Positions 1 through 64,000 of a DNA stretch of 64,000 bases are shown in pieces. The notes beneath the pieces are model-generated. The model was not told where the DNA came from. It saw only the letters and a program-made list of their open reading frames with translations, and did no database searches. The position numbers and the translations under genes are program-made. The first letter of the stretch is position 1, and every line of letters starts with the position of its first letter. This DNA comes from a virus: positions 64,001-128,000 of the IMG/VR virus record IMGVR_UViG_3300046171_000193; one strand, written 5' to 3'.

Positions 1-1787
1 ATGAATTAAAAAATCAAATATGGGGAACGGCAAAAGATCGATGGGATACTGCATATAATAATTACCAAATGTGGACAGTAGGAAGTTCGTCTATTCAAGG
101 TAATTTTAGTGGAGCTGAACCGACAGTTAATAGGACTACCGCGCTATACCGAATGCAAACAAAACAAAATCCGTGGAAGACTGCATCAACTAATGAAAAC
201 GTGGCTATAAGCTCTAAAGTACAACAACAAGGCGCAGGTGAAAATGTTGATGTCATATGTGCTGATAACGGTACATGGATCGCACATACAGAATTTATTA
301 ATAAAGGCGTAAACAATGCAGTAAATCCGGTTGATTATAAGTCAGGTAACGTTTTAAATCGAGCAGGATATTGTGACGTATTAGATGTTGTTCTTGACGG
401 TCCATACTATATTGATCCTGACTGGTTCAATGCAGATACAAGTAGATTAGAAACACGATGGGATGGTACGGTTGTACCGACCGAAGCTGCAGCTCAAAGC
501 TGGTGGAGAGATTCAACTCAGCGCAGTGCATCGTTTGCCGCATTTGGAAATATTCTTGTATCTACTGCTTATACTCGAGACAATGTACACGGGAGTCCGA
601 CAACGTTAGCATACGATGCAGATCATGGTACACAATGTGCTAGTTTAATATACGGTCGTACACACGGGTGGGCATACAACGCAAATAAGTGGCATCTAAA
701 CTTATATGGTAGTGGTTATAATGTAGGTAGTTTTGAAATCGGATTTGACGTACAAAAAATATTTCACACATATAAACCTAATAATCCTATCTTTGGCACA
801 AAAGATCCTACCATTAGCTCAAACAGTTGGGGATTTAGATCATCTTCTAAAGGTGGATCTTATTACTACTTTAGAACAGATGGAGCTGCCTCTTATGGTG
901 GAACATCAAACGAACCAAACTATATTAGTTGGTTAGGCGCAATGGGCGATGGCGGTCGTTGGAAAAGCGAGCATTACGATAACAGTACGACACAGGCTGG
1001 AGACGAATTAACTCAATCAGGTGTCATTATGGTAACTGCAGCTGGAAATAGCAATCAGCCACAATATAATCCTGATCATCCGAACTATGATAATCGTATA
1101 TCAAATAACAATACAAACACTTTTTATCAAGATACGTTCAGTGAATTTGGTTATAACGTAACAGGATCAACTAATCGTAGAGGGTTTCCACAGCATATAG
1201 GAAAAACTGTAAGTGAAACATCATATGGAAATACTACGGTTAAATTTCCTGCAATCAACGTTGGTTGTTTAGATGATGATATGACAAATAGCTATGATCA
1301 AGATAGAAAAGTAAATTATAGTGATTGTGGAAATGCAATTGACTTTTTTGCTCCTGGAGATGGAACGTTAGCCGCATGTCCAGATGCATCTTATGGAGTT
1401 GATACAAGCAGAAGCGATGGAGAATACGCTGATTTAACTGCTATCTCTGCATGTAGAGATACAAGGTTTAGTGGTACAAGCGCTGCATGTCCTGTAGGCG
1501 CAGGTCTAATGGCCGTGGTTATGCAATTCAATAGAAGTTGGACATACGAGAATCTTCGTAATTGGATTGAGACAACCGTAGATGAACAACCGTCTTCTGA
1601 TATGTACGAAGGAACTGAAGTTACAACAGCCGGTGGTAGTTGGTCAAGTGATTATAATGCATTACAAGGCGCTGATCGCAGAGTATTGTATGCTGCCACG
1701 ATACCTATAAATACTCCATATCCTGCAGATTTTAAAATGGAAGGTCCTTTAGCGATAACCGCTGGACACTTCGATAAAGTAGTATAA
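1..1787 (+). CDS. Subtilisin-like (S8) serine protease, probably virion-associated; 5'-truncated by the window
   Basis: Catalytic motifs DVICADNG (Asp), HGTQCAS (His), AAGN (oxyanion Asn), FSGTSAACP (Ser). The frame is open from base 3, upstream of the ORF-track ATG at 69. Confidence 0.85.
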   Translation, partial: ELKNQIWGTAKDRWDTAYNNYQMWTVGSSSIQGNFSGAEPTVNRTTALYRMQTKQNPWKTASTNENVAISSKVQQQGAGENVDVICADNGTWIAHTEFINKGVNNAVNPVDYKSGNVLNRAGYCDVLDVVLDGPYYIDPDWFNADTSRLETRWDGTVVPTEAAAQSWWRDSTQRSASFAAFGNILVSTAYTRDNVHGSPTTLAYDADHGTQCASLIYGRTHGWAYNANKWHLNLYGSGYNVGSFEIGFDVQKIFHTYKPNNPIFGTKDPTISSNSWGFRSSSKGGSYYYFRTDGAASYGGTSNEPNYISWLGAMGDGGRWKSEHYDNSTTQAGDELTQSGVIMVTAAGNSNQPQYNPDHPNYDNRISNNNTNTFYQDTFSEFGYNVTGSTNRRGFPQHIGKTVSETSYGNTTVKFPAINVGCLDDDMTNSYDQDRKVNYSDCGNAIDFFAPGDGTLAACPDASYGVDTSRSDGEYADLTAISACRDTRFSGTSAACPVGAGLMAVVMQFNRSWTYENLRNWIETTVDEQPSSDMYEGTEVTTAGGSWSSDYNALQGADRRVLYAATIPINTPYPADFKMEGPLAITAGHFDKVV

Positions 1788-1790
1788 ATA
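1783..1790 (+). promoter_or_regulatory. T4-type late (gp55) promoter TATAAATA
   Basis: Exact TATAAATA 23 nt before the 1814 start, followed by the RBS AGAGGT. Confidence 0.75.
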
Positions 1791-1813
1791 GATAAAACGA
1801 ATTAGAGGTAATA

Positions 1814-2800
1814 ATGACTCGTCAGAACATAGCAAATGGTACGTATGCCAATGACGGAAGTGGTGATACATTACGTCAAGCGAGCCAGAAAATTAATGAA
1901 AATTTTGTCGAGCTTTATCAAAAACTCGGTGGAGATAGTAATACTTTAGTTGGAGCAATTGCTGTTGCAGCGGGTGGTTTACAGTTTGAAGGAACTACGG
2001 CAGATCTAAACGAAACAGTTTTAAGAGCTGTTGATCCTACGGCCGATCATGTTATTCATTTACCAAATGCCTCTGGTGAAATTTTACTTGATTCTGCCAC
2101 ACAAACATTATTGAATAAAACACTTACCAGCCCAACAGTAAGCGGAATAAAAGTTCAAGATAATGATGCATCGCACACATATAATTTTATAGCGGGTTCA
2201 TTGACTGCGAATCATAATCTTAATATACCAACACTATCAGATAGTGATACACTTACTTTACTTGGTGCATCTCAAACATTAACAAATAAAACTCTTACAG
2301 CTCCTACAATGTCTCAACCTAAAGTTAGTGGTTATATTGGAGACGCTAACGGAGCTGAAATTTTTAGTATTACTGCAACAGGAAGTGCAGTTAATCATGT
2401 TGATGTACAAAACGCCGGTACTGGTTCAAATCCTGTTATGAGTGCAAGTGGAGACGATGCTGATGTTAATCTTAATTTAAGTGGTAAAGGAACAGGATCA
2501 GTAGAAATTGAAAAAGCAGCTTATTCTTCTGATGTGATTACGGCCACAGGAGCTGCTGATACTTCTAAATCATATATTGTCGGAAACTCTGGAACACCAA
2601 TTTCGGTATCAGTGGCTAATGGTACGACAGTAGGAGAATATAAACTATTTACAAATAAGAACGCTGGTACTGCTACTATTACACCAGCCACCTTTGGACC
2701 AGGAACCAGCATTGCTTTAGCAAATAATCAAGGATGCACAATGATATGGGATGGAACAAGTTGGCAGTTGGTCAGTAACTTCGGCGGAACCGTGAGCTAG
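1814..2800 (+). CDS. Baseplate wedge / fibre-connector protein with gp9/gp10-type N-terminus
   Basis: N-terminal motif RQNIANGTYANDGSGDTLRQASQKINENFVELY; QTLTNKTLT fibre repeats; adjacent to gp8. Confidence 0.7.
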   Translation: MTRQNIANGTYANDGSGDTLRQASQKINENFVELYQKLGGDSNTLVGAIAVAAGGLQFEGTTADLNETVLRAVDPTADHVIHLPNASGEILLDSATQTLLNKTLTSPTVSGIKVQDNDASHTYNFIAGSLTANHNLNIPTLSDSDTLTLLGASQTLTNKTLTAPTMSQPKVSGYIGDANGAEIFSITATGSAVNHVDVQNAGTGSNPVMSASGDDADVNLNLSGKGTGSVEIEKAAYSSDVITATGAADTSKSYIVGNSGTPISVSVANGTTVGEYKLFTNKNAGTATITPATFGPGTSIALANNQGCTMIWDGTSWQLVSNFGGTVS

Positions 2801-2810
2801 GGAATCTAAA

Positions 2811-4187
2811 ATGGTTGCAATTATTACAGATAAATTTAAAAGACAAGTTCTTAACGATATTTTTACAAACGTTACAGATTCTGCGGCTACGTACTATATT
2901 GGTATTGGTAGATCACAAGACTGGAATGCTACGGACGCAGCTCCCACTCCTTTGAATACTGCAAAAGAAGAACGTGACTTTCGTTTAAATTTACAGGCTA
3001 TGAAAAAAGGTGAAGATGTTTCATATGTGATTCCTAGATATAACTGGTCTTCTGGTACAATTTATGCTTCGTATGATGATCATGTTCAAGGTTATCCAAC
3101 AAATGCATATTATGTTATGACAGATGAGTTAGCTGTTTACATGTGTTTACAGCAAGGTAAAGATGCTACAGGATCTTCTGTGACATCTACGGTTAAACCG
3201 ACAGGCACTTCTTTAGATCCTATTTCAACAGCAGACGGTTACGTATGGAAATACCTATATGGACAAACTGCTTTGCGTTCGGTAAAGTTTACATCAGCTA
3301 ATTATATTCCCGTACAGTTCGTTGACTCTGCCGGCGCTTCTGATCCTGCATTAGAGCAAGAACAAAAAACAATTCAGGATGCAGCCGTCAAAGGACAGAT
3401 TACTAGTATTAAGGTAGATAACGGTGGAACAGGATATACGTCTGCTCCAACTATTACATTTACCGGTAACGGAACAAAAACTCCTGGCGCAACAGCTACT
3501 GTATATAACGGAACTATTGTAAAAGTTGAGATGAATGATTCTGGTACAGGAAAAGCTTATGGCGCTGGATACGATTATGCATCAGTTCTATTTTCTGGTG
3601 GCGGTGGAACAGGAGCACATGCTCGTGCTGTAGTATCAACACCGTTAGGAATAGGTGGAGATGCAAGAGACGATCTTCGCTCAAGCGCTATTATGTTTAA
3701 TTCGAAGCTAATTGGCGACGAAACAAATGCGATGATTACAAGTAATGATTATAGGCAAGTAGGAATAATTAGAGATCCTAAAGTTGGTCCAGATTCTGCA
3801 GATTCAGATTTTGAAGGTCCTGCAGCAAACGTCTTAAATAAATTAAAGTTTGGTTCTATTGCTCAAAACTTTACCGAAGACAAAACAATTCTAGGATCCA
3901 CATCTGCTGCAAAAGCATATATCGATAACGCAGATTCAAGCTATGTATGGTATCATCAGACTGATTCTACTGGCTTTGCTACATTTATCGAAGGCGAAAC
4001 GATTACGGAGACTGATGGTAATGGTGAAGGCATCTTAGATTCAGCTTCGGTTGACGGTGATACATTGGCATATATAAAAGGTACAGTCGATCGATTGTCT
4101 GGTACAATATTGTACATCGATAATCGAGCTGCGATTGAAAGAGATCCCGCACAAACTGAAGACATAAAAGTAATAATTCAACTGTAG
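2811..4187 (+). CDS. gp8: Baseplate wedge subunit gp8-like
   Basis: YVIPRYNWSSGTIY, ADGYVWKYLY, DYRQVGIIRDP and C-terminal SGTILYIDNR..I.R...QTEDIKVIIQL, typical of marine T4-like gp8. Confidence 0.85.
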   Translation: MVAIITDKFKRQVLNDIFTNVTDSAATYYIGIGRSQDWNATDAAPTPLNTAKEERDFRLNLQAMKKGEDVSYVIPRYNWSSGTIYASYDDHVQGYPTNAYYVMTDELAVYMCLQQGKDATGSSVTSTVKPTGTSLDPISTADGYVWKYLYGQTALRSVKFTSANYIPVQFVDSAGASDPALEQEQKTIQDAAVKGQITSIKVDNGGTGYTSAPTITFTGNGTKTPGATATVYNGTIVKVEMNDSGTGKAYGAGYDYASVLFSGGGGTGAHARAVVSTPLGIGGDARDDLRSSAIMFNSKLIGDETNAMITSNDYRQVGIIRDPKVGPDSADSDFEGPAANVLNKLKFGSIAQNFTEDKTILGSTSAAKAYIDNADSSYVWYHQTDSTGFATFIEGETITETDGNGEGILDSASVDGDTLAYIKGTVDRLSGTILYIDNRAAIERDPAQTEDIKVIIQL

Positions 4188-4196
4188 AGTGATTTA

Positions 4197-7100
4197 ATGG
4201 CGACAAAATTTACGGAAAAAGTCTTTGCTGATACGTATAAAGACGATTATAGAGACAGTAATAACTATCATAGGATACTGTTTAATTCTGGCCGTGCTTT
4301 GCAGGCAAGAGAGCTAACTCAGTCTCAAACGATACAACAAAAAGAAATTGAAAGATTTGCCCGCAATATCTTTAAAGAAGGTGCATCAGTTAATCCTGGT
4401 GGACCAAGCCTTAATACTCGATATGAATTTATCAAGCTTGATACAACTACGAATAACTTGCCAACAGATACTTCTACTATTGTTGGAGATGAATTTACCG
4501 GGCAAAACTCTGCATTTAAAGCAAAAATTTTAGAAGTCGTTGCTGCGACTGCAAGTGATCCTGCAACAATATACGTTGCATATATCGATACCTTATCAGC
4601 TTCTTCATTTGCTTCTCCAAACACTATGGATCCAGGCGAAGACATTGTTGGTACGAATTCAGGTGTTACGTTAACTGTTCAAACCACAAGTACAACGGCA
4701 AATCCTGCTACCGGATTTGGTACAAGATTTTCGGTAGAAAAAGGTGATTTCTTTACACAAGGGCATTTTGTATTTTGTGAAAAACAATCTATCATACTAA
4801 GCAAATACGGTCAACAACCAGATGCAACTGTAGGATTTTTAGTAACACAAGACGTTGTTACTGCTGCAGACTCTGAGCTTCTGTATGATAACCAAGGCGC
4901 TACTCCAAATACTTCTGCTCCAGGTGCTGATCGTTATAGAATTACAATGACGCTTACCACTCAGGATGATATAGATTCAGATCAAAACTTTGTTTACTAC
5001 GCAAGAATAAGAAACGGCGTTGTATTTGATGTTGTAACTGGCGATGATGCATATGCGCGCGTTGAAGATAGAATGGCTAAGCGTACAGCAGATATTCAAG
5101 GTGATTTCTTTATCAATCCGTTTATTGTAAATTATGAAGACGATTCGAATGACGCAAATCTTATTGCAACAGTATCTGAAGGATTAGCATACGTATCAGG
5201 ATATAGAATAGAAAAAACCTTTCCAACACGTTTACGTATTCCAAAAGCAAGAGATACTCAAACTAATAACAACGAAGTGGTAGCTGCATCTTACGGTAAC
5301 TATATTACAGTTACAGATCTTAAAGGTTTGCCAAACGTTAACGTGTTTCAAAATAGAAACTTACGTTCTGCAGTAACCCACGGTGGTTCAACCATTGGTA
5401 CATGTCGTATTCGTGCAGTAGAAGAAGACGGAGCATATTATAGATTTTATATCTTTGATGTCGTAATGAACGCAGGCCAATCGTTCGCGAATGTAAAATC
5501 TATTGGCGGTAGTTCTTTTGATTATGCCAACTTAGTTTTAGATAATGGTAGTGCGATACTAAGAGACGTTGGTAATAATAACTTATTCTTTAACTTGCCA
5601 TTTGAACGACCAAAAACCTTATCTGATATATCATTAGAAGTATATCGTGCTTTTAATGCTTCACTCGATCCTTCTGGTGCTGCTACACTGACATTGACTG
5701 CTACCGGAGAAACGTTCGGTAGTGTCAATGACTGGATAGTTTCAGTTGATTCATCTGGTTCTGTCATTTCCCCAACAATTACAGGTGCTGGTACCCAGGC
5801 TGCGACAATTAGTGGTGGTCCAACAAGTTCTAACATTGAAATTATTGCAAAGGTAAACAAAGCTGCTGGTAGTGTACGTACAAAAACTCTTGTTGAAACC
5901 ACGGTTGTACGAGCTATAGAATCTGATGGAACCGGTACTGCTTTTATAAGTTTACAAAAACCAGATTTATTTAAGTTAGATCGTCTGCGTGATTCGGATT
6001 CTGATGGTGCAGATTTAATTAATAATTTTATTGTTGATAACGGTCAGAGAGATAACTGGTATTCTCCTGCAAGATTAATTTTAAAAGGTGATAAACCAGC
6101 TCCAGGTGGACAAGTATTTGCAAGATTTAGATATTTCACACATGGTGCATCTGGTGAATTCTTTGCAGTTAACTCATATACTGGTCAGGTGGATTACAAA
6201 GACATTCCGGCTCATACATTAAACGACGGAAGTAAAGTATTCTTACACGACGTATTAGATTTTAGACCACGTAAAACCGATGGAGACTCAGACTTTACTG
6301 GTGGTACTGCTCGTATTAACGAACTACCAACCAATACTGATTTGATTACAACTGACGTTGAGTACTATCTTCCGCGGTACGATAAAATCGTACTCGATAA
6401 AGATGGTAACATTAAAGTGCTTCTTGGTACATCTGCTCTTGAACCACAGTTTCCGGTCAAGCCAGACGGGGATCTTTTACTTACAGATGTAAAATTACAA
6501 AGTTTTACAAAAAGTGACTCTGATGCGAACTTAGCACCATATGAAACAAAATTGTTTACAATGGACGATATCGGTAGTATATCTCAAAAAGTAGATAATC
6601 TATTTGAACTTACTGCATTATCGTTAATTGAAACAGGTTTATCTAATTTTAGTGTATTTGATTCTACAGGAGTTGATAGAACAAAGGCTGGCTTTTTAGT
6701 AGATGGATTTAAAGATCAATTAGGATCTAGTGTATTTAATAATGAATATAGAGCTGCTATAGATCCACAAGCGCAATTACTGCGACCATCATTTTCAGAA
6801 GAAGCTATAAGACTTATATATGACTCAGATCTTTCTACGAATACAATTCTAAAGGGAGATAACATATATAAGAAATTTACACACGTAGAATATATCGATC
6901 AGCCTCAGGTTTCAGGCGTCATGAATATTAATCCATTCTCAGTTATTACAAACATGGGTGCAATGGAATTATCTCCAGCATCTGATGAGTGGAGAGAAAC
7001 AAGACAGGCTGCTGACGTCATTGTTGGTGGAGGAACACAAAATCAATTTAGTGGAAATCAATCACAATTATTTAATAACTCACAGTGGAACTGGGCAGGA

Positions 7101-9449
7101 TCAACAGTTGGCGCAACTAGATCTCAAAGTCTAGGAAGCTCTTCTAATACTAATACTAGCACTAATAATGTAAACAGTGGTGGCAATGTTGTAGGTGGCC
7201 AGGCATTTGGAGCAGGGTGGAGAGGCTCATGGGATCGTACAGATACTGTTACTACAACTACAACTACGTCCACTACGGCAACAGCAAGAGTTGCATCGTT
7301 CTCTACGATTCGAAGCGTTGTAGGTAATAGAGTCATAGACGTAGCGATGATTCCATTCATGAGATCGCGACGTGTAAGTTTTAAATGTCAAGGTATGAAA
7401 CCAAATACTAGAGTATTTCCATTCTTTGACGGTACTGCTGTAGATAACTGGGTTAAGTCAGACACATTTACTAGAATTGCTACAACTGATAACGAAGCTG
7501 GAAACAGGTATGACAGAAATAGCGGACATCCGGATGGAGCAACTTCTCTCTTTACAAATGCCGAAGGCGTTGTAGAAGGCGAATTCTTTATTCCGAGCGG
7601 AAGTACATTAAGATTTAGAACTGGTACAAGAGAATTAAAACTTTTAGATATTAGTAGCGATAATGAAGATGCTGCAACTTCTATTGGTGTAGCATCGTTT
7701 ACTTCAAGCGGTGCACTCGAAACCAGACAAAGAACTATTCAATCTACTCGAGTTAGAAATATTGTAACTGGTACAACTTCTTCGTCTTCTGCTTCATCTA
7801 GAACGTCTAGAGGTACAGCTAACATTAATACTTGGAACGTAGTAACCGGTGAAAGACGTGTTAACAATGTTGTTACCACTCCTCCACGTACGGTACGACA
7901 GAGAGATCCATTAGCTCAATCGTTCTTTATTCCAGATCAAGATGGTGTTTTCTTAAGTAAGGTTGATATATTCTTTCAAACAAAAGATGACACTATTCCA
8001 GTATCATTAGAATTAAGGCCAATGGTAAATGGTAGTCCTTCTGCAACTGAAACTATACCAGGTTCTCGTGTGTTTAAATCGCCATCAGGTGTAAATACTT
8101 CGGTTAATGCGACAGCTGCAACAACATTTGAATTTGAAGAGCCAGTATATCTAATGGCATATGAAGAATATTGTGTGGTTCTTGTTGCTGAGACAGATAA
8201 CTATAATGTTTACATTGCAGAAACTGAACAATTTATTTTAGGTTCTACAGAGAGACGTATTACATCTCAGCCGACATTAGGCTCATTGTTTAAATCACAA
8301 AATACAACAACATGGTCTCCCGATCAAACAAAAGACCTAATGTTTAAATTGTATAGAGCAAACTTTAGTACTGCGACGTCAAATGCTATACTTCGAAACG
8401 CAAGCGTACCTACAAGATTGCTTGATGCAGATCCCATTACTACAACAAATAGCGCTACTCGTATGGTAATGAAACACGCCGATCATGGTTTTGTTGCTGG
8501 CGATAACGTTTTCATTGGAGGATTTGATTCATCAACCTCATACGCTGGTGTTAAAGGAACATCTATTATTGGTAACCGTACAATCGATAGCGCCGATAAT
8601 GATACAATTACATTTGATGCAGATTCTGCAGCATCAAGTTCAATTTCAATAGGTGGATTTACGGTTACAAATTCTCAAAACTATGCATTCGAAAGCGTAT
8701 TTCCATACATTGAAACTAATTTACCACAATCAACAACTATAGAAGTTAATGGTAAGTTTCTTTCTGGTAAATCAAATGCTGGTTCTGAAACTCCATATAG
8801 TCAGGATGGAACATTTGAATCTCTAGTGTTAAGAGAAAATAATTTCTTCTTTGCTCCAAGAGTTGTAGCTAATGATGCAATTCAAACATTAAATTTACCG
8901 GCAGGTGAAAGGTCAGCAAGCATTCGAGTTGATATGAGTAGTACTTCTGCTTATGTTTCTCCGGTACTTGATATGCAAAGAGCTTCATTGTGGTTAACAC
9001 ATAATAGAATTGATAACCAAGATTCAAACGGATCTAGTTTAAGTAATATTAATACTCCAATAAATTTTGTCGCAGAAACAGATAAGACTGGTGGTACTCA
9101 TCTATCTAAACATATTACAAGACCTGTAACACTAGCTACAAGTGCAGTTGGATTAAAAATTATTCTTGCTGCCAATAGACCTTCTGTTGCAGACTTTGAG
9201 GTTTATTATAAAGCGATTAGTGACGATGCTACATTTGATGAAACAAATTGGATAGAAGTTCCTAAAGAACGAATCTTACCATCGGATGAAAACCCAGGAA
9301 TATTTAGAGACTATGAATATATAGTTGGTGGACCAGGTGGTTTATCAGTACCTTTTAACAGATTCATACTTAAATTTATAATGAAAAGTTCAAATAATGC
9401 TAGAGTACCACAATTTAAAGATTTACGTGTAATAGCATTGGCTTTATAA
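4197..9449 (+). CDS. Large virion structural protein (VrlC/DUF4815-like)
   Basis: YHRILFNSGRALQARELTQSQT, APGADRY, DPLAQSF, GSLFKSQN..TW...Q..DLMF and C-terminal VPQFKDLRVIAL. Confidence 0.8.
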   Translation: MATKFTEKVFADTYKDDYRDSNNYHRILFNSGRALQARELTQSQTIQQKEIERFARNIFKEGASVNPGGPSLNTRYEFIKLDTTTNNLPTDTSTIVGDEFTGQNSAFKAKILEVVAATASDPATIYVAYIDTLSASSFASPNTMDPGEDIVGTNSGVTLTVQTTSTTANPATGFGTRFSVEKGDFFTQGHFVFCEKQSIILSKYGQQPDATVGFLVTQDVVTAADSELLYDNQGATPNTSAPGADRYRITMTLTTQDDIDSDQNFVYYARIRNGVVFDVVTGDDAYARVEDRMAKRTADIQGDFFINPFIVNYEDDSNDANLIATVSEGLAYVSGYRIEKTFPTRLRIPKARDTQTNNNEVVAASYGNYITVTDLKGLPNVNVFQNRNLRSAVTHGGSTIGTCRIRAVEEDGAYYRFYIFDVVMNAGQSFANVKSIGGSSFDYANLVLDNGSAILRDVGNNNLFFNLPFERPKTLSDISLEVYRAFNASLDPSGAATLTLTATGETFGSVNDWIVSVDSSGSVISPTITGAGTQAATISGGPTSSNIEIIAKVNKAAGSVRTKTLVETTVVRAIESDGTGTAFISLQKPDLFKLDRLRDSDSDGADLINNFIVDNGQRDNWYSPARLILKGDKPAPGGQVFARFRYFTHGASGEFFAVNSYTGQVDYKDIPAHTLNDGSKVFLHDVLDFRPRKTDGDSDFTGGTARINELPTNTDLITTDVEYYLPRYDKIVLDKDGNIKVLLGTSALEPQFPVKPDGDLLLTDVKLQSFTKSDSDANLAPYETKLFTMDDIGSISQKVDNLFELTALSLIETGLSNFSVFDSTGVDRTKAGFLVDGFKDQLGSSVFNNEYRAAIDPQAQLLRPSFSEEAIRLIYDSDLSTNTILKGDNIYKKFTHVEYIDQPQVSGVMNINPFSVITNMGAMELSPASDEWRETRQAADVIVGGGTQNQFSGNQSQLFNNSQWNWAGSTVGATRSQSLGSSSNTNTSTNNVNSGGNVVGGQAFGAGWRGSWDRTDTVTTTTTTSTTATARVASFSTIRSVVGNRVIDVAMIPFMRSRRVSFKCQGMKPNTRVFPFFDGTAVDNWVKSDTFTRIATTDNEAGNRYDRNSGHPDGATSLFTNAEGVVEGEFFIPSGSTLRFRTGTRELKLLDISSDNEDAATSIGVASFTSSGALETRQRTIQSTRVRNIVTGTTSSSSASSRTSRGTANINTWNVVTGERRVNNVVTTPPRTVRQRDPLAQSFFIPDQDGVFLSKVDIFFQTKDDTIPVSLELRPMVNGSPSATETIPGSRVFKSPSGVNTSVNATAATTFEFEEPVYLMAYEEYCVVLVAETDNYNVYIAETEQFILGSTERRITSQPTLGSLFKSQNTTTWSPDQTKDLMFKLYRANFSTATSNAILRNASVPTRLLDADPITTTNSATRMVMKHADHGFVAGDNVFIGGFDSSTSYAGVKGTSIIGNRTIDSADNDTITFDADSAASSSISIGGFTVTNSQNYAFESVFPYIETNLPQSTTIEVNGKFLSGKSNAGSETPYSQDGTFESLVLRENNFFFAPRVVANDAIQTLNLPAGERSASIRVDMSSTSAYVSPVLDMQRASLWLTHNRIDNQDSNGSSLSNINTPINFVAETDKTGGTHLSKHITRPVTLATSAVGLKIILAANRPSVADFEVYYKAISDDATFDETNWIEVPKERILPSDENPGIFRDYEYIVGGPGGLSVPFNRFILKFIMKSSNNARVPQFKDLRVIALAL

Positions 9450-9682
9450 TGGAAAGAAATTTTAAGAAGGTAGAGGGATCTCAAAATTTATTCAGAGATC
9501 CTAATACAAATGCGATACTAAATACTGATATTGCTGGAATACAAAAGGCAAGAGAATTAAAGGCTGAAAGAAAAAAACGAGCTTTAGAATTTGAAAGAGT
9601 AAAAGACGACGTACAAGAAATGAAGGAAGATATGTCTGACATAAAATCCTTATTAAAACAATTGGTGGAAAAAAATGGCTAG
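9449..9682 (+). CDS. Small coiled-coil protein, typical follower of the VrlC-like gene
   Basis: KVEG..NLFRD..TNAILN motif plus a heptad C-terminus; start overlaps the upstream stop. Confidence 0.7.
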   Translation: MERNFKKVEGSQNLFRDPNTNAILNTDIAGIQKARELKAERKKRALEFERVKDDVQEMKEDMSDIKSLLKQLVEKNG

Positions 9683-10061
9683 AACCTTTGTAGATCTAAA
9701 TGATTTAGTTAATACATGGCGGGAAAAAACAAACGAGATCAGTTACAAAGTAGGTGACTTAGCTAACCTTGCCACCGGTGGGGACTCAGATCTTGTACAA
9801 GCGATTAACGAATTACATACTGAAGTTAGTAGTAATACTACTACATTAGGTAGTTTAAATCTATTAGATTCGGCCGGAGTTATAGCGCTTATTGGTGGTC
9901 AATTTCCAGTAGACACATCAGATCTTGCGGACTCTTCTATTACAGGAAGTCAAATAGCTAACGATGCTATTGGTCAAGAGCAATTATTATCAGTTGAAAG
10001 CCTTTCAATTTACGATTCAGCAGGAACTCTCTTGAAGCAGTTGTATGGCGCAGGAGCTTAA
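9675..10061 (+). CDS. Putative structural protein (collar/fibre-like N-terminus)
   Basis: NTWREKTNEI...VGDL..L...DLVQAINE motif; operon context. Confidence 0.55.
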   Translation: MARTFVDLNDLVNTWREKTNEISYKVGDLANLATGGDSDLVQAINELHTEVSSNTTTLGSLNLLDSAGVIALIGGQFPVDTSDLADSSITGSQIANDAIGQEQLLSVESLSIYDSAGTLLKQLYGAGA

Positions 10062-10063
10062 GT

Positions 10064-11083
10064 ATGGCTGTTATAAGGCCCCTAAAAATTAACGAACCTG
10101 GTGGGGATCTGCAGGAAATGACTTCTGCAGAAGTTCAGTTACTTATTAACGAAGTGATAAGATTATATGCTAATAATCCAGGAATAGAATTATCCGTAAC
10201 ATCTGGATTAGATGATGGCACAGGCTGGCAATATAAACTTTCTTCTCTAGTTGATAATCGATTGCAAGCAAGTCCAGCTGCTAGCTCCGGTGCACCATGG
10301 CCAACGCCTGATGCTGTTTCATATAAGTCGGTTGCATATACCGAAACGTTATTAGATATGATATGGCGTTATCCCTTTCCATATAAAGATAGAGCCGGCA
10401 GTGAATATGTAAATCATTCATATCCTATTTTTTATAACGATCCAAGCGGATATATTAAAGCTGCAGGCTGGCAAGATATGGTTGATACATTTATTGAACC
10501 AGCATTACAATCATTAGCTGGCAATACATTAACACCAGAAGCAGCTGGTGGAACGTATTTTATTTCTACAAATACTTCTGAAACAGATGCGACTTTAGTT
10601 GGCACCGGTCTTATTGCAAAAGATACAGTTGCAGATGTTAATGCGTTTCAAACTGGTAGTTTGCCAGAAGATGTAGATCAACCCTTAAACTCGTTTACCG
10701 TAGATTATTATCTACACAAAATTAATGCTCCAGCTGAATTCTCATTTACTCTTCCTGCAGTAATGATGGCTGATGAAAGTTTTAAAGCTATTCCTAAATC
10801 TGTTCTTAGACCAATGTTATTACATTTAGTTCAATATTGGGCCGTGCAAGGCGCATCGCAAGGTATTGCATTACGTTATCAATATGGATCGTCTGCATTT
10901 TTAACCGGACAAGGAATGGTTGCAAGAGGAACCGGTATAGGTGATACATATACAAGTGCATCTATTCTTAGAAGAGAACAAGATTTTCCGGATCCTAACG
11001 GTACTGTATATTATGCACAACATGTACCTGATGGTAGTCCATCATTACAGACAACTACATATTTAGGAGTTGGATTAATTTAG
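10064..11083 (+). CDS. Hypothetical virion structural protein
   Basis: 339-aa ORF tightly packed in the late operon (MAVIRPLK...LQEMT). Confidence 0.55.
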   Translation: MAVIRPLKINEPGGDLQEMTSAEVQLLINEVIRLYANNPGIELSVTSGLDDGTGWQYKLSSLVDNRLQASPAASSGAPWPTPDAVSYKSVAYTETLLDMIWRYPFPYKDRAGSEYVNHSYPIFYNDPSGYIKAAGWQDMVDTFIEPALQSLAGNTLTPEAAGGTYFISTNTSETDATLVGTGLIAKDTVADVNAFQTGSLPEDVDQPLNSFTVDYYLHKINAPAEFSFTLPAVMMADESFKAIPKSVLRPMLLHLVQYWAVQGASQGIALRYQYGSSAFLTGQGMVARGTGIGDTYTSASILRREQDFPDPNGTVYYAQHVPDGSPSLQTTTYLGVGLI

Positions 11084-11096
11084 TGAAAGGTTTATT

Positions 11097-12173
11097 ATGG
11101 CACTATTTTCAAACAAAATAGAAACTGCAAAATTTGTAGATAGAAAAGAAAAAACGATTGAGGTGTTGTATAAACAAACTCCTGAATCAGAAACACTTTC
11201 CACGTATATTTTAGAATTAGACTATAGTAATCAAGATTTTTTAGATCTCTTGGATGAACTTACTATCGAAGAGATTCAAGACAATACAAAAAATTACTAT
11301 GATAATATGCGTAATGCTATGAACTTAAGTGTAGAAGAAAAGGCAAAAGTTTATTTTGCTGAATGGGTAAAAGTTGCACAAAAGGAATTAGATAAACAAG
11401 ATCAAGAACGATACGCTATATTTGAAAAATATAAAGAAGAGCAGCTTGCTATTTTACAAGGAGAAGTAGATGAACAAGTAGAGCGTAGAGTTCAAGAAGG
11501 ATATGACGGTGTTCAAGCTGTTATCGATCAACAATACGAAAAAGTTGAGGTATATAAAGAAGAACAAGTGCGCATATGGCAATCTGAAATTGATGTACAA
11601 GTTGAAGAACGTTATAAAGAAGTTGAAACATATAAAGAAGAACAATTAAAAATATTACAGGCTGAAGTTGACGAACAAGTAGAACGACGTGTTTCTGAAG
11701 GATTTGCTGATGTTGATGCATATAGAGAAAAACAATTATCAGTTTTACAAGCGGAACTCGATCAACAAGTAGAGCAAAGATACAAAGACGCTGACAAATA
11801 TAAAGAAGAACAATTAGAGACTTTACAAGTTGAAGTAGATGCACAAATTGAAAATCGATACAAACAAGCTGATCAATATTTAGAAGAACAAAAAGATTAT
11901 CAACAAACTCAAATGGAAGAAATAAAAGACGATCTTTTAAGTAAATATAGACTTGCTCCTAAAAACCTTAAAATTACTCCGGATAAAGTTGCAGACTATA
12001 TGGTAAATAATTTTAAAGATGAAGATCTAGTGTTTAAAACTAAGTTAGCTATATTTAATCTTCCAGAAGTGAAAAATAATAAAGATAGAGAAGTAAAAAT
12101 GAAAGTACGGAAAGCAAAAACTATTCCGGAATTATTTAAAGTATATGATGATATACAATGTAATCACAGTTAA
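11097..12173 (+). CDS. Acidic coiled-coil repeat protein
   Basis: 358 aa rich in E/Q/K, with an internal tandem repeat; RBS GAAAGG. Confidence 0.65.
   Translation: MALFSNKIETAKFVDRKEKTIEVLYKQTPESETLSTYILELDYSNQDFLDLLDELTIEEIQDNTKNYYDNMRNAMNLSVEEKAKVYFAEWVKVAQKELDKQDQERYAIFEKYKEEQLAILQGEVDEQVERRVQEGYDGVQAVIDQQYEKVEVYKEEQVRIWQSEIDVQVEERYKEVETYKEEQLKILQAEVDEQVERRVSEGFADVDAYREKQLSVLQAELDQQVEQRYKDADKYKEEQLETLQVEVDAQIENRYKQADQYLEEQKDYQQTQMEEIKDDLLSKYRLAPKNLKITPDKVADYMVNNFKDEDLVFKTKLAIFNLPEVKNNKDREVKMKVRKAKTIPELFKVYDDIQCNHS
11429..11900 (+). repeat. About six degenerate coding repeats of YKEEQL..LQ.EVD.QVE.R
   Basis: TATAAAGAAGA(A/G)CA and variants recur near 11430, 11552, 11631, 11720 and 11798; unit about 26-41 aa. 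Confidence 0.75.
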
Positions 12174-12852
12174 GTTCGGTAACAAATACGATTCTGAATT
12201 TGTTAATAGACTTTTTAGAGAAATTTGTTATTTTAGCAGAGGCTATTATGTAAACGGCTGGTTTAAGTTTTATTGCTATACAGATAATCCAGAAGGATTA
12301 ATGCATGGTATTAATGTTATCCCTGCTAAAACAGATCCAACACTAAAAGGCGTATGGAATAAGTTACGTCTCTTTGATCCTTCTATGCCATATGTAAGAG
12401 AAGGCCATTACAATATTTACTTAGATTTAGATACGTTTGTACAAGATTGTATCTTTACACGTTTCAGTCACTTTGGTGAAAAGGACTGGAATACACTTCA
12501 CGTGTGTGGCGCGCCATGGAAAAATGATAAGAAAAGATACGGCAGATTATCGAACTATGATGTGACTATACATAGTTCAGTAATGGCATGGAAAGCACTT
12601 AGTCATTTTGAAGTATGGAATCATTTTAGTAATCACGGTTTACGAGATTATTATATGAGAAAGTATTCAGGAGGTATGGATAGATTCTTAGCACACGAAG
12701 ATGTAAACATGAAAACATTCAAGCGTGACTTTGTAAGATCTATGAAATACGATAAAAATATAAAAGATGCAGCTATTGTATCATTTGAGGAACTAGATGT
12801 ACAATTCGGAGATCTTATACCGAACTATAAAACTAAGCGAGAAAGTGTATAA
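12145..12852 (+). CDS. GT-A fold glycosyltransferase
   Basis: VKFGNKY, FYCYTD, WNKLRLF, DxD motif YLDLD, HSSVMAW. Confidence 0.7.
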   Translation: MMIYNVITVKFGNKYDSEFVNRLFREICYFSRGYYVNGWFKFYCYTDNPEGLMHGINVIPAKTDPTLKGVWNKLRLFDPSMPYVREGHYNIYLDLDTFVQDCIFTRFSHFGEKDWNTLHVCGAPWKNDKKRYGRLSNYDVTIHSSVMAWKALSHFEVWNHFSNHGLRDYYMRKYSGGMDRFLAHEDVNMKTFKRDFVRSMKYDKNIKDAAIVSFEELDVQFGDLIPNYKTKRESV

Positions 12853-13420
12853 TGAATCTATGTATGGAATAGATGATCTTTATCGTATAAAAGATTTATC
12901 TCATTCTATGGATCATAAACACTGGGTCGGAAAAGAACATCTTGCAAAAAAGTTTTTTGAATTATATAATCACGACGCCGGGAAATTATTAGTACTCGGT
13001 GGATGGTATGGCATGATGGCTTATCAATTACGTGAGCAATGGCCTGATTCACATATGAATATAGAATCTACCGATATGGATCCTATGTGTGAAGAATTCG
13101 GATATGAATTATTTGGTGATAAAGATATTGCATTCTCCACCCTCAACATAAGTGACTCTTTTATTATAACACAATATACAGGGATTGTAAACACCTCTTG
13201 TGAGCATATGGAGCAAAAAGATTTAATTAATATAGTTAAATCAAAAGACCCAGATTGTTGGGTTGCATTTCAATCGAACAATTATACAGATTTAGATTCT
13301 CATATTAACTGTTATCCTTCGGCCGAGATATTTGCAGAGAGTTTAGAATTAGATTGGTATGCTGACATAGATACCCTAGATCTAGGTGATTTTCAAAGGT
13401 TTACAGTCATTGGAAAATAA
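12797..13420 (+). CDS. Class I SAM-dependent methyltransferase-like protein
   Basis: Motif I LLVLGGWYG, acidic STDMD at the end of beta-2, VNTSCEHM. Confidence 0.65.
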   Translation: MYNSEILYRTIKLSEKVYNESMYGIDDLYRIKDLSHSMDHKHWVGKEHLAKKFFELYNHDAGKLLVLGGWYGMMAYQLREQWPDSHMNIESTDMDPMCEEFGYELFGDKDIAFSTLNISDSFIITQYTGIVNTSCEHMEQKDLINIVKSKDPDCWVAFQSNNYTDLDSHINCYPSAEIFAESLELDWYADIDTLDLGDFQRFTVIGK

Positions 13421-14303
13421 AGTTGTATTTAGCGTATTCATTGATATTCCTGAAGATCGTTTAGATAATCCTGGATGGTATGATCAAGGTAAACAAGTCA
13501 TAACCGATAAAAGCAAAGTCACTAAACTTGCTTTACTGAATAATGCAGAGCTTGTCACACAAAGGCAAAAGCAATACGCTAATGATATTGGTGCAGACTA
13601 TATACTATTTAAATACGATAGTACATATAAAAAATTCTTTGATGATATAAAAAATAGGTTTACAGAGATCTCGGAATATGATATAGTTAACTTTTACAAA
13701 CACCGGGTGATGAGGGATTTAGCAGATGAATACGATTATGTATGTTATCTCGATTTTGATGTTATACCAAATACTACTGACTGTGTATTTCAAGTACATA
13801 ATGTAGATAAAGCTTTAGCAGTCGCTGAATCTAATAGATTGGCGATTCGTGGTAAGGTTATAAAATCAAAATATTACAATTTTTGTATTCGTAATCCTGC
13901 TACTAAATATTGGAATACTCATGCGCTTCTTACGGAAGAAGGATACGATCCAGAAAATGATGTATTTAATACTGGAATTATGGCAGCATCATCTAAGATA
14001 ATAAAGCAATTAGATTATTTTAAAGACTTTGAATATGTTATTAAACTTATGTCTGATGTAAAGCATGATGAGTTTTCGCTTTATCCAGAGAATATACAAA
14101 GAGTATTTAATTATGATAATGAGACTGTATTTTCTTTTTTAATTCAAACTAGAAATATACAAATAAATTATATGAAAAAAGAATGGCATTGGCTAGTAGA
14201 TGAGCTTATGTCAGAACCAAAGCACGTAGATCCTAAAGCAAAATTATATCATTTTATAAACAAGAAAATGGAGTGGATTAAAGATATAAATAAGAACAAA
14301 TAA
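13386..14303 (+). CDS. GT-A fold glycosyltransferase (start uncertain)
   Basis: QYANDIGADY, DxD motif YLDFD, FNTG, W...HFINK. Confidence 0.65.
   Translation: MIFKGLQSLENKVVFSVFIDIPEDRLDNPGWYDQGKQVITDKSKVTKLALLNNAELVTQRQKQYANDIGADYILFKYDSTYKKFFDDIKNRFTEISEYDIVNFYKHRVMRDLADEYDYVCYLDFDVIPNTTDCVFQVHNVDKALAVAESNRLAIRGKVIKSKYYNFCIRNPATKYWNTHALLTEEGYDPENDVFNTGIMAASSKIIKQLDYFKDFEYVIKLMSDVKHDEFSLYPENIQRVFNYDNETVFSFLIQTRNIQINYMKKEWHWLVDELMSEPKHVDPKAKLYHFINKKMEWIKDINKNK
14285..14292 (+). promoter_or_regulatory. Late promoter TATAAATA
   Basis: Exact motif upstream of the structural ORF at 14320. Confidence 0.7.
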
Positions 14304-14319
14304 CCTTAGAGTGTTGCAC

Positions 14320-14670
14320 ATGGCCCAGTACGAAGAATTATCAATAGATAAAGGTACCGATATTACTCTCCAATTAGAATTGGAAGATACTAGTGGTAAT
14401 CCGAAAAATCTTACAAATTACACAGTTGCAGGTAAAGTTAAGAAAACTTACAACACATCAGATAGTGATGCGACTGCATTTACGGCCGAGGTAAAAGCTC
14501 CAGCTACAGGCGGAGTTGTAAACCTTTCATTAACAAATACTCAAACAGGCGCATTTAAAGCCGGGCGATACGTATATGATGTAGAAATTTCTTTCGTAGA
14601 TAGCGATGCACAAACAGTGATAGAAAGAGTTCTTGAAGGCACAATCACAGTCACACCATCCGTGACATAG
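14320..14670 (+). CDS. Small virion structural protein (fibre-attachment type)
   Basis: LSIDKGTD, LSLTNTQT...KAGRYVYDVEI, RVLEGTITVTPSVT; ATG at 14320 preferred over GTG at 14311. Confidence 0.7.
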   Translation: MAQYEELSIDKGTDITLQLELEDTSGNPKNLTNYTVAGKVKKTYNTSDSDATAFTAEVKAPATGGVVNLSLTNTQTGAFKAGRYVYDVEISFVDSDAQTVIERVLEGTITVTPSVT

Positions 14671-14686
14671 CTTTAAGGAATTCCAT

Positions 14687-17600
14687 ATGAAGGTTGTTGT
14701 TGGTCAAAACACGATCGTAAAAAAGATTACTGTTGGAACTCCACTGCGGGTGGGTTCGGCAGCAAATGGTTCATTAACAGGTTTAGACGATGTCAACGGT
14801 TCTATCAACCTTAGTGATGGAACAATACTTCAATATGACAGCGCTACCGGAAAATTTAACCATGTAACTCCTGCAGGAATAACAGGAAGTGGATTAACAG
14901 TAAATGATGCATCTGGATTAGGTTCAGTTGTATATGATTCAAGTTCAGCAGTTCTAACTTATGCTGGACCTTCTAGCGACAGCGTCCATTCGTTATTTAA
15001 TTCTACATACGATTCTAATTCCCTTGGTACATTATCATATACAAATGGAACTGTAAGACTTGTCGGTCCTACATCTGCTCAGATACGTGCACTCTTTAGT
15101 GCAGGAAATAGTTTAAATTATAATGAAACTACTGGAGAATTTTCAGTAACTGTACCAGATACAAGCGCGTCTTTTGATTCTGATTTTGGCACAAAAACTA
15201 CTGACGATTTAGCTGAAGGTTCAAATTTATATTTTACGGATTCTCGTGGTCGAGCTGCGATTGGTGTTACAGATAACGGAGTCGGCTTTGGATCTCTTGC
15301 ATACAATAGCGCATCAGGTCAAATAACATATACCGGTACTTCTGTTGCTAACATGCGAAGTGTTATCAACGTTGGATCAAATCTTGCATATGATTCTACT
15401 ACTGGTAAAATTACATTTACTGGTAGTCTAGGCGGAGACTTTGATGCCGGTGACGCTCAACAATCTATATCAGTAGTCAATGATAATGGTGACTACGGAT
15501 CACTAGCATATGATAATGCTAGTGGCGTATTTACATTTACAAAAGTTACAGATTCTGATATAAGAGGATCTATATCTGCCGGTGGTGATTTAGTTTACGA
15601 TCAAACTACTGGCCAAATAAGTTATTCAAAAAGAACAGATGCTGATATTAGATCGCTCTTTAGCGCTGCAGGAGATCTAACATATAATAATACTACTGGT
15701 AATTTTAGTATTACGACAGGAGCTCACTATGCAGACAGCGACGCTCGCGCAGCTTTTTCTGTTAATTTTGTTGGTGATACTGCTTTCGATAGTAGCCCAT
15801 ATGGAGGGGCTTCTTATAATTCTAGCACCGGTCTACTTACTATTAACGGTACTACTGATTCGAACATACGTAATTCCTTAACTGTACAGGACTCTGGCGG
15901 TTTAGGATCTCTTACATATAACGTAAAACAAGGTAGGATAGTATACACTGGCCCGGGCGTCAGTGATGTTTCAAGTCTTTTATCAGCTAATGTTGATTCT
16001 CTTTCAATGGGTAAACTTACCCTTGATTCGAGCAAAGGTCAATTTACTCTTAAATTAGAAGATGATAGTGTACGTGCTCTCTTTAGTGTGGTATCAGATC
16101 AAGAAGGTGGAGCAAATCTTACATACGACCAAGCAACCGGTGTATTTACTCATAGCGGTCCAAGTGACTTAGATCTTCGCGGTAAAGTTAGTGCTAGTGA
16201 TTTAGGCGGCGACGGCTCATTTACTTATTTTGAATCTGGCGGAGTCTTTACATATACAGGTCCAAGTCCTGCCGAAGCAAGAGCACACTTTGAAGGTGGA
16301 CTTGGTATTGATTATATCGAATCAACCGGCACATTTAGGCTTGATAGTTCTGCAAATATTGTAACAGGAAGTATTGTTACCGGCAAGTTAACTACAGATT
16401 CAGCTACAATTAATAGAGCCACAATCGAAAGTAGATTACGCCTTGATACTATTAGATCGTTAACCGATAGTGGTGATATTGATATTATAGCTGGTGATGA
16501 TGTTGAGATCACCGCTGGTGATAAAATTAATTTGCTTACATCTAATTTACGAACTTCAGCAGATAAACTTCGTCTTTTATCTGACGATAGTAATATTAAT
16601 AATATTTCTGGTGGTGGACTTATACTCGGCGCTGGATCTAATGAAAAAAGTATTTTACATCAGCAATACTTTGGCTATGACCAGTTTGTAATAGGCGCAA
16701 ATACAGGACTACATGTTCCTGGCTTTATGACCGGCCGAACTGTCGATTCTATTAATAAACGCATAGATGAGTTACCTGATTCTGCTCAGATGAAAGGTAT
16801 TCTATCTGCTGGTCCTGGTCTATCTTATGATAATATTAATGGTATATACAGAATCACATCTTCAGGTGTTGTTGCTGGAACTTACGGTGATGCAACAAAT
16901 GTTCCAAGATTTTCCGTAGATTCTCTTGGGCAAATTGATAGCATTAGTAATGTACCAATATCAACAGTTAATAACTTCGTATATGATTCTGCCACTGGCA
17001 ATCTTAAGATTACAACTGCGACAGATAGTTATAATGTCGGACTTACATTAGATCCTTTTACAACTAATAATCTTGTAGAAGGTCCTAACAATCTATATTA
17101 TACTCGAGCACGATTTGATAGTGCATTAGATGATAGTACTTCTGAAACAAGAATACGTCAATATTTTAGAACAGATCTTGCATCTGATTCGTCTCGTCAA
17201 CAAATAAGAAAATATATTAATGTTGGCGCAAGTTTAACATACGACTCAGCAACTGGTAAGTTAACAACTAATCAAGCTCTAGATTCTAACAGCGACGTAA
17301 GATTCCAAAATATCACACAGTCTGGGCAGTTACGTGGTCCGGCAGAGTTCATAATCGATCCGGCGGCTATTGGTGACAATACTGGTACAGTTAAGATCCT
17401 TGGTAACCTTCAGGTTGAAGGTACGCAAACGATTATTAATTCTACAACTGTTTCTGTCAATGATAAAAATTTAGTATTAGGTGATTCGGCTGCAGATTCT
17501 TCTGCCTTACACGGCGCTGGAATTACTTTAGGCGGAACTAACATTGTAGACAAACCATCGTTTACATATTCTCATGCCGATAAACGATTTGTATTTAATC

Positions 17601-18352
17601 GCAATATTCAAGCCGATAGTTTCTACGGCGATGTTACAGGTAACGTAACAGGCGACGTCGTTGGTAATCTTACTGGTAACGTAACAGGTCAAGTATCTGA
17701 TATATCAAATCACAATACAGATAGTCTTGCTGAAGGTTCTACTAATCTTTATTTTACGATACCAAGAGTAAGAAGTTCACTTTCCGTTGTTGATGCAGGT
17801 GGAGATGGTAGTTTTGTTTATGATTCATCAGCTGGACAGTTTACATATACTGGACCTAGCCCAGCAGAAACAAGGCAGCATTTAAATGTTCTTGACGCTG
17901 GCGGAGATGGAAGTTTAACATACGACAGCTCGCTTGGTAAATTTACATATACCGGTCCTTCGCCAACAGAAGCAAGAGCTCACTTTCAAGTAAATGATAC
18001 TGGTGGAGATGGTTCATTATCATATGATTCAGCAACTGGTACATTCACTTACGTCGGTGCATCTGAAGCCGATTTTTATCAGCATTTAAAAAATAATCAT
18101 GATAGCCTTGGCGATCTTACTTTTGATTCGACATATGGAAGTAAAGGCGGATTTGCTTTACATACTAGACATATACTAAGACAAAGAGAAGTTTATGCTG
18201 ACTCTTTTATTAATTCACAAGAGTATTTTTTAATGTATAGCGGAACAACAGGTGGAACACTTGTAAAAGTTAGGGCTGATACACTTGCTTCTAAAATGGG
18301 TGGCGGTGGCGGTGGTGCCGGCGGTGGATTGCTTGGTTATATTAACTTGTAA
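14687..18352 (+). CDS. Long tail fibre / fibre-like protein, very DS-rich
   Basis: LTGLDDV, TDDLAEGSNLYFT repeats, YxxxTG beta repeats, GNLQVEGTQTIINSTTVSVNDK, GDVTGNVTG repeats. Confidence 0.8.
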   Translation: MKVVVGQNTIVKKITVGTPLRVGSAANGSLTGLDDVNGSINLSDGTILQYDSATGKFNHVTPAGITGSGLTVNDASGLGSVVYDSSSAVLTYAGPSSDSVHSLFNSTYDSNSLGTLSYTNGTVRLVGPTSAQIRALFSAGNSLNYNETTGEFSVTVPDTSASFDSDFGTKTTDDLAEGSNLYFTDSRGRAAIGVTDNGVGFGSLAYNSASGQITYTGTSVANMRSVINVGSNLAYDSTTGKITFTGSLGGDFDAGDAQQSISVVNDNGDYGSLAYDNASGVFTFTKVTDSDIRGSISAGGDLVYDQTTGQISYSKRTDADIRSLFSAAGDLTYNNTTGNFSITTGAHYADSDARAAFSVNFVGDTAFDSSPYGGASYNSSTGLLTINGTTDSNIRNSLTVQDSGGLGSLTYNVKQGRIVYTGPGVSDVSSLLSANVDSLSMGKLTLDSSKGQFTLKLEDDSVRALFSVVSDQEGGANLTYDQATGVFTHSGPSDLDLRGKVSASDLGGDGSFTYFESGGVFTYTGPSPAEARAHFEGGLGIDYIESTGTFRLDSSANIVTGSIVTGKLTTDSATINRATIESRLRLDTIRSLTDSGDIDIIAGDDVEITAGDKINLLTSNLRTSADKLRLLSDDSNINNISGGGLILGAGSNEKSILHQQYFGYDQFVIGANTGLHVPGFMTGRTVDSINKRIDELPDSAQMKGILSAGPGLSYDNINGIYRITSSGVVAGTYGDATNVPRFSVDSLGQIDSISNVPISTVNNFVYDSATGNLKITTATDSYNVGLTLDPFTTNNLVEGPNNLYYTRARFDSALDDSTSETRIRQYFRTDLASDSSRQQIRKYINVGASLTYDSATGKLTTNQALDSNSDVRFQNITQSGQLRGPAEFIIDPAAIGDNTGTVKILGNLQVEGTQTIINSTTVSVNDKNLVLGDSAADSSALHGAGITLGGTNIVDKPSFTYSHADKRFVFNRNIQADSFYGDVTGNVTGDVVGNLTGNVTGQVSDISNHNTDSLAEGSTNLYFTIPRVRSSLSVVDAGGDGSFVYDSSAGQFTYTGPSPAETRQHLNVLDAGGDGSLTYDSSLGKFTYTGPSPTEARAHFQVNDTGGDGSLSYDSATGTFTYVGASEADFYQHLKNNHDSLGDLTFDSTYGSKGGFALHTRHILRQREVYADSFINSQEYFLMYSGTTGGTLVKVRADTLASKMGGGGGGAGGGLLGYINL
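17785..18070 (+). repeat. Three tandem ~34-aa repeats (DAGGDGS..YDS..G.FTYTGPSP.E.R.H); a fourth copy near 16195-16290
   Basis: Visible in both protein and DNA (GG(T/C)GGAGATGG recurs). Confidence 0.8.
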
Positions 18353-18369
18353 CTTAAATGTGAATTTTG

Positions 18370-18377
18370 TATAAATA
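18370..18377 (+). promoter_or_regulatory. Late promoter TATAAATA
   Basis: Exact motif, intergenic, before 18398. Confidence 0.75.
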
Positions 18378-18397
18378 AGAGTAAAGAAGTAGGAATT

Positions 18398-18736
18398 ATG
18401 GCAGCAGTATTTTCAACGAGCTACGTTAAAAACGTAGGAAGCACAGAGGCCACTCTGTATACCGCACCGGCTGGCCTAACCGGTAGGCACCTAGTTGTAA
18501 GTTTAGTTGCTACAAATATATTTGGATCTGCAATACCGATAAGCGCCAAGCTAGTACAAGGCGCAGATTCGGTTTTTATTGCATATAATAAAAGAGTTTT
18601 AGCAAATGATACTGTAGATTTGCTTATAAATAACTCAAAGATAATGATACAAAATGGCGATGTAATAAAAGTTTCTGCGCCAGTAGACGATGCGTTTAGT
18701 ATAATTATGACGGTAGTAGAGGAAGTTGAAACATGA
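18398..18736 (+). CDS. Small fibre-associated structural protein
   Basis: TLYTAP...GDVIKV motif; late promoter and RBS AGGA. Confidence 0.6.
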   Translation: MAAVFSTSYVKNVGSTEATLYTAPAGLTGRHLVVSLVATNIFGSAIPISAKLVQGADSVFIAYNKRVLANDTVDLLINNSKIMIQNGDVIKVSAPVDDAFSIIMTVVEEVET

Positions 18737-19035
18737 GTTACGGACACGATAATGAGGGCGGTATCTATACTGGAACCTCTTATAGTGACAAGACTTTCTA
18801 CGGGTTTAAGCTCGATAGCATCGGCGATCTAACTTGTACTGTTATAAGATCAGATGATAGTGATGTTGTTGAACTTCCTTCAGAAGTTTCTGCATCTTAC
18901 TTTGATTCAACGGTCGATTCTTTAGGAGTTACATTTGCTGACCCTGACGGATACCGTGCACACTTTTGGTCCATGGACGCAGTAACATTTAGGTTTAATC
19001 AAAATAACGGCCACCTTGAAATGGTTGTATTCTAA
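18733..19035 (+). CDS. Small hypothetical structural protein
   Basis: FYGFKLD...NGHLEM; ATGA overlap with the previous gene. Confidence 0.55.
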   Translation: MSYGHDNEGGIYTGTSYSDKTFYGFKLDSIGDLTCTVIRSDDSDVVELPSEVSASYFDSTVDSLGVTFADPDGYRAHFWSMDAVTFRFNQNNGHLEMVVF

Positions 19036-19055
19036 TGATTCGGAGTAATTAATCT

Positions 19056-22000
19056 ATGGCAACAATTATAGATCTCGGTAAACTAAGATTTGAGTATCGT
19101 GGTGAGTGGTCAAATTCCACTACTTACGAGGCTAATGATGTTGTCAAGTATGGTGGCAACCTTTACGTATACAAATATGGTTTAAAAACTTCAGGTAATA
19201 TTCCACAGACAGCTTCCCTGTATTGGGACTTGATGGTAGAAGGCTTTAAGTTTGAAGGAGCATACGATTCTGACGCAACATATAACATTGGCGATGGATT
19301 TTCATATGGTGGTATTGTTTATATCACAACAGCAAATAGTATAAGCGGAACACGTCCACCAAATGCTGGATATTCTACATTTACTGATGGTATTCAATAT
19401 GAAGGCACGTGGATTAATTCAAATCAATACCAAAAGTCAGATATTGTTAAGTATGGTCCAAAGTCATACATTGCTACACAAGATCCTCCAATCGGGGCGG
19501 TCCCATTACAATCTGCGTATTGGCAAGTATTTTCTGACGGAATATCCTTTGACGATGCCTACGACAGCAATTTAACATATAAGCCTGGCCAAGTAGTTAA
19601 ATGGGGTCCAAACTCTTATATAGCTCAGGCAGACGTTATAGCAGGGGATTCTCCTAATGTTGCCGGCAATTGGAATTCCATCATGGAAGGCCAAGAATGG
19701 AGAGATTCATACGCTTCTTCTACAAAATATTATAAAAATGAAATTGTAAAATGGGGTGCTCAAGGTTATCGTGCTAAACGTGATAATATTTTTAACTCTC
19801 AACCAGATAATAATCCAACAGACTGGCAACTAATTAGTGAGGGTTTTTTACCAAAAGGTGCATGGAACAGCGGAACTCAATATTATAAAAATGATGCTGT
19901 ACAATATGGTAATAATTTTTATAGAGCAAAACAATCTTCTTTAAATCAACTTCCTGATACAGCTACTACTTATTGGGAAGAATTAACTTCCGGTGTGAAT
20001 ACCCGTGGTTCTTGGGCATCCACCACAGTTTATTATGAAGGTGATGTTGTTATAGACGGTAATAAATCGTATATTAAGAATGGAACAACACACACTTCTG
20101 CTGCAGATTTTGCAACTGATGCGTCAAACTGGACACAGCTTACAAACGGAATTAATTATAGAGCAGGCGGTTACGATAGTTCTGCTAACTATTTAATAAA
20201 TGATGTTGTACAATATAGTACAAGCTCTTATATAGCACTAGAAAATTTTGCTGCTTCTGGTAATTTTGGTAGTGAGCTTTCGGGTGGTAAATGGGAACTA
20301 TTAGCTGCAGGCGGTGGTTCTGTTTTACCATCAATAACTAATGCTGACAGAGGTAAATTTTTAGGATCGACAGATGGTGTTGCTTATAGTTGGCAATATC
20401 CAGGTAAAGCTGATAAGGTTTATTATGTTGCTAAAGGCGGTAATGCAGATTCTGGTCTTGGTCAAACAATTGATACGGCTTGGGGATCAGTTAAATTTGC
20501 GTTAGATAACGTAACAGGTCCAGCTACTATCTACGTAAAAGAAGGTTCTTACCAAGAAAGCTTACCTATGACTATAGGTAACGACATAACACTTAGAGGT
20601 GATGGCCAAAGAAACACTGAAATTAGGCCAGCTGCTGGTGATTCGAAATAAAACAATGTTCTTTGTTAACAGTGGAACACTTGTCGAAGAATTTAAGTTT
20701 AGTGGATTGACTGGCTTTGCTTTAGATTCTGCAGGTGGCCAGCCACACGACATTGAATACGCAACTATCGGTGGTGTATATTTTAGATTAGATCCAAATG
20801 CGGTCATTTATAAATCTCCATATATTAAAGAATCAACTGCTTTTTCAAGTGGTGGTATAGGCGCTGTTATCGATGGTGGCTTGAATAGCAATGCTGCAAA
20901 CCAAGGTTCTATGGTTTTCCATACATTTACTCAGGTGCACAATGGTGGTGCAGGTTTCTGGGTACGAAGAAATGGTAAATCTGAGATCGTTTCTTGCTTT
21001 ACTTACTATAACGATTTCGGTCTTGTAACGACCGGTGGTGGTAAGATTAGAGCGCTAAACTGTAACAACTCGTACGGTACATATGGTGCTGTTGCTGAAG
21101 GATTTGATTCTGGTGAAGTTGCTATTACAGGTAAAATTAGGGGTCAATCACTTCATTATGATGGTAATACAATTACTGGTGGTACTGAATTCAGTGTAGG
21201 ATCACTAATTACTGGTTTAGCTAACGACAACAACGTCAATAGAGCAACACGTGCTGCTAATGTTTCTTTCCATTCACCAAATCACGGTTTGTTAACCGGT
21301 GAAAAAATTGCTATCTCAGGAATGACACCTTCAACATGGGCGTCACTATTTACAGCAGATAGTTATTGGGTAACAGTTACAGACTCGTCTAACTTTATTC
21401 CATATATAGACTCAGCTAGATCAACAGGTATTGATACACAATTAGCTGGTGGAAGAAATACAGTTTCTTCAACTATTACGGACATTGCTCGTCAAAATCC
21501 GGTTCGACTGACTGTTACAACATCTGCTAATACAGATTCATATGCTCCACACTATATTCAAAGTGTTGGTGGCATGACGCAAATGAATAACATTTGGGTT
21601 ACATTTGATAGTGGAGCCGCAACAGCAGGTACCACCTTGTATGCAAGACAAGCTGAAAATACTCAGATTCGAGTTAGTCAGCCTAATCCGGCATCTGAAG
21701 GTACTCAAACAAAAGGAACAACTGGCGGATCAACATATGATTTTGGTTCTAATAACCAAACAATAACACTTTATAGAGGTTCAAGATATAGATTCCTTGG
21801 TGACTCTGCAGCCGCTGTAACAAAATCGGTTGCTGGTGGGCGTTTCTATCTTTCTACATCAACGAGCTGGGATTCTAGTAACTTTACTGATGAATATACA
21901 ACTGGAGTTCTAAATAGCAGAAATACATTAGATGGCGATTCGACTCTTGATAGTACCGTAGACGGACTGATTATTGAAGTTGGACCTACAACTCCATCAA

Positions 22001-23247
22001 CATTGTATTATAATTGGGATAGTGCTTCATCTGCTTCTACAATGAGAGGACAAATTAACATTGTTAATCCTCCATTCATCGACGCTCAGTCATATAACGT
22101 TTATACGTCTGGTGGTCAAATCAGATTGATGGACTCAGGCGATTATTTTGACTCTGCTCATTGGAACGCTGAAGCACCAACTGCTAGTGTAATTAATACG
22201 CAGCCATCAGAAGACAAAATCTATATTGAGAACATGACGTTCCCTGGATTTACCGGTGGTGAGACAATTACACAAGGCGCAGTATCTGCTAGCATTGTTA
22301 ATAGTAACTTCATTAGAGGACAATATGGCTATATTGTAGCACTAGATACTTTGACAGGACAACCAAAACCTGGCCAATCTATCTCATTTGCTGATGATCA
22401 GGATAGTGCTGGATACGGAAGAGCATATGTTGTTTCTAGTGTAACCGGATACGACTCATCGACGGCTCAAGCAACACTAACATTATCACAGCAAAAACTT
22501 GAGACAAACGCTTCGGCTGATGACGCTGTCGCAACAATTAGAACTAATTATTCTCAGGTACGATTAACAGGTCACGATTTCTTGAGCGTGGGTACTGGTG
22601 GAGTAACTACAACAAATTATCCTGGAACTCCAACTCAACCTGCTTCTCAAGGTAACGAAGTTATTGAGACTGCTCCAGGTCGAGTTTACTTTATTTCGAC
22701 CGACCAAGATGGTAACTTTAGAGTTGGTAATTATTTCCGAATCGATCAGGCTACTGGACGAGCAACATTGGATGCATCTGCATTTGATCTTTCTGGTTTG
22801 ACGTCATTGAGACTTGGTTCAATTGGTGCACAAATTGGTGAATCAATTAACGAGTTCTCATCAGATGCAACGTTATCTGGTAACTCAAACCTTGCTGTTC
22901 CAACGGAGAAAGCAACTAAAGGTTATGTAGATGAAGCACTTAATTCTTTGGTTGATGCAATAGGTGCTGGAAATTATGACTCTGCTAATACTACATGGGC
23001 GACTGGTGCAAATACAGGAAATCCATTCCTTGACTCTGATCGTGGAGACTCTGGCGGAAGAAGAGCATTAGGATATACTATTGGACCGATAACTGTTTCT
23101 GAGATAGATTACGATTCGTATACCGATGAAGTTAAATCTTATAAAGAAAAAATGGTTTTAGGATTTGGATTTACAGAAGAAAAAAGCGTTTCTATTACAT
23201 ATAATAGCGACGGATCAATAGAACGAATACAAACGACCGTGTTATAA
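19056..23247 (+). CDS. Large fibre/spike protein with N-terminal carbohydrate-binding-like repeats and a beta-helix-like domain; split in the read by a 1-bp indel near 20647
   Basis: Removing one A from gattcgaaataaaacaatg gives ...PAAGDSNKTMFFVN, joining ORFs 19056..20651 and 20599..23247. C-terminal QVRLTGHDFLSVGTG, STDQDGNFRVG, INEFSSD, VPTEKA. Confidence 0.7.
19086..20310 (+). repeat. Eight ~50-aa repeats (G.W/Y.S...Y...D.V.YG..Y....W), CBM5/12-like
   Basis: Units start FEYRGEW, FKFEGAY, IQYEGTW, ISFDDAY, QEWRDSY, FLPKGAW, VNTRGSW, INYRAGGY. Confidence 0.75.
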
Positions 23248-23262
23248 TGGTAGAGGTAAAAA

Positions 23263-24510
23263 ATGGCAATTAATGTTTTACAATATAATCAGCTGATAAA
23301 ATCTGTTAATGCTAAGAGCGATCAGATTGCGACTCAACGGCGTATAAGAGACTCAGCAGATTCTGCGATAGGAACTCTTCCTGCTCAAATAACGGCATTA
23401 GCAGATTCTATTGCAAATTACGATAGTTTAATTGACAGTGCTCAGCAGTATGTAGCCAACTTTGGAGGAGATTTAAGCCTACTTGGGCTATGCGACTGCC
23501 ATTTTATGTTTTATTCTAGTCCTGTAGAATGCGTATGCACGTGGCAATATATTGTAGATTTATGCGATTATGCTGGATATTCGAGTGTAGGATGTCTGTG
23601 TCTTGATGGAGTTACTACTAACTGCTGTCATGGGCAATGTGGATTTAATTGTAACTGGACAGTTCCAGCTGGTACTAATAGAGTACAATTTGAAATCTGG
23701 GGACCGGGTGCTTCTACTACTTGGGGATCTTGTTGCGCATTTAGCCCCAATGGTATAACTGGTGCATACTTGTCTCAAATTATTTGTGTCTCTCCAGGTG
23801 ATACATTTTGTCTTCAATCAGGATGTGCTATTTGCTGTTATGCAAAAGGCTGTGAAGGTGGTTATCCAGCTAGTAATATAGGAACTCATAGTGCGGTATA
23901 CGGTTGTACTACTGCAACAGGCTCGGCTGTTTGTATGTGTATGTGTGCAATGAGCGGATATTCTAATCTGGCATGTGAAATGGTAGAACGTGATGGTTGT
24001 TGTGGTGCTTGGACTCAAGGATACTGCAGAGGCTATTGGAATTCTGGTAATTGTCTATGCACTCAAGGTCACTGGATGTGCTTTGAGAACAGCCGAGGAA
24101 TGTTCGGTTATGAAGGCCACCAAGGACAAGGTGGCTACTGTCAATGTACAATGCCCTATATGCCTTCTAGATGTACAGTTGCATATACATCAATTAACAC
24201 CGGTTCTTGGAATGACATTAGAGTGCCTAACACTTGTTTTACAGTTCCTGGTATCCTTTCAAAAGGATTTTTTAGTAACGACAACTACGGAAATGCGTGT
24301 TCTCAAGGTACTCCTAAATTCCCATGTATTCAATGTGATTGCTTTACTTCACAAACATGTTGGGGTGGACAGGCCTGCCAAAACTGTTGTGGCTATAGGC
24401 GAATTCCAGGTGCAGGTGGGGCGGTGAACCACGCAATGGGTGGTGGTACTGCTTGGTGTGGTGATATTGGCCGCGGCGGCGCAGTATACTTACGATGGGG
24501 TTGCATATAA
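23263..24510 (+). CDS. Cys-rich glycine-rich-domain adhesin / fibre-tip-like protein, copy 1
   Basis: WTVPAGTNRVQFEIWGPG...GAY...VSPG...GRGGAVYLRW scaffold; 44 Cys in 415 aa (hand count). Confidence 0.65.
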   Translation: MAINVLQYNQLIKSVNAKSDQIATQRRIRDSADSAIGTLPAQITALADSIANYDSLIDSAQQYVANFGGDLSLLGLCDCHFMFYSSPVECVCTWQYIVDLCDYAGYSSVGCLCLDGVTTNCCHGQCGFNCNWTVPAGTNRVQFEIWGPGASTTWGSCCAFSPNGITGAYLSQIICVSPGDTFCLQSGCAICCYAKGCEGGYPASNIGTHSAVYGCTTATGSAVCMCMCAMSGYSNLACEMVERDGCCGAWTQGYCRGYWNSGNCLCTQGHWMCFENSRGMFGYEGHQGQGGYCQCTMPYMPSRCTVAYTSINTGSWNDIRVPNTCFTVPGILSKGFFSNDNYGNACSQGTPKFPCIQCDCFTSQTCWGGQACQNCCGYRRIPGAGGAVNHAMGGGTAWCGDIGRGGAVYLRWGCI

Positions 24511-24516
24511 TATGAG

Positions 24517-24524
24517 TATAAATA
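24517..24524 (+). promoter_or_regulatory. Late promoter TATAAATA
   Basis: Exact motif, intergenic. Confidence 0.7.
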
Positions 24525-24566
24525 AACAAAACAAACAAATTCTTAATTCTCTAAGAGGGATATAAA

Positions 24567-25409
24567 ATGCCAATTACTATTACATATCCAATTCCTGATG
24601 AGCCATATGTCAACTCTTGGGATGCAGGTAAAACAACAACTACAGTATATAATGGACCAAACGATGTTACATTGTATGCTAATCAAGACGGTTCAGTATT
24701 TGCAACTTCGTTCGATATGGATAGCGATGCAGCTCACGCTTTTAATAGCGATCCTGTAGCGGGAGATGGAGCTCCTACTTTAAATATTAGACTAGATGCT
24801 ACTTCAGGAAATAAACATGCGGCTGCGTGTTGGATATTAAGACATTTCCATTCACAAGATAGTGAGAATGCTGAGTGTATGAATATGCCTCATGACGAGA
24901 TAGAAGAAGATGCGACTCTTGCAGCAGATAATTCTGTAACATATAAAAGAGTGACAAATCCAAATCTTCATAAAGTATATGAGCTTTTTGTAAGCAAAGA
25001 CGTCGATTCTAATGGAGATAAATTTGATAATATTCTATTTAGACAGATAACAAGATCTGCAGAATCTCATAACGCTTTCTTAGCTAAACAGCGATTGCAT
25101 AATGTTAGGCATTATTATGAAACCTACGATCTTGGTCCAGCAGGTGAATCAGACGCAGCTTCCTATATAACAAGATTAAATACTTATATAGCCGGAGAAG
25201 AAGGTAAATGGCCATGGGCATATACAACTCATCCTTCAAGAACTGAAGTTCCTAAAGTTCCGCTAACTGTGGCTACAGCAATTACTACTGTAAAACAAAA
25301 TGAGCTTTTAGACAATTCAGGCGGTGAACTTAATCAATATCCTGGGAATTCACCTTATGAGTTACCTACACCAGCTAATTCACCAGAAGTTTTCAAAGAT
25401 TTTAATTAA
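24567..25409 (+). CDS. Hypothetical protein, possible fibre-assembly partner of the Cys-rich proteins
   Basis: TYPIPDEPY N-terminus; lies between the two Cys-rich paralogues. Confidence 0.5.
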   Translation: MPITITYPIPDEPYVNSWDAGKTTTTVYNGPNDVTLYANQDGSVFATSFDMDSDAAHAFNSDPVAGDGAPTLNIRLDATSGNKHAAACWILRHFHSQDSENAECMNMPHDEIEEDATLAADNSVTYKRVTNPNLHKVYELFVSKDVDSNGDKFDNILFRQITRSAESHNAFLAKQRLHNVRHYYETYDLGPAGESDAASYITRLNTYIAGEEGKWPWAYTTHPSRTEVPKVPLTVATAITTVKQNELLDNSGGELNQYPGNSPYELPTPANSPEVFKDFN

Positions 25410-25420
25410 AGGAATAGAGT

Positions 25421-26617
25421 ATGGCAGACGTATTATATTACGCAGCATTAGATAAGTACTTGTATGCCGATACTCAGTTGGCCGCGGCGCAAGATCAGGC
25501 AACTAGAGCAGTAAATAGATTTAACACTGCTAATAACCAAGTCACCGCTTGCCAAACATGTTTAAACTGCTGCAAATGCTGTTATTGTTGCGAAGAATAC
25601 AATAAAGTAAACGCCTCTCAAGGATTAGAGGACTTAACTACTTTAAACACGTGTCTTCGAACTGACTCAATGATAGGTCGAACCCAGTATTGTAGAGCTT
25701 GGAATTGTATTCCAGATCCTTATGTAGAAGGAGCTAGTGGAATCACAACAATTTGGGTAGCAGATCAAACGGTGGCTAATCCAGGATGTTGTTGCTGTAG
25801 TGGATATTGGAGATGCGGTTTTTGTTGTCAATTTACTGTACCATCTGGCGTGTCAAAAGTTCAGTTTACAGGTTGGGGTCCAGGTAATAGTAGTGGAGGC
25901 ATATCCGGTTGCGGCGGTTCTCCATACGGTGGTACTGGTGCATTCTTCACAGTAAATCTACCAGTGACTGCTGGAGAACAATATACAGTTTGTGCTGGAT
26001 GTGCTTATTGCTGCTATGTAGGCCAAAACGACACCTATTACACAAACGGCGGTCCTACGTATATACAGGGCCCTGGCATGTGTAACGTTTGTGCTAACCC
26101 TGGCAGACACAGTTTTATGCAAATTGTTTCATTTCAAGGAGGCACGTCTTGCTGTTGTAGAGCTGCTGCACCTTGGTGTTGGGATTCAGGTGGATGCTGG
26201 TGTCAGTGTTCAACATACTATTGCTTTGATAACTCTTGTGCGTCATGCGGAATGGTTGGTAACGTTTCAAATAGAATGTATGCTTATGGATGTTCACCAA
26301 GATCGGTTATATATAAAGTTCCTGGACACTGGGGCGGTTGGTGCTATGATACAAACCACTACGGATATACCTTTGAGCCAGGAGTTCCATTCATGTGTAA
26401 CTCAAATTATAATGGAACATGTTGCGTAGGATGTTGTTTTGGTTGGTCAAGCGGAACATGTTATGGAAAATGTTGTGCTGCATGTTGTACCAACGGATCC
26501 GGCTGGAGACGCTGGCCAGGATTAGGTGGAACAATGACTCATACCATGGGTGGTAACGGTAACTGCGGAGACTCTGGAAGAATGGGAGCGGTAAGAATCA
26601 CTTATCAAACCCCTTAA
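25421..26617 (+). CDS. Cys-rich glycine-rich-domain adhesin / fibre-tip-like protein, copy 2
   Basis: FTVPSGVSKVQFTGWGPG...CAGCAYCC...GDSGRMGAVRITY; 48 Cys in 398 aa (hand count). Confidence 0.65.
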   Translation: MADVLYYAALDKYLYADTQLAAAQDQATRAVNRFNTANNQVTACQTCLNCCKCCYCCEEYNKVNASQGLEDLTTLNTCLRTDSMIGRTQYCRAWNCIPDPYVEGASGITTIWVADQTVANPGCCCCSGYWRCGFCCQFTVPSGVSKVQFTGWGPGNSSGGISGCGGSPYGGTGAFFTVNLPVTAGEQYTVCAGCAYCCYVGQNDTYYTNGGPTYIQGPGMCNVCANPGRHSFMQIVSFQGGTSCCCRAAAPWCWDSGGCWCQCSTYYCFDNSCASCGMVGNVSNRMYAYGCSPRSVIYKVPGHWGGWCYDTNHYGYTFEPGVPFMCNSNYNGTCCVGCCFGWSSGTCYGKCCAACCTNGSGWRRWPGLGGTMTHTMGGNGNCGDSGRMGAVRITYQTP

Positions 26618-26625
26618 TAAATAGG

Positions 26626-26654
26626 TGTACAATATGAAATTATTATGGTATAAT
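26626..26654 (+). promoter_or_regulatory. Sigma70-like early/middle promoter TGTACA-N17-TATAAT for the SGNH-GT9-carbamoyltransferase unit
   Basis: Matches the motif found before gp55, gp45, gp44 and gp43. Confidence 0.55.
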
Positions 26655-26735
26655 ATTAAAAATTACTTTAAAAGAAGAAGTAAATTGAAAAAAATGAAAG
26701 CGAAAGACCCATTTATTTATGAGTACTACAAATAA
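26634..26735 (+). CDS. Possible 33-aa basic peptide MKLLWYNIKNYFKRRSKLKKMKAKDPFIYEYYK
   Basis: AGGTG RBS upstream; below the ORF-track cutoff; overlaps the promoter candidate. Confidence 0.4.
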   Translation: MKLLWYNIKNYFKRRSKLKKMKAKDPFIYEYYK

Positions 26736-27615
26736 CAATAATTTTTGGTTGTTCGGTGATAGTTTTACGGCCGGACAACCAGAAGATCCTCCTGCAGCTA
26801 GTTTAAGCTGGTTTAGGCAAGTTCACGCTAAAATTAATGAAACTACAAGAAAAGATATTGATCTTCATAACTTTTCGGCAACTGGCTCTTCTATAGAATA
26901 TACTTTCAAAAACATATTACAGGCAGTTCCTCATATGCAACCAGGGGATTTTGCTGTTTTTCAATTGACTCAATCCTCGCGAAGATGGTTTGTAAAAGAT
27001 CGTCCTGATTGGGGAAACATTCATATGCGTGAAGGATACAATCTTCATGATATAAAACCAATAGTGACAGCAATTGATATGTATAAAGAGCATCTACAAG
27101 ATGATCTTAATGATCAAGCTCTTTATCAAAGTTTTATTGGGTTTTGTAATTATATAGCGTCAATAAAACGCTTAAGATATGTTGTAATTCCTGGATTTCC
27201 TGAAGCTCATATTGAAGGAATCCCTGTAATGCCTCATGTAGAAGTTTCCGGAAATCTGACCAAAATATCTACTGAAGAATTTGGAAGTGATCAAGACGAG
27301 CATACCAATTTGTGGAAACAAATTATGATAGAGAAATGGCAAGGATGTGACCAAAGATTAAACCATTTAAGCCCAGAAAATCATGAACTAGTTGCATACA
27401 GAGTATACGAAACATTAATGACTGGAAAAAGGCTAGATTTAATTTCTGACTTTAAGAAAGATTGCGTAAACTTAGATAACTGGAAAGAAGTAAATAAGGG
27501 TAATATATATAGTCATGTATTATCGATAGACGAAGATGGAAATGTAAGAGATCCTGATGGAGATATCGTAAATACAATGCAAGCCTCTCATTGGTGGGAT
27601 GCAATGAAAAAATGA
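26719..27615 (+). CDS. SGNH/GDSL hydrolase-like protein
   Basis: FGDSF block I, G..S block II, C-terminal D...NHLS. Confidence 0.6.
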   Translation: MSTTNNNNFWLFGDSFTAGQPEDPPAASLSWFRQVHAKINETTRKDIDLHNFSATGSSIEYTFKNILQAVPHMQPGDFAVFQLTQSSRRWFVKDRPDWGNIHMREGYNLHDIKPIVTAIDMYKEHLQDDLNDQALYQSFIGFCNYIASIKRLRYVVIPGFPEAHIEGIPVMPHVEVSGNLTKISTEEFGSDQDEHTNLWKQIMIEKWQGCDQRLNHLSPENHELVAYRVYETLMTGKRLDLISDFKKDCVNLDNWKEVNKGNIYSHVLSIDEDGNVRDPDGDIVNTMQASHWWDAMKK

Positions 27616-27634
27616 ATGAACAAGTAACTACTTT

Positions 27635-28555
27635 ATGGAGTATACAATGGATAAAGCCTTCTTCGTTAACGGCGGGGCCGGAAGAGTTCTATGTGCAATT
27701 CCTGCACTAGAAAAACATATCAAAGAAAATCCAGATGCTATTATTATAGCTGAAGCCTGGCCAGAACTTTATCTAATGAGTCCTACTCTTAGAGATAAAT
27801 CGTATGTTCCTACAACAAAAAATCTATTTGAAACTTTCTTAGCTAATCGAGAATGTATTAGCCCTGAGCCGTATAGGCTTAATGCATATTATACTCAAAA
27901 ATGTAGTATGTCTCAGGCCTTTGATATACTAATTAACGAACATGATGATATTCCAGAACCTATGGACTTAAATTTAGAGCTATCTAAAAGAGATCAGGTA
28001 TTCGGTTATAATTTTGTTGAAGATGCTAAAAACAATATGCGTAAGAAAAAGTCTATTGTTTTTCAGCCTTTTGGTTCAGGTGCTACACTTGAGGGAAGAT
28101 TTATAATTGATTCTACAGGAAGAAGCTTTGAGTTATCTGATGTTCTTTGGTTCATTGATAAACTTAAAGAAGAATATGCTATTATTATGATGAGCTCTTT
28201 TCCTATTCCAACTGATAAAGATCTAGGAATTATGATGCCTAAAGATTTGGGGCTTATTCAATGGGCAGCAATTGTAAATGCTACTGATGGATTTTTTGGT
28301 TGTGATTCTGTAGGACAACACTTTGCAAATGCTTTAAATAAGCCAGCAACCGTTGTAATTGGAGGAACTAATCCAGAAAGTATTAGTTATCCTAATAATA
28401 AAGATTTTAATATATTTGATCTTGGTGAAGGAAAAAGAAAATTCTCTCCTATGAGAGTATCTTTTGATCCATCATATGATTTAAACAATGAAGGTTTAAT
28501 GATAATGGATGATAAGAAAAAAAATGAAATACTTAATGTAGTGAAGGAATATTAA
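27635..28555 (+). CDS. GT-B glycosyltransferase, GT9 (ADP-heptose transferase)-like
   Basis: GGAGRVLCAIPAL (cf. xGDxxxxxP), IVFQPFG, FFGCDSVGQHFANALNKPATVVIGGT (cf. DSGxxHxAxAxxxPxxxxFGxT). Confidence 0.65.
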   Translation: MEYTMDKAFFVNGGAGRVLCAIPALEKHIKENPDAIIIAEAWPELYLMSPTLRDKSYVPTTKNLFETFLANRECISPEPYRLNAYYTQKCSMSQAFDILINEHDDIPEPMDLNLELSKRDQVFGYNFVEDAKNNMRKKKSIVFQPFGSGATLEGRFIIDSTGRSFELSDVLWFIDKLKEEYAIIMMSSFPIPTDKDLGIMMPKDLGLIQWAAIVNATDGFFGCDSVGQHFANALNKPATVVIGGTNPESISYPNNKDFNIFDLGEGKRKFSPMRVSFDPSYDLNNEGLMIMDDKKKNEILNVVKEY

Positions 28556-28556
28556 G

Positions 28557-30389
28557 ATGAGTACAGGATATATTTTATCTGTTACAAGAGGACATAATGG
28601 AGGAGCTTGTCTTTTAAAAGATGGAGAAATTGTTTTTCACATAGAAGAAGAAAGGTTAACCCGTCACAAATATGATGGTGGTCCTTATGCATCTTTAATT
28701 AAAACCTTAGAATATACAAATAAGATTGATTATCTTGTTATTGCTCATACTCAGCCATTAGATCAATCTGCTTCAGTAGACTTTTCTGGTGATGACGTCT
28801 ATACAGGATTAGCAAGAAAATTAGGATTAATTGAACGACGGAGAGATACTCGCAATCACCCACAAGTGCTAGACTATTCTCACATACACCACAAGCTTCA
28901 TGCCGCTGCTGCTTTTTATAGATCGGGATGGACTGATGCAGTTGCCGTAATCGTAGATGGGGCAGGTACATTTGCAAATATGGAATTTCAAAGCGGTATG
29001 GGTCCTAGAGCAGAAATAACATATGAAATTGAAAGCATTATTGATTGTGGATATCCACATAAGTTTGCAAACTTATATAAGCATCATGGCCATGCTGCTG
29101 ATATTCCTCCAATGCTGACTCGTAATTTTCAATCTCAAGATGAGCTAGGAACTGACTCTTTTGATATGTTAGTATCTGATCGTGCAGGTATTACAAAAAC
29201 ATATGAGAGTGTTACGGAATATTGTGGATTTTCGGCGATTGAGGCTGGTAAAACTATGGGCTTAGCTCCGTATGGTAAGCCTAATCCAGATCTTCCTCCT
29301 ATGTTTGAACCTGCATATATCGACGGAGAGAATTTTTTCTTAGCAAATCGTGGTAAATTTATACCAACATATCCTAATTCTGCTATTTATGTTGGTGGAA
29401 CTAATAGGGTATCAGGTCATAATTTGCATAGACAACAAGGGCAGGATCTTACTACTTTAGAAAATAGAAGAGATGTTGCGTATCAAGTTCAGCATGAAAC
29501 ACAGGCTCAAGTGCTTAGATTAATTAAAAAAGCAGTTGATATGTCTGGAAAAACTCAAGTTGTTTTATCTGGAGGATACGGATTAAACTGTGTAGCTAAT
29601 TATGAATATTTAAAAGATTTACAAGAAAAAGGCATTGAATTATATGTTGAACCTATTTCTAGTGATGCTGGTACGTGTATTGGAGGAGCTCTTCTTTGTT
29701 ATCATTTAAATACTGCTATTACTGGAGAAGGTCGATATAAATTAACTAGAAGTTGCTATTTAGGTCCAGAACAAAAATATAACTTAGATGATGTTAAATC
29801 TCTTGTTCCTCAAGATTCAGAGATAAAAGAAAATGTTAAATATTCTGATGTAGTTGATATTATTAAAGATAATACTATTGTGACTATTTTTCAAGGAAGA
29901 TCTGAATCTGGTCCAAGGGCATTAGGTAATAGAAGTATATTATATAATCCTGCAGATCCTAATGGCAAAGATCATGTAAATCAAGTAAAACGAAGAGAAT
30001 ATTTTAGACCGTTTGCCGGTACAATTCTTGAAGAAGACGTTCATGATTGGTTTGATTTGCGAGGCATGGAATCTAGTCCACATATGATGTATGCCGTAGA
30101 TTGTAAAGAAGGTGTGGGAGAAAAAATTCCTTCAATTATCCACGTCGACGGAACTTGTAGAATTCAAACTGTAAACGAAGAACAAAATCCTCACTATTAT
30201 AATTTGATAAAAGAGTTTAAAAAACAAACTGGAATTCCAGTAATTTTTAATACATCGTTTAATTTAGGTGGAGAACCTCTTGTGGAAACATTAGAAGATG
30301 CAGTTAATACTCTGGTAAATTCAGCGATTGAACACTTATATTTACCAGAGTTAAATGTTCTAGTTACTATTGCCAATTCAGAGGATTAG
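28557..30389 (+). CDS. Carbamoyltransferase, NodU/CmcH family, full length
   Basis: EEERLTRHKYD, HHKLHAA, VDGAG, AGKTMGLAPYG, SGGYGLNC, ESGPRALGNRS, REYFRPFA, HVDGTCRIQTV, NTSFN. Confidence 0.9.
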   Translation: MSTGYILSVTRGHNGGACLLKDGEIVFHIEEERLTRHKYDGGPYASLIKTLEYTNKIDYLVIAHTQPLDQSASVDFSGDDVYTGLARKLGLIERRRDTRNHPQVLDYSHIHHKLHAAAAFYRSGWTDAVAVIVDGAGTFANMEFQSGMGPRAEITYEIESIIDCGYPHKFANLYKHHGHAADIPPMLTRNFQSQDELGTDSFDMLVSDRAGITKTYESVTEYCGFSAIEAGKTMGLAPYGKPNPDLPPMFEPAYIDGENFFLANRGKFIPTYPNSAIYVGGTNRVSGHNLHRQQGQDLTTLENRRDVAYQVQHETQAQVLRLIKKAVDMSGKTQVVLSGGYGLNCVANYEYLKDLQEKGIELYVEPISSDAGTCIGGALLCYHLNTAITGEGRYKLTRSCYLGPEQKYNLDDVKSLVPQDSEIKENVKYSDVVDIIKDNTIVTIFQGRSESGPRALGNRSILYNPADPNGKDHVNQVKRREYFRPFAGTILEEDVHDWFDLRGMESSPHMMYAVDCKEGVGEKIPSIIHVDGTCRIQTVNEEQNPHYYNLIKEFKKQTGIPVIFNTSFNLGGEPLVETLEDAVNTLVNSAIEHLYLPELNVLVTIANSED

Positions 30390-31314
30390 GATCATCCATA
30401 TCTAAGTCAGATAAAAATTGAATGATTTCTGTCCAATCAAAATCACCACCTAAGGCTGCCTCTAACATTTTAGGGTTGGCCTTAGTGTAGTATTGATAAT
30501 GCGCTTTAAGATTTTCTGGCATTTCTTTTTTATATACACTAAACCCCTTATATTTTGTCATGATATTAGCTAAATGTTCAAAGCTATAGCATATTCCTGT
30601 TCCTACATTATAAATTCCAGAATATGGAAGATCTAACATTCTCCTATGTATTTCACATATATCTTTTACGTGAACAAAATCCCTAAACATTGATTTGCTA
30701 TCTTCAAATATTTCCGCTTTATTATCTCTTATCCATTTACTAACGACACTAGCTTGTTCACCCTTATGTTCTTCATGCGGGCCATACACATTAAAATATC
30801 TAAAGCCTTTAATATGGATAGGTATATTAACCCTTAACGTATCTTTTACTAATCTATCAAACATGTATTTAGACCAGGCGTATGCATTCTGAGGGTCTGG
30901 TAAACCTTCTTCATGCGTACCATCATGATCCATTGGATCAAGTATAGGGTTTCCGCCAGTTTCATAAAGTTCGTCTTGCCTTGATTTAATTTCATCTAAA
31001 GTAAAACCATTCTTTTTTCCATATACCGAAGCTGAAGATGCATATTGAAAATCTACTTTATGTTCTAGACATTGCATCAGAAGTTTATAACTAAAATTAT
31101 AATTGTGATCTAATATTAGATCGACATCAGTTTCCGTTGTACTCGAGATAGCTCCTAGATGTATAACTTCATCTATTGAATCCATAATTGTTGCATCAGG
31201 AATTGCATATGGAGTATTCCATTCTATAGTTTCTATATTATTATTATTAAAGTACTCTACTAGATTTTTTCCAATAAATCCTTCTGTACCAGTTATTAAC
31301 ACTCTTTTTTTCAT
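30367..31314 (-). CDS. hldD: ADP-L-glycero-D-manno-heptose 6-epimerase-like extended SDR
   Basis: TGTEGFIG, HLGAISSTTE, YASSASVYG, YAWSK, RYFNVYGP.E.HKG, RDFVHV, YQYYTKA. The reverse complement of 31281-31314 reads ATG AAA AAA AGA GTG..., so the gene is on the minus strand and the ORF-track '+' is wrong. Confidence 0.88.
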   Translation of the reverse strand: MKKRVLITGTEGFIGKNLVEYFNNNNIETIEWNTPYAIPDATIMDSIDEVIHLGAISSTTETDVDLILDHNYNFSYKLLMQCLEHKVDFQYASSASVYGKKNGFTLDEIKSRQDELYETGGNPILDPMDHDGTHEEGLPDPQNAYAWSKYMFDRLVKDTLRVNIPIHIKGFRYFNVYGPHEEHKGEQASVVSKWIRDNKAEIFEDSKSMFRDFVHVKDICEIHRRMLDLPYSGIYNVGTGICYSFEHLANIMTKYKGFSVYKKEMPENLKAHYQYYTKANPKMLEAALGGDFDWTEIIQFLSDLDMDDPNPLNWQ

Positions 31315-32180
31315 TGTAATACCTTTATTGATTCTATCCAGTCTTCGCCTGTAATAGTATAAGTTCCGTTATGTGATACTGCTATACCAGCTAATTTATT
31401 TGCGGTTCTTGTTGAGGCTGATATAGACATGCCAGCCTCTGTACCTAAAGCTAATCCTGCCATAAATGTATCTCCTGCACCAGTCACATCAAATACTTCT
31501 TCAACTTCTGATTCATAGTGCTCTATAGTATCTCCGACCAATAACACTCCGTCTTCTCCTAATGTAACAACTAAATGTTCTAATTCTAAATGATCTCTTG
31601 TTAGTTGCGCTTTAGCCATTAACTCCTTTGGTGTCTTACAGACTCCTACATAATCTTCAAATTCTTTTTGGTTTGGCTTTAAAAGATATGCGCCTTTATA
31701 ATTATCTAATGATAACTTAGGATCTACTAACACTTTAGCTTTAGCATTTTTTATAAATTCTAAAGGATTTTTTATAGTTCCTTTATTATAATCTGATAAT
31801 ACAATAAGTCCACTTTCTGCATTCCATAGTTTTAGTATTTTATCTTCTAATTCAGAATTTTGTATATACTCTTCATCATCTATCCGAGACATATATCGAT
31901 TATTTGACATAATTCTAGTTTTTAGAGGTATTTTATTTGTATCAAAAAATGCATGGTAAGGATTAATTGGAAACATGTCTAAATTAGAATTATCTTTATA
32001 ACAAGCTAATCTAGCGGTAGAATAGACTTGTACAATATTATTGTATACATTGCCACAACCTCCCCATCGCTTTTCGCGTGAGGTTAAATCTACAATGGGG
32101 ACTGGTGCTTCTGGAGAAATGCGAGTTGTAGTACCATAGATATACTCATCTATAATCATATCACCTGTTACATATATCAT
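31311..32180 (-). CDS. hldA: D-glycero-D-manno-heptose-7-phosphate kinase (HldE/RfaE domain I, PfkB fold)
   Basis: GDMIIDEY, RISPEAPVP, LSDYNKG, VDPK, KPNQKE, VFDVTGAGDT. Confidence 0.9.
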   Translation of the reverse strand: MIYVTGDMIIDEYIYGTTTRISPEAPVPIVDLTSREKRWGGCGNVYNNIVQVYSTARLACYKDNSNLDMFPINPYHAFFDTNKIPLKTRIMSNNRYMSRIDDEEYIQNSELEDKILKLWNAESGLIVLSDYNKGTIKNPLEFIKNAKAKVLVDPKLSLDNYKGAYLLKPNQKEFEDYVGVCKTPKELMAKAQLTRDHLELEHLVVTLGEDGVLLVGDTIEHYESEVEEVFDVTGAGDTFMAGLALGTEAGMSISASTRTANKLAGIAVSHNGTYTITGEDWIESIKVLQ

Positions 32181-32187
32181 ATAAATA
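32180..32187 (+). promoter_or_regulatory. Late promoter TATAAATA in front of the heme oxygenase / bilin reductase pair
   Basis: Exact motif 26 nt upstream of 32214; overlaps the divergent hldA start codon by one base. Confidence 0.6.
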
Positions 32188-32213
32188 TCTATTTCATAAT
32201 TAAGGGTTACATT

Positions 32214-32747
32214 ATGGCGTTACGAGACTTAGTTAAAGACGTACACGGCAGAGCCGAAAATAGTCCTTTTGCAAAATTACTAATGTCAGGAGAAATACCT
32301 GAACAGCAGTATGCAAACTATTTATATCAGCAAAAGATCATGTATAGGGGACTTGAAAATCATGCTGATGATTTAGGTATATTAAAAGATATTCCTCATA
32401 TAAAAAGACATGAAAAAATATCTAATGATTTAGATAGTATAAAGTGCATTAAAGATTTTAGAATATACGATGTTACTCAAGAATACGTTGATTATGTAAA
32501 AACTATAGATGAACAACAATGTTGGGCACATATCTATGTTAGACACTTTGGTGACATGTACGGCGGAAACATGATCTCAAAAAGAATTCCATATGGCTTA
32601 CATAGTATGTATCAATTCGATGATAAAAAAGAATTAATCGAATATGTTAGAAACAAACTAAGTGAAGACATGGCCGATGAAGCCAAGAAAGTATTTAAAT
32701 ATGCCACTACATTATTTAGAGAATTAGAGCAAGAATATGATCTTTGA
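32214..32747 (+). CDS. hemO: Heme oxygenase (biliverdin-producing)
   Basis: Proximal His in KDVHGRAE; AHIYVRHFGDMYGG distal helix; EAKKVF. Confidence 0.88.
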   Translation: MALRDLVKDVHGRAENSPFAKLLMSGEIPEQQYANYLYQQKIMYRGLENHADDLGILKDIPHIKRHEKISNDLDSIKCIKDFRIYDVTQEYVDYVKTIDEQQCWAHIYVRHFGDMYGGNMISKRIPYGLHSMYQFDDKKELIEYVRNKLSEDMADEAKKVFKYATTLFRELEQEYDL

Positions 32748-33387
32748 AAAACTTATAGAAACTAGTGAAAAAATGAGAGAGCTTTTAGAATCTCTTTCTA
32801 CTACTAAACATATACACGATTTTCCGTGGCCTGCAACTACATATTATTCTCCTGACATTTGGCGCAGAGCAGACTTAGACATTATTGATGCGCGAGAAGA
32901 TCGAAAACTATGGATGATGCATTTGTGCGTCTATCCACATGTTAACGATCCTGCACCGATTTACGGTTTTGATATTATTGCTGGACCAAAGAAAGTAACC
33001 GGAGCCTTTCACGACTTTAGTCCTATTGATCCTGATAGTCATATATTATCACAGTTTAAAGAGAATGTACACAGTTTTATTCCATCAAAGAAAAGAGAAT
33101 TGCCTGATTGGGCAAAGGCTATATTCAGCGGTTCCATGGTTTCAGCTGGTAACGTTAGAGACCCTGACGAATTACAGGAGTTATTGGATCTTGCTGTCAA
33201 TAACTTAGAATACTTTGTAAATAATATAGGACTGAGTACTAAAACAAATTATACTCATAAACATAATTGGTATGCAATCAATCAGAAGAAAAATCCACAT
33301 ACACCAAGAGTAATGGAAAATATGGGTGTGGCTCCTGATGTAGTTAGGAAATATATAGACGAATGTTTATTTCCTGAGATTACTTAA
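32737..33387 (+). CDS. pcyX: Ferredoxin-dependent bilin reductase, PcyX/PcyA-like
   Basis: WMMHLCVYP, PIYGFDIIAG, GAFHDFSP, RELPDWAKAIFS, QKKNPHT, LFP; directly follows hemO. Confidence 0.8.
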   Translation: MIFEKLIETSEKMRELLESLSTTKHIHDFPWPATTYYSPDIWRRADLDIIDAREDRKLWMMHLCVYPHVNDPAPIYGFDIIAGPKKVTGAFHDFSPIDPDSHILSQFKENVHSFIPSKKRELPDWAKAIFSGSMVSAGNVRDPDELQELLDLAVNNLEYFVNNIGLSTKTNYTHKHNWYAINQKKNPHTPRVMENMGVAPDVVRKYIDECLFPEIT

Positions 33388-33976
33388 GGGTCTTTTCAAA
33401 CTCTGTAAGTGATTTAAATATTCGTGTTTTCTTTTTTATCTTTTGATTAGCAAAGCTATTAAGCTTCTTAATCGTTTCTTCTGTTGGATTAATTAATGCT
33501 GTTCGCGAACCAACCTTAAATGCAGCTTTAGCATCTGCAATAGTATAACCTACATACCATCCATTTTTAAAAACAATTCCCTGTTCTTGCACTGCTCTTT
33601 TAAACATTCCTGTACTTGGCTTTACAAAAGGATCTTGTTTTTCTATTCCAATAGAATAGTACATATAGTCAATAGTCATAATACCAGCATCACCAAATAC
33701 TTTCATAAGTCCTTGTAGCATAGATTCTGATTTTTGTTCAGTGGAACCAGCTTCATCCATAATTAATCCGACTTTATAACCTTTTAGTCTTAGATTTTTT
33801 ATAGCTTCTAAAGCTCCTTCAATAGGTTCTAACGATGCTCCTTGTGTAATAACATCTTTCCGTTCAAATGCTATATTAGTTTTAGGAAATGTTTTAGGCC
33901 AAATCACCTGGTTATTTTTATTTTCTACCTGACCAGGATTATAATCAGGTATTTCCATTGCTTTTAAATCAACCAT
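33380..33976 (-). CDS. GmhB/HisB-like HAD phosphatase homologue with degenerate catalytic motifs
   Basis: EGALEAIKNL, KPSTGMF, WYVG...DAKAA; DRDG is replaced by ERKD and GD by GY. Confidence 0.6.
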   Translation of the reverse strand: MVDLKAMEIPDYNPGQVENKNNQVIWPKTFPKTNIAFERKDVITQGASLEPIEGALEAIKNLRLKGYKVGLIMDEAGSTEQKSESMLQGLMKVFGDAGIMTIDYMYYSIGIEKQDPFVKPSTGMFKRAVQEQGIVFKNGWYVGYTIADAKAAFKVGSRTALINPTEETIKKLNSFANQKIKKKTRIFKSLTEFEKTLK

Positions 33977-34856
33977 TATTTAAATACGCTAATACTGCGC
34001 CCTCCGCTGAACCTGTATCACTTGGATTTGGCGGAATGTATAAGTCATCCCAGGTTTTACCAACAAGCTTTGGCATTGATTTATTAAATGCCACTCCGCC
34101 ACTTATTACTAAATTTTTACTAGTTGTAATTTTTCTTGCATATCTTAATATGTAAGTTATACACTGTTCAAATATTCCTCTTGTTGCACTTGCTATCTCT
34201 TTATTGCCTTTACCCCACCACATTCCTCGTGCGCCACGATGAAAGTTCATTTTAAATTTAGGCATAGGTTCCCATTTTTTTATTATATCTATTTCAATAT
34301 GGGTTCTTAATAGAGAAAATGGTGTAAAAGAGTGTGACATCTCTTCAAACTTTGCTTCATCCTTTTGTGGCTTTAATCCTACACGATCGGTCATAGCAGA
34401 ATAAAATAATCCCAAGCTATGAGGATATTTTGATGACTTTAGCTTTTTAAGTTTACCGTTCTCTGCTTTCCATATCGTAGTACAATCAAATTCTCCTATA
34501 CTATCAAAGACAACTACTGTTGCATCTTCAAATCCGCTTTTATAAAAAGCGGCAGCATGAGACTCATGATGTCCAACATAAGTCCATTTACAGTCAATTT
34601 GTATATCACGTAAATAACGTTTAATATTATTTCTATGAAACGGTCTCTTTTGTCCGGCTAAAAATTGCCTAATAGCTTTAAGATACGGATTTTCATACCA
34701 TACTACTAAATCAGGTTCGCCTTCTTGTTTAGCATCTCTAACTGCTTTAAGTGTATGCTTACGTCCTTTACCAGATATAACTCTAATAAGTTCTTTATCT
34801 TTAAATATGGCAATTGCCCAGTCATGGCCATTCTTTGACATACCCCATATTATCAT
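33969..34856 (-). CDS. Carbamoyltransferase N-terminal (Kae1-like) domain only
   Basis: GHD, WYENP, HHESHAA, DSIGE, YPHSLGLFYSAMT, SGGVAFN, PNPSDTGSA.GA; no C-terminal YrdC-like domain. Confidence 0.8.
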   Translation of the reverse strand: MIIWGMSKNGHDWAIAIFKDKELIRVISGKGRKHTLKAVRDAKQEGEPDLVVWYENPYLKAIRQFLAGQKRPFHRNNIKRYLRDIQIDCKWTYVGHHESHAAAFYKSGFEDATVVVFDSIGEFDCTTIWKAENGKLKKLKSSKYPHSLGLFYSAMTDRVGLKPQKDEAKFEEMSHSFTPFSLLRTHIEIDIIKKWEPMPKFKMNFHRGARGMWWGKGNKEIASATRGIFEQCITYILRYARKITTSKNLVISGGVAFNKSMPKLVGKTWDDLYIPPNPSDTGSAEGAVLAYLNNG

Positions 34857-35227
34857 TTTTGACTATTGCCTTTTGCAACTCTATAATTATCTTCTACGGA
34901 ATCTGGAGTAGAAACTTCTATAATAGTTCCTTTTTGCACGCATATGAGTTGATGCGGTATCAAAGGTTTAATTCTTCTGCTATCTCCAGCCGTTAATCTT
35001 TCTTTTTTTACAGTAGCGTCTAAAGTTTCTATTGTGAGTAAATCAAACACTCCTTCAAGAACAAACCATGATTCATCTTTTTCTGCATGGAAATGCATTG
35101 AAAATCTTGATCCTTCATTAAATGCTAATAATTTTCCACAATACTTATCATTAGTAGCAAAGATATTTTCATGGCCCCAACCTTTTTCGACAAAGCCTTC
35201 AAGTTGTGTCATTGCGAATCCTTTCAA
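34853..35227 (-). CDS. Cupin, sugar-isomerase-like (start may be 35212)
   Basis: VEKGWGHE, YCGKLL, SMHFHAEKDESW, PHQL, EVSTPDSVEDNYRV. Confidence 0.75.
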   Translation of the reverse strand: MKGFAMTQLEGFVEKGWGHENIFATNDKYCGKLLAFNEGSRFSMHFHAEKDESWFVLEGVFDLLTIETLDATVKKERLTAGDSRRIKPLIPHQLICVQKGTIIEVSTPDSVEDNYRVAKGNSQK

Positions 35228-35597
35228 TAAATTTAGTAGTAGAATACCCTATTGTATATGGTATAATTTTTATCCTAGCTAAATCGTTACCTATAACATT
35301 ATCTGGAACATAATCACCACCTTTGGTAATTATGTCTGGTCTTATATATTTAATTAATTCATATGGGTTTGGCTCATCAAAAATATAAACACGATCAACA
35401 AAGCTTAAACATTCTAATGCAAACTTTCTGTCTTCTTCTTTATTTATTGGCCTATCTGAACCTTTTAGTTTACGTACACTACTGTCTGAGTTGATACCGA
35501 CAATAAGTCTTTCTCCCCAAAAGGCAGATTCTTTTAAATAATCTAAGTGACCTCGATGTAAAATGTCGAAGCATCCATTTGTAAATACTGTTTTCAT
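35199..35597 (-). CDS. hldC: D-glycero-D-manno-heptose-1-phosphate adenylyltransferase (HldE/RfaE domain II)
   Basis: VFTNGCFDILHRGH, GINSDSSVRKLKG..RP, PDIITKGGDY, STT. Confidence 0.9.
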   Translation of the reverse strand: MKTVFTNGCFDILHRGHLDYLKESAFWGERLIVGINSDSSVRKLKGSDRPINKEEDRKFALECLSFVDRVYIFDEPNPYELIKYIRPDIITKGGDYVPDNVIGNDLARIKIIPYTIGYSTTKFIERIRNDTT

Positions 35598-36178
35598 TAA
35601 AAATATATATTAGCTGATAAGCATTTCCTAATATTTTCGGTTTTATTTTTAAACACGCCGTGTTCTAACCAACTTGGAAATAATAATAGCTTCCTTTCTT
35701 GTGGAGATATTCTTACCATATTTGGTAAATGCGATGTATTAGCTGCATACTTTTGTTGTCCAGGGTTAGAAAAATAGAAATCTCCATCTTGCCCATTACT
35801 AGCAATGTAATAAGCTACCGATATGCTTGCTGAACCATGTGAATGCTGCTGAGCATAGTCACCCTTTTCATATTTTGTTATCCAAGAAGTTCTTGAAAAG
35901 TCTCCAATATATCCTCCAATGTTTTTAGAATATTCTTGTATATGCTTTATAAGCTCATCATTAAATTCTGATAAGTCAAATTGTGATATAACATCGGATT
36001 GAAAATTTGCAGTTCCGTCGGCGGATATATTCATTTTATGTGCTTCTGAAGAATGTTCAACCGGATAATCCCATTGAACATTTTCTAATTTATCCATAGT
36101 TGTATTATGAACAGCTTCAGTAATTTCACCTTCATATACATTAATTGGAAAAATTTGTATTGTGTTTCCAGTTATCAT
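35597..36178 (-). CDS. 2OG-Fe(II) oxygenase (TIGR02466-like)
   Basis: SWI, HSH, LLLFPSWLEHGV, R..LSAN; start placed at 36178 because the promoter overlaps the longer ORF. Confidence 0.8.
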   Translation of the reverse strand: MITGNTIQIFPINVYEGEITEAVHNTTMDKLENVQWDYPVEHSSEAHKMNISADGTANFQSDVISQFDLSEFNDELIKHIQEYSKNIGGYIGDFSRTSWITKYEKGDYAQQHSHGSASISVAYYIASNGQDGDFYFSNPGQQKYAANTSHLPNMVRISPQERKLLLFPSWLEHGVFKNKTENIRKCLSANIYF

Positions 36179-36184
36179 TGTTCT

Positions 36185-36213
36185 ATTATAACACACTTCC
36201 TAGTAATTGTAAA
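36185..36213 (-). promoter_or_regulatory. Sigma70-like promoter TTTACA-N17-TATAAT for the minus-strand heptose operon
   Basis: Reverse complement TTTACA attactaggaagtgtgt TATAAT. Confidence 0.7.
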
Positions 36214-36215
36214 CG

Positions 36216-36223
36216 TATAAATA
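36216..36223 (+). promoter_or_regulatory. Late promoter TATAAATA (gp13)
   Basis: Exact motif before RBS AAGGA and gp13. Confidence 0.8.
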
Positions 36224-36250
36224 GATAAAAGTTTTTGAAAAGGAACGAAT

Positions 36251-37006
36251 ATGGCAGCACCAACATCAAGGCAAGGATTGATCGACTATTGTCTTCGTAG
36301 ACTCGGTGATCCTGTATTAGAGATCAATGTAGATGACGATCAACTTGAAGAGAGAGTTGATGATGCATTACAGATGTATCAAGAGTTTCACTCTGACGCT
36401 ACGATTAAAACATACCTAAAGCATCAGGTTACACAAACTGATGTTGATAATGGTTATATTCCTATTTCTTCTAATATTATATATGTATCTCGCTTATTAC
36501 CGATCAATTCTTCATTCGGCTCTTCTCGTAACTTCTTTGATATAAAATATCAGTTGATGTTAAATGATATTGCTGATATGCAAAACTTTGCCGGTGACTT
36601 GGCTTACTATGAGCAATTGCAACAATATCTATCGTTATTAGATATGAAGCTAAATGGGCATCCGCAAGTAGAATTTGCTAGACGACAAGATAGGCTTTAT
36701 ATACATGGTTCGTTTGCTGAAAAAGAAATAAAGGTAGGAGATTTTGTAGTTGCAGAGATATATCAAATAATAGATCCAGATACTCATACAAGTGTATATG
36801 ATGATATGTGGTTAAAAGAATATTCTACTCAGCTAATAAAACAACAATGGGGCGCAAACCTAATTAAGTTCGAAGGAATGCAATTACCTGGAGGCGTTAC
36901 ACTAAACGGTAGACAGTTATACGACGATGCTTTACAAGAAATTGATAGGCTTCGCGAACGCATACGTTTAGAACATGAACTTCCACCTAACTTTTTTGTA
37001 GGTTAA
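36251..37006 (+). CDS. gp13: Neck protein gp13
   Basis: DYCLRRLGDPVLEINVDDDQ, KQQWGANLIKFEGMQLPGGVTLNG. Confidence 0.93.
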   Translation: MAAPTSRQGLIDYCLRRLGDPVLEINVDDDQLEERVDDALQMYQEFHSDATIKTYLKHQVTQTDVDNGYIPISSNIIYVSRLLPINSSFGSSRNFFDIKYQLMLNDIADMQNFAGDLAYYEQLQQYLSLLDMKLNGHPQVEFARRQDRLYIHGSFAEKEIKVGDFVVAEIYQIIDPDTHTSVYDDMWLKEYSTQLIKQQWGANLIKFEGMQLPGGVTLNGRQLYDDALQEIDRLRERIRLEHELPPNFFVG

Positions 37007-37007
37007 C

Positions 37008-37880
37008 ATGGCACGAAATATTTATTTCTCAGATGCAATTAGATCTGAACAGAAGCTCTATGAAAATATAATCATAGAATCTCTAAAGATGTATGGACAA
37101 GATGTCTATTATCTACCGCGTACTGTTGTAAATGAGAATAGAATATTAGGCGAAGACGTATCGTCAAAATTTAGTAACTCTTATAAGATTGAGATGTACA
37201 TTGAAAACACAGAAGGATTCGACGGTGAAGGAGACTTATTCACTAAGTTCGGAGTTGAGATACGGGATGAAGCTACTTTTATCGTGTCTCGAAGACGTTG
37301 GAATACTACGGTTGGCAAAGTTGATAACCAAATAGAAGGTGAAAGACCGAGAGAAGGAGATCTCATATTCCTTCCACTTTCTAAATCAATGTTTGAAGTT
37401 ATGCATGTAGAACACGAGCAACCATTTTATCAGTTAGCAAATCTACCTACATTTAAAATGCGTTGTCAACTATTTGAATATTCTGGTGAAGATCTTGATA
37501 CGGATCTTACCACCATAGATACTATAGAACAAACAAATGCATACGAATTTGATATGGTATTAAGCGGTGTGAGTGGAGATTTCCAAATAGGCGAGAGAGT
37601 AACACAAACTCTTGTTGATGGAACTGTATTAGGTGCAGAGGTTTCTGAATGGGTATCTAGTGCAAATTCGCTTTCAGTTATTCATTTAGGCGGAAGTGAC
37701 GGAAAATTCCATCTGCCAACTACCGGAAAACTTATTACTGGTCAAGAATCAAATGCAACTGGAACTGTATCATCGTTTACGGAAGATAATCAAATGCATG
37801 CCAATGAACAAAATGATGATTTTGAAGGTTTAGATTTTATTGACTTTAGTGAGACAAATCCATTTGGGGATCCTGGATAA
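37008..37880 (+). CDS. gp14: Neck protein gp14
   Basis: YGQDVYYLPR, TKFGVEIRDE, RPREGDLIF, DFSETNPFG. Confidence 0.92.
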   Translation: MARNIYFSDAIRSEQKLYENIIIESLKMYGQDVYYLPRTVVNENRILGEDVSSKFSNSYKIEMYIENTEGFDGEGDLFTKFGVEIRDEATFIVSRRRWNTTVGKVDNQIEGERPREGDLIFLPLSKSMFEVMHVEHEQPFYQLANLPTFKMRCQLFEYSGEDLDTDLTTIDTIEQTNAYEFDMVLSGVSGDFQIGERVTQTLVDGTVLGAEVSEWVSSANSLSVIHLGGSDGKFHLPTTGKLITGQESNATGTVSSFTEDNQMHANEQNDDFEGLDFIDFSETNPFGDPG

Positions 37881-38665
37881 TGTTTGGAAATTATTTTTAT
37901 CATCAAAGAATAAGAAAAGCAGTAGCTACTTTTGGTGCTATGTTTAACGACATATACGTTTTGCGTAAAGACGCTAGCGGTGGTATTATTAACACACAAA
38001 AAGTACCTTTATCTTACGGACCTAGGTCTAAGTTTCTCGATAGAATCAGAGAAGTACCTGATCTAGAAGAACGCAGAGTAGCGATAAAGCTTCCTCGTAT
38101 GTCATTTGAGATTATGAATATTTCTTATGATCCTGCAAGACAGTTGCCAAAAGCTAACGTTACTGCACGTGCCCCCGTGGCCGGTACAGTTTTATCTCGT
38201 AGTAAGATAGAAGTTGGCGTTCCATATATGATTAGCTTTCAACTGAGCGTTTTTGCAAAAATGCAAGACGACGCTTTGCAGGTGGTTGAACAAGTTATAC
38301 CATATTTTAATCCACAATATACTTTAAGCATTAAACCTTTTGACGATATTGATACTATAAAAGAAGACGTACCAATTATTTTGACTGGCGTTACAATGAA
38401 TGATGACTATGAAGGTGAGGTTGCTTCACGTAGAACAATAGTATATACCATGGACTTTGATATGCATATTACGTTTCACGGACCGGTTACATCTAGTGGT
38501 ATTATACGTACAGCTATTACTGATATTCTCGATATTAATGCCGGGCTTAATGATTCAGACGTTCCATTAGAAAGAATAACAGTGACACCTAATCCAGGCA
38601 GTGCTAGCCCAGACAGTGACTTTGGATTTACAACAAATATATTAGGAATTGACAGTGCGTTATGA
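37880..38665 (+). CDS. gp15: Tail terminator / sheath stabiliser gp15
   Basis: YFYHQRIRK, VPLSYGP, LPRMSFE, DALQVVEQVIPYFNP. Confidence 0.92.
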   Translation: MFGNYFYHQRIRKAVATFGAMFNDIYVLRKDASGGIINTQKVPLSYGPRSKFLDRIREVPDLEERRVAIKLPRMSFEIMNISYDPARQLPKANVTARAPVAGTVLSRSKIEVGVPYMISFQLSVFAKMQDDALQVVEQVIPYFNPQYTLSIKPFDDIDTIKEDVPIILTGVTMNDDYEGEVASRRTIVYTMDFDMHITFHGPVTSSGIIRTAITDILDINAGLNDSDVPLERITVTPNPGSASPDSDFGFTTNILGIDSAL

Positions 38666-39000
38666 TGGATTCAAACACAGCTAATAATGACTTTGAGTAT
38701 GCTCGACAGATATATCATGATCTGTTAGCAAAAGGATCTGAGTCAATGGAAGAGATGATGGAGGTTGCAAGAGCAACTGAACATCCTCGTGCCTTTGAAG
38801 TTTTATCTAATATGATGAAAAACATATCAGATATTAATGGCAATCTTATGGATATGCATAAGAAGAAAAAAGACTTTGAACAAAAAGAACAGAAAGCTTT
38901 GCCTCAAGGGCAGACTACAAATAATGTTTTTGTTGGATCTACTTCAGATTTACAACGTATGCTACAAGATGAAATGATTGATGTTACTCCAAAAGAATGA
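38662..39000 (+). CDS. gp16: Terminase small subunit gp16
   Basis: DFEYAR, EHPRAFEV, NNVFVGSTSDLQ. Confidence 0.9.
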   Translation: MMDSNTANNDFEYARQIYHDLLAKGSESMEEMMEVARATEHPRAFEVLSNMMKNISDINGNLMDMHKKKKDFEQKEQKALPQGQTTNNVFVGSTSDLQRMLQDEMIDVTPKE

Positions 39001-40582
39001 CACATACTTAGGTAATCCTAATATAAAACGAGACGGAATAGTTACTCAATGGACAAACGAAGAAGTTCTTGAGTATGCTCGTTGTATGAAAGATCCGTCA
39101 CACTTCGCCACAACTTATTGTAAGATTATATCCCTTGATGAGGGATTAGTTCCTTTTGAATTATATGCTTACCAAGAAAAAATGTTTAAAGCGTTTGATG
39201 CAAATCGCTTTAATATAGTATTAGCATGCCGACAGTCTGGTAAATCTATATCTTCAGTGGCATATCTATTATGGTACGCTTTATTTCATACAGAAAAAAC
39301 TATTGCTGTTATGGCAAACAAAGGTGCTACAGCTCGCGAGATGCTGGGTCGTATTACTCTTATGCTAGAAAATTTACCTTTTTTCTTACAGCCCGGTTGT
39401 AAGGCTTTGAATAAGGGTTCAATCGAGTTTTCAAATAATTCCCGTATCGTTGCAGCGGCAACGTCAGGCTCCTCGATTCGAGGTATGTCTGTGTCGTTAT
39501 TGTATTTAGACGAGTTTGCGTTTGTGGAAAATGCTGCTGAGTTTTATACGTCGACATATCCGGTTATCTCATCTGGTACAAATACTAAAATCATTATTAC
39601 ATCTACTGCTAATGGTATTGGTAACGTATTTCATAAAATCTGGGAAGGTGCTGCGCAAGGAATAAATGAGTTTAAACCTTTTCGCGTTGACTGGTGGGAC
39701 GTACCTGGACGTGACGAGAACTGGAAAAACCAGACAATAGCAAATACGTCTCAGCTACAATTTGACCAAGAGTTTGGAAATACATTTTTTGGTACCGGAG
39801 ATACATTAGTTAACGCCGAAACATTACTAAAGCTTCGAGCAAAAAATCCTCTGCGCTATCTTGAAGGCGGTGACCTTAAGATCTACGAAGAAACACAAAA
39901 AGATAACGAGTACGTTATGTTAGTTGACGTATCGAAAGGAAGAGGACAGGATTATTCTACATTTAATTTAATCGATATAAGCTCTAGACCTTTTAAACAG
40001 GTTGCCGTTTATCGCAACAATCTTATCTCTCCATTACTCTTCCCTAATATTATATATAAGTGGGCGAATTCCTATAACAAAGCATATGTCGTAATTGAGT
40101 CAAATGATCAAGGTTCTCTTGTGACAAATGGTCTCTATCATGATCTAGAATATGAGAATATGCATGTTGAGTCTGCCATTAAAGCAAATGCTCTTGGAAT
40201 TGAAATGACTCGTAAAGTTAAAAGGCTTGGCTGCTCATCATTTAAAGATATAATAGAAAATAACAAACTAGACATATGCGATGATGATACTATTTTAGAA
40301 ATATCTACATTTGTAGCAAAAGGAGTATCATACGAAGCTTCTCCTGGAAATCATGACGATTTAGTGATGAATCTAGTAATGCTAGGTTATTTTATGTCAA
40401 CACAATATTTTAGCGATATGACTGATATTAATCTAAAAGAAATAATGTTTAAACAAAAGATGAAAGAAATAGAAGATGATCTCCCTCCATTTGGATTTAT
40501 TGATGATGGACTACCTGCTCACCCAACAGAAGAAGAAATTGAAGGAAGGCAGTGGGCTATAGAATATATGCCAGATATTTAA
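38978..40582 (+). CDS. gp17: Terminase large subunit gp17 (start approximate)
   Basis: YLGNPN, Walker A RQSGKS, LDEFAF, IITST, DVSKG...DYS, HDDLVM. Confidence 0.95.
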   Translation: MMLLQKNDTYLGNPNIKRDGIVTQWTNEEVLEYARCMKDPSHFATTYCKIISLDEGLVPFELYAYQEKMFKAFDANRFNIVLACRQSGKSISSVAYLLWYALFHTEKTIAVMANKGATAREMLGRITLMLENLPFFLQPGCKALNKGSIEFSNNSRIVAAATSGSSIRGMSVSLLYLDEFAFVENAAEFYTSTYPVISSGTNTKIIITSTANGIGNVFHKIWEGAAQGINEFKPFRVDWWDVPGRDENWKNQTIANTSQLQFDQEFGNTFFGTGDTLVNAETLLKLRAKNPLRYLEGGDLKIYEETQKDNEYVMLVDVSKGRGQDYSTFNLIDISSRPFKQVAVYRNNLISPLLFPNIIYKWANSYNKAYVVIESNDQGSLVTNGLYHDLEYENMHVESAIKANALGIEMTRKVKRLGCSSFKDIIENNKLDICDDDTILEISTFVAKGVSYEASPGNHDDLVMNLVMLGYFMSTQYFSDMTDINLKEIMFKQKMKEIEDDLPPFGFIDDGLPAHPTEEEIEGRQWAIEYMPDI

Positions 40583-40586
40583 ATAT

Positions 40587-40594
40587 TATAAATA
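40587..40594 (+). promoter_or_regulatory. Late promoter TATAAATA (gp18)
   Basis: Exact motif, intergenic. Confidence 0.8.
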
Positions 40595-40662
40595 AGACTG
40601 AGTGAAAAAGAATTCGTATTATGAACCCGCATATAATTTAAATTTTCGAGAGGACAGAAATT

Positions 40663-42399
40663 ATGGCATTTTCAGAATCTCCGGCAATTACGGTAAGAGA
40701 GATAGACGCGTCTGGTGTAGTGCCAGCAGTTTCTTCTTCTACTGGCGCATTTGTTGGTAATTTCCGTTGGGGCCCTGTTGAGAAACCAGTTTTGATTTCT
40801 AATGAAGCACAGCTGGCAGAAACATTTGGGACGCCAACACCCGCTAATTCTGTCGATTTCCATTCGGCAGCGTACTTTCTTAAGTACACAAATGCCCTTC
40901 AAGTTGTTCGTGTATTAGGCGATACAGATGGTTATAACGCTTATAATCATAACGAAGTAGCTAAGGGCAAAAATGTCAGAGTTAAAGATGGTGATGCATG
41001 GGATGCAGCACTAGCAGGATTTGATTCTGATAAACATACATTCGTAGCTAAATGGCCAGGTGCACTGGGCAATAGCTTAAGAGTTTCTTTATGCCCACAA
41101 CAAGGTGCTGATTCAGCATATAATGGATGGGCATATAAGGATAATTTTGATACACCTCCCGGTACATCAGGTTTTGCTGAAGGCAAAAACGCAGTGAACG
41201 ACGAAATTCACGTTGCAGTTGTCGACCAAGGCGGCAAATTTTCCGGTACAAAGGGAACAGTATTAGAAACATATCCATTTGTTTCAGTGGCAGCAAATGC
41301 TAAAACATCAGATGGTTCAACAAACTTTGTGAGAGACGTAATCAATAGAAAATCAGCATACATTTGGATGGCTGGTTTTGATTCAGATTACACTGTTGCA
41401 AACTCTGGACTAGATGCAGATTCTGGAAAAGATTTCCAACTTTCTGCTGGCGTACTAGCTGCTAAAAACTACGAACTAGATTCTGGTGATGAGTCAGAAA
41501 ATATGGACGTAGGTGATTACATTACTGGTTTTGATAAGTTTGAAGACAAAGATAATATCCAAGTAGATCTTATGATTGCTCCTCAAATGTCATCAAGAAC
41601 AGATACGACAACAATCGTTAACGATTTGGTAAGTATTGCTCAAGGTCAACGTAAAGACTGCGTAGTAGTTGCTTCACCAGCAAGAAGCGATATCGTTGGT
41701 GCAACTCCGGCAAATGCTAATACTGCTGCTGTGACGACCGCTAATACATTTACTGCTTCTTCATATTTAGTTGTCGACAATAACTTTCTTAAAGTCTATG
41801 ATAAATATAACGATGAGTTTATCTTTGTCCCCGCAAACTCTTCAACCGCAGGCGTTATGGCTGCGACTGATGTAACAGCGGCAACTTGGTTCTCACCAGC
41901 TGGTCCGCGACGTGGTCAATATCTTGGTGTAACAGGTATTTCATACTCTCCGAACAAAGCTCAGAGAGATGTGCTATATCGTAACGGTATTAACCCGATT
42001 GCGAATATTCCTGGTCAAGGATTGCTACTATTTGGTGATAAGACAAAACTCGCAAGGCCTTCGGCATTCGATCGTATTAACGTACGTCGTTTGTTCTTGA
42101 CTATCGAAAGAGCAATCTCGATTGCAGCTCGAAACGTAATGTTCGAATTCAACGATGAATTCACAAGAGCAGAGTTCGTTGGAGTTGTAGAGCCATTCTT
42201 AAGAGACATCAAAGGTCGCCGTGGTATAACAGACTTCCGTGTGATTTGTGACGAAACAAACAATACGGGTGCAGTTATAGATAGAAATGAATTTGTTGCG
42301 ACAGTCTTAGTCAAACCTGCACGTTCGATCAACTTTGTTACTCTTAACTTTGTTGCCGTACGTACCGGAGTTGATTTCGCAGAAATCGCTGGGGTGTAA
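40663..42399 (+). CDS. gp18: Tail sheath protein gp18
   Basis: SP...VREID, FRWGPVE, WFSPAG..RG, FDRINVRRLF, KPARSINFVTLNF. Confidence 0.95.
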   Translation: MAFSESPAITVREIDASGVVPAVSSSTGAFVGNFRWGPVEKPVLISNEAQLAETFGTPTPANSVDFHSAAYFLKYTNALQVVRVLGDTDGYNAYNHNEVAKGKNVRVKDGDAWDAALAGFDSDKHTFVAKWPGALGNSLRVSLCPQQGADSAYNGWAYKDNFDTPPGTSGFAEGKNAVNDEIHVAVVDQGGKFSGTKGTVLETYPFVSVAANAKTSDGSTNFVRDVINRKSAYIWMAGFDSDYTVANSGLDADSGKDFQLSAGVLAAKNYELDSGDESENMDVGDYITGFDKFEDKDNIQVDLMIAPQMSSRTDTTTIVNDLVSIAQGQRKDCVVVASPARSDIVGATPANANTAAVTTANTFTASSYLVVDNNFLKVYDKYNDEFIFVPANSSTAGVMAATDVTAATWFSPAGPRRGQYLGVTGISYSPNKAQRDVLYRNGINPIANIPGQGLLLFGDKTKLARPSAFDRINVRRLFLTIERAISIAARNVMFEFNDEFTRAEFVGVVEPFLRDIKGRRGITDFRVICDETNNTGAVIDRNEFVATVLVKPARSINFVTLNFVAVRTGVDFAEIAGV

Positions 42400-42409
42400 G
42401 GAGGTTTAA

Positions 42410-42944
42410 ATGGCTATTTTAGGTATCGACGATTTTAAATCCAAACTTGCAGGTGGGGGGCGCACGTCCAAATCTGTTTAAAGTCACTGTAAACTTTCCA
42501 ACAGCAATTCCCACTGCGGGTGATGCTGAATTAACTTCTTTCTTATGTAGAGCGGCTCAGTTGCCTGGTTCTACGATTCCACCTATGCCAGTGCCTTTCC
42601 GAGGCCGAGTGCTAAATATGGCTGGTGATCGTACATTTGAACCATGGACTGTAACTTGTATGAACGATACAAACTTTACAATTCGCGATTCAATGGAAAG
42701 ATGGATGAATGGGATTAATGCTCATTCACTTAATACAGGGGAAGTGAATCCAGTAAACTATCAAGCTGATTTAAAAGTTGACCAATTGGATAAGGACGAA
42801 AAAGTTCTTAAAACATACAACTTTATTGCGGCATTCCCAACAGCAATCTCACCAATCGAGCTTGCTTATGATGCCAATGATCAGATTGAAGAGTTCACAA
42901 TTGAGTGGACTTACCAGTACTGGACATCAAACACAACTAGCTAA
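42410..42944 (+). CDS. gp19: Tail tube protein gp19 (one extra G in the G-run near 42445-42450)
   Basis: RBS GGAGG then MAILGIDDFKSKLAGG(G)ARPNLF, GDRTFEPW, IEEF; deleting one G restores the frame. Confidence 0.9.
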
Positions 42945-42951
42945 GTTGTTC

Positions 42952-42982
42952 AGGAGGCCAGGTTCTCTGGCCTCCTTATTTA
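42952..42982 (+). terminator. Stem-loop after gp19 (terminator or processing site)
   Basis: AGGAGGCCAG-gttct-CTGGCCTCCT followed by TATTT. Confidence 0.6.
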
Positions 42983-42996
42983 ATTTAGGATGAAGT

Positions 42997-44517
42997 ATGG
43001 CCGACAATAATGCATTAAAAATATTTGGCTTCGAAATTCGGAGAGCAAATAAAAAAGAAGAAGACAAGAAGTTACAATCTATTGTACCTCGTCAAGACGA
43101 CGATGGTGCAGGATACGTTACTGCTTCTGGTTCTCATTATGGTCAGTATATTAATATTGATGGAGATGATTCTAAAGACAATCATCAGATGATAATGAAA
43201 TACCGTGGCGTTGCAACACATCCGGAAGTTGATGCCGCAATAGAAGATATTATTAATGAATCTGTTTCAGCTTCAGAAGAAGAGGCACCAGTCACAATTG
43301 TTCTTGATAAAGTTGAAGTATCAGATCAGATTAAAAAAGGAATTACAGAAGAGTTCGATAACGTCTTATCGATGTTGGACTTTACAAATAATGGCCACGA
43401 CATGTTTAAACGTTGGTATATTGATGGCCGTTTATATCATCACCTTGTTGTAAATGAATCTAATATTAAAGCAGGTATTCAGGAGATTCGTCCTATTGAC
43501 TCTGCAAAGATTCGTAAAGTAAAACAAGTAAAGAAAAAGAAAGATCCAGTCACTGGAGCTAACTTAGTTGAATCAGTTGATGAATATTACATTTATCAAG
43601 AGAAACCTGGGCAACAGACATCAGGCGTAAAACTATCTCATGATTCGGTAAGTTATGTGACATCTGGACTTTTATCAGCTGATAGAAAGAAAGTTGTATC
43701 ACATTTACATAAAGCTCTGAAGCCAATTAACCAGCTTCGAATGATGGAAGACTCACTGGTTATCTACAGGCTTGCACGGGCGCCTGAGAGACGAATATTC
43801 TATATTGACGTAGGTAACTTACCACGAGGTAAGTCTGAACAATATATGAAAGATATTATGGCTCGTTACCGTAATAAACTTGTATATGATGCAGACACAG
43901 GACAAATAAGAGATGATCGCAAACATATGTCAATGCTCGAAGATTTCTGGCTACCAAGACGTGAAGGTGGAAGAGGCACTGAGATCTCTACTTTACCAGG
44001 AGGAGAAAATCTCGGACAGATTGACGATATCGTCTATTTCCAAAAGCGTCTTTATCGGTCTCTTAATGTACCGATTAATCGCTTAGAACAGGAAGCACAG
44101 TTTAGTCTAGGTCGATCTACTGAGATAAGTAGAGATGAATTAAAATTTCAGAAGTTTATTGACAGACTTCGTAAACGTTTCTCAATGTTGTTCTTAGAAA
44201 TTCTAAAGAAACAACTTGTGATGAAAGGTTTAATCACTGACGAAGATTGGAATGAATGGAAGAACGATTTAGTTATTGATTATACAAGAGATAATCATTT
44301 TACAGAATTAAAAGATGCCGAACTATTAAGAGAAAGACTGCAAACGCTTGATCAAGTAAGTCAATACGTAGGTGATTACTTCTCAAAAGAATGGGTTATG
44401 AAAAATGTGTTAATGTTTAACGACGATGACATTAAACAAAACGCTGAGCAAGATGCTGAAGAACAGCCGAATCAGGCAGATCAGGATAATGCGCAACAAA
44501 ATCAAGATGAAGAATAA
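42997..44517 (+). CDS. gp20: Portal protein gp20
   Basis: HPEVDAAIEDI, NQLRMMEDSLVIYRLARAPERRIFYIDVGN, EDFWLPRREGGRGTEI. Confidence 0.96.
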   Translation: MADNNALKIFGFEIRRANKKEEDKKLQSIVPRQDDDGAGYVTASGSHYGQYINIDGDDSKDNHQMIMKYRGVATHPEVDAAIEDIINESVSASEEEAPVTIVLDKVEVSDQIKKGITEEFDNVLSMLDFTNNGHDMFKRWYIDGRLYHHLVVNESNIKAGIQEIRPIDSAKIRKVKQVKKKKDPVTGANLVESVDEYYIYQEKPGQQTSGVKLSHDSVSYVTSGLLSADRKKVVSHLHKALKPINQLRMMEDSLVIYRLARAPERRIFYIDVGNLPRGKSEQYMKDIMARYRNKLVYDADTGQIRDDRKHMSMLEDFWLPRREGGRGTEISTLPGGENLGQIDDIVYFQKRLYRSLNVPINRLEQEAQFSLGRSTEISRDELKFQKFIDRLRKRFSMLFLEILKKQLVMKGLITDEDWNEWKNDLVIDYTRDNHFTELKDAELLRERLQTLDQVSQYVGDYFSKEWVMKNVLMFNDDDIKQNAEQDAEEQPNQADQDNAQQNQDEE

Positions 44518-44523
44518 TTTTAT

Positions 44524-44531
44524 TATAAATA
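44524..44531 (+). promoter_or_regulatory. Late promoter TATAAATA
   Basis: Exact motif before 44550. Confidence 0.75.
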
Positions 44532-44549
44532 ATAGGAAACGGAGTTATT

Positions 44550-44840
44550 ATGGAAAACATTGAGCAATTGATACAGCAAGCAGCTGATAAAGATTATGCT
44601 GGAGCTAATACTACATTTGTAGATATTATGAATCAAAAGCTTTCTGATACTTTGGAACAAGAAAGAATCAAAGTGTCTGGACAAATATATAATGGATTAG
44701 AATCCGAAGAAGATGAAGAACAACTAGAACTAGATTTAGACGATGACATAGAATTAGAAGATGAGTCTGAAGAGGATGAACACGATGTTGACGACGAGCC
44801 TGATACAGACGAATCCGATGAAGACCCTGAAGAATCTTAG
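44550..44840 (+). CDS. Acidic prohead core protein (gp67-like by position)
   Basis: Between gp20 and gp21; very acidic C-terminus; RBS GGAG. Confidence 0.6.
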   Translation: MENIEQLIQQAADKDYAGANTTFVDIMNQKLSDTLEQERIKVSGQIYNGLESEEDEEQLELDLDDDIELEDESEEDEHDVDDEPDTDESDEDPEES

Positions 44841-45021
44841 AGAAGCCGTAACAAAAGAGCGGACAGTATATCAAAGAAAATATACGGGTTTCAGACTAGA
44901 GATTATACAGAAGTATGATAAGTTTGAAGCATATGTAGACGGTGAGAAATTAGACACTTATGACACGAAAAAGCATGCAATGAAAATGATTATGCAATTC
45001 GTTAGGGAAGTAGATCAATGA
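44818..45021 (+). CDS. Small prohead-region protein (MKTLKNLRE...)
   Basis: ATG at 44818 overlaps the end of the previous gene; stop overlaps the gp21 start. Confidence 0.55.
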   Translation: MKTLKNLREAVTKERTVYQRKYTGFRLEIIQKYDKFEAYVDGEKLDTYDTKKHAMKMIMQFVREVDQ

Positions 45022-45677
45022 AGCTTATTGCTGAATACACTGAACAGAATATACAATGCTTGGTGGAAGCCAAGGAGGACGGTAGTAAGAGTTATACTAT
45101 CGAAGGCGTATTCGCGCAAGCTGAACAAAAGAATAGAAATGGACGTATATATCCGCAGCCAATTATGGAAGCTGCAGTAAAGAAATACGCCAAAGAACAA
45201 GTTGCAACTAAACGGGCCGTGGGTGAATTAAACCATCCCGAAGGTCCTACTGTCAACTTGGACAAAGTTTCCCATCTCATAACTGACCTCAAAGTTGAGG
45301 GTAAGGATGTGGTGGGTAAGGCAACTATATTGGGCACTCCAATGGGTGAAGTCGTTAAAGGCTTACTTGAAGGTGGTGTGCAACTAGGTGTCTCAACTCG
45401 TGGTATGGGTAGCCTTGAGAGACGTGGCGATGCCATGTATGTCAAAGATGACTTTATGCTTAATACGATTGACATCGTACAAGATCCATCAGCTCCCGGA
45501 GCTTTTGTTAATGGAATTATGGAAGGCGTTGACTGGATCTGGAATAATGGCATCATTGAAGCTCAAGAAATTGAAAAAATGGAGACTGAAATTAAAACAG
45601 CTCCACGTGCTGATCTCTATGAGACTCAGACTCGTGAGTTTAAGAATTTCCTCTCGTTACTGAAAACTAAACTATAA
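45018..45677 (+). CDS. gp21: Prohead protease gp21
   Basis: MKLIAE, NRNGRIY, GELNHP, GVSTRGMGSL, DIVQDPSAPGAFV. Confidence 0.95.
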   Translation: MKLIAEYTEQNIQCLVEAKEDGSKSYTIEGVFAQAEQKNRNGRIYPQPIMEAAVKKYAKEQVATKRAVGELNHPEGPTVNLDKVSHLITDLKVEGKDVVGKATILGTPMGEVVKGLLEGGVQLGVSTRGMGSLERRGDAMYVKDDFMLNTIDIVQDPSAPGAFVNGIMEGVDWIWNNGIIEAQEIEKMETEIKTAPRADLYETQTREFKNFLSLLKTKL

Positions 45678-45692
45678 TATAGGAGTCAAGAC

Positions 45693-46745
45693 ATGACTGA
45701 CCAAATCCAAGATCAGGATGTTGAGCTCGACGAGAATGAAATCGAAGAAGCTCACGATCCCAAAAATGCAGAGGCGCAATCAGTTGCTTCTGTAAAGGGT
45801 GCTGAAGGAAAAGGAAAGACTGCTAAAGAGCCAGGTGGCAAAGGCGGTCCGAAAGATCCTATGCAAAAGTTGCCAGGAACCAAAGCTGGTATGATTAATG
45901 CAATGTACATGAAAGCAAGCAAAATGAAGAAAGAAGAGCTTGCTGGCATGTATGCTAAACTTATGGGCGAAACTGTGTTAGAAGAGCTAAATGCTGATGA
46001 TCAACCACTCGTTGAATATCAGGCTGACTTTTCTGAAGATCTAGACGCATTAATCGAGTCTGAAGCTACTCTTTCTGAAGAGTTTAAAGCTAAAACAGCC
46101 GTAATTTTTGAAGCAGCTATTAAATCTAAACTATCTGAAGAGATCGATCGTTTAGAAGAAAACTATGCAACTGAACTCGAAGAAGAAGTATCAGCTACTA
46201 AAGCAGATATGGTCGAGAAAGTTGACAGCTACCTCAACTATGTTGTTGAGAATTGGATGGAAGAAAATAAACTTGCAGTAGAAACCGGTCTGCGTACCGA
46301 GATTTCTGAGAAGTTTATGAATTCATTGAAAGACCTGTTTACAGAATCTTACATTGAAGTTCCAGAATCTAAAGTTGACCTAGTTGACGAACTTTCCCTA
46401 GAAGTAACAGATCTTGAAGAAGCTCTGAACAATTCTATGGCAAAAGCAATTCAGGCTTCTGAAGAGCTAGAAACAATGAAACGACACGAAGTAATTCGTG
46501 AAGCTTCAAAAGATCTTGCTGAAACACAAGTTGAAAAACTTGCGAAGCTTGTAGAAGATATTACTTTTGAAGATACAGAAACCTTTTCTCAAAAAGTTAA
46601 AACTGTAAAAGAGTCATATTTCAAAAAAGAAGCTGTTGAGTCTGTAATTGAAGACGGAGTTGAAGATGACGATGGAAACATCGTTGAAGCAACTGGCCCA
46701 ATGGCGCAATACCTCACCGCGATCCGCAAGTCGGCGCAAACATAA
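45693..46745 (+). CDS. gp22: Prohead core scaffold gp22
   Basis: LSEEFKAKTAVIFEAA, VDSYLNYVVENW, KESYF, MAQY. Confidence 0.92.
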   Translation: MTDQIQDQDVELDENEIEEAHDPKNAEAQSVASVKGAEGKGKTAKEPGGKGGPKDPMQKLPGTKAGMINAMYMKASKMKKEELAGMYAKLMGETVLEELNADDQPLVEYQADFSEDLDALIESEATLSEEFKAKTAVIFEAAIKSKLSEEIDRLEENYATELEEEVSATKADMVEKVDSYLNYVVENWMEENKLAVETGLRTEISEKFMNSLKDLFTESYIEVPESKVDLVDELSLEVTDLEEALNNSMAKAIQASEELETMKRHEVIREASKDLAETQVEKLAKLVEDITFEDTETFSQKVKTVKESYFKKEAVESVIEDGVEDDDGNIVEATGPMAQYLTAIRKSAQT

Positions 46746-46763
46746 ATTTGGGAGTCCAAACAA

Positions 46764-48097
46764 ATGCAATCTTATGACAAATTAGTCGAAAAGTGGGCAC
46801 CAGTACTTAATGAAGAATCTGCCGGTACTATTAAAGATGCTCATAGACGTAGTGTAACAGCTGCGATTCTAGAAAACCAAGAGGTCGCTCTTCGTGAAGA
46901 ACGTTCTCAGAATAACTTCTTAACAGAAGCTGCACCAGCCGGTGCTAACACAGGTTCCATCGGAACATGGGATCCTGTATTAATCTCACTCGTACGACGT
47001 GCGATGCCAAACCTAATGGCGTATGATGTTGCTGGTGTTCAGCCAATGTCAGGTCCAACTGGTCTCATCTTTGCGATGAAATCACGCTTTGACGGTGGTG
47101 CAACTAACCAAACAGAAGCTCTCTTTAACGAAGCTCCTACACGTCACTCAGGTACAAAAACATCTGCAGCCTCAGGTACAGATGGCTCAGGTCTAAACGT
47201 AACAAATACTGGTGGCGGTGCTGCTGCTCTTACAATCGATTCCGATCGTGTAACAGATCTGAAGAACATGGGTATGACTACAGACTCTGCTGAAGCTCTT
47301 GGTGACTCAGCCTCAAATGCTTTCGAGCAAATGGGTTTCACCATTGAAAAAGCAACTGTGACTGCAAAGTCACGTGCGTTGAAAGCGGAATATACTCTAG
47401 AACTAGCACAAGATCTTAAAGCCATTCATGGTCTAGATGCTGAAACAGAACTAGCAAACATCTCTATCAACTGAGATTCTTGCTGAAATCAACCGTGAAG
47501 TTATTAGAACTATCAACAGCCAAGCTAAAACATGGTGCAGACATCTAACAGCTGCTTAACGGTATCTTCGACATAGTCATCAGATGCTGATGGTCGTTGG
47601 TCAGTTGAGAAGTTCAAAGGCTAATCGTTCAGATTGAACGTGAAGCTAACGTAATTGCTAAAGAAACACGTACGCGGTAAAGGTAACTTCATGTATGTTC
47701 TTCTGACGTTGCTTCTGCTCTTCAGCTTCTGGCATGTTGGATTACTCTCCTGCATTGTCAACAAACTTGAACGTTGATGACACAGGCAACACATTCGCTG
47801 GTGTTCTTAACGGTCGTACACGAGTATACATCGACCCGTATTGCAACTGCTGATTACGTAACTGTTGGTTACAAGGGTACTAACCCTTATGACGCTGGTC
47901 TATTCTATTGTCCATACGTACCATTAACTATGGTTCGTGCGGTAGGGGAAGAAAACTTCCAGCCAAAAATCGGTTTTAAAACTCGATACGGCATGGCATC
48001 AAACCCATTCGTAGGTGCAACACCTGCAAACGGTTTGGCAGCTGCGAAATCAAACCAATACTACAGAATTTTCCGTGTAGACAATATCATGGCATAA
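46764..48097 (+). CDS. gp23: Major capsid protein gp23 (several indels between about 47460 and 47850 in this read)
   Basis: KWAPVL, LISLVRRAMPNL, VQPMSGPTGLIFAM, KSRALKAEY, FYCPYVPL, FQPKIGFKTRYG; EINREV and GRWSVEKFKG appear in shifted frames. Confidence 0.93.
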
Positions 48098-48117
48098 GCC
48101 AACGGAAATACCTCCAC

Positions 48118-48145
48118 AAGGGTCGCTTCGGCGACCCTTTTTTTT
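48118..48145 (+). terminator. Intrinsic terminator after gp23 with a cUUCGg loop
   Basis: AAGGGTCGC-TTCG-GCGACCCTT followed by a T-run. Confidence 0.9.
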
Positions 48146-48147
48146 AT

Positions 48148-48155
48148 TATAAATA
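48148..48155 (+). promoter_or_regulatory. Late promoter TATAAATA (gp3)
   Basis: Exact motif immediately after the terminator. Confidence 0.75.
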
Positions 48156-48177
48156 GTGACATATAAAGGAAGATTAT

Positions 48178-48720
48178 ATGGCTATATCGACAACAACCAC
48201 ATCTGCTGGGATTTTAGAATCTACTATTACATCTAATGCAAACTATCTACAACCTACTGGGTTTAAGATAGGCATTAATCGTAAGTACTTTCCAAACGTA
48301 GAATACTTTGCACAATCTATTATGCATCCAGATATGTCAGTAACTCAAATAGAAGTACCATATAAAAGAATTGGCGGCGTTCCACTTACAGGAGATAAAT
48401 TAAATTTCGGTGAGATGACAGCAATGATTATCATGGATGAAAATTTATCAGCATATACAGAAATGTATAACTGGTTAAAGTCTTTTGTTGAGGCGCCAGA
48501 CGTTAAAGCATCAGAAGCAGCAAACAGTTCAAAGGGACCTTCTGAAGCAGATATAACTCTCTCTATATTAACAAGTCATAATAACGTTGCAAAGAAAATT
48601 ATATATAGAAGTGCCTTCCCAACATTATTAGGAGATGTAAATTTTGAAGCTTCTACTGGCGATGTTCAATATATTACATTCCCAATTTCATTTAGATTTA
48701 CATACTTTGACATTGAATAA
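48178..48720 (+). CDS. gp3: Tail completion / tube terminator gp3-like
   Basis: NYLQPTGF, PNVEYF, GDKL, DENL..Y.E.YNW, AFPT.L. Confidence 0.85.
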   Translation: MAISTTTTSAGILESTITSNANYLQPTGFKIGINRKYFPNVEYFAQSIMHPDMSVTQIEVPYKRIGGVPLTGDKLNFGEMTAMIIMDENLSAYTEMYNWLKSFVEAPDVKASEAANSSKGPSEADITLSILTSHNNVAKKIIYRSAFPTLLGDVNFEASTGDVQYITFPISFRFTYFDIE

Positions 48721-48735
48721 AAACTAGGATATATT

Positions 48736-49179
48736 ATGGATTTGAAAGTGATTCTCGACATGTGGTCGAGTGACTGTGCTATTGCACAAACTAGTTTAGA
48801 CGAATCATCTAGACAAACCCCGATGCTACACGCAAAATATTTAGAACTTCTTTCTACTATGAAATTGAGGTTAAAGAAAGCTGAGCAACAACAGAAAATA
48901 TTACTTAAAGACAAATGGCTTTATTATAATGGAAAGATGGATCAGGATCAAATAGTTGATAAGGGGTGGAAGCCGGACCCTTTTGATGGACTTAAAATAC
49001 TAAAAGGTGAAATGGATTACTACTACGATTCTGATCCAGAAATTCAGCAGTCTGTTGATAAAATAGAGTATCTAAAAACTATAATAGATACTTTAAATGA
49101 GATTATGAATAATATAAATTGGAGACATCAGACTATCGGTAATATGATCAGATGGAGGATCTTCGAAAGTGGTGGCTAA
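48736..49179 (+). CDS. uvsY: Recombination mediator UvsY
   Basis: LHAKYL, W.YYNGK, PF..KILK, I..R...I.N.I.W..F..G. Confidence 0.88.
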   Translation: MDLKVILDMWSSDCAIAQTSLDESSRQTPMLHAKYLELLSTMKLRLKKAEQQQKILLKDKWLYYNGKMDQDQIVDKGWKPDPFDGLKILKGEMDYYYDSDPEIQQSVDKIEYLKTIIDTLNEIMNNINWRHQTIGNMIRWRIFESGG

Positions 49180-49339
49180 ATATAATAGAGAGTTTAAATT
49201 AGATGTAAAAGATATTGAAATAATTGAAAATGCGTTAATAAAATATCAAAGAGATGATGCTAAAGCAACTGAGATATTAGCAAAACTATATCACCAAAAA
49301 GTATGGTACAGACCAGATGAGAATTTTGTAAGTGGCTAA
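49172..49339 (+). CDS. 55-aa protein (MAKYNREFKLDVKDIEIIENAL...LAKLYHQKVWYRPDENFVSG)
   Basis: GTG start overlapping the end of uvsY; stop overlaps the uvsW start; fills the gap exactly; missed by the ORF track. Confidence 0.7.
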   Translation: MAKYNREFKLDVKDIEIIENALIKYQRDDAKATEILAKLYHQKVWYRPDENFVSG

Positions 49340-50849
49340 CATTAAAATATGGAAGAAAAATGAAAGCATAGCTCTTGTTGATTGCGATGCCGGAATTGCA
49401 AAAGAACTAAGTGATTATTTTTCTTTCTTTGTTCCTGGTTACAAGTACATGAAACTGTACAAACGTAAAATATGGGACGGCAAAATAAGATTATTTAATA
49501 ATGTAAGTAAAGAACTTCCTGCAGGTTTATATCCATTTGTCGACGAATTCTGTAAACAAAGAAGTTATACTCTTGAAACAGAATCAACTAAATATGGCGC
49601 GCCGCAGGATAAAAGTGAAGAAGATCCTAAAGAAATATATGAATACATAAAAGATTTAAATTTAACTAGTCGCGGCCAGCCTATTGAGATTCGTGACTAC
49701 CAGTTTGATGCGGTAATGAAAGCATTAAACATAAATCGCTGTGTATTGCTGTCTCCTACAGGTTCTGGTAAATCTTTAATAATTTATTGTATTTCACAAT
49801 TATGGCTAAAGTATATCTCAGATGGATTCAGATACCCACGTGCCGGAAGAGTATTAGTAGTTGTACCTACAACATCGTTAGTAGAACAAATGCAGAAAGA
49901 TTTTGTTGATTATGGTTTAGGCGAGAAGGCTATACACAAAATATATTCTGGTAAAGATAAAGATAATATAGAATCTTCTGTAGTAATATCTACATGGCAA
50001 TCAATATATAAGTTGCCAAAAGAGTGGTTTGATCAATTTGGCATGGTAGTTGGGGATGAGTGTCATGGATTTAAATCAAAGTCGCTAACTGATATTATGA
50101 ACAAATGTACCGAAGCAAAGTATAGGATTGGCACAACTGGTACTCTGGACAATGCACAAGTCCATCACCTCGTCCTACAGGGCCTATTCGGAAAAATACA
50201 TAGAGTAACAACTACTAAAGCTCTGCAAGACAATAATACTCTTGCTAAACTTGATATAAATATAATTATGTTAAAATATAACGAAGAGACACGTAAGTCT
50301 TTTGGGAAGATGACATACCAGGATGAAATTGATTGGATCGTTAGAAATAATTCTCGCAACACTTTCATTCGCAATTTGGCTTTGGATGCTGATGGCAATA
50401 CTCTCGTCTTATTTAATTTTGTTGATAAGCACGGTAAGCCTCTCTTTGATATGATAAATGCCAAAATTGAAGAAGGAAGAAAAGTATTTTATGTATCAGG
50501 TGAAGTAGAAACGTCAGATAGAGAAGCTATAAGAGAGATTACGGAGAAACAAAAGAATGCTATCATTGTTGCAAGCTTGGGTACATTTAGTACAGGAATC
50601 AACATTAAAAATTTGCATAATATTGTTTTCGCCTCGCCGTCAAAATCTCAAATCAAAGTCCTCCAGTCAATCGGCCGAGGACTCAGAAAAGCGGATGATG
50701 GCCGCATCACAAGACTATATGATATCGCGGACGACTTACAAACGAAAAGCAGGAAGAACTACGCGATCCTCCACAGCGAGGAAAGAATAAAAATATATAA
50801 TAAAGAGAAATTTGATTATAAAGTCATAGAGGTGCCAATTGGAAATTAG
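49332..50849 (+). CDS. uvsW: UvsW SF2 helicase
   Basis: WDGKIRLF, RDYQ, SPTGSGKS, DECH, GTTGT, STGINI, QSIGRGLR. Confidence 0.95.
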   Translation: MANIKIWKKNESIALVDCDAGIAKELSDYFSFFVPGYKYMKLYKRKIWDGKIRLFNNVSKELPAGLYPFVDEFCKQRSYTLETESTKYGAPQDKSEEDPKEIYEYIKDLNLTSRGQPIEIRDYQFDAVMKALNINRCVLLSPTGSGKSLIIYCISQLWLKYISDGFRYPRAGRVLVVVPTTSLVEQMQKDFVDYGLGEKAIHKIYSGKDKDNIESSVVISTWQSIYKLPKEWFDQFGMVVGDECHGFKSKSLTDIMNKCTEAKYRIGTTGTLDNAQVHHLVLQGLFGKIHRVTTTKALQDNNTLAKLDINIIMLKYNEETRKSFGKMTYQDEIDWIVRNNSRNTFIRNLALDADGNTLVLFNFVDKHGKPLFDMINAKIEEGRKVFYVSGEVETSDREAIREITEKQKNAIIVASLGTFSTGINIKNLHNIVFASPSKSQIKVLQSIGRGLRKADDGRITRLYDIADDLQTKSRKNYAILHSEERIKIYNKEKFDYKVIEVPIGN

Positions 50850-51260
50850 ACAATTTAAATTAGCTAACAACGATGAAATTATGTGTGAAGTAGTAGAGTA
50901 TCATGAAGATGATGATGCTATTGTTATACGAAAAACTATGAAGATGGTACAAATGGATAACATGGCAAACGGTACTCGTTATTACGCGTTTCGCCCATTT
51001 ATGATGTATCAGCATACAAAAGTAGGCTTTTCAAATCGATTTAACCGCGAACATATTATCGCAGAAGCAAATCTCGAATCAAGAATTGATATTAGAATAT
51101 TTTAAGGCGATCGAAACTTTCTTTAGGATAAGAAGGTGAGAAAAAGAAAAATATGGATGACATTGAGAGATGATGGGTACAATACGTATGTCAAACAACA
51201 AAGTGAATTGTTATCCGAACTAGATTCCGTATCGGGATGATGTAAGTACGTAATATAATT
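50839..51260 (+). CDS. Small hypothetical protein of the uvsW-gp55 interval; 3' half disrupted by indels, end approximate
   Basis: QFKLANNDEIMCEV N-terminus; the downstream acidic sequence shifts between frames. Confidence 0.5.
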
Positions 51261-51324
51261 TACGATAGACAAAATATGATCGGCATTGTAGGTATTCCTA
51301 TCCATCCCTCAACTGTACTCTTTA

Positions 51325-51354
51325 ATTATACACCAGTTTTACTGGTATTGTACA
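51325..51354 (-). promoter_or_regulatory. Leftward sigma70-like promoter TGTACA-N18-TATAAT with an internal inverted repeat
   Basis: Reverse complement TGTACA ataccagtaaaactggtg TATAAT; ACCAGT-ttt-ACTGGT at 51332-51346. Confidence 0.5.
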
Positions 51355-51389
51355 CAGTTAATTTAGCAATAAATAAATATTTTTTTTAG

Positions 51390-51418
51390 TGTACATCCGT
51401 GCTTAAACGTGATAGAAT
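51390..51418 (+). promoter_or_regulatory. Early/middle promoter TGTACA-N17-TAGAAT (gp55)
   Basis: Shared motif; RBS AAGGA follows. Confidence 0.7.
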
Positions 51419-51440
51419 TATATTATATTAAGGATATATT

Positions 51441-52020
51441 ATGAAACCTAAAGACAGACCACATTATGTAAATAATGCACAATTCTCACAGGCAGTAGTT
51501 GATTACGTTACTGTTGTACGTGAAGCAAAGAGTGAAGAAAAACAACTTCCTATTGTGCCTGATTACATCGCTACTTGCTTTCTTAAAATAGCAGAAGGAC
51601 TTTCCCATAAATCTAATTTTATCCGATATACGTATCGAGAAGAAATGGTTATGGACGCAGTCGAAAATTGTCTTAAAGCAATAGAAAATTATAATCTAGA
51701 AGCAGCTACACGATCTGGCAAACCTAATGCATTTGCATACTTTACCCAGATTTCTTGGTATGCATTCTTGCGACGTATTGCTAAAGAAAAGAAACAGCAA
51801 GACATTAAGTTTAAATATATGTCACAATCAGGGAGTAGAAGCTTTCTTACTAGATGAAACAGACAATAGCGTAGCAGCTAACTTTGTTGATACTCTAAAA
51901 GACAGAATCGATAAAAGTCAGAGGTTATGACACTGAAAGTAAAAGAATTTGCTAAGAAAGAGAAGAAACGTAAAAGACCTGTACAAAAAGTAGATTCTGA
52001 TTTAACAGGCTTTTTTAATG
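51441..52020 (+). CDS. gp55: Late sigma factor gp55 (indels after about 51830; end approximate)
   Basis: HYVNNAQF, KIAEGLSHKSNF..YTYREEMVMDAVENC, NAFAYFTQI...AFLRRIAKEKKQ. Confidence 0.93.
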
Positions 52021-53081
52021 AAGGTAGCAATAATAAATGACACTCATTGTGGGATTCGCAATTCTTCTGACGTCTTTCTCGATAACGCAGAAAAATTTTA
52101 TAATGATGTATTTTTTCCTACTCTTTTGGAACGGGGTATTAGCCATATTATCCATCTTGGTGATTACTTCGATCACCGGAAGTTTATCAATTTCCGTGCC
52201 CTTAACCGTAACCGGCATGTATTTCTTGAACGGCTTAGGAAAGAACGAATAACAATGGATATTATTTGTGGTAATCATGATACTTACTACAAAAATACTA
52301 ATGACTTAAACTCACTCAAAGAATTACTAGGACATTATATGAATGAGGTTCATATTATACATGAGCCTACTGTTATGGAATACGGTTCTTTAAAGATGGG
52401 TATGGTTCCATGGATATGTGACGAGAACCATGATAAGACTATGGAGTTTTTAAAGACTGCTAAGTGTGATTGGATCGGTGGTCATTTTGAGTTTGCAGGG
52501 ATTTAGCGTATTACGTGGCGTACTTGCTCCTCATGGATTAGATCACACACAACTATCACGATTTGAAAAAGTATTATCTGGTCATTATCATACAAAGTCT
52601 CAAAAAGATAATGTAACATATCTTGGCACACAAATGGAATTCTCTTGGAATGATGCACACGATCCTAAGCATTTTCATATTCTCGATACAGAAACACGTG
52701 AGCTAGAAGCCATACAAAATAATAACACTTTATTTCAAAAAATAGTGTACAATGACGATGAAATAGATTATAATAAATATAACGTAACTGATTTAGACGG
52801 TAAGTTTGTCAAGGTAGTTGTTGTCAATAAAAAAGATCTATTTACATTTGATAGATTTATTGACAGAATACAGAATAGAAAGATTCACGATCTTAAGATT
52901 GCTGAGAACTTCGATGAGTTTTTAGGATCTAGCGTAGAAGATGAATCAGTTTCTATTGAAGAAACAACTGAACTATTAGATACGTACATTGAAGCAGTAG
53001 AAACTGATCTTGATAAAGGCAGGTTAAAACTTTCTATGCGTAATCTTATGACTGAAGCACAGGCTATCGAAAGCAGTATGA
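52018..53081 (+). CDS. gp47: Recombination nuclease gp47 (Mre11/SbcD-like); indels near 52497 and 53070
   Basis: NDTHCG, HLGDYFD, GNHD, GHFE, SGHYH spread over two ORF-track frames. Confidence 0.9.
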
Positions 53082-54809
53082 TCGTATTTACATCGTTAAA
53101 GTTTAAGAATTTCCTATCTACCTGGAAACGCTTGGACTGATATTAAACTAGATAAATCTAAGTCTACTTTAATTGTAGGCCAGAATGGTGCTGGTAAATC
53201 TACCATGCTAGATGCTATAGCGTTTGGTTTGTTTGGTAAACCACACCGTAATATCAATAAACCTCAGTTAATTAATACTATCAACAATAAGAACTGTATT
53301 GTTGAAGTAACATTTGTAATAGGTAAAGCAAAATATAAAATTATACGTGGCATAAAGCCAAACGTATTTGAGATTTGGAAGAATGGTGATATGATTAATC
53401 AATCATCTCATTCCAAAGAGTACCAGAAGATTCTCGAGCAAAACATCTTGAAGCTAAATCATAAAAGCTTTCATCAGATCGTTGTCTTGGGGTCCTCCTC
53501 CTTTGTTCCTTTCATGCAACTCCCTGCACAACACCGGCGAGATGTGATCGAGGATCTTCTGGACATTAACGTATTCTCAAAAATGAATAATCTTCTAAAA
53601 GAAAAAACTACTGGGCTGAAAGATAAAATGAAAGATTTGTCTTTTCAGTTAGACGTTGAATCTAATAAGATCACAACTCAGAAAAAATATATTAATGACT
53701 TAAGAGCATTGAATAGAACGGCTAAGGATAAGAAAGATGCTCAGGCTGCTAAACTTAAGACTGAACTCAATAATCTCGTCGAAGAAAATTCAACGCTCAC
53801 GACACAGATCCAAGACGAACAAGGTCCGCTTGAAAAAGAACTCAATGCGTTACATGATCGCAAACAAACGTTTACTCAATATAGTGGGCAGTTCAGACAA
53901 CAAATGTCTCAGGTCGTTAAAGAATCTAAATTTTACGAAGAAAATGAAAACTGTCCAACCTGCTCACAAGAAATCACGGAGTCCGTCAGGAGTGCTAAGT
54001 TACAATCCTCGAAGGAAAAAGCGAAAGAACTCCAAGATGCAATGCAAGAAGCGTCTGTAAAATCCGGTGAGTTAGAAGATAATATAGAAAAGGTTACTGA
54101 GAGACTAAACAATGTGAGATCTATTCAGTCTACGGTTAATAGTAATAATCAATCTATTGGTCGTATGCAAGCTGAGATCACGGAATTAGAAGCAGAAATA
54201 AATCAAACAGGTGATATTGAATCTGCTAAAGAAGAACTTGATTCAATGGAAAATACTGTAAATGAATTTAATGTTGAAAAATTTAAACTAAACGAAGATT
54301 ATTCTTACAATAATGTTATGTCTGAGATGCTCAAGGATACTGGTATCAAGACAAAGATTATTAAACAATACATACCTGTTATTAATAAATTAGTAAATCA
54401 ATATTTGCAGATACTAGATTTTTATGTGCATTTTGATTTAGATGAAAGTTTTACCGAAACGATTCGATCACGTCATAGAGATCAGTTTTCATACGATTCT
54501 TTTTCTGAAGGTGAAAAGCAACGTATTGACTTAGCTTTATTATTTACATGGCGGATGATTGCTAAAATGAAAAATTCAATATCAACTAACCTTCTACTTC
54601 TTGATGAGACATTCGATTCAAGTCTAGATCATGATGGCGTTGAGAACCTAATGAAGATTCTGCATTCTCTTGATGAGAATTCGAATACGTTTATTATATC
54701 GCACAAGGGTGATATTCTTGACGGTAAGTTTAAAGACAAGATAGAATTTGTAAAAGAAAAGAATTTTAGTAAAATAAAAGATTTACAAGTCCTAGAAGAT
54801 GTGATATAA
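53078..54809 (+). CDS. gp46: Recombination ATPase gp46 (Rad50/SbcC-like); indel near 53121
   Basis: FKNFLS, Walker A GQNGAGKST just upstream of the ORF-track start, zinc hook CPTC, SFSEGE, LLLDETFD, ISH. Confidence 0.93.
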
Positions 54810-54810
54810 T
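54782..54810 (+). promoter_or_regulatory. Early/middle promoter TTTACA-N17-TATAAT (gp45)
   Basis: Shared motif. Confidence 0.7.
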
Positions 54811-54836
54811 AGTATGATAAACAAACGAGGTATATA

Positions 54837-55514
54837 ATGGAACTGAAAGACGAAACACTTTCTGTATTGAAGAATTACGCATCTATTAATCCTAATATAG
54901 TAATTCAACAAGGCAACACAATTAAGACAATGACTGAGGCACGTAATGTGTTATCCTCTGCAACATTGTCAGAAGACTTCCCACAAGAGTTTGGCATTTA
55001 TGATCTCAATGAGTTTCTAGGTGTCATCAATCTTGTTGGAGAACCAAGACTTAAATTTGAAACTGATTACGTGGTTGTTACAGATAGTAGCAATCGTTCT
55101 CGTGTCAAATACTTTTATTCTGATCCTGAGATGCTGACAACTCCAACCAAAGATGTTAAAATGCCACCAGCAGATGTATCATTTCTTTTAGATAACGATA
55201 CGCTAGGCCGTATTAAAAGAGCAGCATCAACCTTAGGTCATTCAGAACTTTCTATTAAAGGAAAAGACGGTGTGCTTAGTCTATCAGTTGTTGATAGCCA
55301 AAACGCTACGTCAAATGCATTCTCTATCGATATCGAGTGGAGAATTTACAGAAGAGAACTTTAACTTTATATTTGATATTAAGAATTTAAAAATGATTCC
55401 TGGGCGATTATCAAGTTGGACTATCTTCAAAACTCATTTCACATTTTGTTAACAAAGAAACTGGCATCGAATATTGGATCGCCCTTAGAAAAGACATCAA
55501 CCTTCGGAGTATAA
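54837..55514 (+). CDS. gp45: Sliding clamp gp45 (indels after about 55335)
   Basis: TLSVLKNYASIN, FGIYDLNEFL, NLKMIPG, and YWIA in a shifted frame. Confidence 0.9.
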
Positions 55515-55515
55515 T

Positions 55516-55749
55516 ATGTCAGATAAAAAAGAAGAAACAACGGAAGCAGTGAGATCCACATGCTCCTATCTATGAAACAGGTAATCGTGCTGCTCGTAGT
55601 ATGATTGCAGTTGTTGATACTATGTGTCAACGTGGTGGCCTTTAAAGGTGAAGAGCTTTCTACTATTGGTACGACTTCGCGATCAATGTGTACAGATTAA
55701 TTCAAATGGCAGAGAACTATCAGCAGGAGCAAGCTCAAGCTGAAAATAA
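55516..55749 (+). CDS. Small hypothetical protein, broken by indels
   Basis: RBS GGAG + ATG; pieces RAARSMIAVVDTMCQRG, FKGEELSTIG, LRDQCVQ across frames. Confidence 0.5.
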
Positions 55750-55779
55750 TGTACTTTCCTATTGAAACTGTGTTATAAT
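55750..55779 (+). promoter_or_regulatory. Early/middle promoter TGTACT-N18-TATAAT (gp44)
   Basis: Shared motif. Confidence 0.6.
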
Positions 55780-55799
55780 ATAATTATGAAGGAAAGACT

Positions 55800-56730
55800 A
55801 TGTCAAGCGAATTTTTATGGGTCGAAAAATATCGACCAAAAGTAATTTCTGAAACGGTATTGCCTCCCCGACTTAAAGATACGTTTCAGAAAATGGTGGA
55901 TACCGGTGAATTGCCTAATATGCTTTTCACCGGTACCGCTGGTCTGGGTAAAACCACAGTTGCCAAAGCACTGTGTAATGAACTTGGTTTAGATTATATT
56001 ATAATCAACGGTTCAGAAGAAGGCAATATAGATACTCTTCGAACTAAGATAAAACAATTTGCATCTTCTATTTCGTTACAAGGCGGATACAAAGTTGTCA
56101 TACTAGACGAAGCAGATTATCTTAATCCACAATCTACTCAACCAGCTCTTCGTGGATTCATTGAAGAGTTTAGTAATAATTGTAGATTCATTCTCACATG
56201 CAATTTTAAGAATCGTATTATTGAACCACTACATTCTCGTTGTGGTGTTTATGAATTCAATACGACTAAAAAGAAATGGCAGAGCTCGCCGCTGATTTCA
56301 CAAACGACTCGTATATATATTAAAAGAAGAAGGTATACAAACAGATCAAAAAGCTGCAGCAGATCTTATTCTTAAACACGCTCCTGATTGGAGGAGAATT
56401 TTAAATGAGTGTCAGCGGCTTTCTATTGGTGGGTCTGATATTAGCAATAGCTCTACGGATATTAATAATACAAGCGATCTTGTAAAAAGTTTAAAAGATA
56501 AAGACTTTAAAAAGATGAGGCATTGGGTCGCAAACAATATGGACATTGATGCATCTACAATATTTCGTAGCTTGTATGATAGTATGACAGATACGGTAGC
56601 CAACAGGTCAATACCTCAGCTAGTTTTAATTTTAGCTGACTATCAATATAAACATGCCTTTGTGGCAGACCATGAGTTAAACGTTGTAGCTTGTATGACG
56701 GAGATAATGGCAAACGTAGAGTTTAAGTAA
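55800..56730 (+). CDS. gp44: Clamp loader large subunit gp44 (indels near 56270-56340)
   Basis: LWVEKYRP, GTAGLGKTT, ILDEADYL, PLHSRC; C-terminal LILADYQYK.AFVADHELN. Confidence 0.93.
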
Positions 56731-56933
56731 TGAAAGAATTTGTATTAGTAATTAGCATGTGGGGCAATAATGGCACCGTATGGGAATATATAGGTAATCA
56801 ATATGTGATGAATGAAAAATTTACAGAAGCTCAATGTGAGATTTTAGTAGATAATTCTAATTGGAAAAAACACATAATAAACGAATACTATAAATTACAA
56901 TTCGATTGTTTTCACGAGGACAACCATAACTAA
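56730..56933 (+). CDS. Hypothetical protein
   Basis: 67 aa, overlapping both neighbours by TAATG; two Cys. Confidence 0.6.
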   Translation: MKEFVLVISMWGNNGTVWEYIGNQYVMNEKFTEAQCEILVDNSNWKKHIINEYYKLQFDCFHEDNHN

Positions 56934-57973
56934 TGTTAGTATTATATACGCAACCTAGATGTCACTATTGTGAGATCATGAAAAGGATGCTGAGTAAGAT
57001 GGACGAGGCCGAAGGCTTTCAAACCTTAGACATTACTAAAGATCCTGAAGCTAGAGCCTTTCTAAAAAAGAAAGGTCACAAAACCGTTCCTATGCTTTAT
57101 TTAAAAGTGCCTGATCATGAGATATGGATTAATAAAGATATTGATACTAGAAAGCTAACAGGCGAAAACTTAGGTAAAAGAATAACAGATGCTATAGCAC
57201 AGACAAAGAAGGATAACTGTCTAGTATTTGATGTTGATGGTACGTTAACACCAAGTAGAGAAAAGATAGATCCTGCACATGCTGAAATAATAATGGATCT
57301 TGCTAGTAAGGTCGACATTTACATTATAACAGGATCAGACTTTGCCAAAACAAAAGAACAATTAGGAGACATTACTAAAGTTGTAAAAGGTTCCTATCAA
57401 TGTGCAGGCAATGAATTATGGGTAAATGATAAGTTAGTTCAATCTGTTCCTGAATTTAATATGTCTAAAGTAATGGTACAATGGTGTAAGCAAAAACTAG
57501 AAGAAAGCAGATTTCCTCATAGGACAGGCAAGAAGCATATTGACCTTCGGCCGGGTATGATGAACTTTTCTATTCTTGGTAGAGGCTGTACTAGAGCTCA
57601 AAGAAAACAATACATTGATTATGACACAAAAAATAATGAGAGAGAAGTTTTAGCAAGCGAGTTTAATTCAATATTCCATACATACTCTGCCCAAATAGCT
57701 GGAGAAACAGGTATTGACGTGTGCGAACGAGGAAGAGATAAAGGGCAGGTGTACAAACCGCTAGAAACATTGTATAATAGTATTATCTTCTTTGGCGATG
57801 ATACGCAAGAAGGTGGGAACGATTATCCGTTTGCAAAGCAAATAGAAGGATTCCCGCATCGGTGTTTTCATGTCAGCGGACCGGAAGAAACATTTGAATC
57901 TTTAGAAGGTATCAAAAGATTATTTCTTGATGAATGGCCTGGCCAAGATAGTGGAATAGAAGGACAACTATGA
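56933..57973 (+). CDS. Glutaredoxin (NrdH-like) fused to a HAD-IIB phosphomannomutase-like domain
   Basis: N-terminal CHYC and TVP; C-terminal FDVDGTLTP, TGSD, R.GMMNFS..GR, FFGD....GGNDY. Confidence 0.8.
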   Translation: MLVLYTQPRCHYCEIMKRMLSKMDEAEGFQTLDITKDPEARAFLKKKGHKTVPMLYLKVPDHEIWINKDIDTRKLTGENLGKRITDAIAQTKKDNCLVFDVDGTLTPSREKIDPAHAEIIMDLASKVDIYIITGSDFAKTKEQLGDITKVVKGSYQCAGNELWVNDKLVQSVPEFNMSKVMVQWCKQKLEESRFPHRTGKKHIDLRPGMMNFSILGRGCTRAQRKQYIDYDTKNNEREVLASEFNSIFHTYSAQIAGETGIDVCERGRDKGQVYKPLETLYNSIIFFGDDTQEGGNDYPFAKQIEGFPHRCFHVSGPEETFESLEGIKRLFLDEWPGQDSGIEGQL

Positions 57974-58356
57974 ATCCCTTTGAATTTTTAAATGCTATTA
58001 ATACAACTAAAAAAGATGTTATAACAGATGATATAACAGAAAAGGCTTATAACAGTTTTATGGTTAATCGCTCACTTTCTTACTTTAATGATACTGTTGT
58101 ATTAGCTAATGAGATGAATCGCTACCACCACCTCGATAATAAACTACAATTCGACTTTCTTATAAATATGGTTAGAAAGCGCAAACGCTTTTCTAAATGG
58201 ATAAAGCCTCAAATTGAGAGTGACGTCGAAGTGGTAAAAGAATATTATGGCTATAGCAATGAGAAAGCTCGTCAAGTATTGCCGCTTCTGTCACCCGAAC
58301 AAATAAATGGGTTAAAGAAGAAGGTGAATAAAGGTGGAAGAACAAGCACTAGTTGA
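57970..58356 (+). CDS. gp62: Clamp loader small subunit gp62
   Basis: FMVNRSLSYF.DT...ANEMN, RKRKRFSKW, YYGYSNEKA. Confidence 0.92.
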   Translation: MNPFEFLNAINTTKKDVITDDITEKAYNSFMVNRSLSYFNDTVVLANEMNRYHHLDNKLQFDFLINMVRKRKRFSKWIKPQIESDVEVVKEYYGYSNEKARQVLPLLSPEQINGLKKKVNKGGRTSTS

Positions 58357-58744
58357 GTGGTCTCCAACTTCAATGTTGGAAGTAACTCTACACGAACCAG
58401 ACGATTTTCTAAAGGTTCGTGAAACACTGACACGAATAGGTGTCGCATCCCGAAAAGATAAAAAACTATTTCAGTCTTGCCATATATTACATAAGCAAGG
58501 CAGATATTTTATTGTACATTTTAAAGAATTATTCTTACTTGATGGTAAGAAAGCAAATTTAGAAGAAAACGACGTAGCACGTAGAAACACTATTACTACT
58601 TTGATGTCAGACTGGGGTTTAGTTGAGATTCAAAATAATGAAGAAGCTAAACCGCTAGCGCCATTACGGCAAATCAAAATTATTCCGTTTAAAGAAAAGG
58701 ATCAATGGGAACTTTGTCCTAAATATAATATCGGAAATAAGTAA
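58334..58744 (+). CDS. regA: Translational repressor RegA
   Basis: PDDFLKVRETLTRIGVAS, QSCHILHKQGRYFIVHFKELF. Confidence 0.96.
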   Translation: MEEQALVEWSPTSMLEVTLHEPDDFLKVRETLTRIGVASRKDKKLFQSCHILHKQGRYFIVHFKELFLLDGKKANLEENDVARRNTITTLMSDWGLVEIQNNEEAKPLAPLRQIKIIPFKEKDQWELCPKYNIGNK

Positions 58745-58786
58745 AAAAATGTATATCTGCTATGTACTTTTTGAATAGATACACTA

Positions 58787-58794
58787 TATAAATA
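58787..58794 (+). promoter_or_regulatory. Late promoter TATAAATA (hsp20)
   Basis: Exact motif just before the structured 5' UTR. Confidence 0.6.
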
Positions 58795-58797
58795 ATA

Positions 58798-58853
58798 TGG
58801 GTGCCGAATGATCGGGCCCATTTTAACCTTGCTAGTCATAGGAGGAAAACATG
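58798..58853 (+). promoter_or_regulatory. ROSE-like RNA thermometer in the hsp20 5' UTR
   Basis: Hairpin TGGGTGCCGA-atga-TCGGGCCCA, then CCTTGCT-agtcat-AGGAGG, where the anti-SD U(U/C)GCU motif pairs with the SD. Confidence 0.65.
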
Positions 58854-59315
58854 ACAAGTAATTTCGTATATCCACGGAACGCATTCTTAGGTTTCGACCA
58901 CATCTTCGATCAGCTGGAGTCTATTCACAGCCACGCGAAGGATACTTATCCCCCACATAACGTAATTAAACACGACAATATGAAATATGAGATTGAACTT
59001 GCTGTTGCAGGTTTCAATAAAGATCATATTGATATTGAAATCAAAGACCACGTGCTCACTATCACAGGTGATAGACCACAAAGGCGTGATCAAAATAGTT
59101 ACGTTCACAAAGGGATTAGTGCTCGAAGGTTTAAGAAGTCGTATCGTCTAAGCGAATACACAGAAGTCACTGGAGCAGACATGAAGGATGGGATTTTGAC
59201 AGTCGGTTTAGAAGTCGTCCTACCAGAAGAGAAGCGTCCTCGTAAAATCAATATTGGTCAAAACGAGGTAATCAATGACAAATCTACTAAAGAACTTCTT
59301 ACAGAAGCTACGTAA
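58851..59315 (+). CDS. hsp20: Small heat-shock protein (Hsp20/IbpA-like)
   Basis: LGFDHIF, YPPHN, IELAVAGF, HKGISARRF, DGILT, PEEKRPRKI. Confidence 0.93.
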   Translation: MTSNFVYPRNAFLGFDHIFDQLESIHSHAKDTYPPHNVIKHDNMKYEIELAVAGFNKDHIDIEIKDHVLTITGDRPQRRDQNSYVHKGISARRFKKSYRLSEYTEVTGADMKDGILTVGLEVVLPEEKRPRKINIGQNEVINDKSTKELLTEAT

Positions 59316-59478
59316 CAGACAAACCTATAGAAACACTTATAATGAACTTTCAAGCCTTACAGATTATGAATTAAATGATATTGGCATTACTCGAGGGGAC
59401 ATTAAAAGAGTAGCTATGGGAGATCCATCTTATCGATTAGTCACAGACTATAATGATAATCTGAAAGGATGGGTTTAA
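59275..59478 (+). CDS. DUF1127 (YjiS-like) small protein
   Basis: R.T..ELSSLTDYELNDIGITRGDI; RBS GAGG. Confidence 0.85.
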   Translation: MTNLLKNFLQKLRNRQTYRNTYNELSSLTDYELNDIGITRGDIKRVAMGDPSYRLVTDYNDNLKGWV

Positions 59479-59642
59479 TGACAATTATAACGTCTTATAT
59501 ATTCTCGCCATTGTCGGGATTGTGGTCTTCATTAGACCGTACTATGAAGGTGATAGGGTACTCACGGGCAGCGGCAGAACTAACGCGGCTTGGGTATCAC
59601 GAGCAATCTAAACGGCTTATGATGGAATTTAAGAACTTATAA
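59478..59642 (+). CDS. 54-aa protein (MTIITSYIFSP...IGYSRAAAELTRLGYHEQSKRLM...)
   Basis: TAATG coupling to DUF1127 and RBS AAGGA; missed by the ORF track. Confidence 0.65.
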   Translation: MTIITSYIFSPLSGLWSSLDRTMKVIGYSRAAAELTRLGYHEQSKRLMMEFKNL

Positions 59643-59645
59643 ATA
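59638..59645 (+). promoter_or_regulatory. Late promoter TATAAATA (DoxX-pseudoazurin operon)
   Basis: Exact motif followed by RBS GAGGTG. Confidence 0.65.
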
Positions 59646-59668
59646 AGAGAACAATAGTCAGAGGTGAT

Positions 59669-60076
59669 ATGATAAAAAACATTGTTAATAAAATTCCAGA
59701 ATTTTGTATGAGTCATTGGCTTTTTCGTATTCCATTGGCTATTGTTTTTCTACAGCAAGGCTTTAGTAAATTACCGGTAACAATAGAAGGTGCAGAAAGT
59801 TTTGACTTGCCTTACATTGTGTGGTGGTTTGCAGCATACGGTGAGATCGGTGCTGGTATTGGCTTGCTTGTAGGCGGAGCCATTATATGGCAGAAGCTAA
59901 AAGAAATTAATGATATTATAACTCGGTTCAGCGGTATTACAATTTGTAGTATTATGACAGGAGTTATATGGGTAGGTCAACCAGAAAGTTTCTGGGATGT
60001 TATCTTGTACGATAACTTCCATGTGTTTCTTTGGGTTGGCGGTTTATATTTTGCACTGAGAGGTAATAGAACATGA
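59669..60076 (+). CDS. DoxX-family membrane protein
   Basis: LFRI.LA.VF...GFSK, AYGEIGAG..LL.G, TR; about four hydrophobic segments. Confidence 0.75.
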   Translation: MIKNIVNKIPEFCMSHWLFRIPLAIVFLQQGFSKLPVTIEGAESFDLPYIVWWFAAYGEIGAGIGLLVGGAIIWQKLKEINDIITRFSGITICSIMTGVIWVGQPESFWDVILYDNFHVFLWVGGLYFALRGNRT

Positions 60077-60273
60077 GAGAGCAACTAATTAAGGCAGCTA
60101 GAATGCACGCAGAAGGTGAGCTAGAGCGGGCCAAAACTAATTTTGAGGTCTACTTAAATCATCCTGTAGGCATTGGTGAACATAGCGATATTGTTGAAGC
60201 TATGCAGAAAGAGCTAAGTACTATGGGTCATGCATCCGAACGATTAGAAATGCTAGCTAAGCATTTTGAATAA
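60073..60273 (+). CDS. Conserved phage hypothetical protein
   Basis: N.EVYL..PVGIGEHSDI motif. Confidence 0.7.
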   Translation: MREQLIKAARMHAEGELERAKTNFEVYLNHPVGIGEHSDIVEAMQKELSTMGHASERLEMLAKHFE

Positions 60274-60428
60274 TGAGCGAGAACTATTGTACTACTAAAG
60301 GGCTAGGATGGGCCTTTCTAATTATTATTATTGGAATGGTAGGTATGCCTATTCTTGGGGCAGCGATTGCTTATCCAGACAACTGTAAGCAGTCCATTCT
60401 TATTCCATGCATAGGACTAGGTGAATAA
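60273..60428 (+). CDS. 51-aa single-TM protein (MSENYCTTKGLGWAFLIIIIGMVGMPILGAAIAYPDNCKQSILIPCIGLGE)
   Basis: TAATG coupling; fills the gap; missed by the ORF track. Confidence 0.6.
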   Translation: MSENYCTTKGLGWAFLIIIIGMVGMPILGAAIAYPDNCKQSILIPCIGLGE

Positions 60429-60620
60429 ATGCACTTTACTATTATTAATAATAGCACAGGTGAAACATTTGATATGGAATTTGATTCTCATGAACAGAAA
60501 GAAAAGTGGCTTGATCTGTCCAAGGGGTTTAAATGCCTTGGTGAAGTACAAGGTGACTATCTTCCAACTCGTCACGTGAGAATGAGAAACAAAGAGGAAC
60601 ACGCAGGATGGGGGAGTTAG
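60429..60620 (+). CDS. Hypothetical protein
   Basis: 63 aa, RBS AGGTG, packed in the operon. Confidence 0.55.
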   Translation: MHFTIINNSTGETFDMEFDSHEQKEKWLDLSKGFKCLGEVQGDYLPTRHVRMRNKEEHAGWGS

Positions 60621-60826
60621 ACCCAAGAGCAGAAGCTCAAGAAGAAGCCGAAGTAACATTTGACGCTTTTATGTTATGGACAAAAAGAGTTACGATGTAT
60701 GCTGCAATATTTCTTGGTATTGTTGTGTTTGGTTGTAATGCAGGAGTAGAAACTGGTAAAAATAAGACTGGCTCTCAATATAACGGAGAACAGTACGACC
60801 CATATAATTTAAATAAGGATAAGTAA
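60608..60826 (+). CDS. Single-TM protein resembling aa3 cytochrome c oxidase subunit IV
   Basis: AEVTFDAFMLWTKR followed by a TM helix, similar to the E.T(F/Y)..F motif of alphaproteobacterial subunit IV. Confidence 0.4.
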   Translation: MGELDPRAEAQEEAEVTFDAFMLWTKRVTMYAAIFLGIVVFGCNAGVETGKNKTGSQYNGEQYDPYNLNKDK

Positions 60827-61152
60827 TGAATGGAAGTATAAAAGCATTTCCTCCTATGGCTTTGTGGATAGTAGCCAAGGAAGGATGGAAGAGTATAATG
60901 ACTATAGAGCATTCGCCTCTTCGTAAACTACCACCTCAACTCGGATTAATGGTATTTTTAATTCTGTCAGTTATGTGGAGTGGTATCTTTGCTGCTCTTA
61001 TAAGCAATCCATACATATTTGGTTGGACAGCTGGCGGACATGTTCTAGTTATTTCCGGAATTTTTATAACAGCAATCGTTCATCAGCAGGCTGATAAGTA
61101 TCCCACACACATGAAGTATAGTGGAAGAAGCGCTAATGGTGAACACGAATAA
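60826..61152 (+). CDS. Two-TM membrane protein
   Basis: W..IM....SPLR.LP, MW..IF, H.L...GIFIT. Confidence 0.6.
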   Translation: MNGSIKAFPPMALWIVAKEGWKSIMTIEHSPLRKLPPQLGLMVFLILSVMWSGIFAALISNPYIFGWTAGGHVLVISGIFITAIVHQQADKYPTHMKYSGRSANGEHE

Positions 61153-61161
61153 GGATAAGAT

Positions 61162-61593
61162 ATGAATAAAGCTCTAATATTTACTATGGTACTTACCTTT
61201 TTGAGTACTATGATTATATCAGCTGCTAACGCAGGAGATATTACTATTGAAATGTTGAACAAACGTGACGATGGACAAAAGATGGTTTACTCTGCAGATA
61301 TTGCTAGAGTAGAAGTAGGTACTACAATAACATGGATTCCGACGTCAAAAGGACATAACGTAGAATTTATTGCTGGACCTGATGAATGGGATATGCCGAA
61401 GAAATCAAAGAACAATAAAGAAGTTTCTATTACCTTTGATGTTCCAGGCGTTTATGTATATCAATGTACGCCACACGCAACAATGGGCATGATTGCTTTA
61501 GTTGTAGTTGGTGATGGTGATAATGACGTATCTAAAGCAAAGGTACGAGGAAAGTCTAAAAGAAAGCTAAAGGAACTTTTAAAGGAGCTGTAA
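61162..61593 (+). CDS. Pseudoazurin-type blue copper protein with a signal peptide
   Basis: Signal peptide ending ANA; mature EMLNK; type-1 Cu ligands GHNV and CTPHATMGM. Confidence 0.88.
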   Translation: MNKALIFTMVLTFLSTMIISAANAGDITIEMLNKRDDGQKMVYSADIARVEVGTTITWIPTSKGHNVEFIAGPDEWDMPKKSKNNKEVSITFDVPGVYVYQCTPHATMGMIALVVVGDGDNDVSKAKVRGKSKRKLKELLKEL

Positions 61594-61635
61594 TGCTTGA
61601 TCCTGATCACTCATATCGAAAAAAAGTTGGAAAAT

Positions 61636-61662
61636 AAAAAGGGCGCTTCGGCGCCTTTTTTT
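61636..61662 (+). terminator. Intrinsic terminator with a cUUCGg loop, possibly bidirectional
   Basis: AAAAAGGGCGC-TTCG-GCGCCTTTTTTT. Confidence 0.85.
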
Positions 61663-61663
61663 G

Positions 61664-61692
61664 TTTACATTGCCCGCAAAGTGTGATAGAAT
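61664..61692 (+). promoter_or_regulatory. Early/middle promoter TTTACA-N17-TAGAAT (gp43)
   Basis: Shared motif; RBS GGAGG at about 61705. Confidence 0.7.
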
Positions 61693-61715
61693 AAGTATAT
61701 CGTTGGAGGTTTAAT

Positions 61716-64000
61716 TTGTCATTTTATACATCAGTCAATCGCTATGGGTCTCAGATCCTATATTGTGGCTATAACGACAATGGCGTACGTGTCGAAAAGA
61801 AAATAAAGTTTGCGCCCACACTTTTTATTCCAAGTAAAAATAAAAATACCGAGTGGCTTGCCCTTGATGGCACGCCAGTAGAACCTTTAGGTTTTCCCAC
61901 AATGAGGGATGCCAAGAATTTTGTAGATCAATACAAAGATGTTGATGGTATGAAAGTCTATGGCAATACTAATTATATTCATCAATGCATTACAGACATG
62001 TTTCCGGAAGAAATTAAGTTTAAACCAAGTCAAGTAAATGTTGTAAACTTTGATATTGAGGTTGCTTCTGACGATGGCTTTCCAAAACCAGAAGAAGCAA
62101 TTCAGCCAATTATTTCTATTGCTTTAAAATCAAGTCAGTCATCAATATATCACGTTTGGGGTTTAGGAGATTACGATTATGAAAAATGTAATATTGAAAT
62201 GCATGGCGATCTTATACAATATCGTAAGTTCGATACCGAAGAAGCTTTATTGGCTAGCTTCCATAAGTTTTGGTGCGCTAACAGGCCGGACATCGTCACT
62301 GGTTGGAACAGTCGCTTTTTCGATATTCCTTACCTTATTAATCGCATCGCACGTATTGGAACTATTGAAGCCGTAAAAAGATTATCACCATGGAATATGG
62401 TAAACGAACGTAATACAGAAATTACTGGCCGTACACAGTATGGCTATGAGATTGTTGGCATACAACAAGCCGACTATCTCGAACTATTTAAGAAATTTGG
62501 TTATTCATATGGCGCACAAGAATCATACAAGCTTGATCACATTGCTCACGTTGTTCTCGGTGAAAAGAAGTTATCTTACGAAGAACATGGCAATCTATAT
62601 ACCCTGTATAAAGAAGATCATCAAAAGTTTATAGACTATAATATCAAAGACGTTCAGCTCGTCAATCGCATCGAAGAAAAGATGGGGCTTATTCAGCTGG
62701 CACAGACTATGGCATATCGTGGCGGTGTTAATCTCCAAGATACATTCGGCACTACGGCCATATGGGATTCTATTATCTATCGCGAGCTTAACAAGAAAAA
62801 GATTGCCATACCACCTAACTATGAAAAGATTAAGAATCCGTATCCAGGCGGTTATGTAAAAGAGCCACAAGTTGGTTTACATGATTGGGTTGTATCTTTC
62901 GATCTTAATTCTCTGTATCCAAACCTAATTGTACAATACAATATGTCACCAGAGACTCTTGTGGGTCAGACAGAGCGATCTGGTGTCGATCACTATCTTA
63001 ACATAGACGGTAAAGTTTCGTCTGAACATTCTGTTGCTGCAAATGGTTCAACATATCGTAAAGACTTTCAAGGCATTTTACCTAAGATTATTGAAGCATA
63101 TTATGCTGAGCGTACGCAAATTAAAAAAGAAATGCTGAGTATCGAGCAAGAGTATCAGAAAAACAAAACGGTTGAACTCGAGCGAGAGATTAATCGATAT
63201 AACAATCGCCAAATGGCTATTAAAATTCTACTTAATTCTCTCTATGGCGCGCTCGGTAATAAATACTTTAGATACTTTGATATGCGTATGGCCGAAGGTA
63301 TTACCCTATCAGGCCAGTTATCAGTCATATGGGCCGAAAGAGCCATTAACAAGGAGATGAACAATGTTCTCAAAACTAGAGACGTGGACTACGTTATTGC
63401 GATTGATACTGATTCTCTCTATATTAACATGGGCGCTTTGGTAGAACAATTTAAACCTAAAGATCCAGTCAAGTTTCTTGATCAGATATGCTCAGACCAT
63501 TTTGAAAAGATATTAACTAAATCGTATGCCAAATTGTTTGACAAGATGAATGCATATAAACCTCGTATGGAGATGGGCCGAGAAGTCATTGCTGATCGTG
63601 GTATCTGGACTGCAAAGAAGCGTTACATTTTAAACGTGCACAATTCTGAAGGAGTTCAATACGCTGAACCAAAGCTTAAGATCATGGGCATTGAAGCCAT
63701 TAAGTCTTCAACTCCAGAGGTTGTACGCGATAAGTTTAAGAAGGCATTTAAGATTATTATAAGCGGTAACGAGAAAGACACACAACAATTTATTACCAAC
63801 TTCTATAATGAGTTTAGGTCTCTTCCACCTGAAAACATTTCTTTCCCACGTGGTGCACGTGAAGTAACTAAGTGGGCAACAAAAAAAGGTGAAAAAATCG
63901 CATATAAAAAGGGAACGCCTATTCACATCCGTGGCAGTTTGTTGTATAATGGTCTTATCGATAAATATAATTTACATAAGAAATATGCCAAGATTCAGAA
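61716..64000 (+). CDS. gp43: Family B DNA polymerase gp43, 3'-truncated by the window
   Basis: TTG start MSFYTSVNRYG; exonuclease FDIEV, TGWN..FFDIPY, YNIKDV; polymerase SFDLNSLYP, KILLNSLYGALGN, IDTDS, KKRY; absent from the ORF track because it has no stop in the window. Confidence 0.95.
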   Translation, partial: MSFYTSVNRYGSQILYCGYNDNGVRVEKKIKFAPTLFIPSKNKNTEWLALDGTPVEPLGFPTMRDAKNFVDQYKDVDGMKVYGNTNYIHQCITDMFPEEIKFKPSQVNVVNFDIEVASDDGFPKPEEAIQPIISIALKSSQSSIYHVWGLGDYDYEKCNIEMHGDLIQYRKFDTEEALLASFHKFWCANRPDIVTGWNSRFFDIPYLINRIARIGTIEAVKRLSPWNMVNERNTEITGRTQYGYEIVGIQQADYLELFKKFGYSYGAQESYKLDHIAHVVLGEKKLSYEEHGNLYTLYKEDHQKFIDYNIKDVQLVNRIEEKMGLIQLAQTMAYRGGVNLQDTFGTTAIWDSIIYRELNKKKIAIPPNYEKIKNPYPGGYVKEPQVGLHDWVVSFDLNSLYPNLIVQYNMSPETLVGQTERSGVDHYLNIDGKVSSEHSVAANGSTYRKDFQGILPKIIEAYYAERTQIKKEMLSIEQEYQKNKTVELEREINRYNNRQMAIKILLNSLYGALGNKYFRYFDMRMAEGITLSGQLSVIWAERAINKEMNNVLKTRDVDYVIAIDTDSLYINMGALVEQFKPKDPVKFLDQICSDHFEKILTKSYAKLFDKMNAYKPRMEMGREVIADRGIWTAKKRYILNVHNSEGVQYAEPKLKIMGIEAIKSSTPEVVRDKFKKAFKIIISGNEKDTQQFITNFYNEFRSLPPENISFPRGAREVTKWATKKGEKIAYKKGTPIHIRGSLLYNGLIDKYNLHKKYAKIQ

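Follow-up and report, generated by a model that had tools for sequence, protein, structure and literature searches.

Fibre genes and their surroundings

The window analysed here is a 64,000-nt stretch of a viral genome (positions 64,001 to 128,000 of IMG/VR record IMGVR_UViG_3300046171_000193), and the features discussed are collected in Table 1. Fibre 1 is built of ∼34-aa repeats, each a hairpin plus a short helix. ORF 19056–20651 and ORF 20599–23247 constitute a single gene, fibre 2, split by a 1-nt insertion near 20643 that DNA alignment to relatives identifies as one extra G; the relatives (P0001–P0017) are 1381–1399 aa long and cover 98% of ORF 20599. Fibre 2 consists of a CBM_5_12 N-terminus, a beta-helix and a conserved C-terminal domain. 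The 100-aa ORF 18733 is syntenic in loci with DS-rich and DS-poor fibres alike (DS, the dipeptide Asp-Ser). In the gp23 gene tblastn homology crosses three frames between 46764 and 48094.

ORF 13386 is identified as a glycosyltransferase by its predicted fold, with Foldseek matches to LARGE1, XXYLT1 and LgtC (E 1e-7 to 2e-6), by an invariant D-F-D after a strand, and by PF01501 matches in some homologues. ORF 12145 has no match in Pfam or PHROG; by ESM it resembles clusters of GT8 and of nucleotide-diphospho-sugar transferases (scores 0.94–0.98). The intervening 207-aa ORF 12797 has no family match in profile searches. The sugar cassette comprises an epimerase, a PfkB kinase, a HAD phosphatase, a cupin, a cytidylyltransferase-like gene and a second carbamoyltransferase N-domain, and is interrupted by a heme oxygenase and a bilin reductase on the + strand.

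Table 1. Features in the window. Counts are observed vs expected; DS[AD] is Asp-Ser-(Ala/Asp), and tagged proteins carry it.
Feature	Position	Strand	Evidence
gp9/10-like baseplate protein, weak tag	1814..2800	+	Pfam T4_gp9_10_N E 1.4e-6; DS[AD] 2 vs 0.28, p 0.03
gp8-like baseplate wedge protein, tagged	2811..4187	+	Pfam Phage-Gp8 E 3.8e-10; DS[AD] 5 vs 0.59, p 0.001
VrlC-like baseplate protein, 1750 aa	4197..9449	+	phrog_358; marks start of host recognition cluster
128-aa fibre-like protein, tagged	9675..10061	+	DS[AD] 3 vs 0.23, p 0.003; weak tail-fibre PHROG match
Probable GT-A-type glycosyltransferase with DXD motif, untagged	12145..12852	+	Conserved hydrophobic strand, then D-L-D
207-aa conserved partner of both glycosyltransferases	12797..13420	+	Accompanies GT8 gene in most loci
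GT8-like retaining GT-A glycosyltransferase	13386..14303	+	AF2 pLDDT 89.9; Foldseek
LtfC-like beta-sandwich, fibre attachment or assembly, tagged	14311..14670	+	phrog_3304, phrog_1084 E 1e-20 to 1e-23
Fibre 1, most DS-rich protein, 1221 aa	14687..18352	+	DS 40 vs 12.9; DS[AD] 11 vs 2.0
100-aa protein, weakly tagged	18733..19035	+	DS 4 vs 1.4; conserved upstream of fibre 2
Fibre 2, ∼1388 aa in relatives, split here	19056..23247	+	DS 7+20 vs 3.4+5.6
415-aa structural protein, DS-rich N-terminus, tagged	23263..24510	+	DS[AD] 3 vs 0.17; phrog_35878
Weakly GT9 (heptosyltransferase)-like protein	27635..28555	+	PF01075 E 0.013, TIGR02201 E 0.002, phrog_8954; all GT9 matches below curated cut-offs
O-carbamoyltransferase (NodU/CmcH type)	28557..30389	+	Pfam Carbam_trans_C E 4e-60, Carbam_trans_N E 2e-22
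ADP-heptose-type sugar cassette	30367..35597	-	Pfam
gp15 tail sheath stabiliser, tagged	37880..38665	+	Pfam T4-gp15_tss E 1e-65; DS[AD] 3 vs 0.23, p 0.002
gp18 tail sheath, tagged	40663..42399	+	Pfam sheath domains; DS[AD] 3 vs 0.62, p 0.02
gp23 major capsid protein gene, frameshifted	46764..48097	+	Pfam Gp23

An ordered motif on the virion proteins of one clade

Fibre 1 exceeds its DS expectation with z 8.4 (none of 2000 composition shuffles reached 40) and has 13 SD and 5 DT, and ORF 20599–23247 does so with z 6.6 and has 3 SD. DS is the strongest outlier among all 400 dipeptides in both fibres, and a scan of the whole 151.7-kb genome gives z > 4 for DS in these two ORFs only. Among the smaller proteins, the gp8-like ORF 2811–4187 contains 8 DS against 3.1 expected (p 0.009; SD 2), ORF 9675 contains 4 against 1.2, and ORF 23263 contains 5 against 1.3 (z 3.5), with 5 DS in the first 60 aa; a pool of nine smaller outer-module proteins holds 37 against 13.9 (Poisson p 2e-7). 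No dipeptide excess is found in core virion ORFs (36 vs 33.8 expected), in enzymes of the same region (18 vs 19.0) or in the T4 fibres gp34–37, and the terminase (38978) and UvsW (49332) have no DS. These values reproduce exactly the hand counts of DS, SD and DT in an initial annotation of this DNA, including its zeros in terminase and UvsW; its expectation of roughly a dozen DS in fibre 1 is computed as 12.9, and the shuffles over 400 dipeptides that it proposed as a check leave DS significant.

The signal sharpens to hydrophobic-D-S-(A/D). At least 11 virion proteins, whose folds are unrelated, are enriched in it, DS[AD] reaching several times the chance level on virion proteins. Over 292 DS sites the commonest residue at +2 is Ala (89 vs 28.5 expected), followed by Asp (49 vs 20.1), while Lys, Arg and Gln are nearly absent and Ile and Val depleted; Tyr, Phe, Val and Leu are preferred at -1. 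No enrichment of DT[AD], ES[AD] or NS[AD] is detected genome-wide. The VrlC-like protein shows the excess at the tripeptide level only (DS[AD] 8 vs 1.86, p 0.001), its 15 DS against 12.1 not being significant. In the LtfC-like ORF 14311 (Pfam LtfC E 8e-4) DS[AD] occurs 2 times vs 0.07, and the N-terminal part of gp23 is tagged as well (3 vs 0.21, p 0.001); the tag was not found in the terminase, UvsW, the carbamoyltransferase or the cluster's enzymes. The share of AGY among Ser codons is 0.40 within DS and 0.34 elsewhere in fibre 1, and 0.25 and 0.23 in the second fibre. Three features place the signal at the protein level: no enrichment of SD, a depletion of DT and ordinary Ser codon usage. 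The initial annotation was therefore correct in describing mixed codons and selection on protein rather than a DNA repeat, and its statement that the motif sits in unrelated folds extends to fibres, gp8, gp9/10-like, VrlC-like and LtfC-like proteins, gp15, sheath and capsid.

The motif is confined to one clade, whose members have terminases at 69% identity or more and which includes GenBank Phage C48C1. The genome-wide DS[AD] observed/expected ratio is 2.35 here, 1.8–4.7 in eight other clade members and 1.3 in C48C1, compared with 0.2–1.2 in ten outgroup or unrelated genomes, the Pelagibacter phages HTVC008M and Mosig among them; genomes of cyanomyophage-like phages and of cultured pelagimyophages fall in this low range. 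When five conserved virion proteins are counted together, DS[AD] totals 18–22 in each of the five clade genomes that contain the full set and 0–4 in outgroups. Individual proteins behave similarly: gp8 homologues contain 1–6 in the clade (none in C48C1) and 0–1 in outgroups, VrlC-like homologues 4–11 (0 in C48C1) and 0–2, and gp18 homologues 2–5 and 0–1, and position 245 of gp15 reads DSD in 7/8 clade members and DDD in 5/6 outgroups. Fibre 1 homologues at five further loci show a DS excess of z 7–9.5. Fibre 2 columns with DS in every DS-rich member read DA, DV, NN, NY, GT or TV in 41–43%-identical homologues, and some DS sites are invariant within the clade whereas others were gained in subclades. 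Homologues outside the clade that lack the motif indicate that the folds do not demand DS, the behaviour expected of a sequon. All tagged genomes nevertheless form one clade, so that clade-specific genes co-vary with the tag trivially, as one phylogenetic event. psbA was not found in this genome.

Possible origins of the motif

In the AF2 model of fibre 2, 18/20 DS lie in coil and 11/20 directly at the C-terminal end of a strand, against a background of 25%. In fibre 1, DS occurs at the turn of a Y-D-S-x-T-G-x-F hairpin, which we take to resemble the hairpins of protein G B1 and chignolin, and at the starts of short helices. The sites are thus placed in surface loops and not in buried strands, at points where a beta-strand runs out or a helix starts.

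The reading favoured here, with a probability of about one half, is that in one uncultured marine T4-like clade hydrophobic-Asp-Ser-(Ala/Asp) serves as a tag that is recognised and modified in trans, probably by O-glycosylation. In the host cytoplasm, a soluble phage enzyme would recognise this tag and modify its Ser at the hydroxyl, a sugar being the most plausible addition, and the finished particle would then wear a coat of modified serines.

The main rival, a possible but clearly less probable explanation, is that DS is a lineage-specific structural motif in which Asp caps a turn or helix N-terminus at a strand exit and Ser follows, with no enzyme as reader. The positions at strand ends, at the hairpin turn and at short-helix starts agree with it, as do the flank preferences, which fit Asx-turn hairpins and helix N-caps with a hydrophobic staple (rules that ask for a hydrophobic residue before, Ala or Asp after, and no Lys or Arg). 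Moreover, in outgroup homologues the DS columns are filled by D, N, G, S or T, the usual residues of caps and turns, so that DS could be a structural solution fixed in one lineage. However, this explanation does not account for the same ordered tripeptide in unrelated folds of one clade when homologues elsewhere lack it, for its absence from non-virion proteins of the same genome, or for the continued gain of sites at new loop positions. DS is present in 7/18 copies of the fibre 1 hairpin repeat, the others having NS, DN, DQ or NN, and in the DS-poor locus L045 DN or NS serves in this hairpin instead.

Other chemistry, whether divalent-cation binding, Ser phosphorylation by an acidophilic kinase or Asp modification by an AspH-like oxygenase, is improbable. 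The enrichment of Asp at +2 makes D-S-D a DxD-type site, but Ala, not Asp, leads at that position; the C-terminal repeats of fibre 1 (residues 1025–1126) are faintly EF-hand-loop-like, but the calmodulin matches are marginal and local (E 0.01–0.03). No kinase was found in the genome. The genome does code for an AspH-like 2OG oxygenase, at 146127–146768 (PF05118, 27.9 bits, above cut-off). This gene occurs in G000, G001 and G002, but also, at 72–73% identity, in the DS-poor G029 and Mosig, and its neighbour is fatty-acid-desaturase-like, which hints at lipid chemistry.

The initial annotation had proposed that the phage glycosylates DS serines with its own glycosyltransferases at 12145–14303 and 27635 and a heptose pathway at 30367–35597. 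For 12145–14303 the GT8-like fold and DXD motif stand, but the link to DS does not, as the cluster also lies beside DS-poor fibres and in outgroup genomes, and ORF 12145 is found in DS-rich and DS-poor phages. It is very unlikely that 27635, helped by the GT8 cluster, places heptose from ADP-heptose made by the cassette on DS serines in a TibC/Aah-like reaction. A heptose-type gene set is present, 27635 has weak GT9 similarity (E 0.002–0.013), and TibC-type enzymes hyperglycosylate Ser of beta-helical autotransporters in the cytoplasm (PMC4358343), but the GT9 matches fall under all curated cut-offs and the genes follow the wrong genomes. The GT9-like gene, the PfkB kinase and a close carbamoyltransferase orthologue are missing from the DS-rich G001, G002 (complete), G006, G043 and C48C1 and present in the DS-poor G009 and G013. 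These genes also lie beside DS-poor fibres in 10 loci, and the O-carbamoyltransferase is always paired with the 27635 family, DS-poor loci included; cassette orthologues occur in G009, G013 and four of these loci and are missing from G002, G006 and G043. The link to heptosylation is thereby refuted, and the covariation of DS with the glycosyltransferase and hld clusters that had been proposed as a check fails, relatives without these genes showing the same excess.

A DNA-level cause, in which GANTC selection or repeat expansion would yield GAY-TCN by accident, has next to no chance of being correct: GANTC density is ∼2 times the window mean in both fibre genes and fibre 1 is internally repetitive, but the GANTC excess is restricted to codon phase 0 and is thus a by-product of the protein motif, 25–40% of DS serines use AGY codons as other serines do, and ∼7/40 fibre 1 DS fall within the canonical hairpin repeat, fibre 2 and the core virion proteins being non-repetitive.

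For the favoured modification of tagged serines, the sole candidate among those tested that tracks the tag is a 199-aa Maf/CstII-like gene at genome 28625–29224, outside the window, present in 7/7 clade records covering its region and in C48C1, and in 0/12 records outside the clade, a pattern that counts as a single phylogenetic event. Its product matches PF01973 with E 0.019 (15.2 bits vs a 34.6-bit cut-off), has ESM look-alikes with a 13% Pfam share and has no sequence match in the PDB, and the Maf-like assignment leans in part on motifs that we take to be Maf-like. C48C1 carries the gene yet its tag is weak (1.3x; none in gp8 or VrlC). A CMP-sugar synthetase is encoded in the genome (PF02348, 75.8 bits) and missing from G002, G043 and C48C1; no NeuB or other nonulosonate synthase was found in the genome. 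The GT8 cluster adjoining the fibres may extend a glycan but leaves the tag itself unexplained; such glycosyltransferases have been assigned to modification of host LPS (PMC7029224).

Comparison with known systems

In pelagimyophages and cyanomyophages the host recognition cluster lies between VrlC and the neck protein, and its tail fibres are interspersed with GT8 glycosyltransferases, sugar genes of the rfaE type and radical SAM cassettes; the glycosyltransferases were assigned to host O-chain modification, and no virion-protein motif was reported (Zaragoza-Solas et al., 2020; PMC7029224). The same genome region is involved in this phage, but the tag is missing from HTVC008M and Mosig, both cultured pelagimyophages.

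TibC and Aah, bacterial autotransporter heptosyltransferases (BAHTs), add sugar in the cytoplasm to numerous serines in the short loops of a beta-helical adhesin (PMC4358343). The phage fibres are likewise beta-rich with DS at strand exits, but the distribution of the tag follows neither the GT9-like gene nor the heptose pathway. Profile searches found no BAHT-level similarity. The sites of BAHTs have been characterised as a structural motif rather than as D-S-(A/D).

Maf flagellin nonulosonate O-glycosyltransferases (PF01973/DUF115) are soluble cytoplasmic enzymes that transfer CMP-activated acidic sugars to Ser/Thr of a self-assembling surface polymer, and the clade-specific protein with its weak PF01973 match and the CMP-sugar synthetase recall this arrangement. 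The phage protein is, however, ∼1/3 of Maf length and below the PF01973 cut-off, with no nonulosonate synthase alongside, and we know of no D-S-(A/D) sequon among the flagellin sites of Maf. SdgA and SdgB of staphylococci place GlcNAc on Asp-flanked Ser of adhesins in the cytoplasm and protect them from proteolysis; they too act on Ser next to Asp on surface proteins, but in long tandem (SD)n repeats, whereas the phage tags are dispersed and single and SD is not enriched.

Mycobacteriophage virions are reportedly glycosylated by phage-encoded glycosyltransferases acting on the phage's own capsid and tail proteins (Freeman et al., 2023, as cited in PMC12801897), as is proposed here. The sites are said to lie in the C-terminal tails, rich in Ser/Thr, of the capsid and tail-tube subunits, with no dispersed sequon; those phages are siphoviruses of actinobacteria, in which the modification is demonstrated, whereas here we infer it.

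The O-glycosylation sequon of Bacteroidetes, to which the initial annotation had tied the motif, is D-(S/T)-(A/I/L/V/M/T, later also S/C/G/F) in Bacteroides fragilis and Tannerella forsythia, uses Thr as well as Ser and needs periplasmic export (PMC8550257). The phage motif is Ser-only with DT depleted and is thus not this sequon; it also favours Asp and disfavours Ile and Val at +2, and phage virions assemble in the cytoplasm. What the two share is a three-residue, Asp-first pattern with a small or methyl-bearing third residue and a sugar, here proposed, on the next hydroxy residue, distributed over many unrelated surface proteins.

Asp-Ser dipeptides in the fibre proteins

Asp-Ser (DS) is the top outlier among all 400 dipeptides both in fibre 1, where 40 occurrences are observed against 12.9 expected (z 8.4), and in ORF 20599, the downstream part of fibre 2, with 20 against 5.6 (z 6.6). 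The reversed dipeptide SD occurs at its expected level, and DT is depleted (5 against 11.0 expected in fibre 1 and 2 against 6.0 in ORF 20599). Every hand count of DS in the initial annotation proved exact on recount, and the excess proposed from those counts is strongly significant. The excess extends to nine smaller outer proteins when these are pooled (37 DS against 13.9 expected, p 2e-7) but not to core virion ORFs, in which plain DS is at expectation, as it also is in the island enzymes. The choice of Ser codons within DS is the same as in other serines, and an excess of GANTC is limited to codon phase 0. The signal therefore lies at the level of protein, in keeping with the selection previously suggested from the mixed codons, and a DNA-level cause, whether GANTC sites or codon bias, is rejected.

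The two ORFs of fibre 2 are one gene of ∼1388 aa in relatives, split here by a single extra G, absent from two close relatives, that changes G-D-S-N-K-T to a TAA stop. The split is probably a sequencing or assembly indel, a real frameshift being the alternative. The gp23 gene is also broken, with homology to the 436-451-aa proteins of relatives crossing three frames (∼47464-47700), and the two breaks together suggest indel errors in the record.

The residue at -1 is hydrophobic or aromatic across the 292 sites taken from ten DS-rich fibres, and position +2 is enriched in Ala (89 vs 28.5 expected) and Asp (49 vs 20.1) and depleted of Lys, Arg, Gln, Ile and Val. Fibre 1 consists of repeats of ∼34 aa, each a hairpin with a short helix, and its DS occupy hairpin turns and the starts of helices. 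DS is found in only 7 of its 18 hairpins, the others having NS, DN, DQ or NN, and the same hairpin repeat in a DS-poor relative has DN or NS. Internal repeats are rejected as the whole explanation, because just ∼7 of the 40 DS of fibre 1 fall in the canonical hairpin repeat and because fibre 2 and the core proteins are non-repetitive. The AF2 model of ORF 20599, calculated from a 38-sequence alignment (mean pLDDT 72.5), places 18 of 20 DS in coil and 11 of 20 right at a strand's C-terminus (background 25%). Sequence matches to solved structures are lacking for fibre 2 and, for fibre 1, limited to marginal ones with calmodulin. Residues 1025-1126 of fibre 1 comprise three near-perfect 34-aa repeats starting D-x-G-G-D-G-S, matched by calmodulin EF-hand pairs at E 0.01-0.03, and may on this sequence similarity be calcium-binding loops in the fibre tip.

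Genome setting and distribution of the tripeptide

The window spans bases 64001-128000 of a single 151.7-kb virus contig and contains baseplate, fibre, neck, tail and head genes of a T4-like myophage, the virion genes being gp8, gp9/10-like, VrlC-like, T4 neck protein, gp15, sheath, tube, portal, prohead protease, scaffold and gp23. The fibres, the GT8 cluster and the sugar genes lie in a variable island bounded by the VrlC-like gene on one side and the neck protein and gp15 on the other. This arrangement matches the host recognition cluster published for marine T4-like myophages, a variable island extending from VrlC to the neck protein with fibres, GT8 and LPS-type sugar genes (PMC7029224).

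Features discussed in the text, in window coordinates unless marked as genome coordinates
Feature	Coordinates	Remark
VrlC-like gene	4197-9449	one border of the island
GT8 cluster	12145, 12797, 13386-14303	ORF starts; full extent for ORF 13386
Fibre 1	14687-18352	
Fibre 1 residues 1025-1126	17759-18064	34-aa repeats
Fibre 2	19056-20651, 20599-23247	two ORFs
Extra G in fibre 2	near 20643	within 20599-20651
GT9-like gene	27635	ORF start
Carbamoyltransferase	28557-30389	full-length
Heptose (hld-like) cassette	30367-35597	
Heme oxygenase and ferredoxin-dependent bilin reductase	32214-33387	within the sugar cassette, opposite strand
Second carbamoyltransferase	33969-34856	within the sugar cassette
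T4 neck protein and gp15	37008-38665	other border of the island
Terminase	38978	as named in the initial annotation
gp23	46764-48097	broken
Maf-like gene	genome 28625-29224	outside the window
Contig-end block	genome 145484-151563 (L219:5484-11563)	outside the window

Terminase identity is 69-93% to a set of uncultured records and GenBank Phage C48C1, and only 42-44% to cyanomyophage-like records and the Pelagibacter phages HTVC008M and Mosig. Heme oxygenase and bilin reductase are encoded in the genome, a gene pair that may fall among the PcyX-type viral bilin reductases, although no psbA was found in this genome (83% complete), which is equally distant from cyanomyophages and cultured pelagimyophages. 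Many ORFs of the 135-kb relative G001 are 92-100% identical to their counterparts here, yet identity falls to 57-90% in its outer module, and the heptose and GT9-like cassette is missing from its island; modules have clearly been exchanged within a backbone that is otherwise nearly identical. In another DS-rich relative (locus L081) the equivalent GT cluster (1464-3417 and 4573-5205) is on the opposite strand and has acquired two radical SAM genes and a second GT8, additions of a kind described for host recognition clusters (PMC7029224).

The tripeptide Asp-Ser-(Ala/Asp), DS[AD], is a sharper index than DS. Its genome-wide observed/expected ratio is 2.35 in this genome, 1.8-4.7 in eight other records of the clade, 1.3 in C48C1 and 0.2-1.2 in ten outgroup or unrelated genomes, and DT[AD], ES[AD] and NS[AD] show no enrichment genome-wide (DT[AD] ratio 0.58-1.1). 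The window proteins with significant DS[AD] enrichment are the gp9/10-like protein, gp8, the VrlC-like protein, ORF 9675, the LtfC-like protein, both fibres, ORF 23263, gp15, sheath and gp23; terminase, UvsW and carbamoyltransferase have no DS[AD]. This distribution bears out protein by protein the earlier observation that the motif sits in unrelated virion folds and in neither terminase nor UvsW.

When gp18, gp15, gp8, VrlC and gp23 are aligned, each of the five clade genomes holding all five has 18-22 DS[AD] in total, and outgroup genomes total 0-4; gp15 position 245 is DSD in 7 of 8 clade members and DDD in 5 of 6 outgroups. Homologues of fibre 2 are bimodal in DS (z 3-10 versus z -2 to +1), with few DS-rich relatives in IMG/VR. 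At columns with DS in all DS-rich members, full-length homologues of 41-43% identity have DA, DV, DT, NN, NY, NG, GT or TV. Among DS-rich members certain sites are invariant, and further sites were gained within subclades. In DS-rich genomes both fibres, which are mutually unrelated, are DS-rich. By these sequence comparisons the DS trait is a property of the clade and not of the folds. A generic property of T4-type fibres is rejected, T4 gp34-37 being without DS excess.

Candidate genes for a possible modification

The initial annotation had proposed glycosylation of DS serines, on the precedent of TibC/Aah heptosylation, with ORF 27635 (GT9-like) and the heptose cassette among its candidates. 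DS-rich G001, G002 (complete), G006, G043 and C48C1 have no orthologues of ORF 27635 or of the hld-like genes, and DS-poor G009 and G013 do have them, a pattern that contradicts the heptose mechanism on the annotation's own reasoning. In ten loci the ORF 27635 family, carbamoyltransferase and hld-like genes adjoin DS-poor fibres. The co-variation of DS excess with GT or hld clusters for which it had suggested a test does not appear, as neither tracks the excess, and ORF 27635, carbamoyltransferase and the hld genes are rejected as its cause. The best family matches of ORF 27635 are sub-threshold (PF01075, 15.3 bits with a cut-off of 22; TIGR02201, 17.2 bits with a cut-off of 170); protein heptosylation by a BAHT (TibC/Aah) enzyme is likewise rejected, there being no family-level match and the genes not travelling with the substrate. 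The first carbamoyltransferase is of NodU/CmcH type and always follows the ORF 27635 family, the second comprises the N-domain only, and the pair may point to a carbamoylated sugar product.

The GT8 cluster fared better as to enzyme identity. The AF2 model of ORF 13386 (pLDDT 89.9) matches LARGE1, XXYLT1 and LgtC in Foldseek with probability 1.00 and E 1e-7 to 2e-6, its D-F-D motif is invariant, and some homologues carry a PF01501 annotation; ORF 13386 has no Pfam match of its own at E ≤5. Judged by predicted fold and DXD motif, it is a bona fide GT8-like retaining GT-A enzyme, and ORF 12145 is probably another GT-A enzyme. The proposed link of these glycosyltransferases to the DS excess did not hold: the cluster is widespread, occurring beside DS-poor fibres and in outgroups too, and is rejected as the cause of the tag.

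An AspH-like oxygenase appeared specific in a comparison of 3 versus 3 genomes, but is 72-73% identical in DS-poor G029 and Mosig and is rejected as the writer of a putative modification. The contig-end block encodes fatty-acid-desaturase-like and Asp/Asn beta-hydroxylase-like (PF05118) proteins, a SAM methyltransferase, FMN reductase, redoxin and two proteins without assignment. It is common to G001 and G002 and is not in G006, G007 or G009, and its desaturase and LpxO/OlsC-like pair suggests lipid modification.

The 199-aa Maf-like protein matches PF01973 at 15.2 bits (cut-off 34.6, E 0.019), over profile positions 109-166 only, and has no PDB sequence match. Its gene is present in every clade record covering the region and in C48C1, and in no record outside the clade. 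The best 80 IMG/VR relatives are all at least 57% identical and of the same clade, none among them being from an unrelated phage, and GenBank holds only C48C1. G006 and G043 seemed to be counterexamples, having no DS-rich fibre in their flanks, but both are tagged by the tripeptide index (1.84x and 4.74x). Because all tagged genomes form one clade, the association of gene and tag is one phylogenetic event and not independent evidence, and on these sequences it is inseparable from shared ancestry in the genomes compared here. A PF02348 CMP-sugar synthetase is encoded in the genome, its presence within the clade not being universal, and no NeuB or nonulosonate synthase was found in the genome.

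Readings of the tripeptide and known sequons

We assign a probability of about 0.5 to the reading that DS[AD] is a recognition tag for a trans-acting modification, most plausibly Ser O-glycosylation. It is somewhat unlikely, in our estimate, that the motif is purely structural, DS serving as a helix N-cap or Asx-turn hairpin element. Helix N-caps and Asx-turn hairpins follow exactly the same flank rules, outgroups have ordinary cap residues at the same places, and among the candidate genes no writer is established apart from phylogeny. Against this, a trans-acting reader would be the simplest explanation, because a single tripeptide, specific in residues and in order, has built up on the surface loops of many virion proteins that are unrelated to one another, and neither the genome's non-virion proteins nor sister-clade homologues show such a build-up. 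O-glycosylation of Ser is the most plausible chemistry because many transferases are encoded and precedents are known, namely the D-(S/T)-X sequon of Bacteroidetes (PMC8550257), BAHT hyperglycosylation (PMC4358343) and mycobacteriophage virion glycosylation, as cited in PMC12801897.

A more specific version of the recognition-tag reading is tentative, and we consider it unlikely. It proposes cytoplasmic sequon-directed O-glycosylation in an abundant, uncultured marine T4-like clade, in which a minimal Maf/CstII-like transferase (199 aa) would read hydrophobic-Asp-Ser-(Ala/Asp) on strand-exit loops and cover the entire particle (capsid, sheath, neck, baseplate and fibres) in an acidic, CMP-activated sugar; GT-A enzymes encoded nearby may then extend it.

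Were the tag a sequon for modification, dozens of defined serines on the particle would be decorated throughout a clade of ocean phages, with effects on adsorption, on stickiness to marine gels, on resistance to proteases and grazers and on bacterial defence sensors that recognise capsid and tail proteins; an O-glycosylation tag of only three residues that works in the cytoplasm, its candidate enzyme being very small, would also be useful for glyco-engineering. Should the Maf/CstII version be true, the tag would represent the first sequon defined for glycosylation of virions in any phage, and it could be transferred genetically as a tag for O-glycosylation. A merely structural motif would still be unusual, one ordered tripeptide having spread convergently, within a single lineage, over many folds that are unrelated. 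Since the glycosyltransferase and heptose genes of the host recognition cluster gave a negative result, such genes cannot be assumed to act on the virion.

The phage motif differs from the Bacteroidetes sequon in its acceptor, since both Ser and Thr are acceptors in Bacteroidetes whereas DT is depleted here. The third residue of the Bacteroidetes sequon is A/I/L/V/M/T, broadened to S/C/G/F. The phage motif shows a strong preference for Ala at this place, with Asp favoured too and Ile and Val depleted. Assembly of phage virions is cytoplasmic, and phage proteins are therefore very unlikely to satisfy a requirement for export to the periplasm. Bacteroidetes O-glycosylation imposes this requirement on its substrates (PMC8550257).
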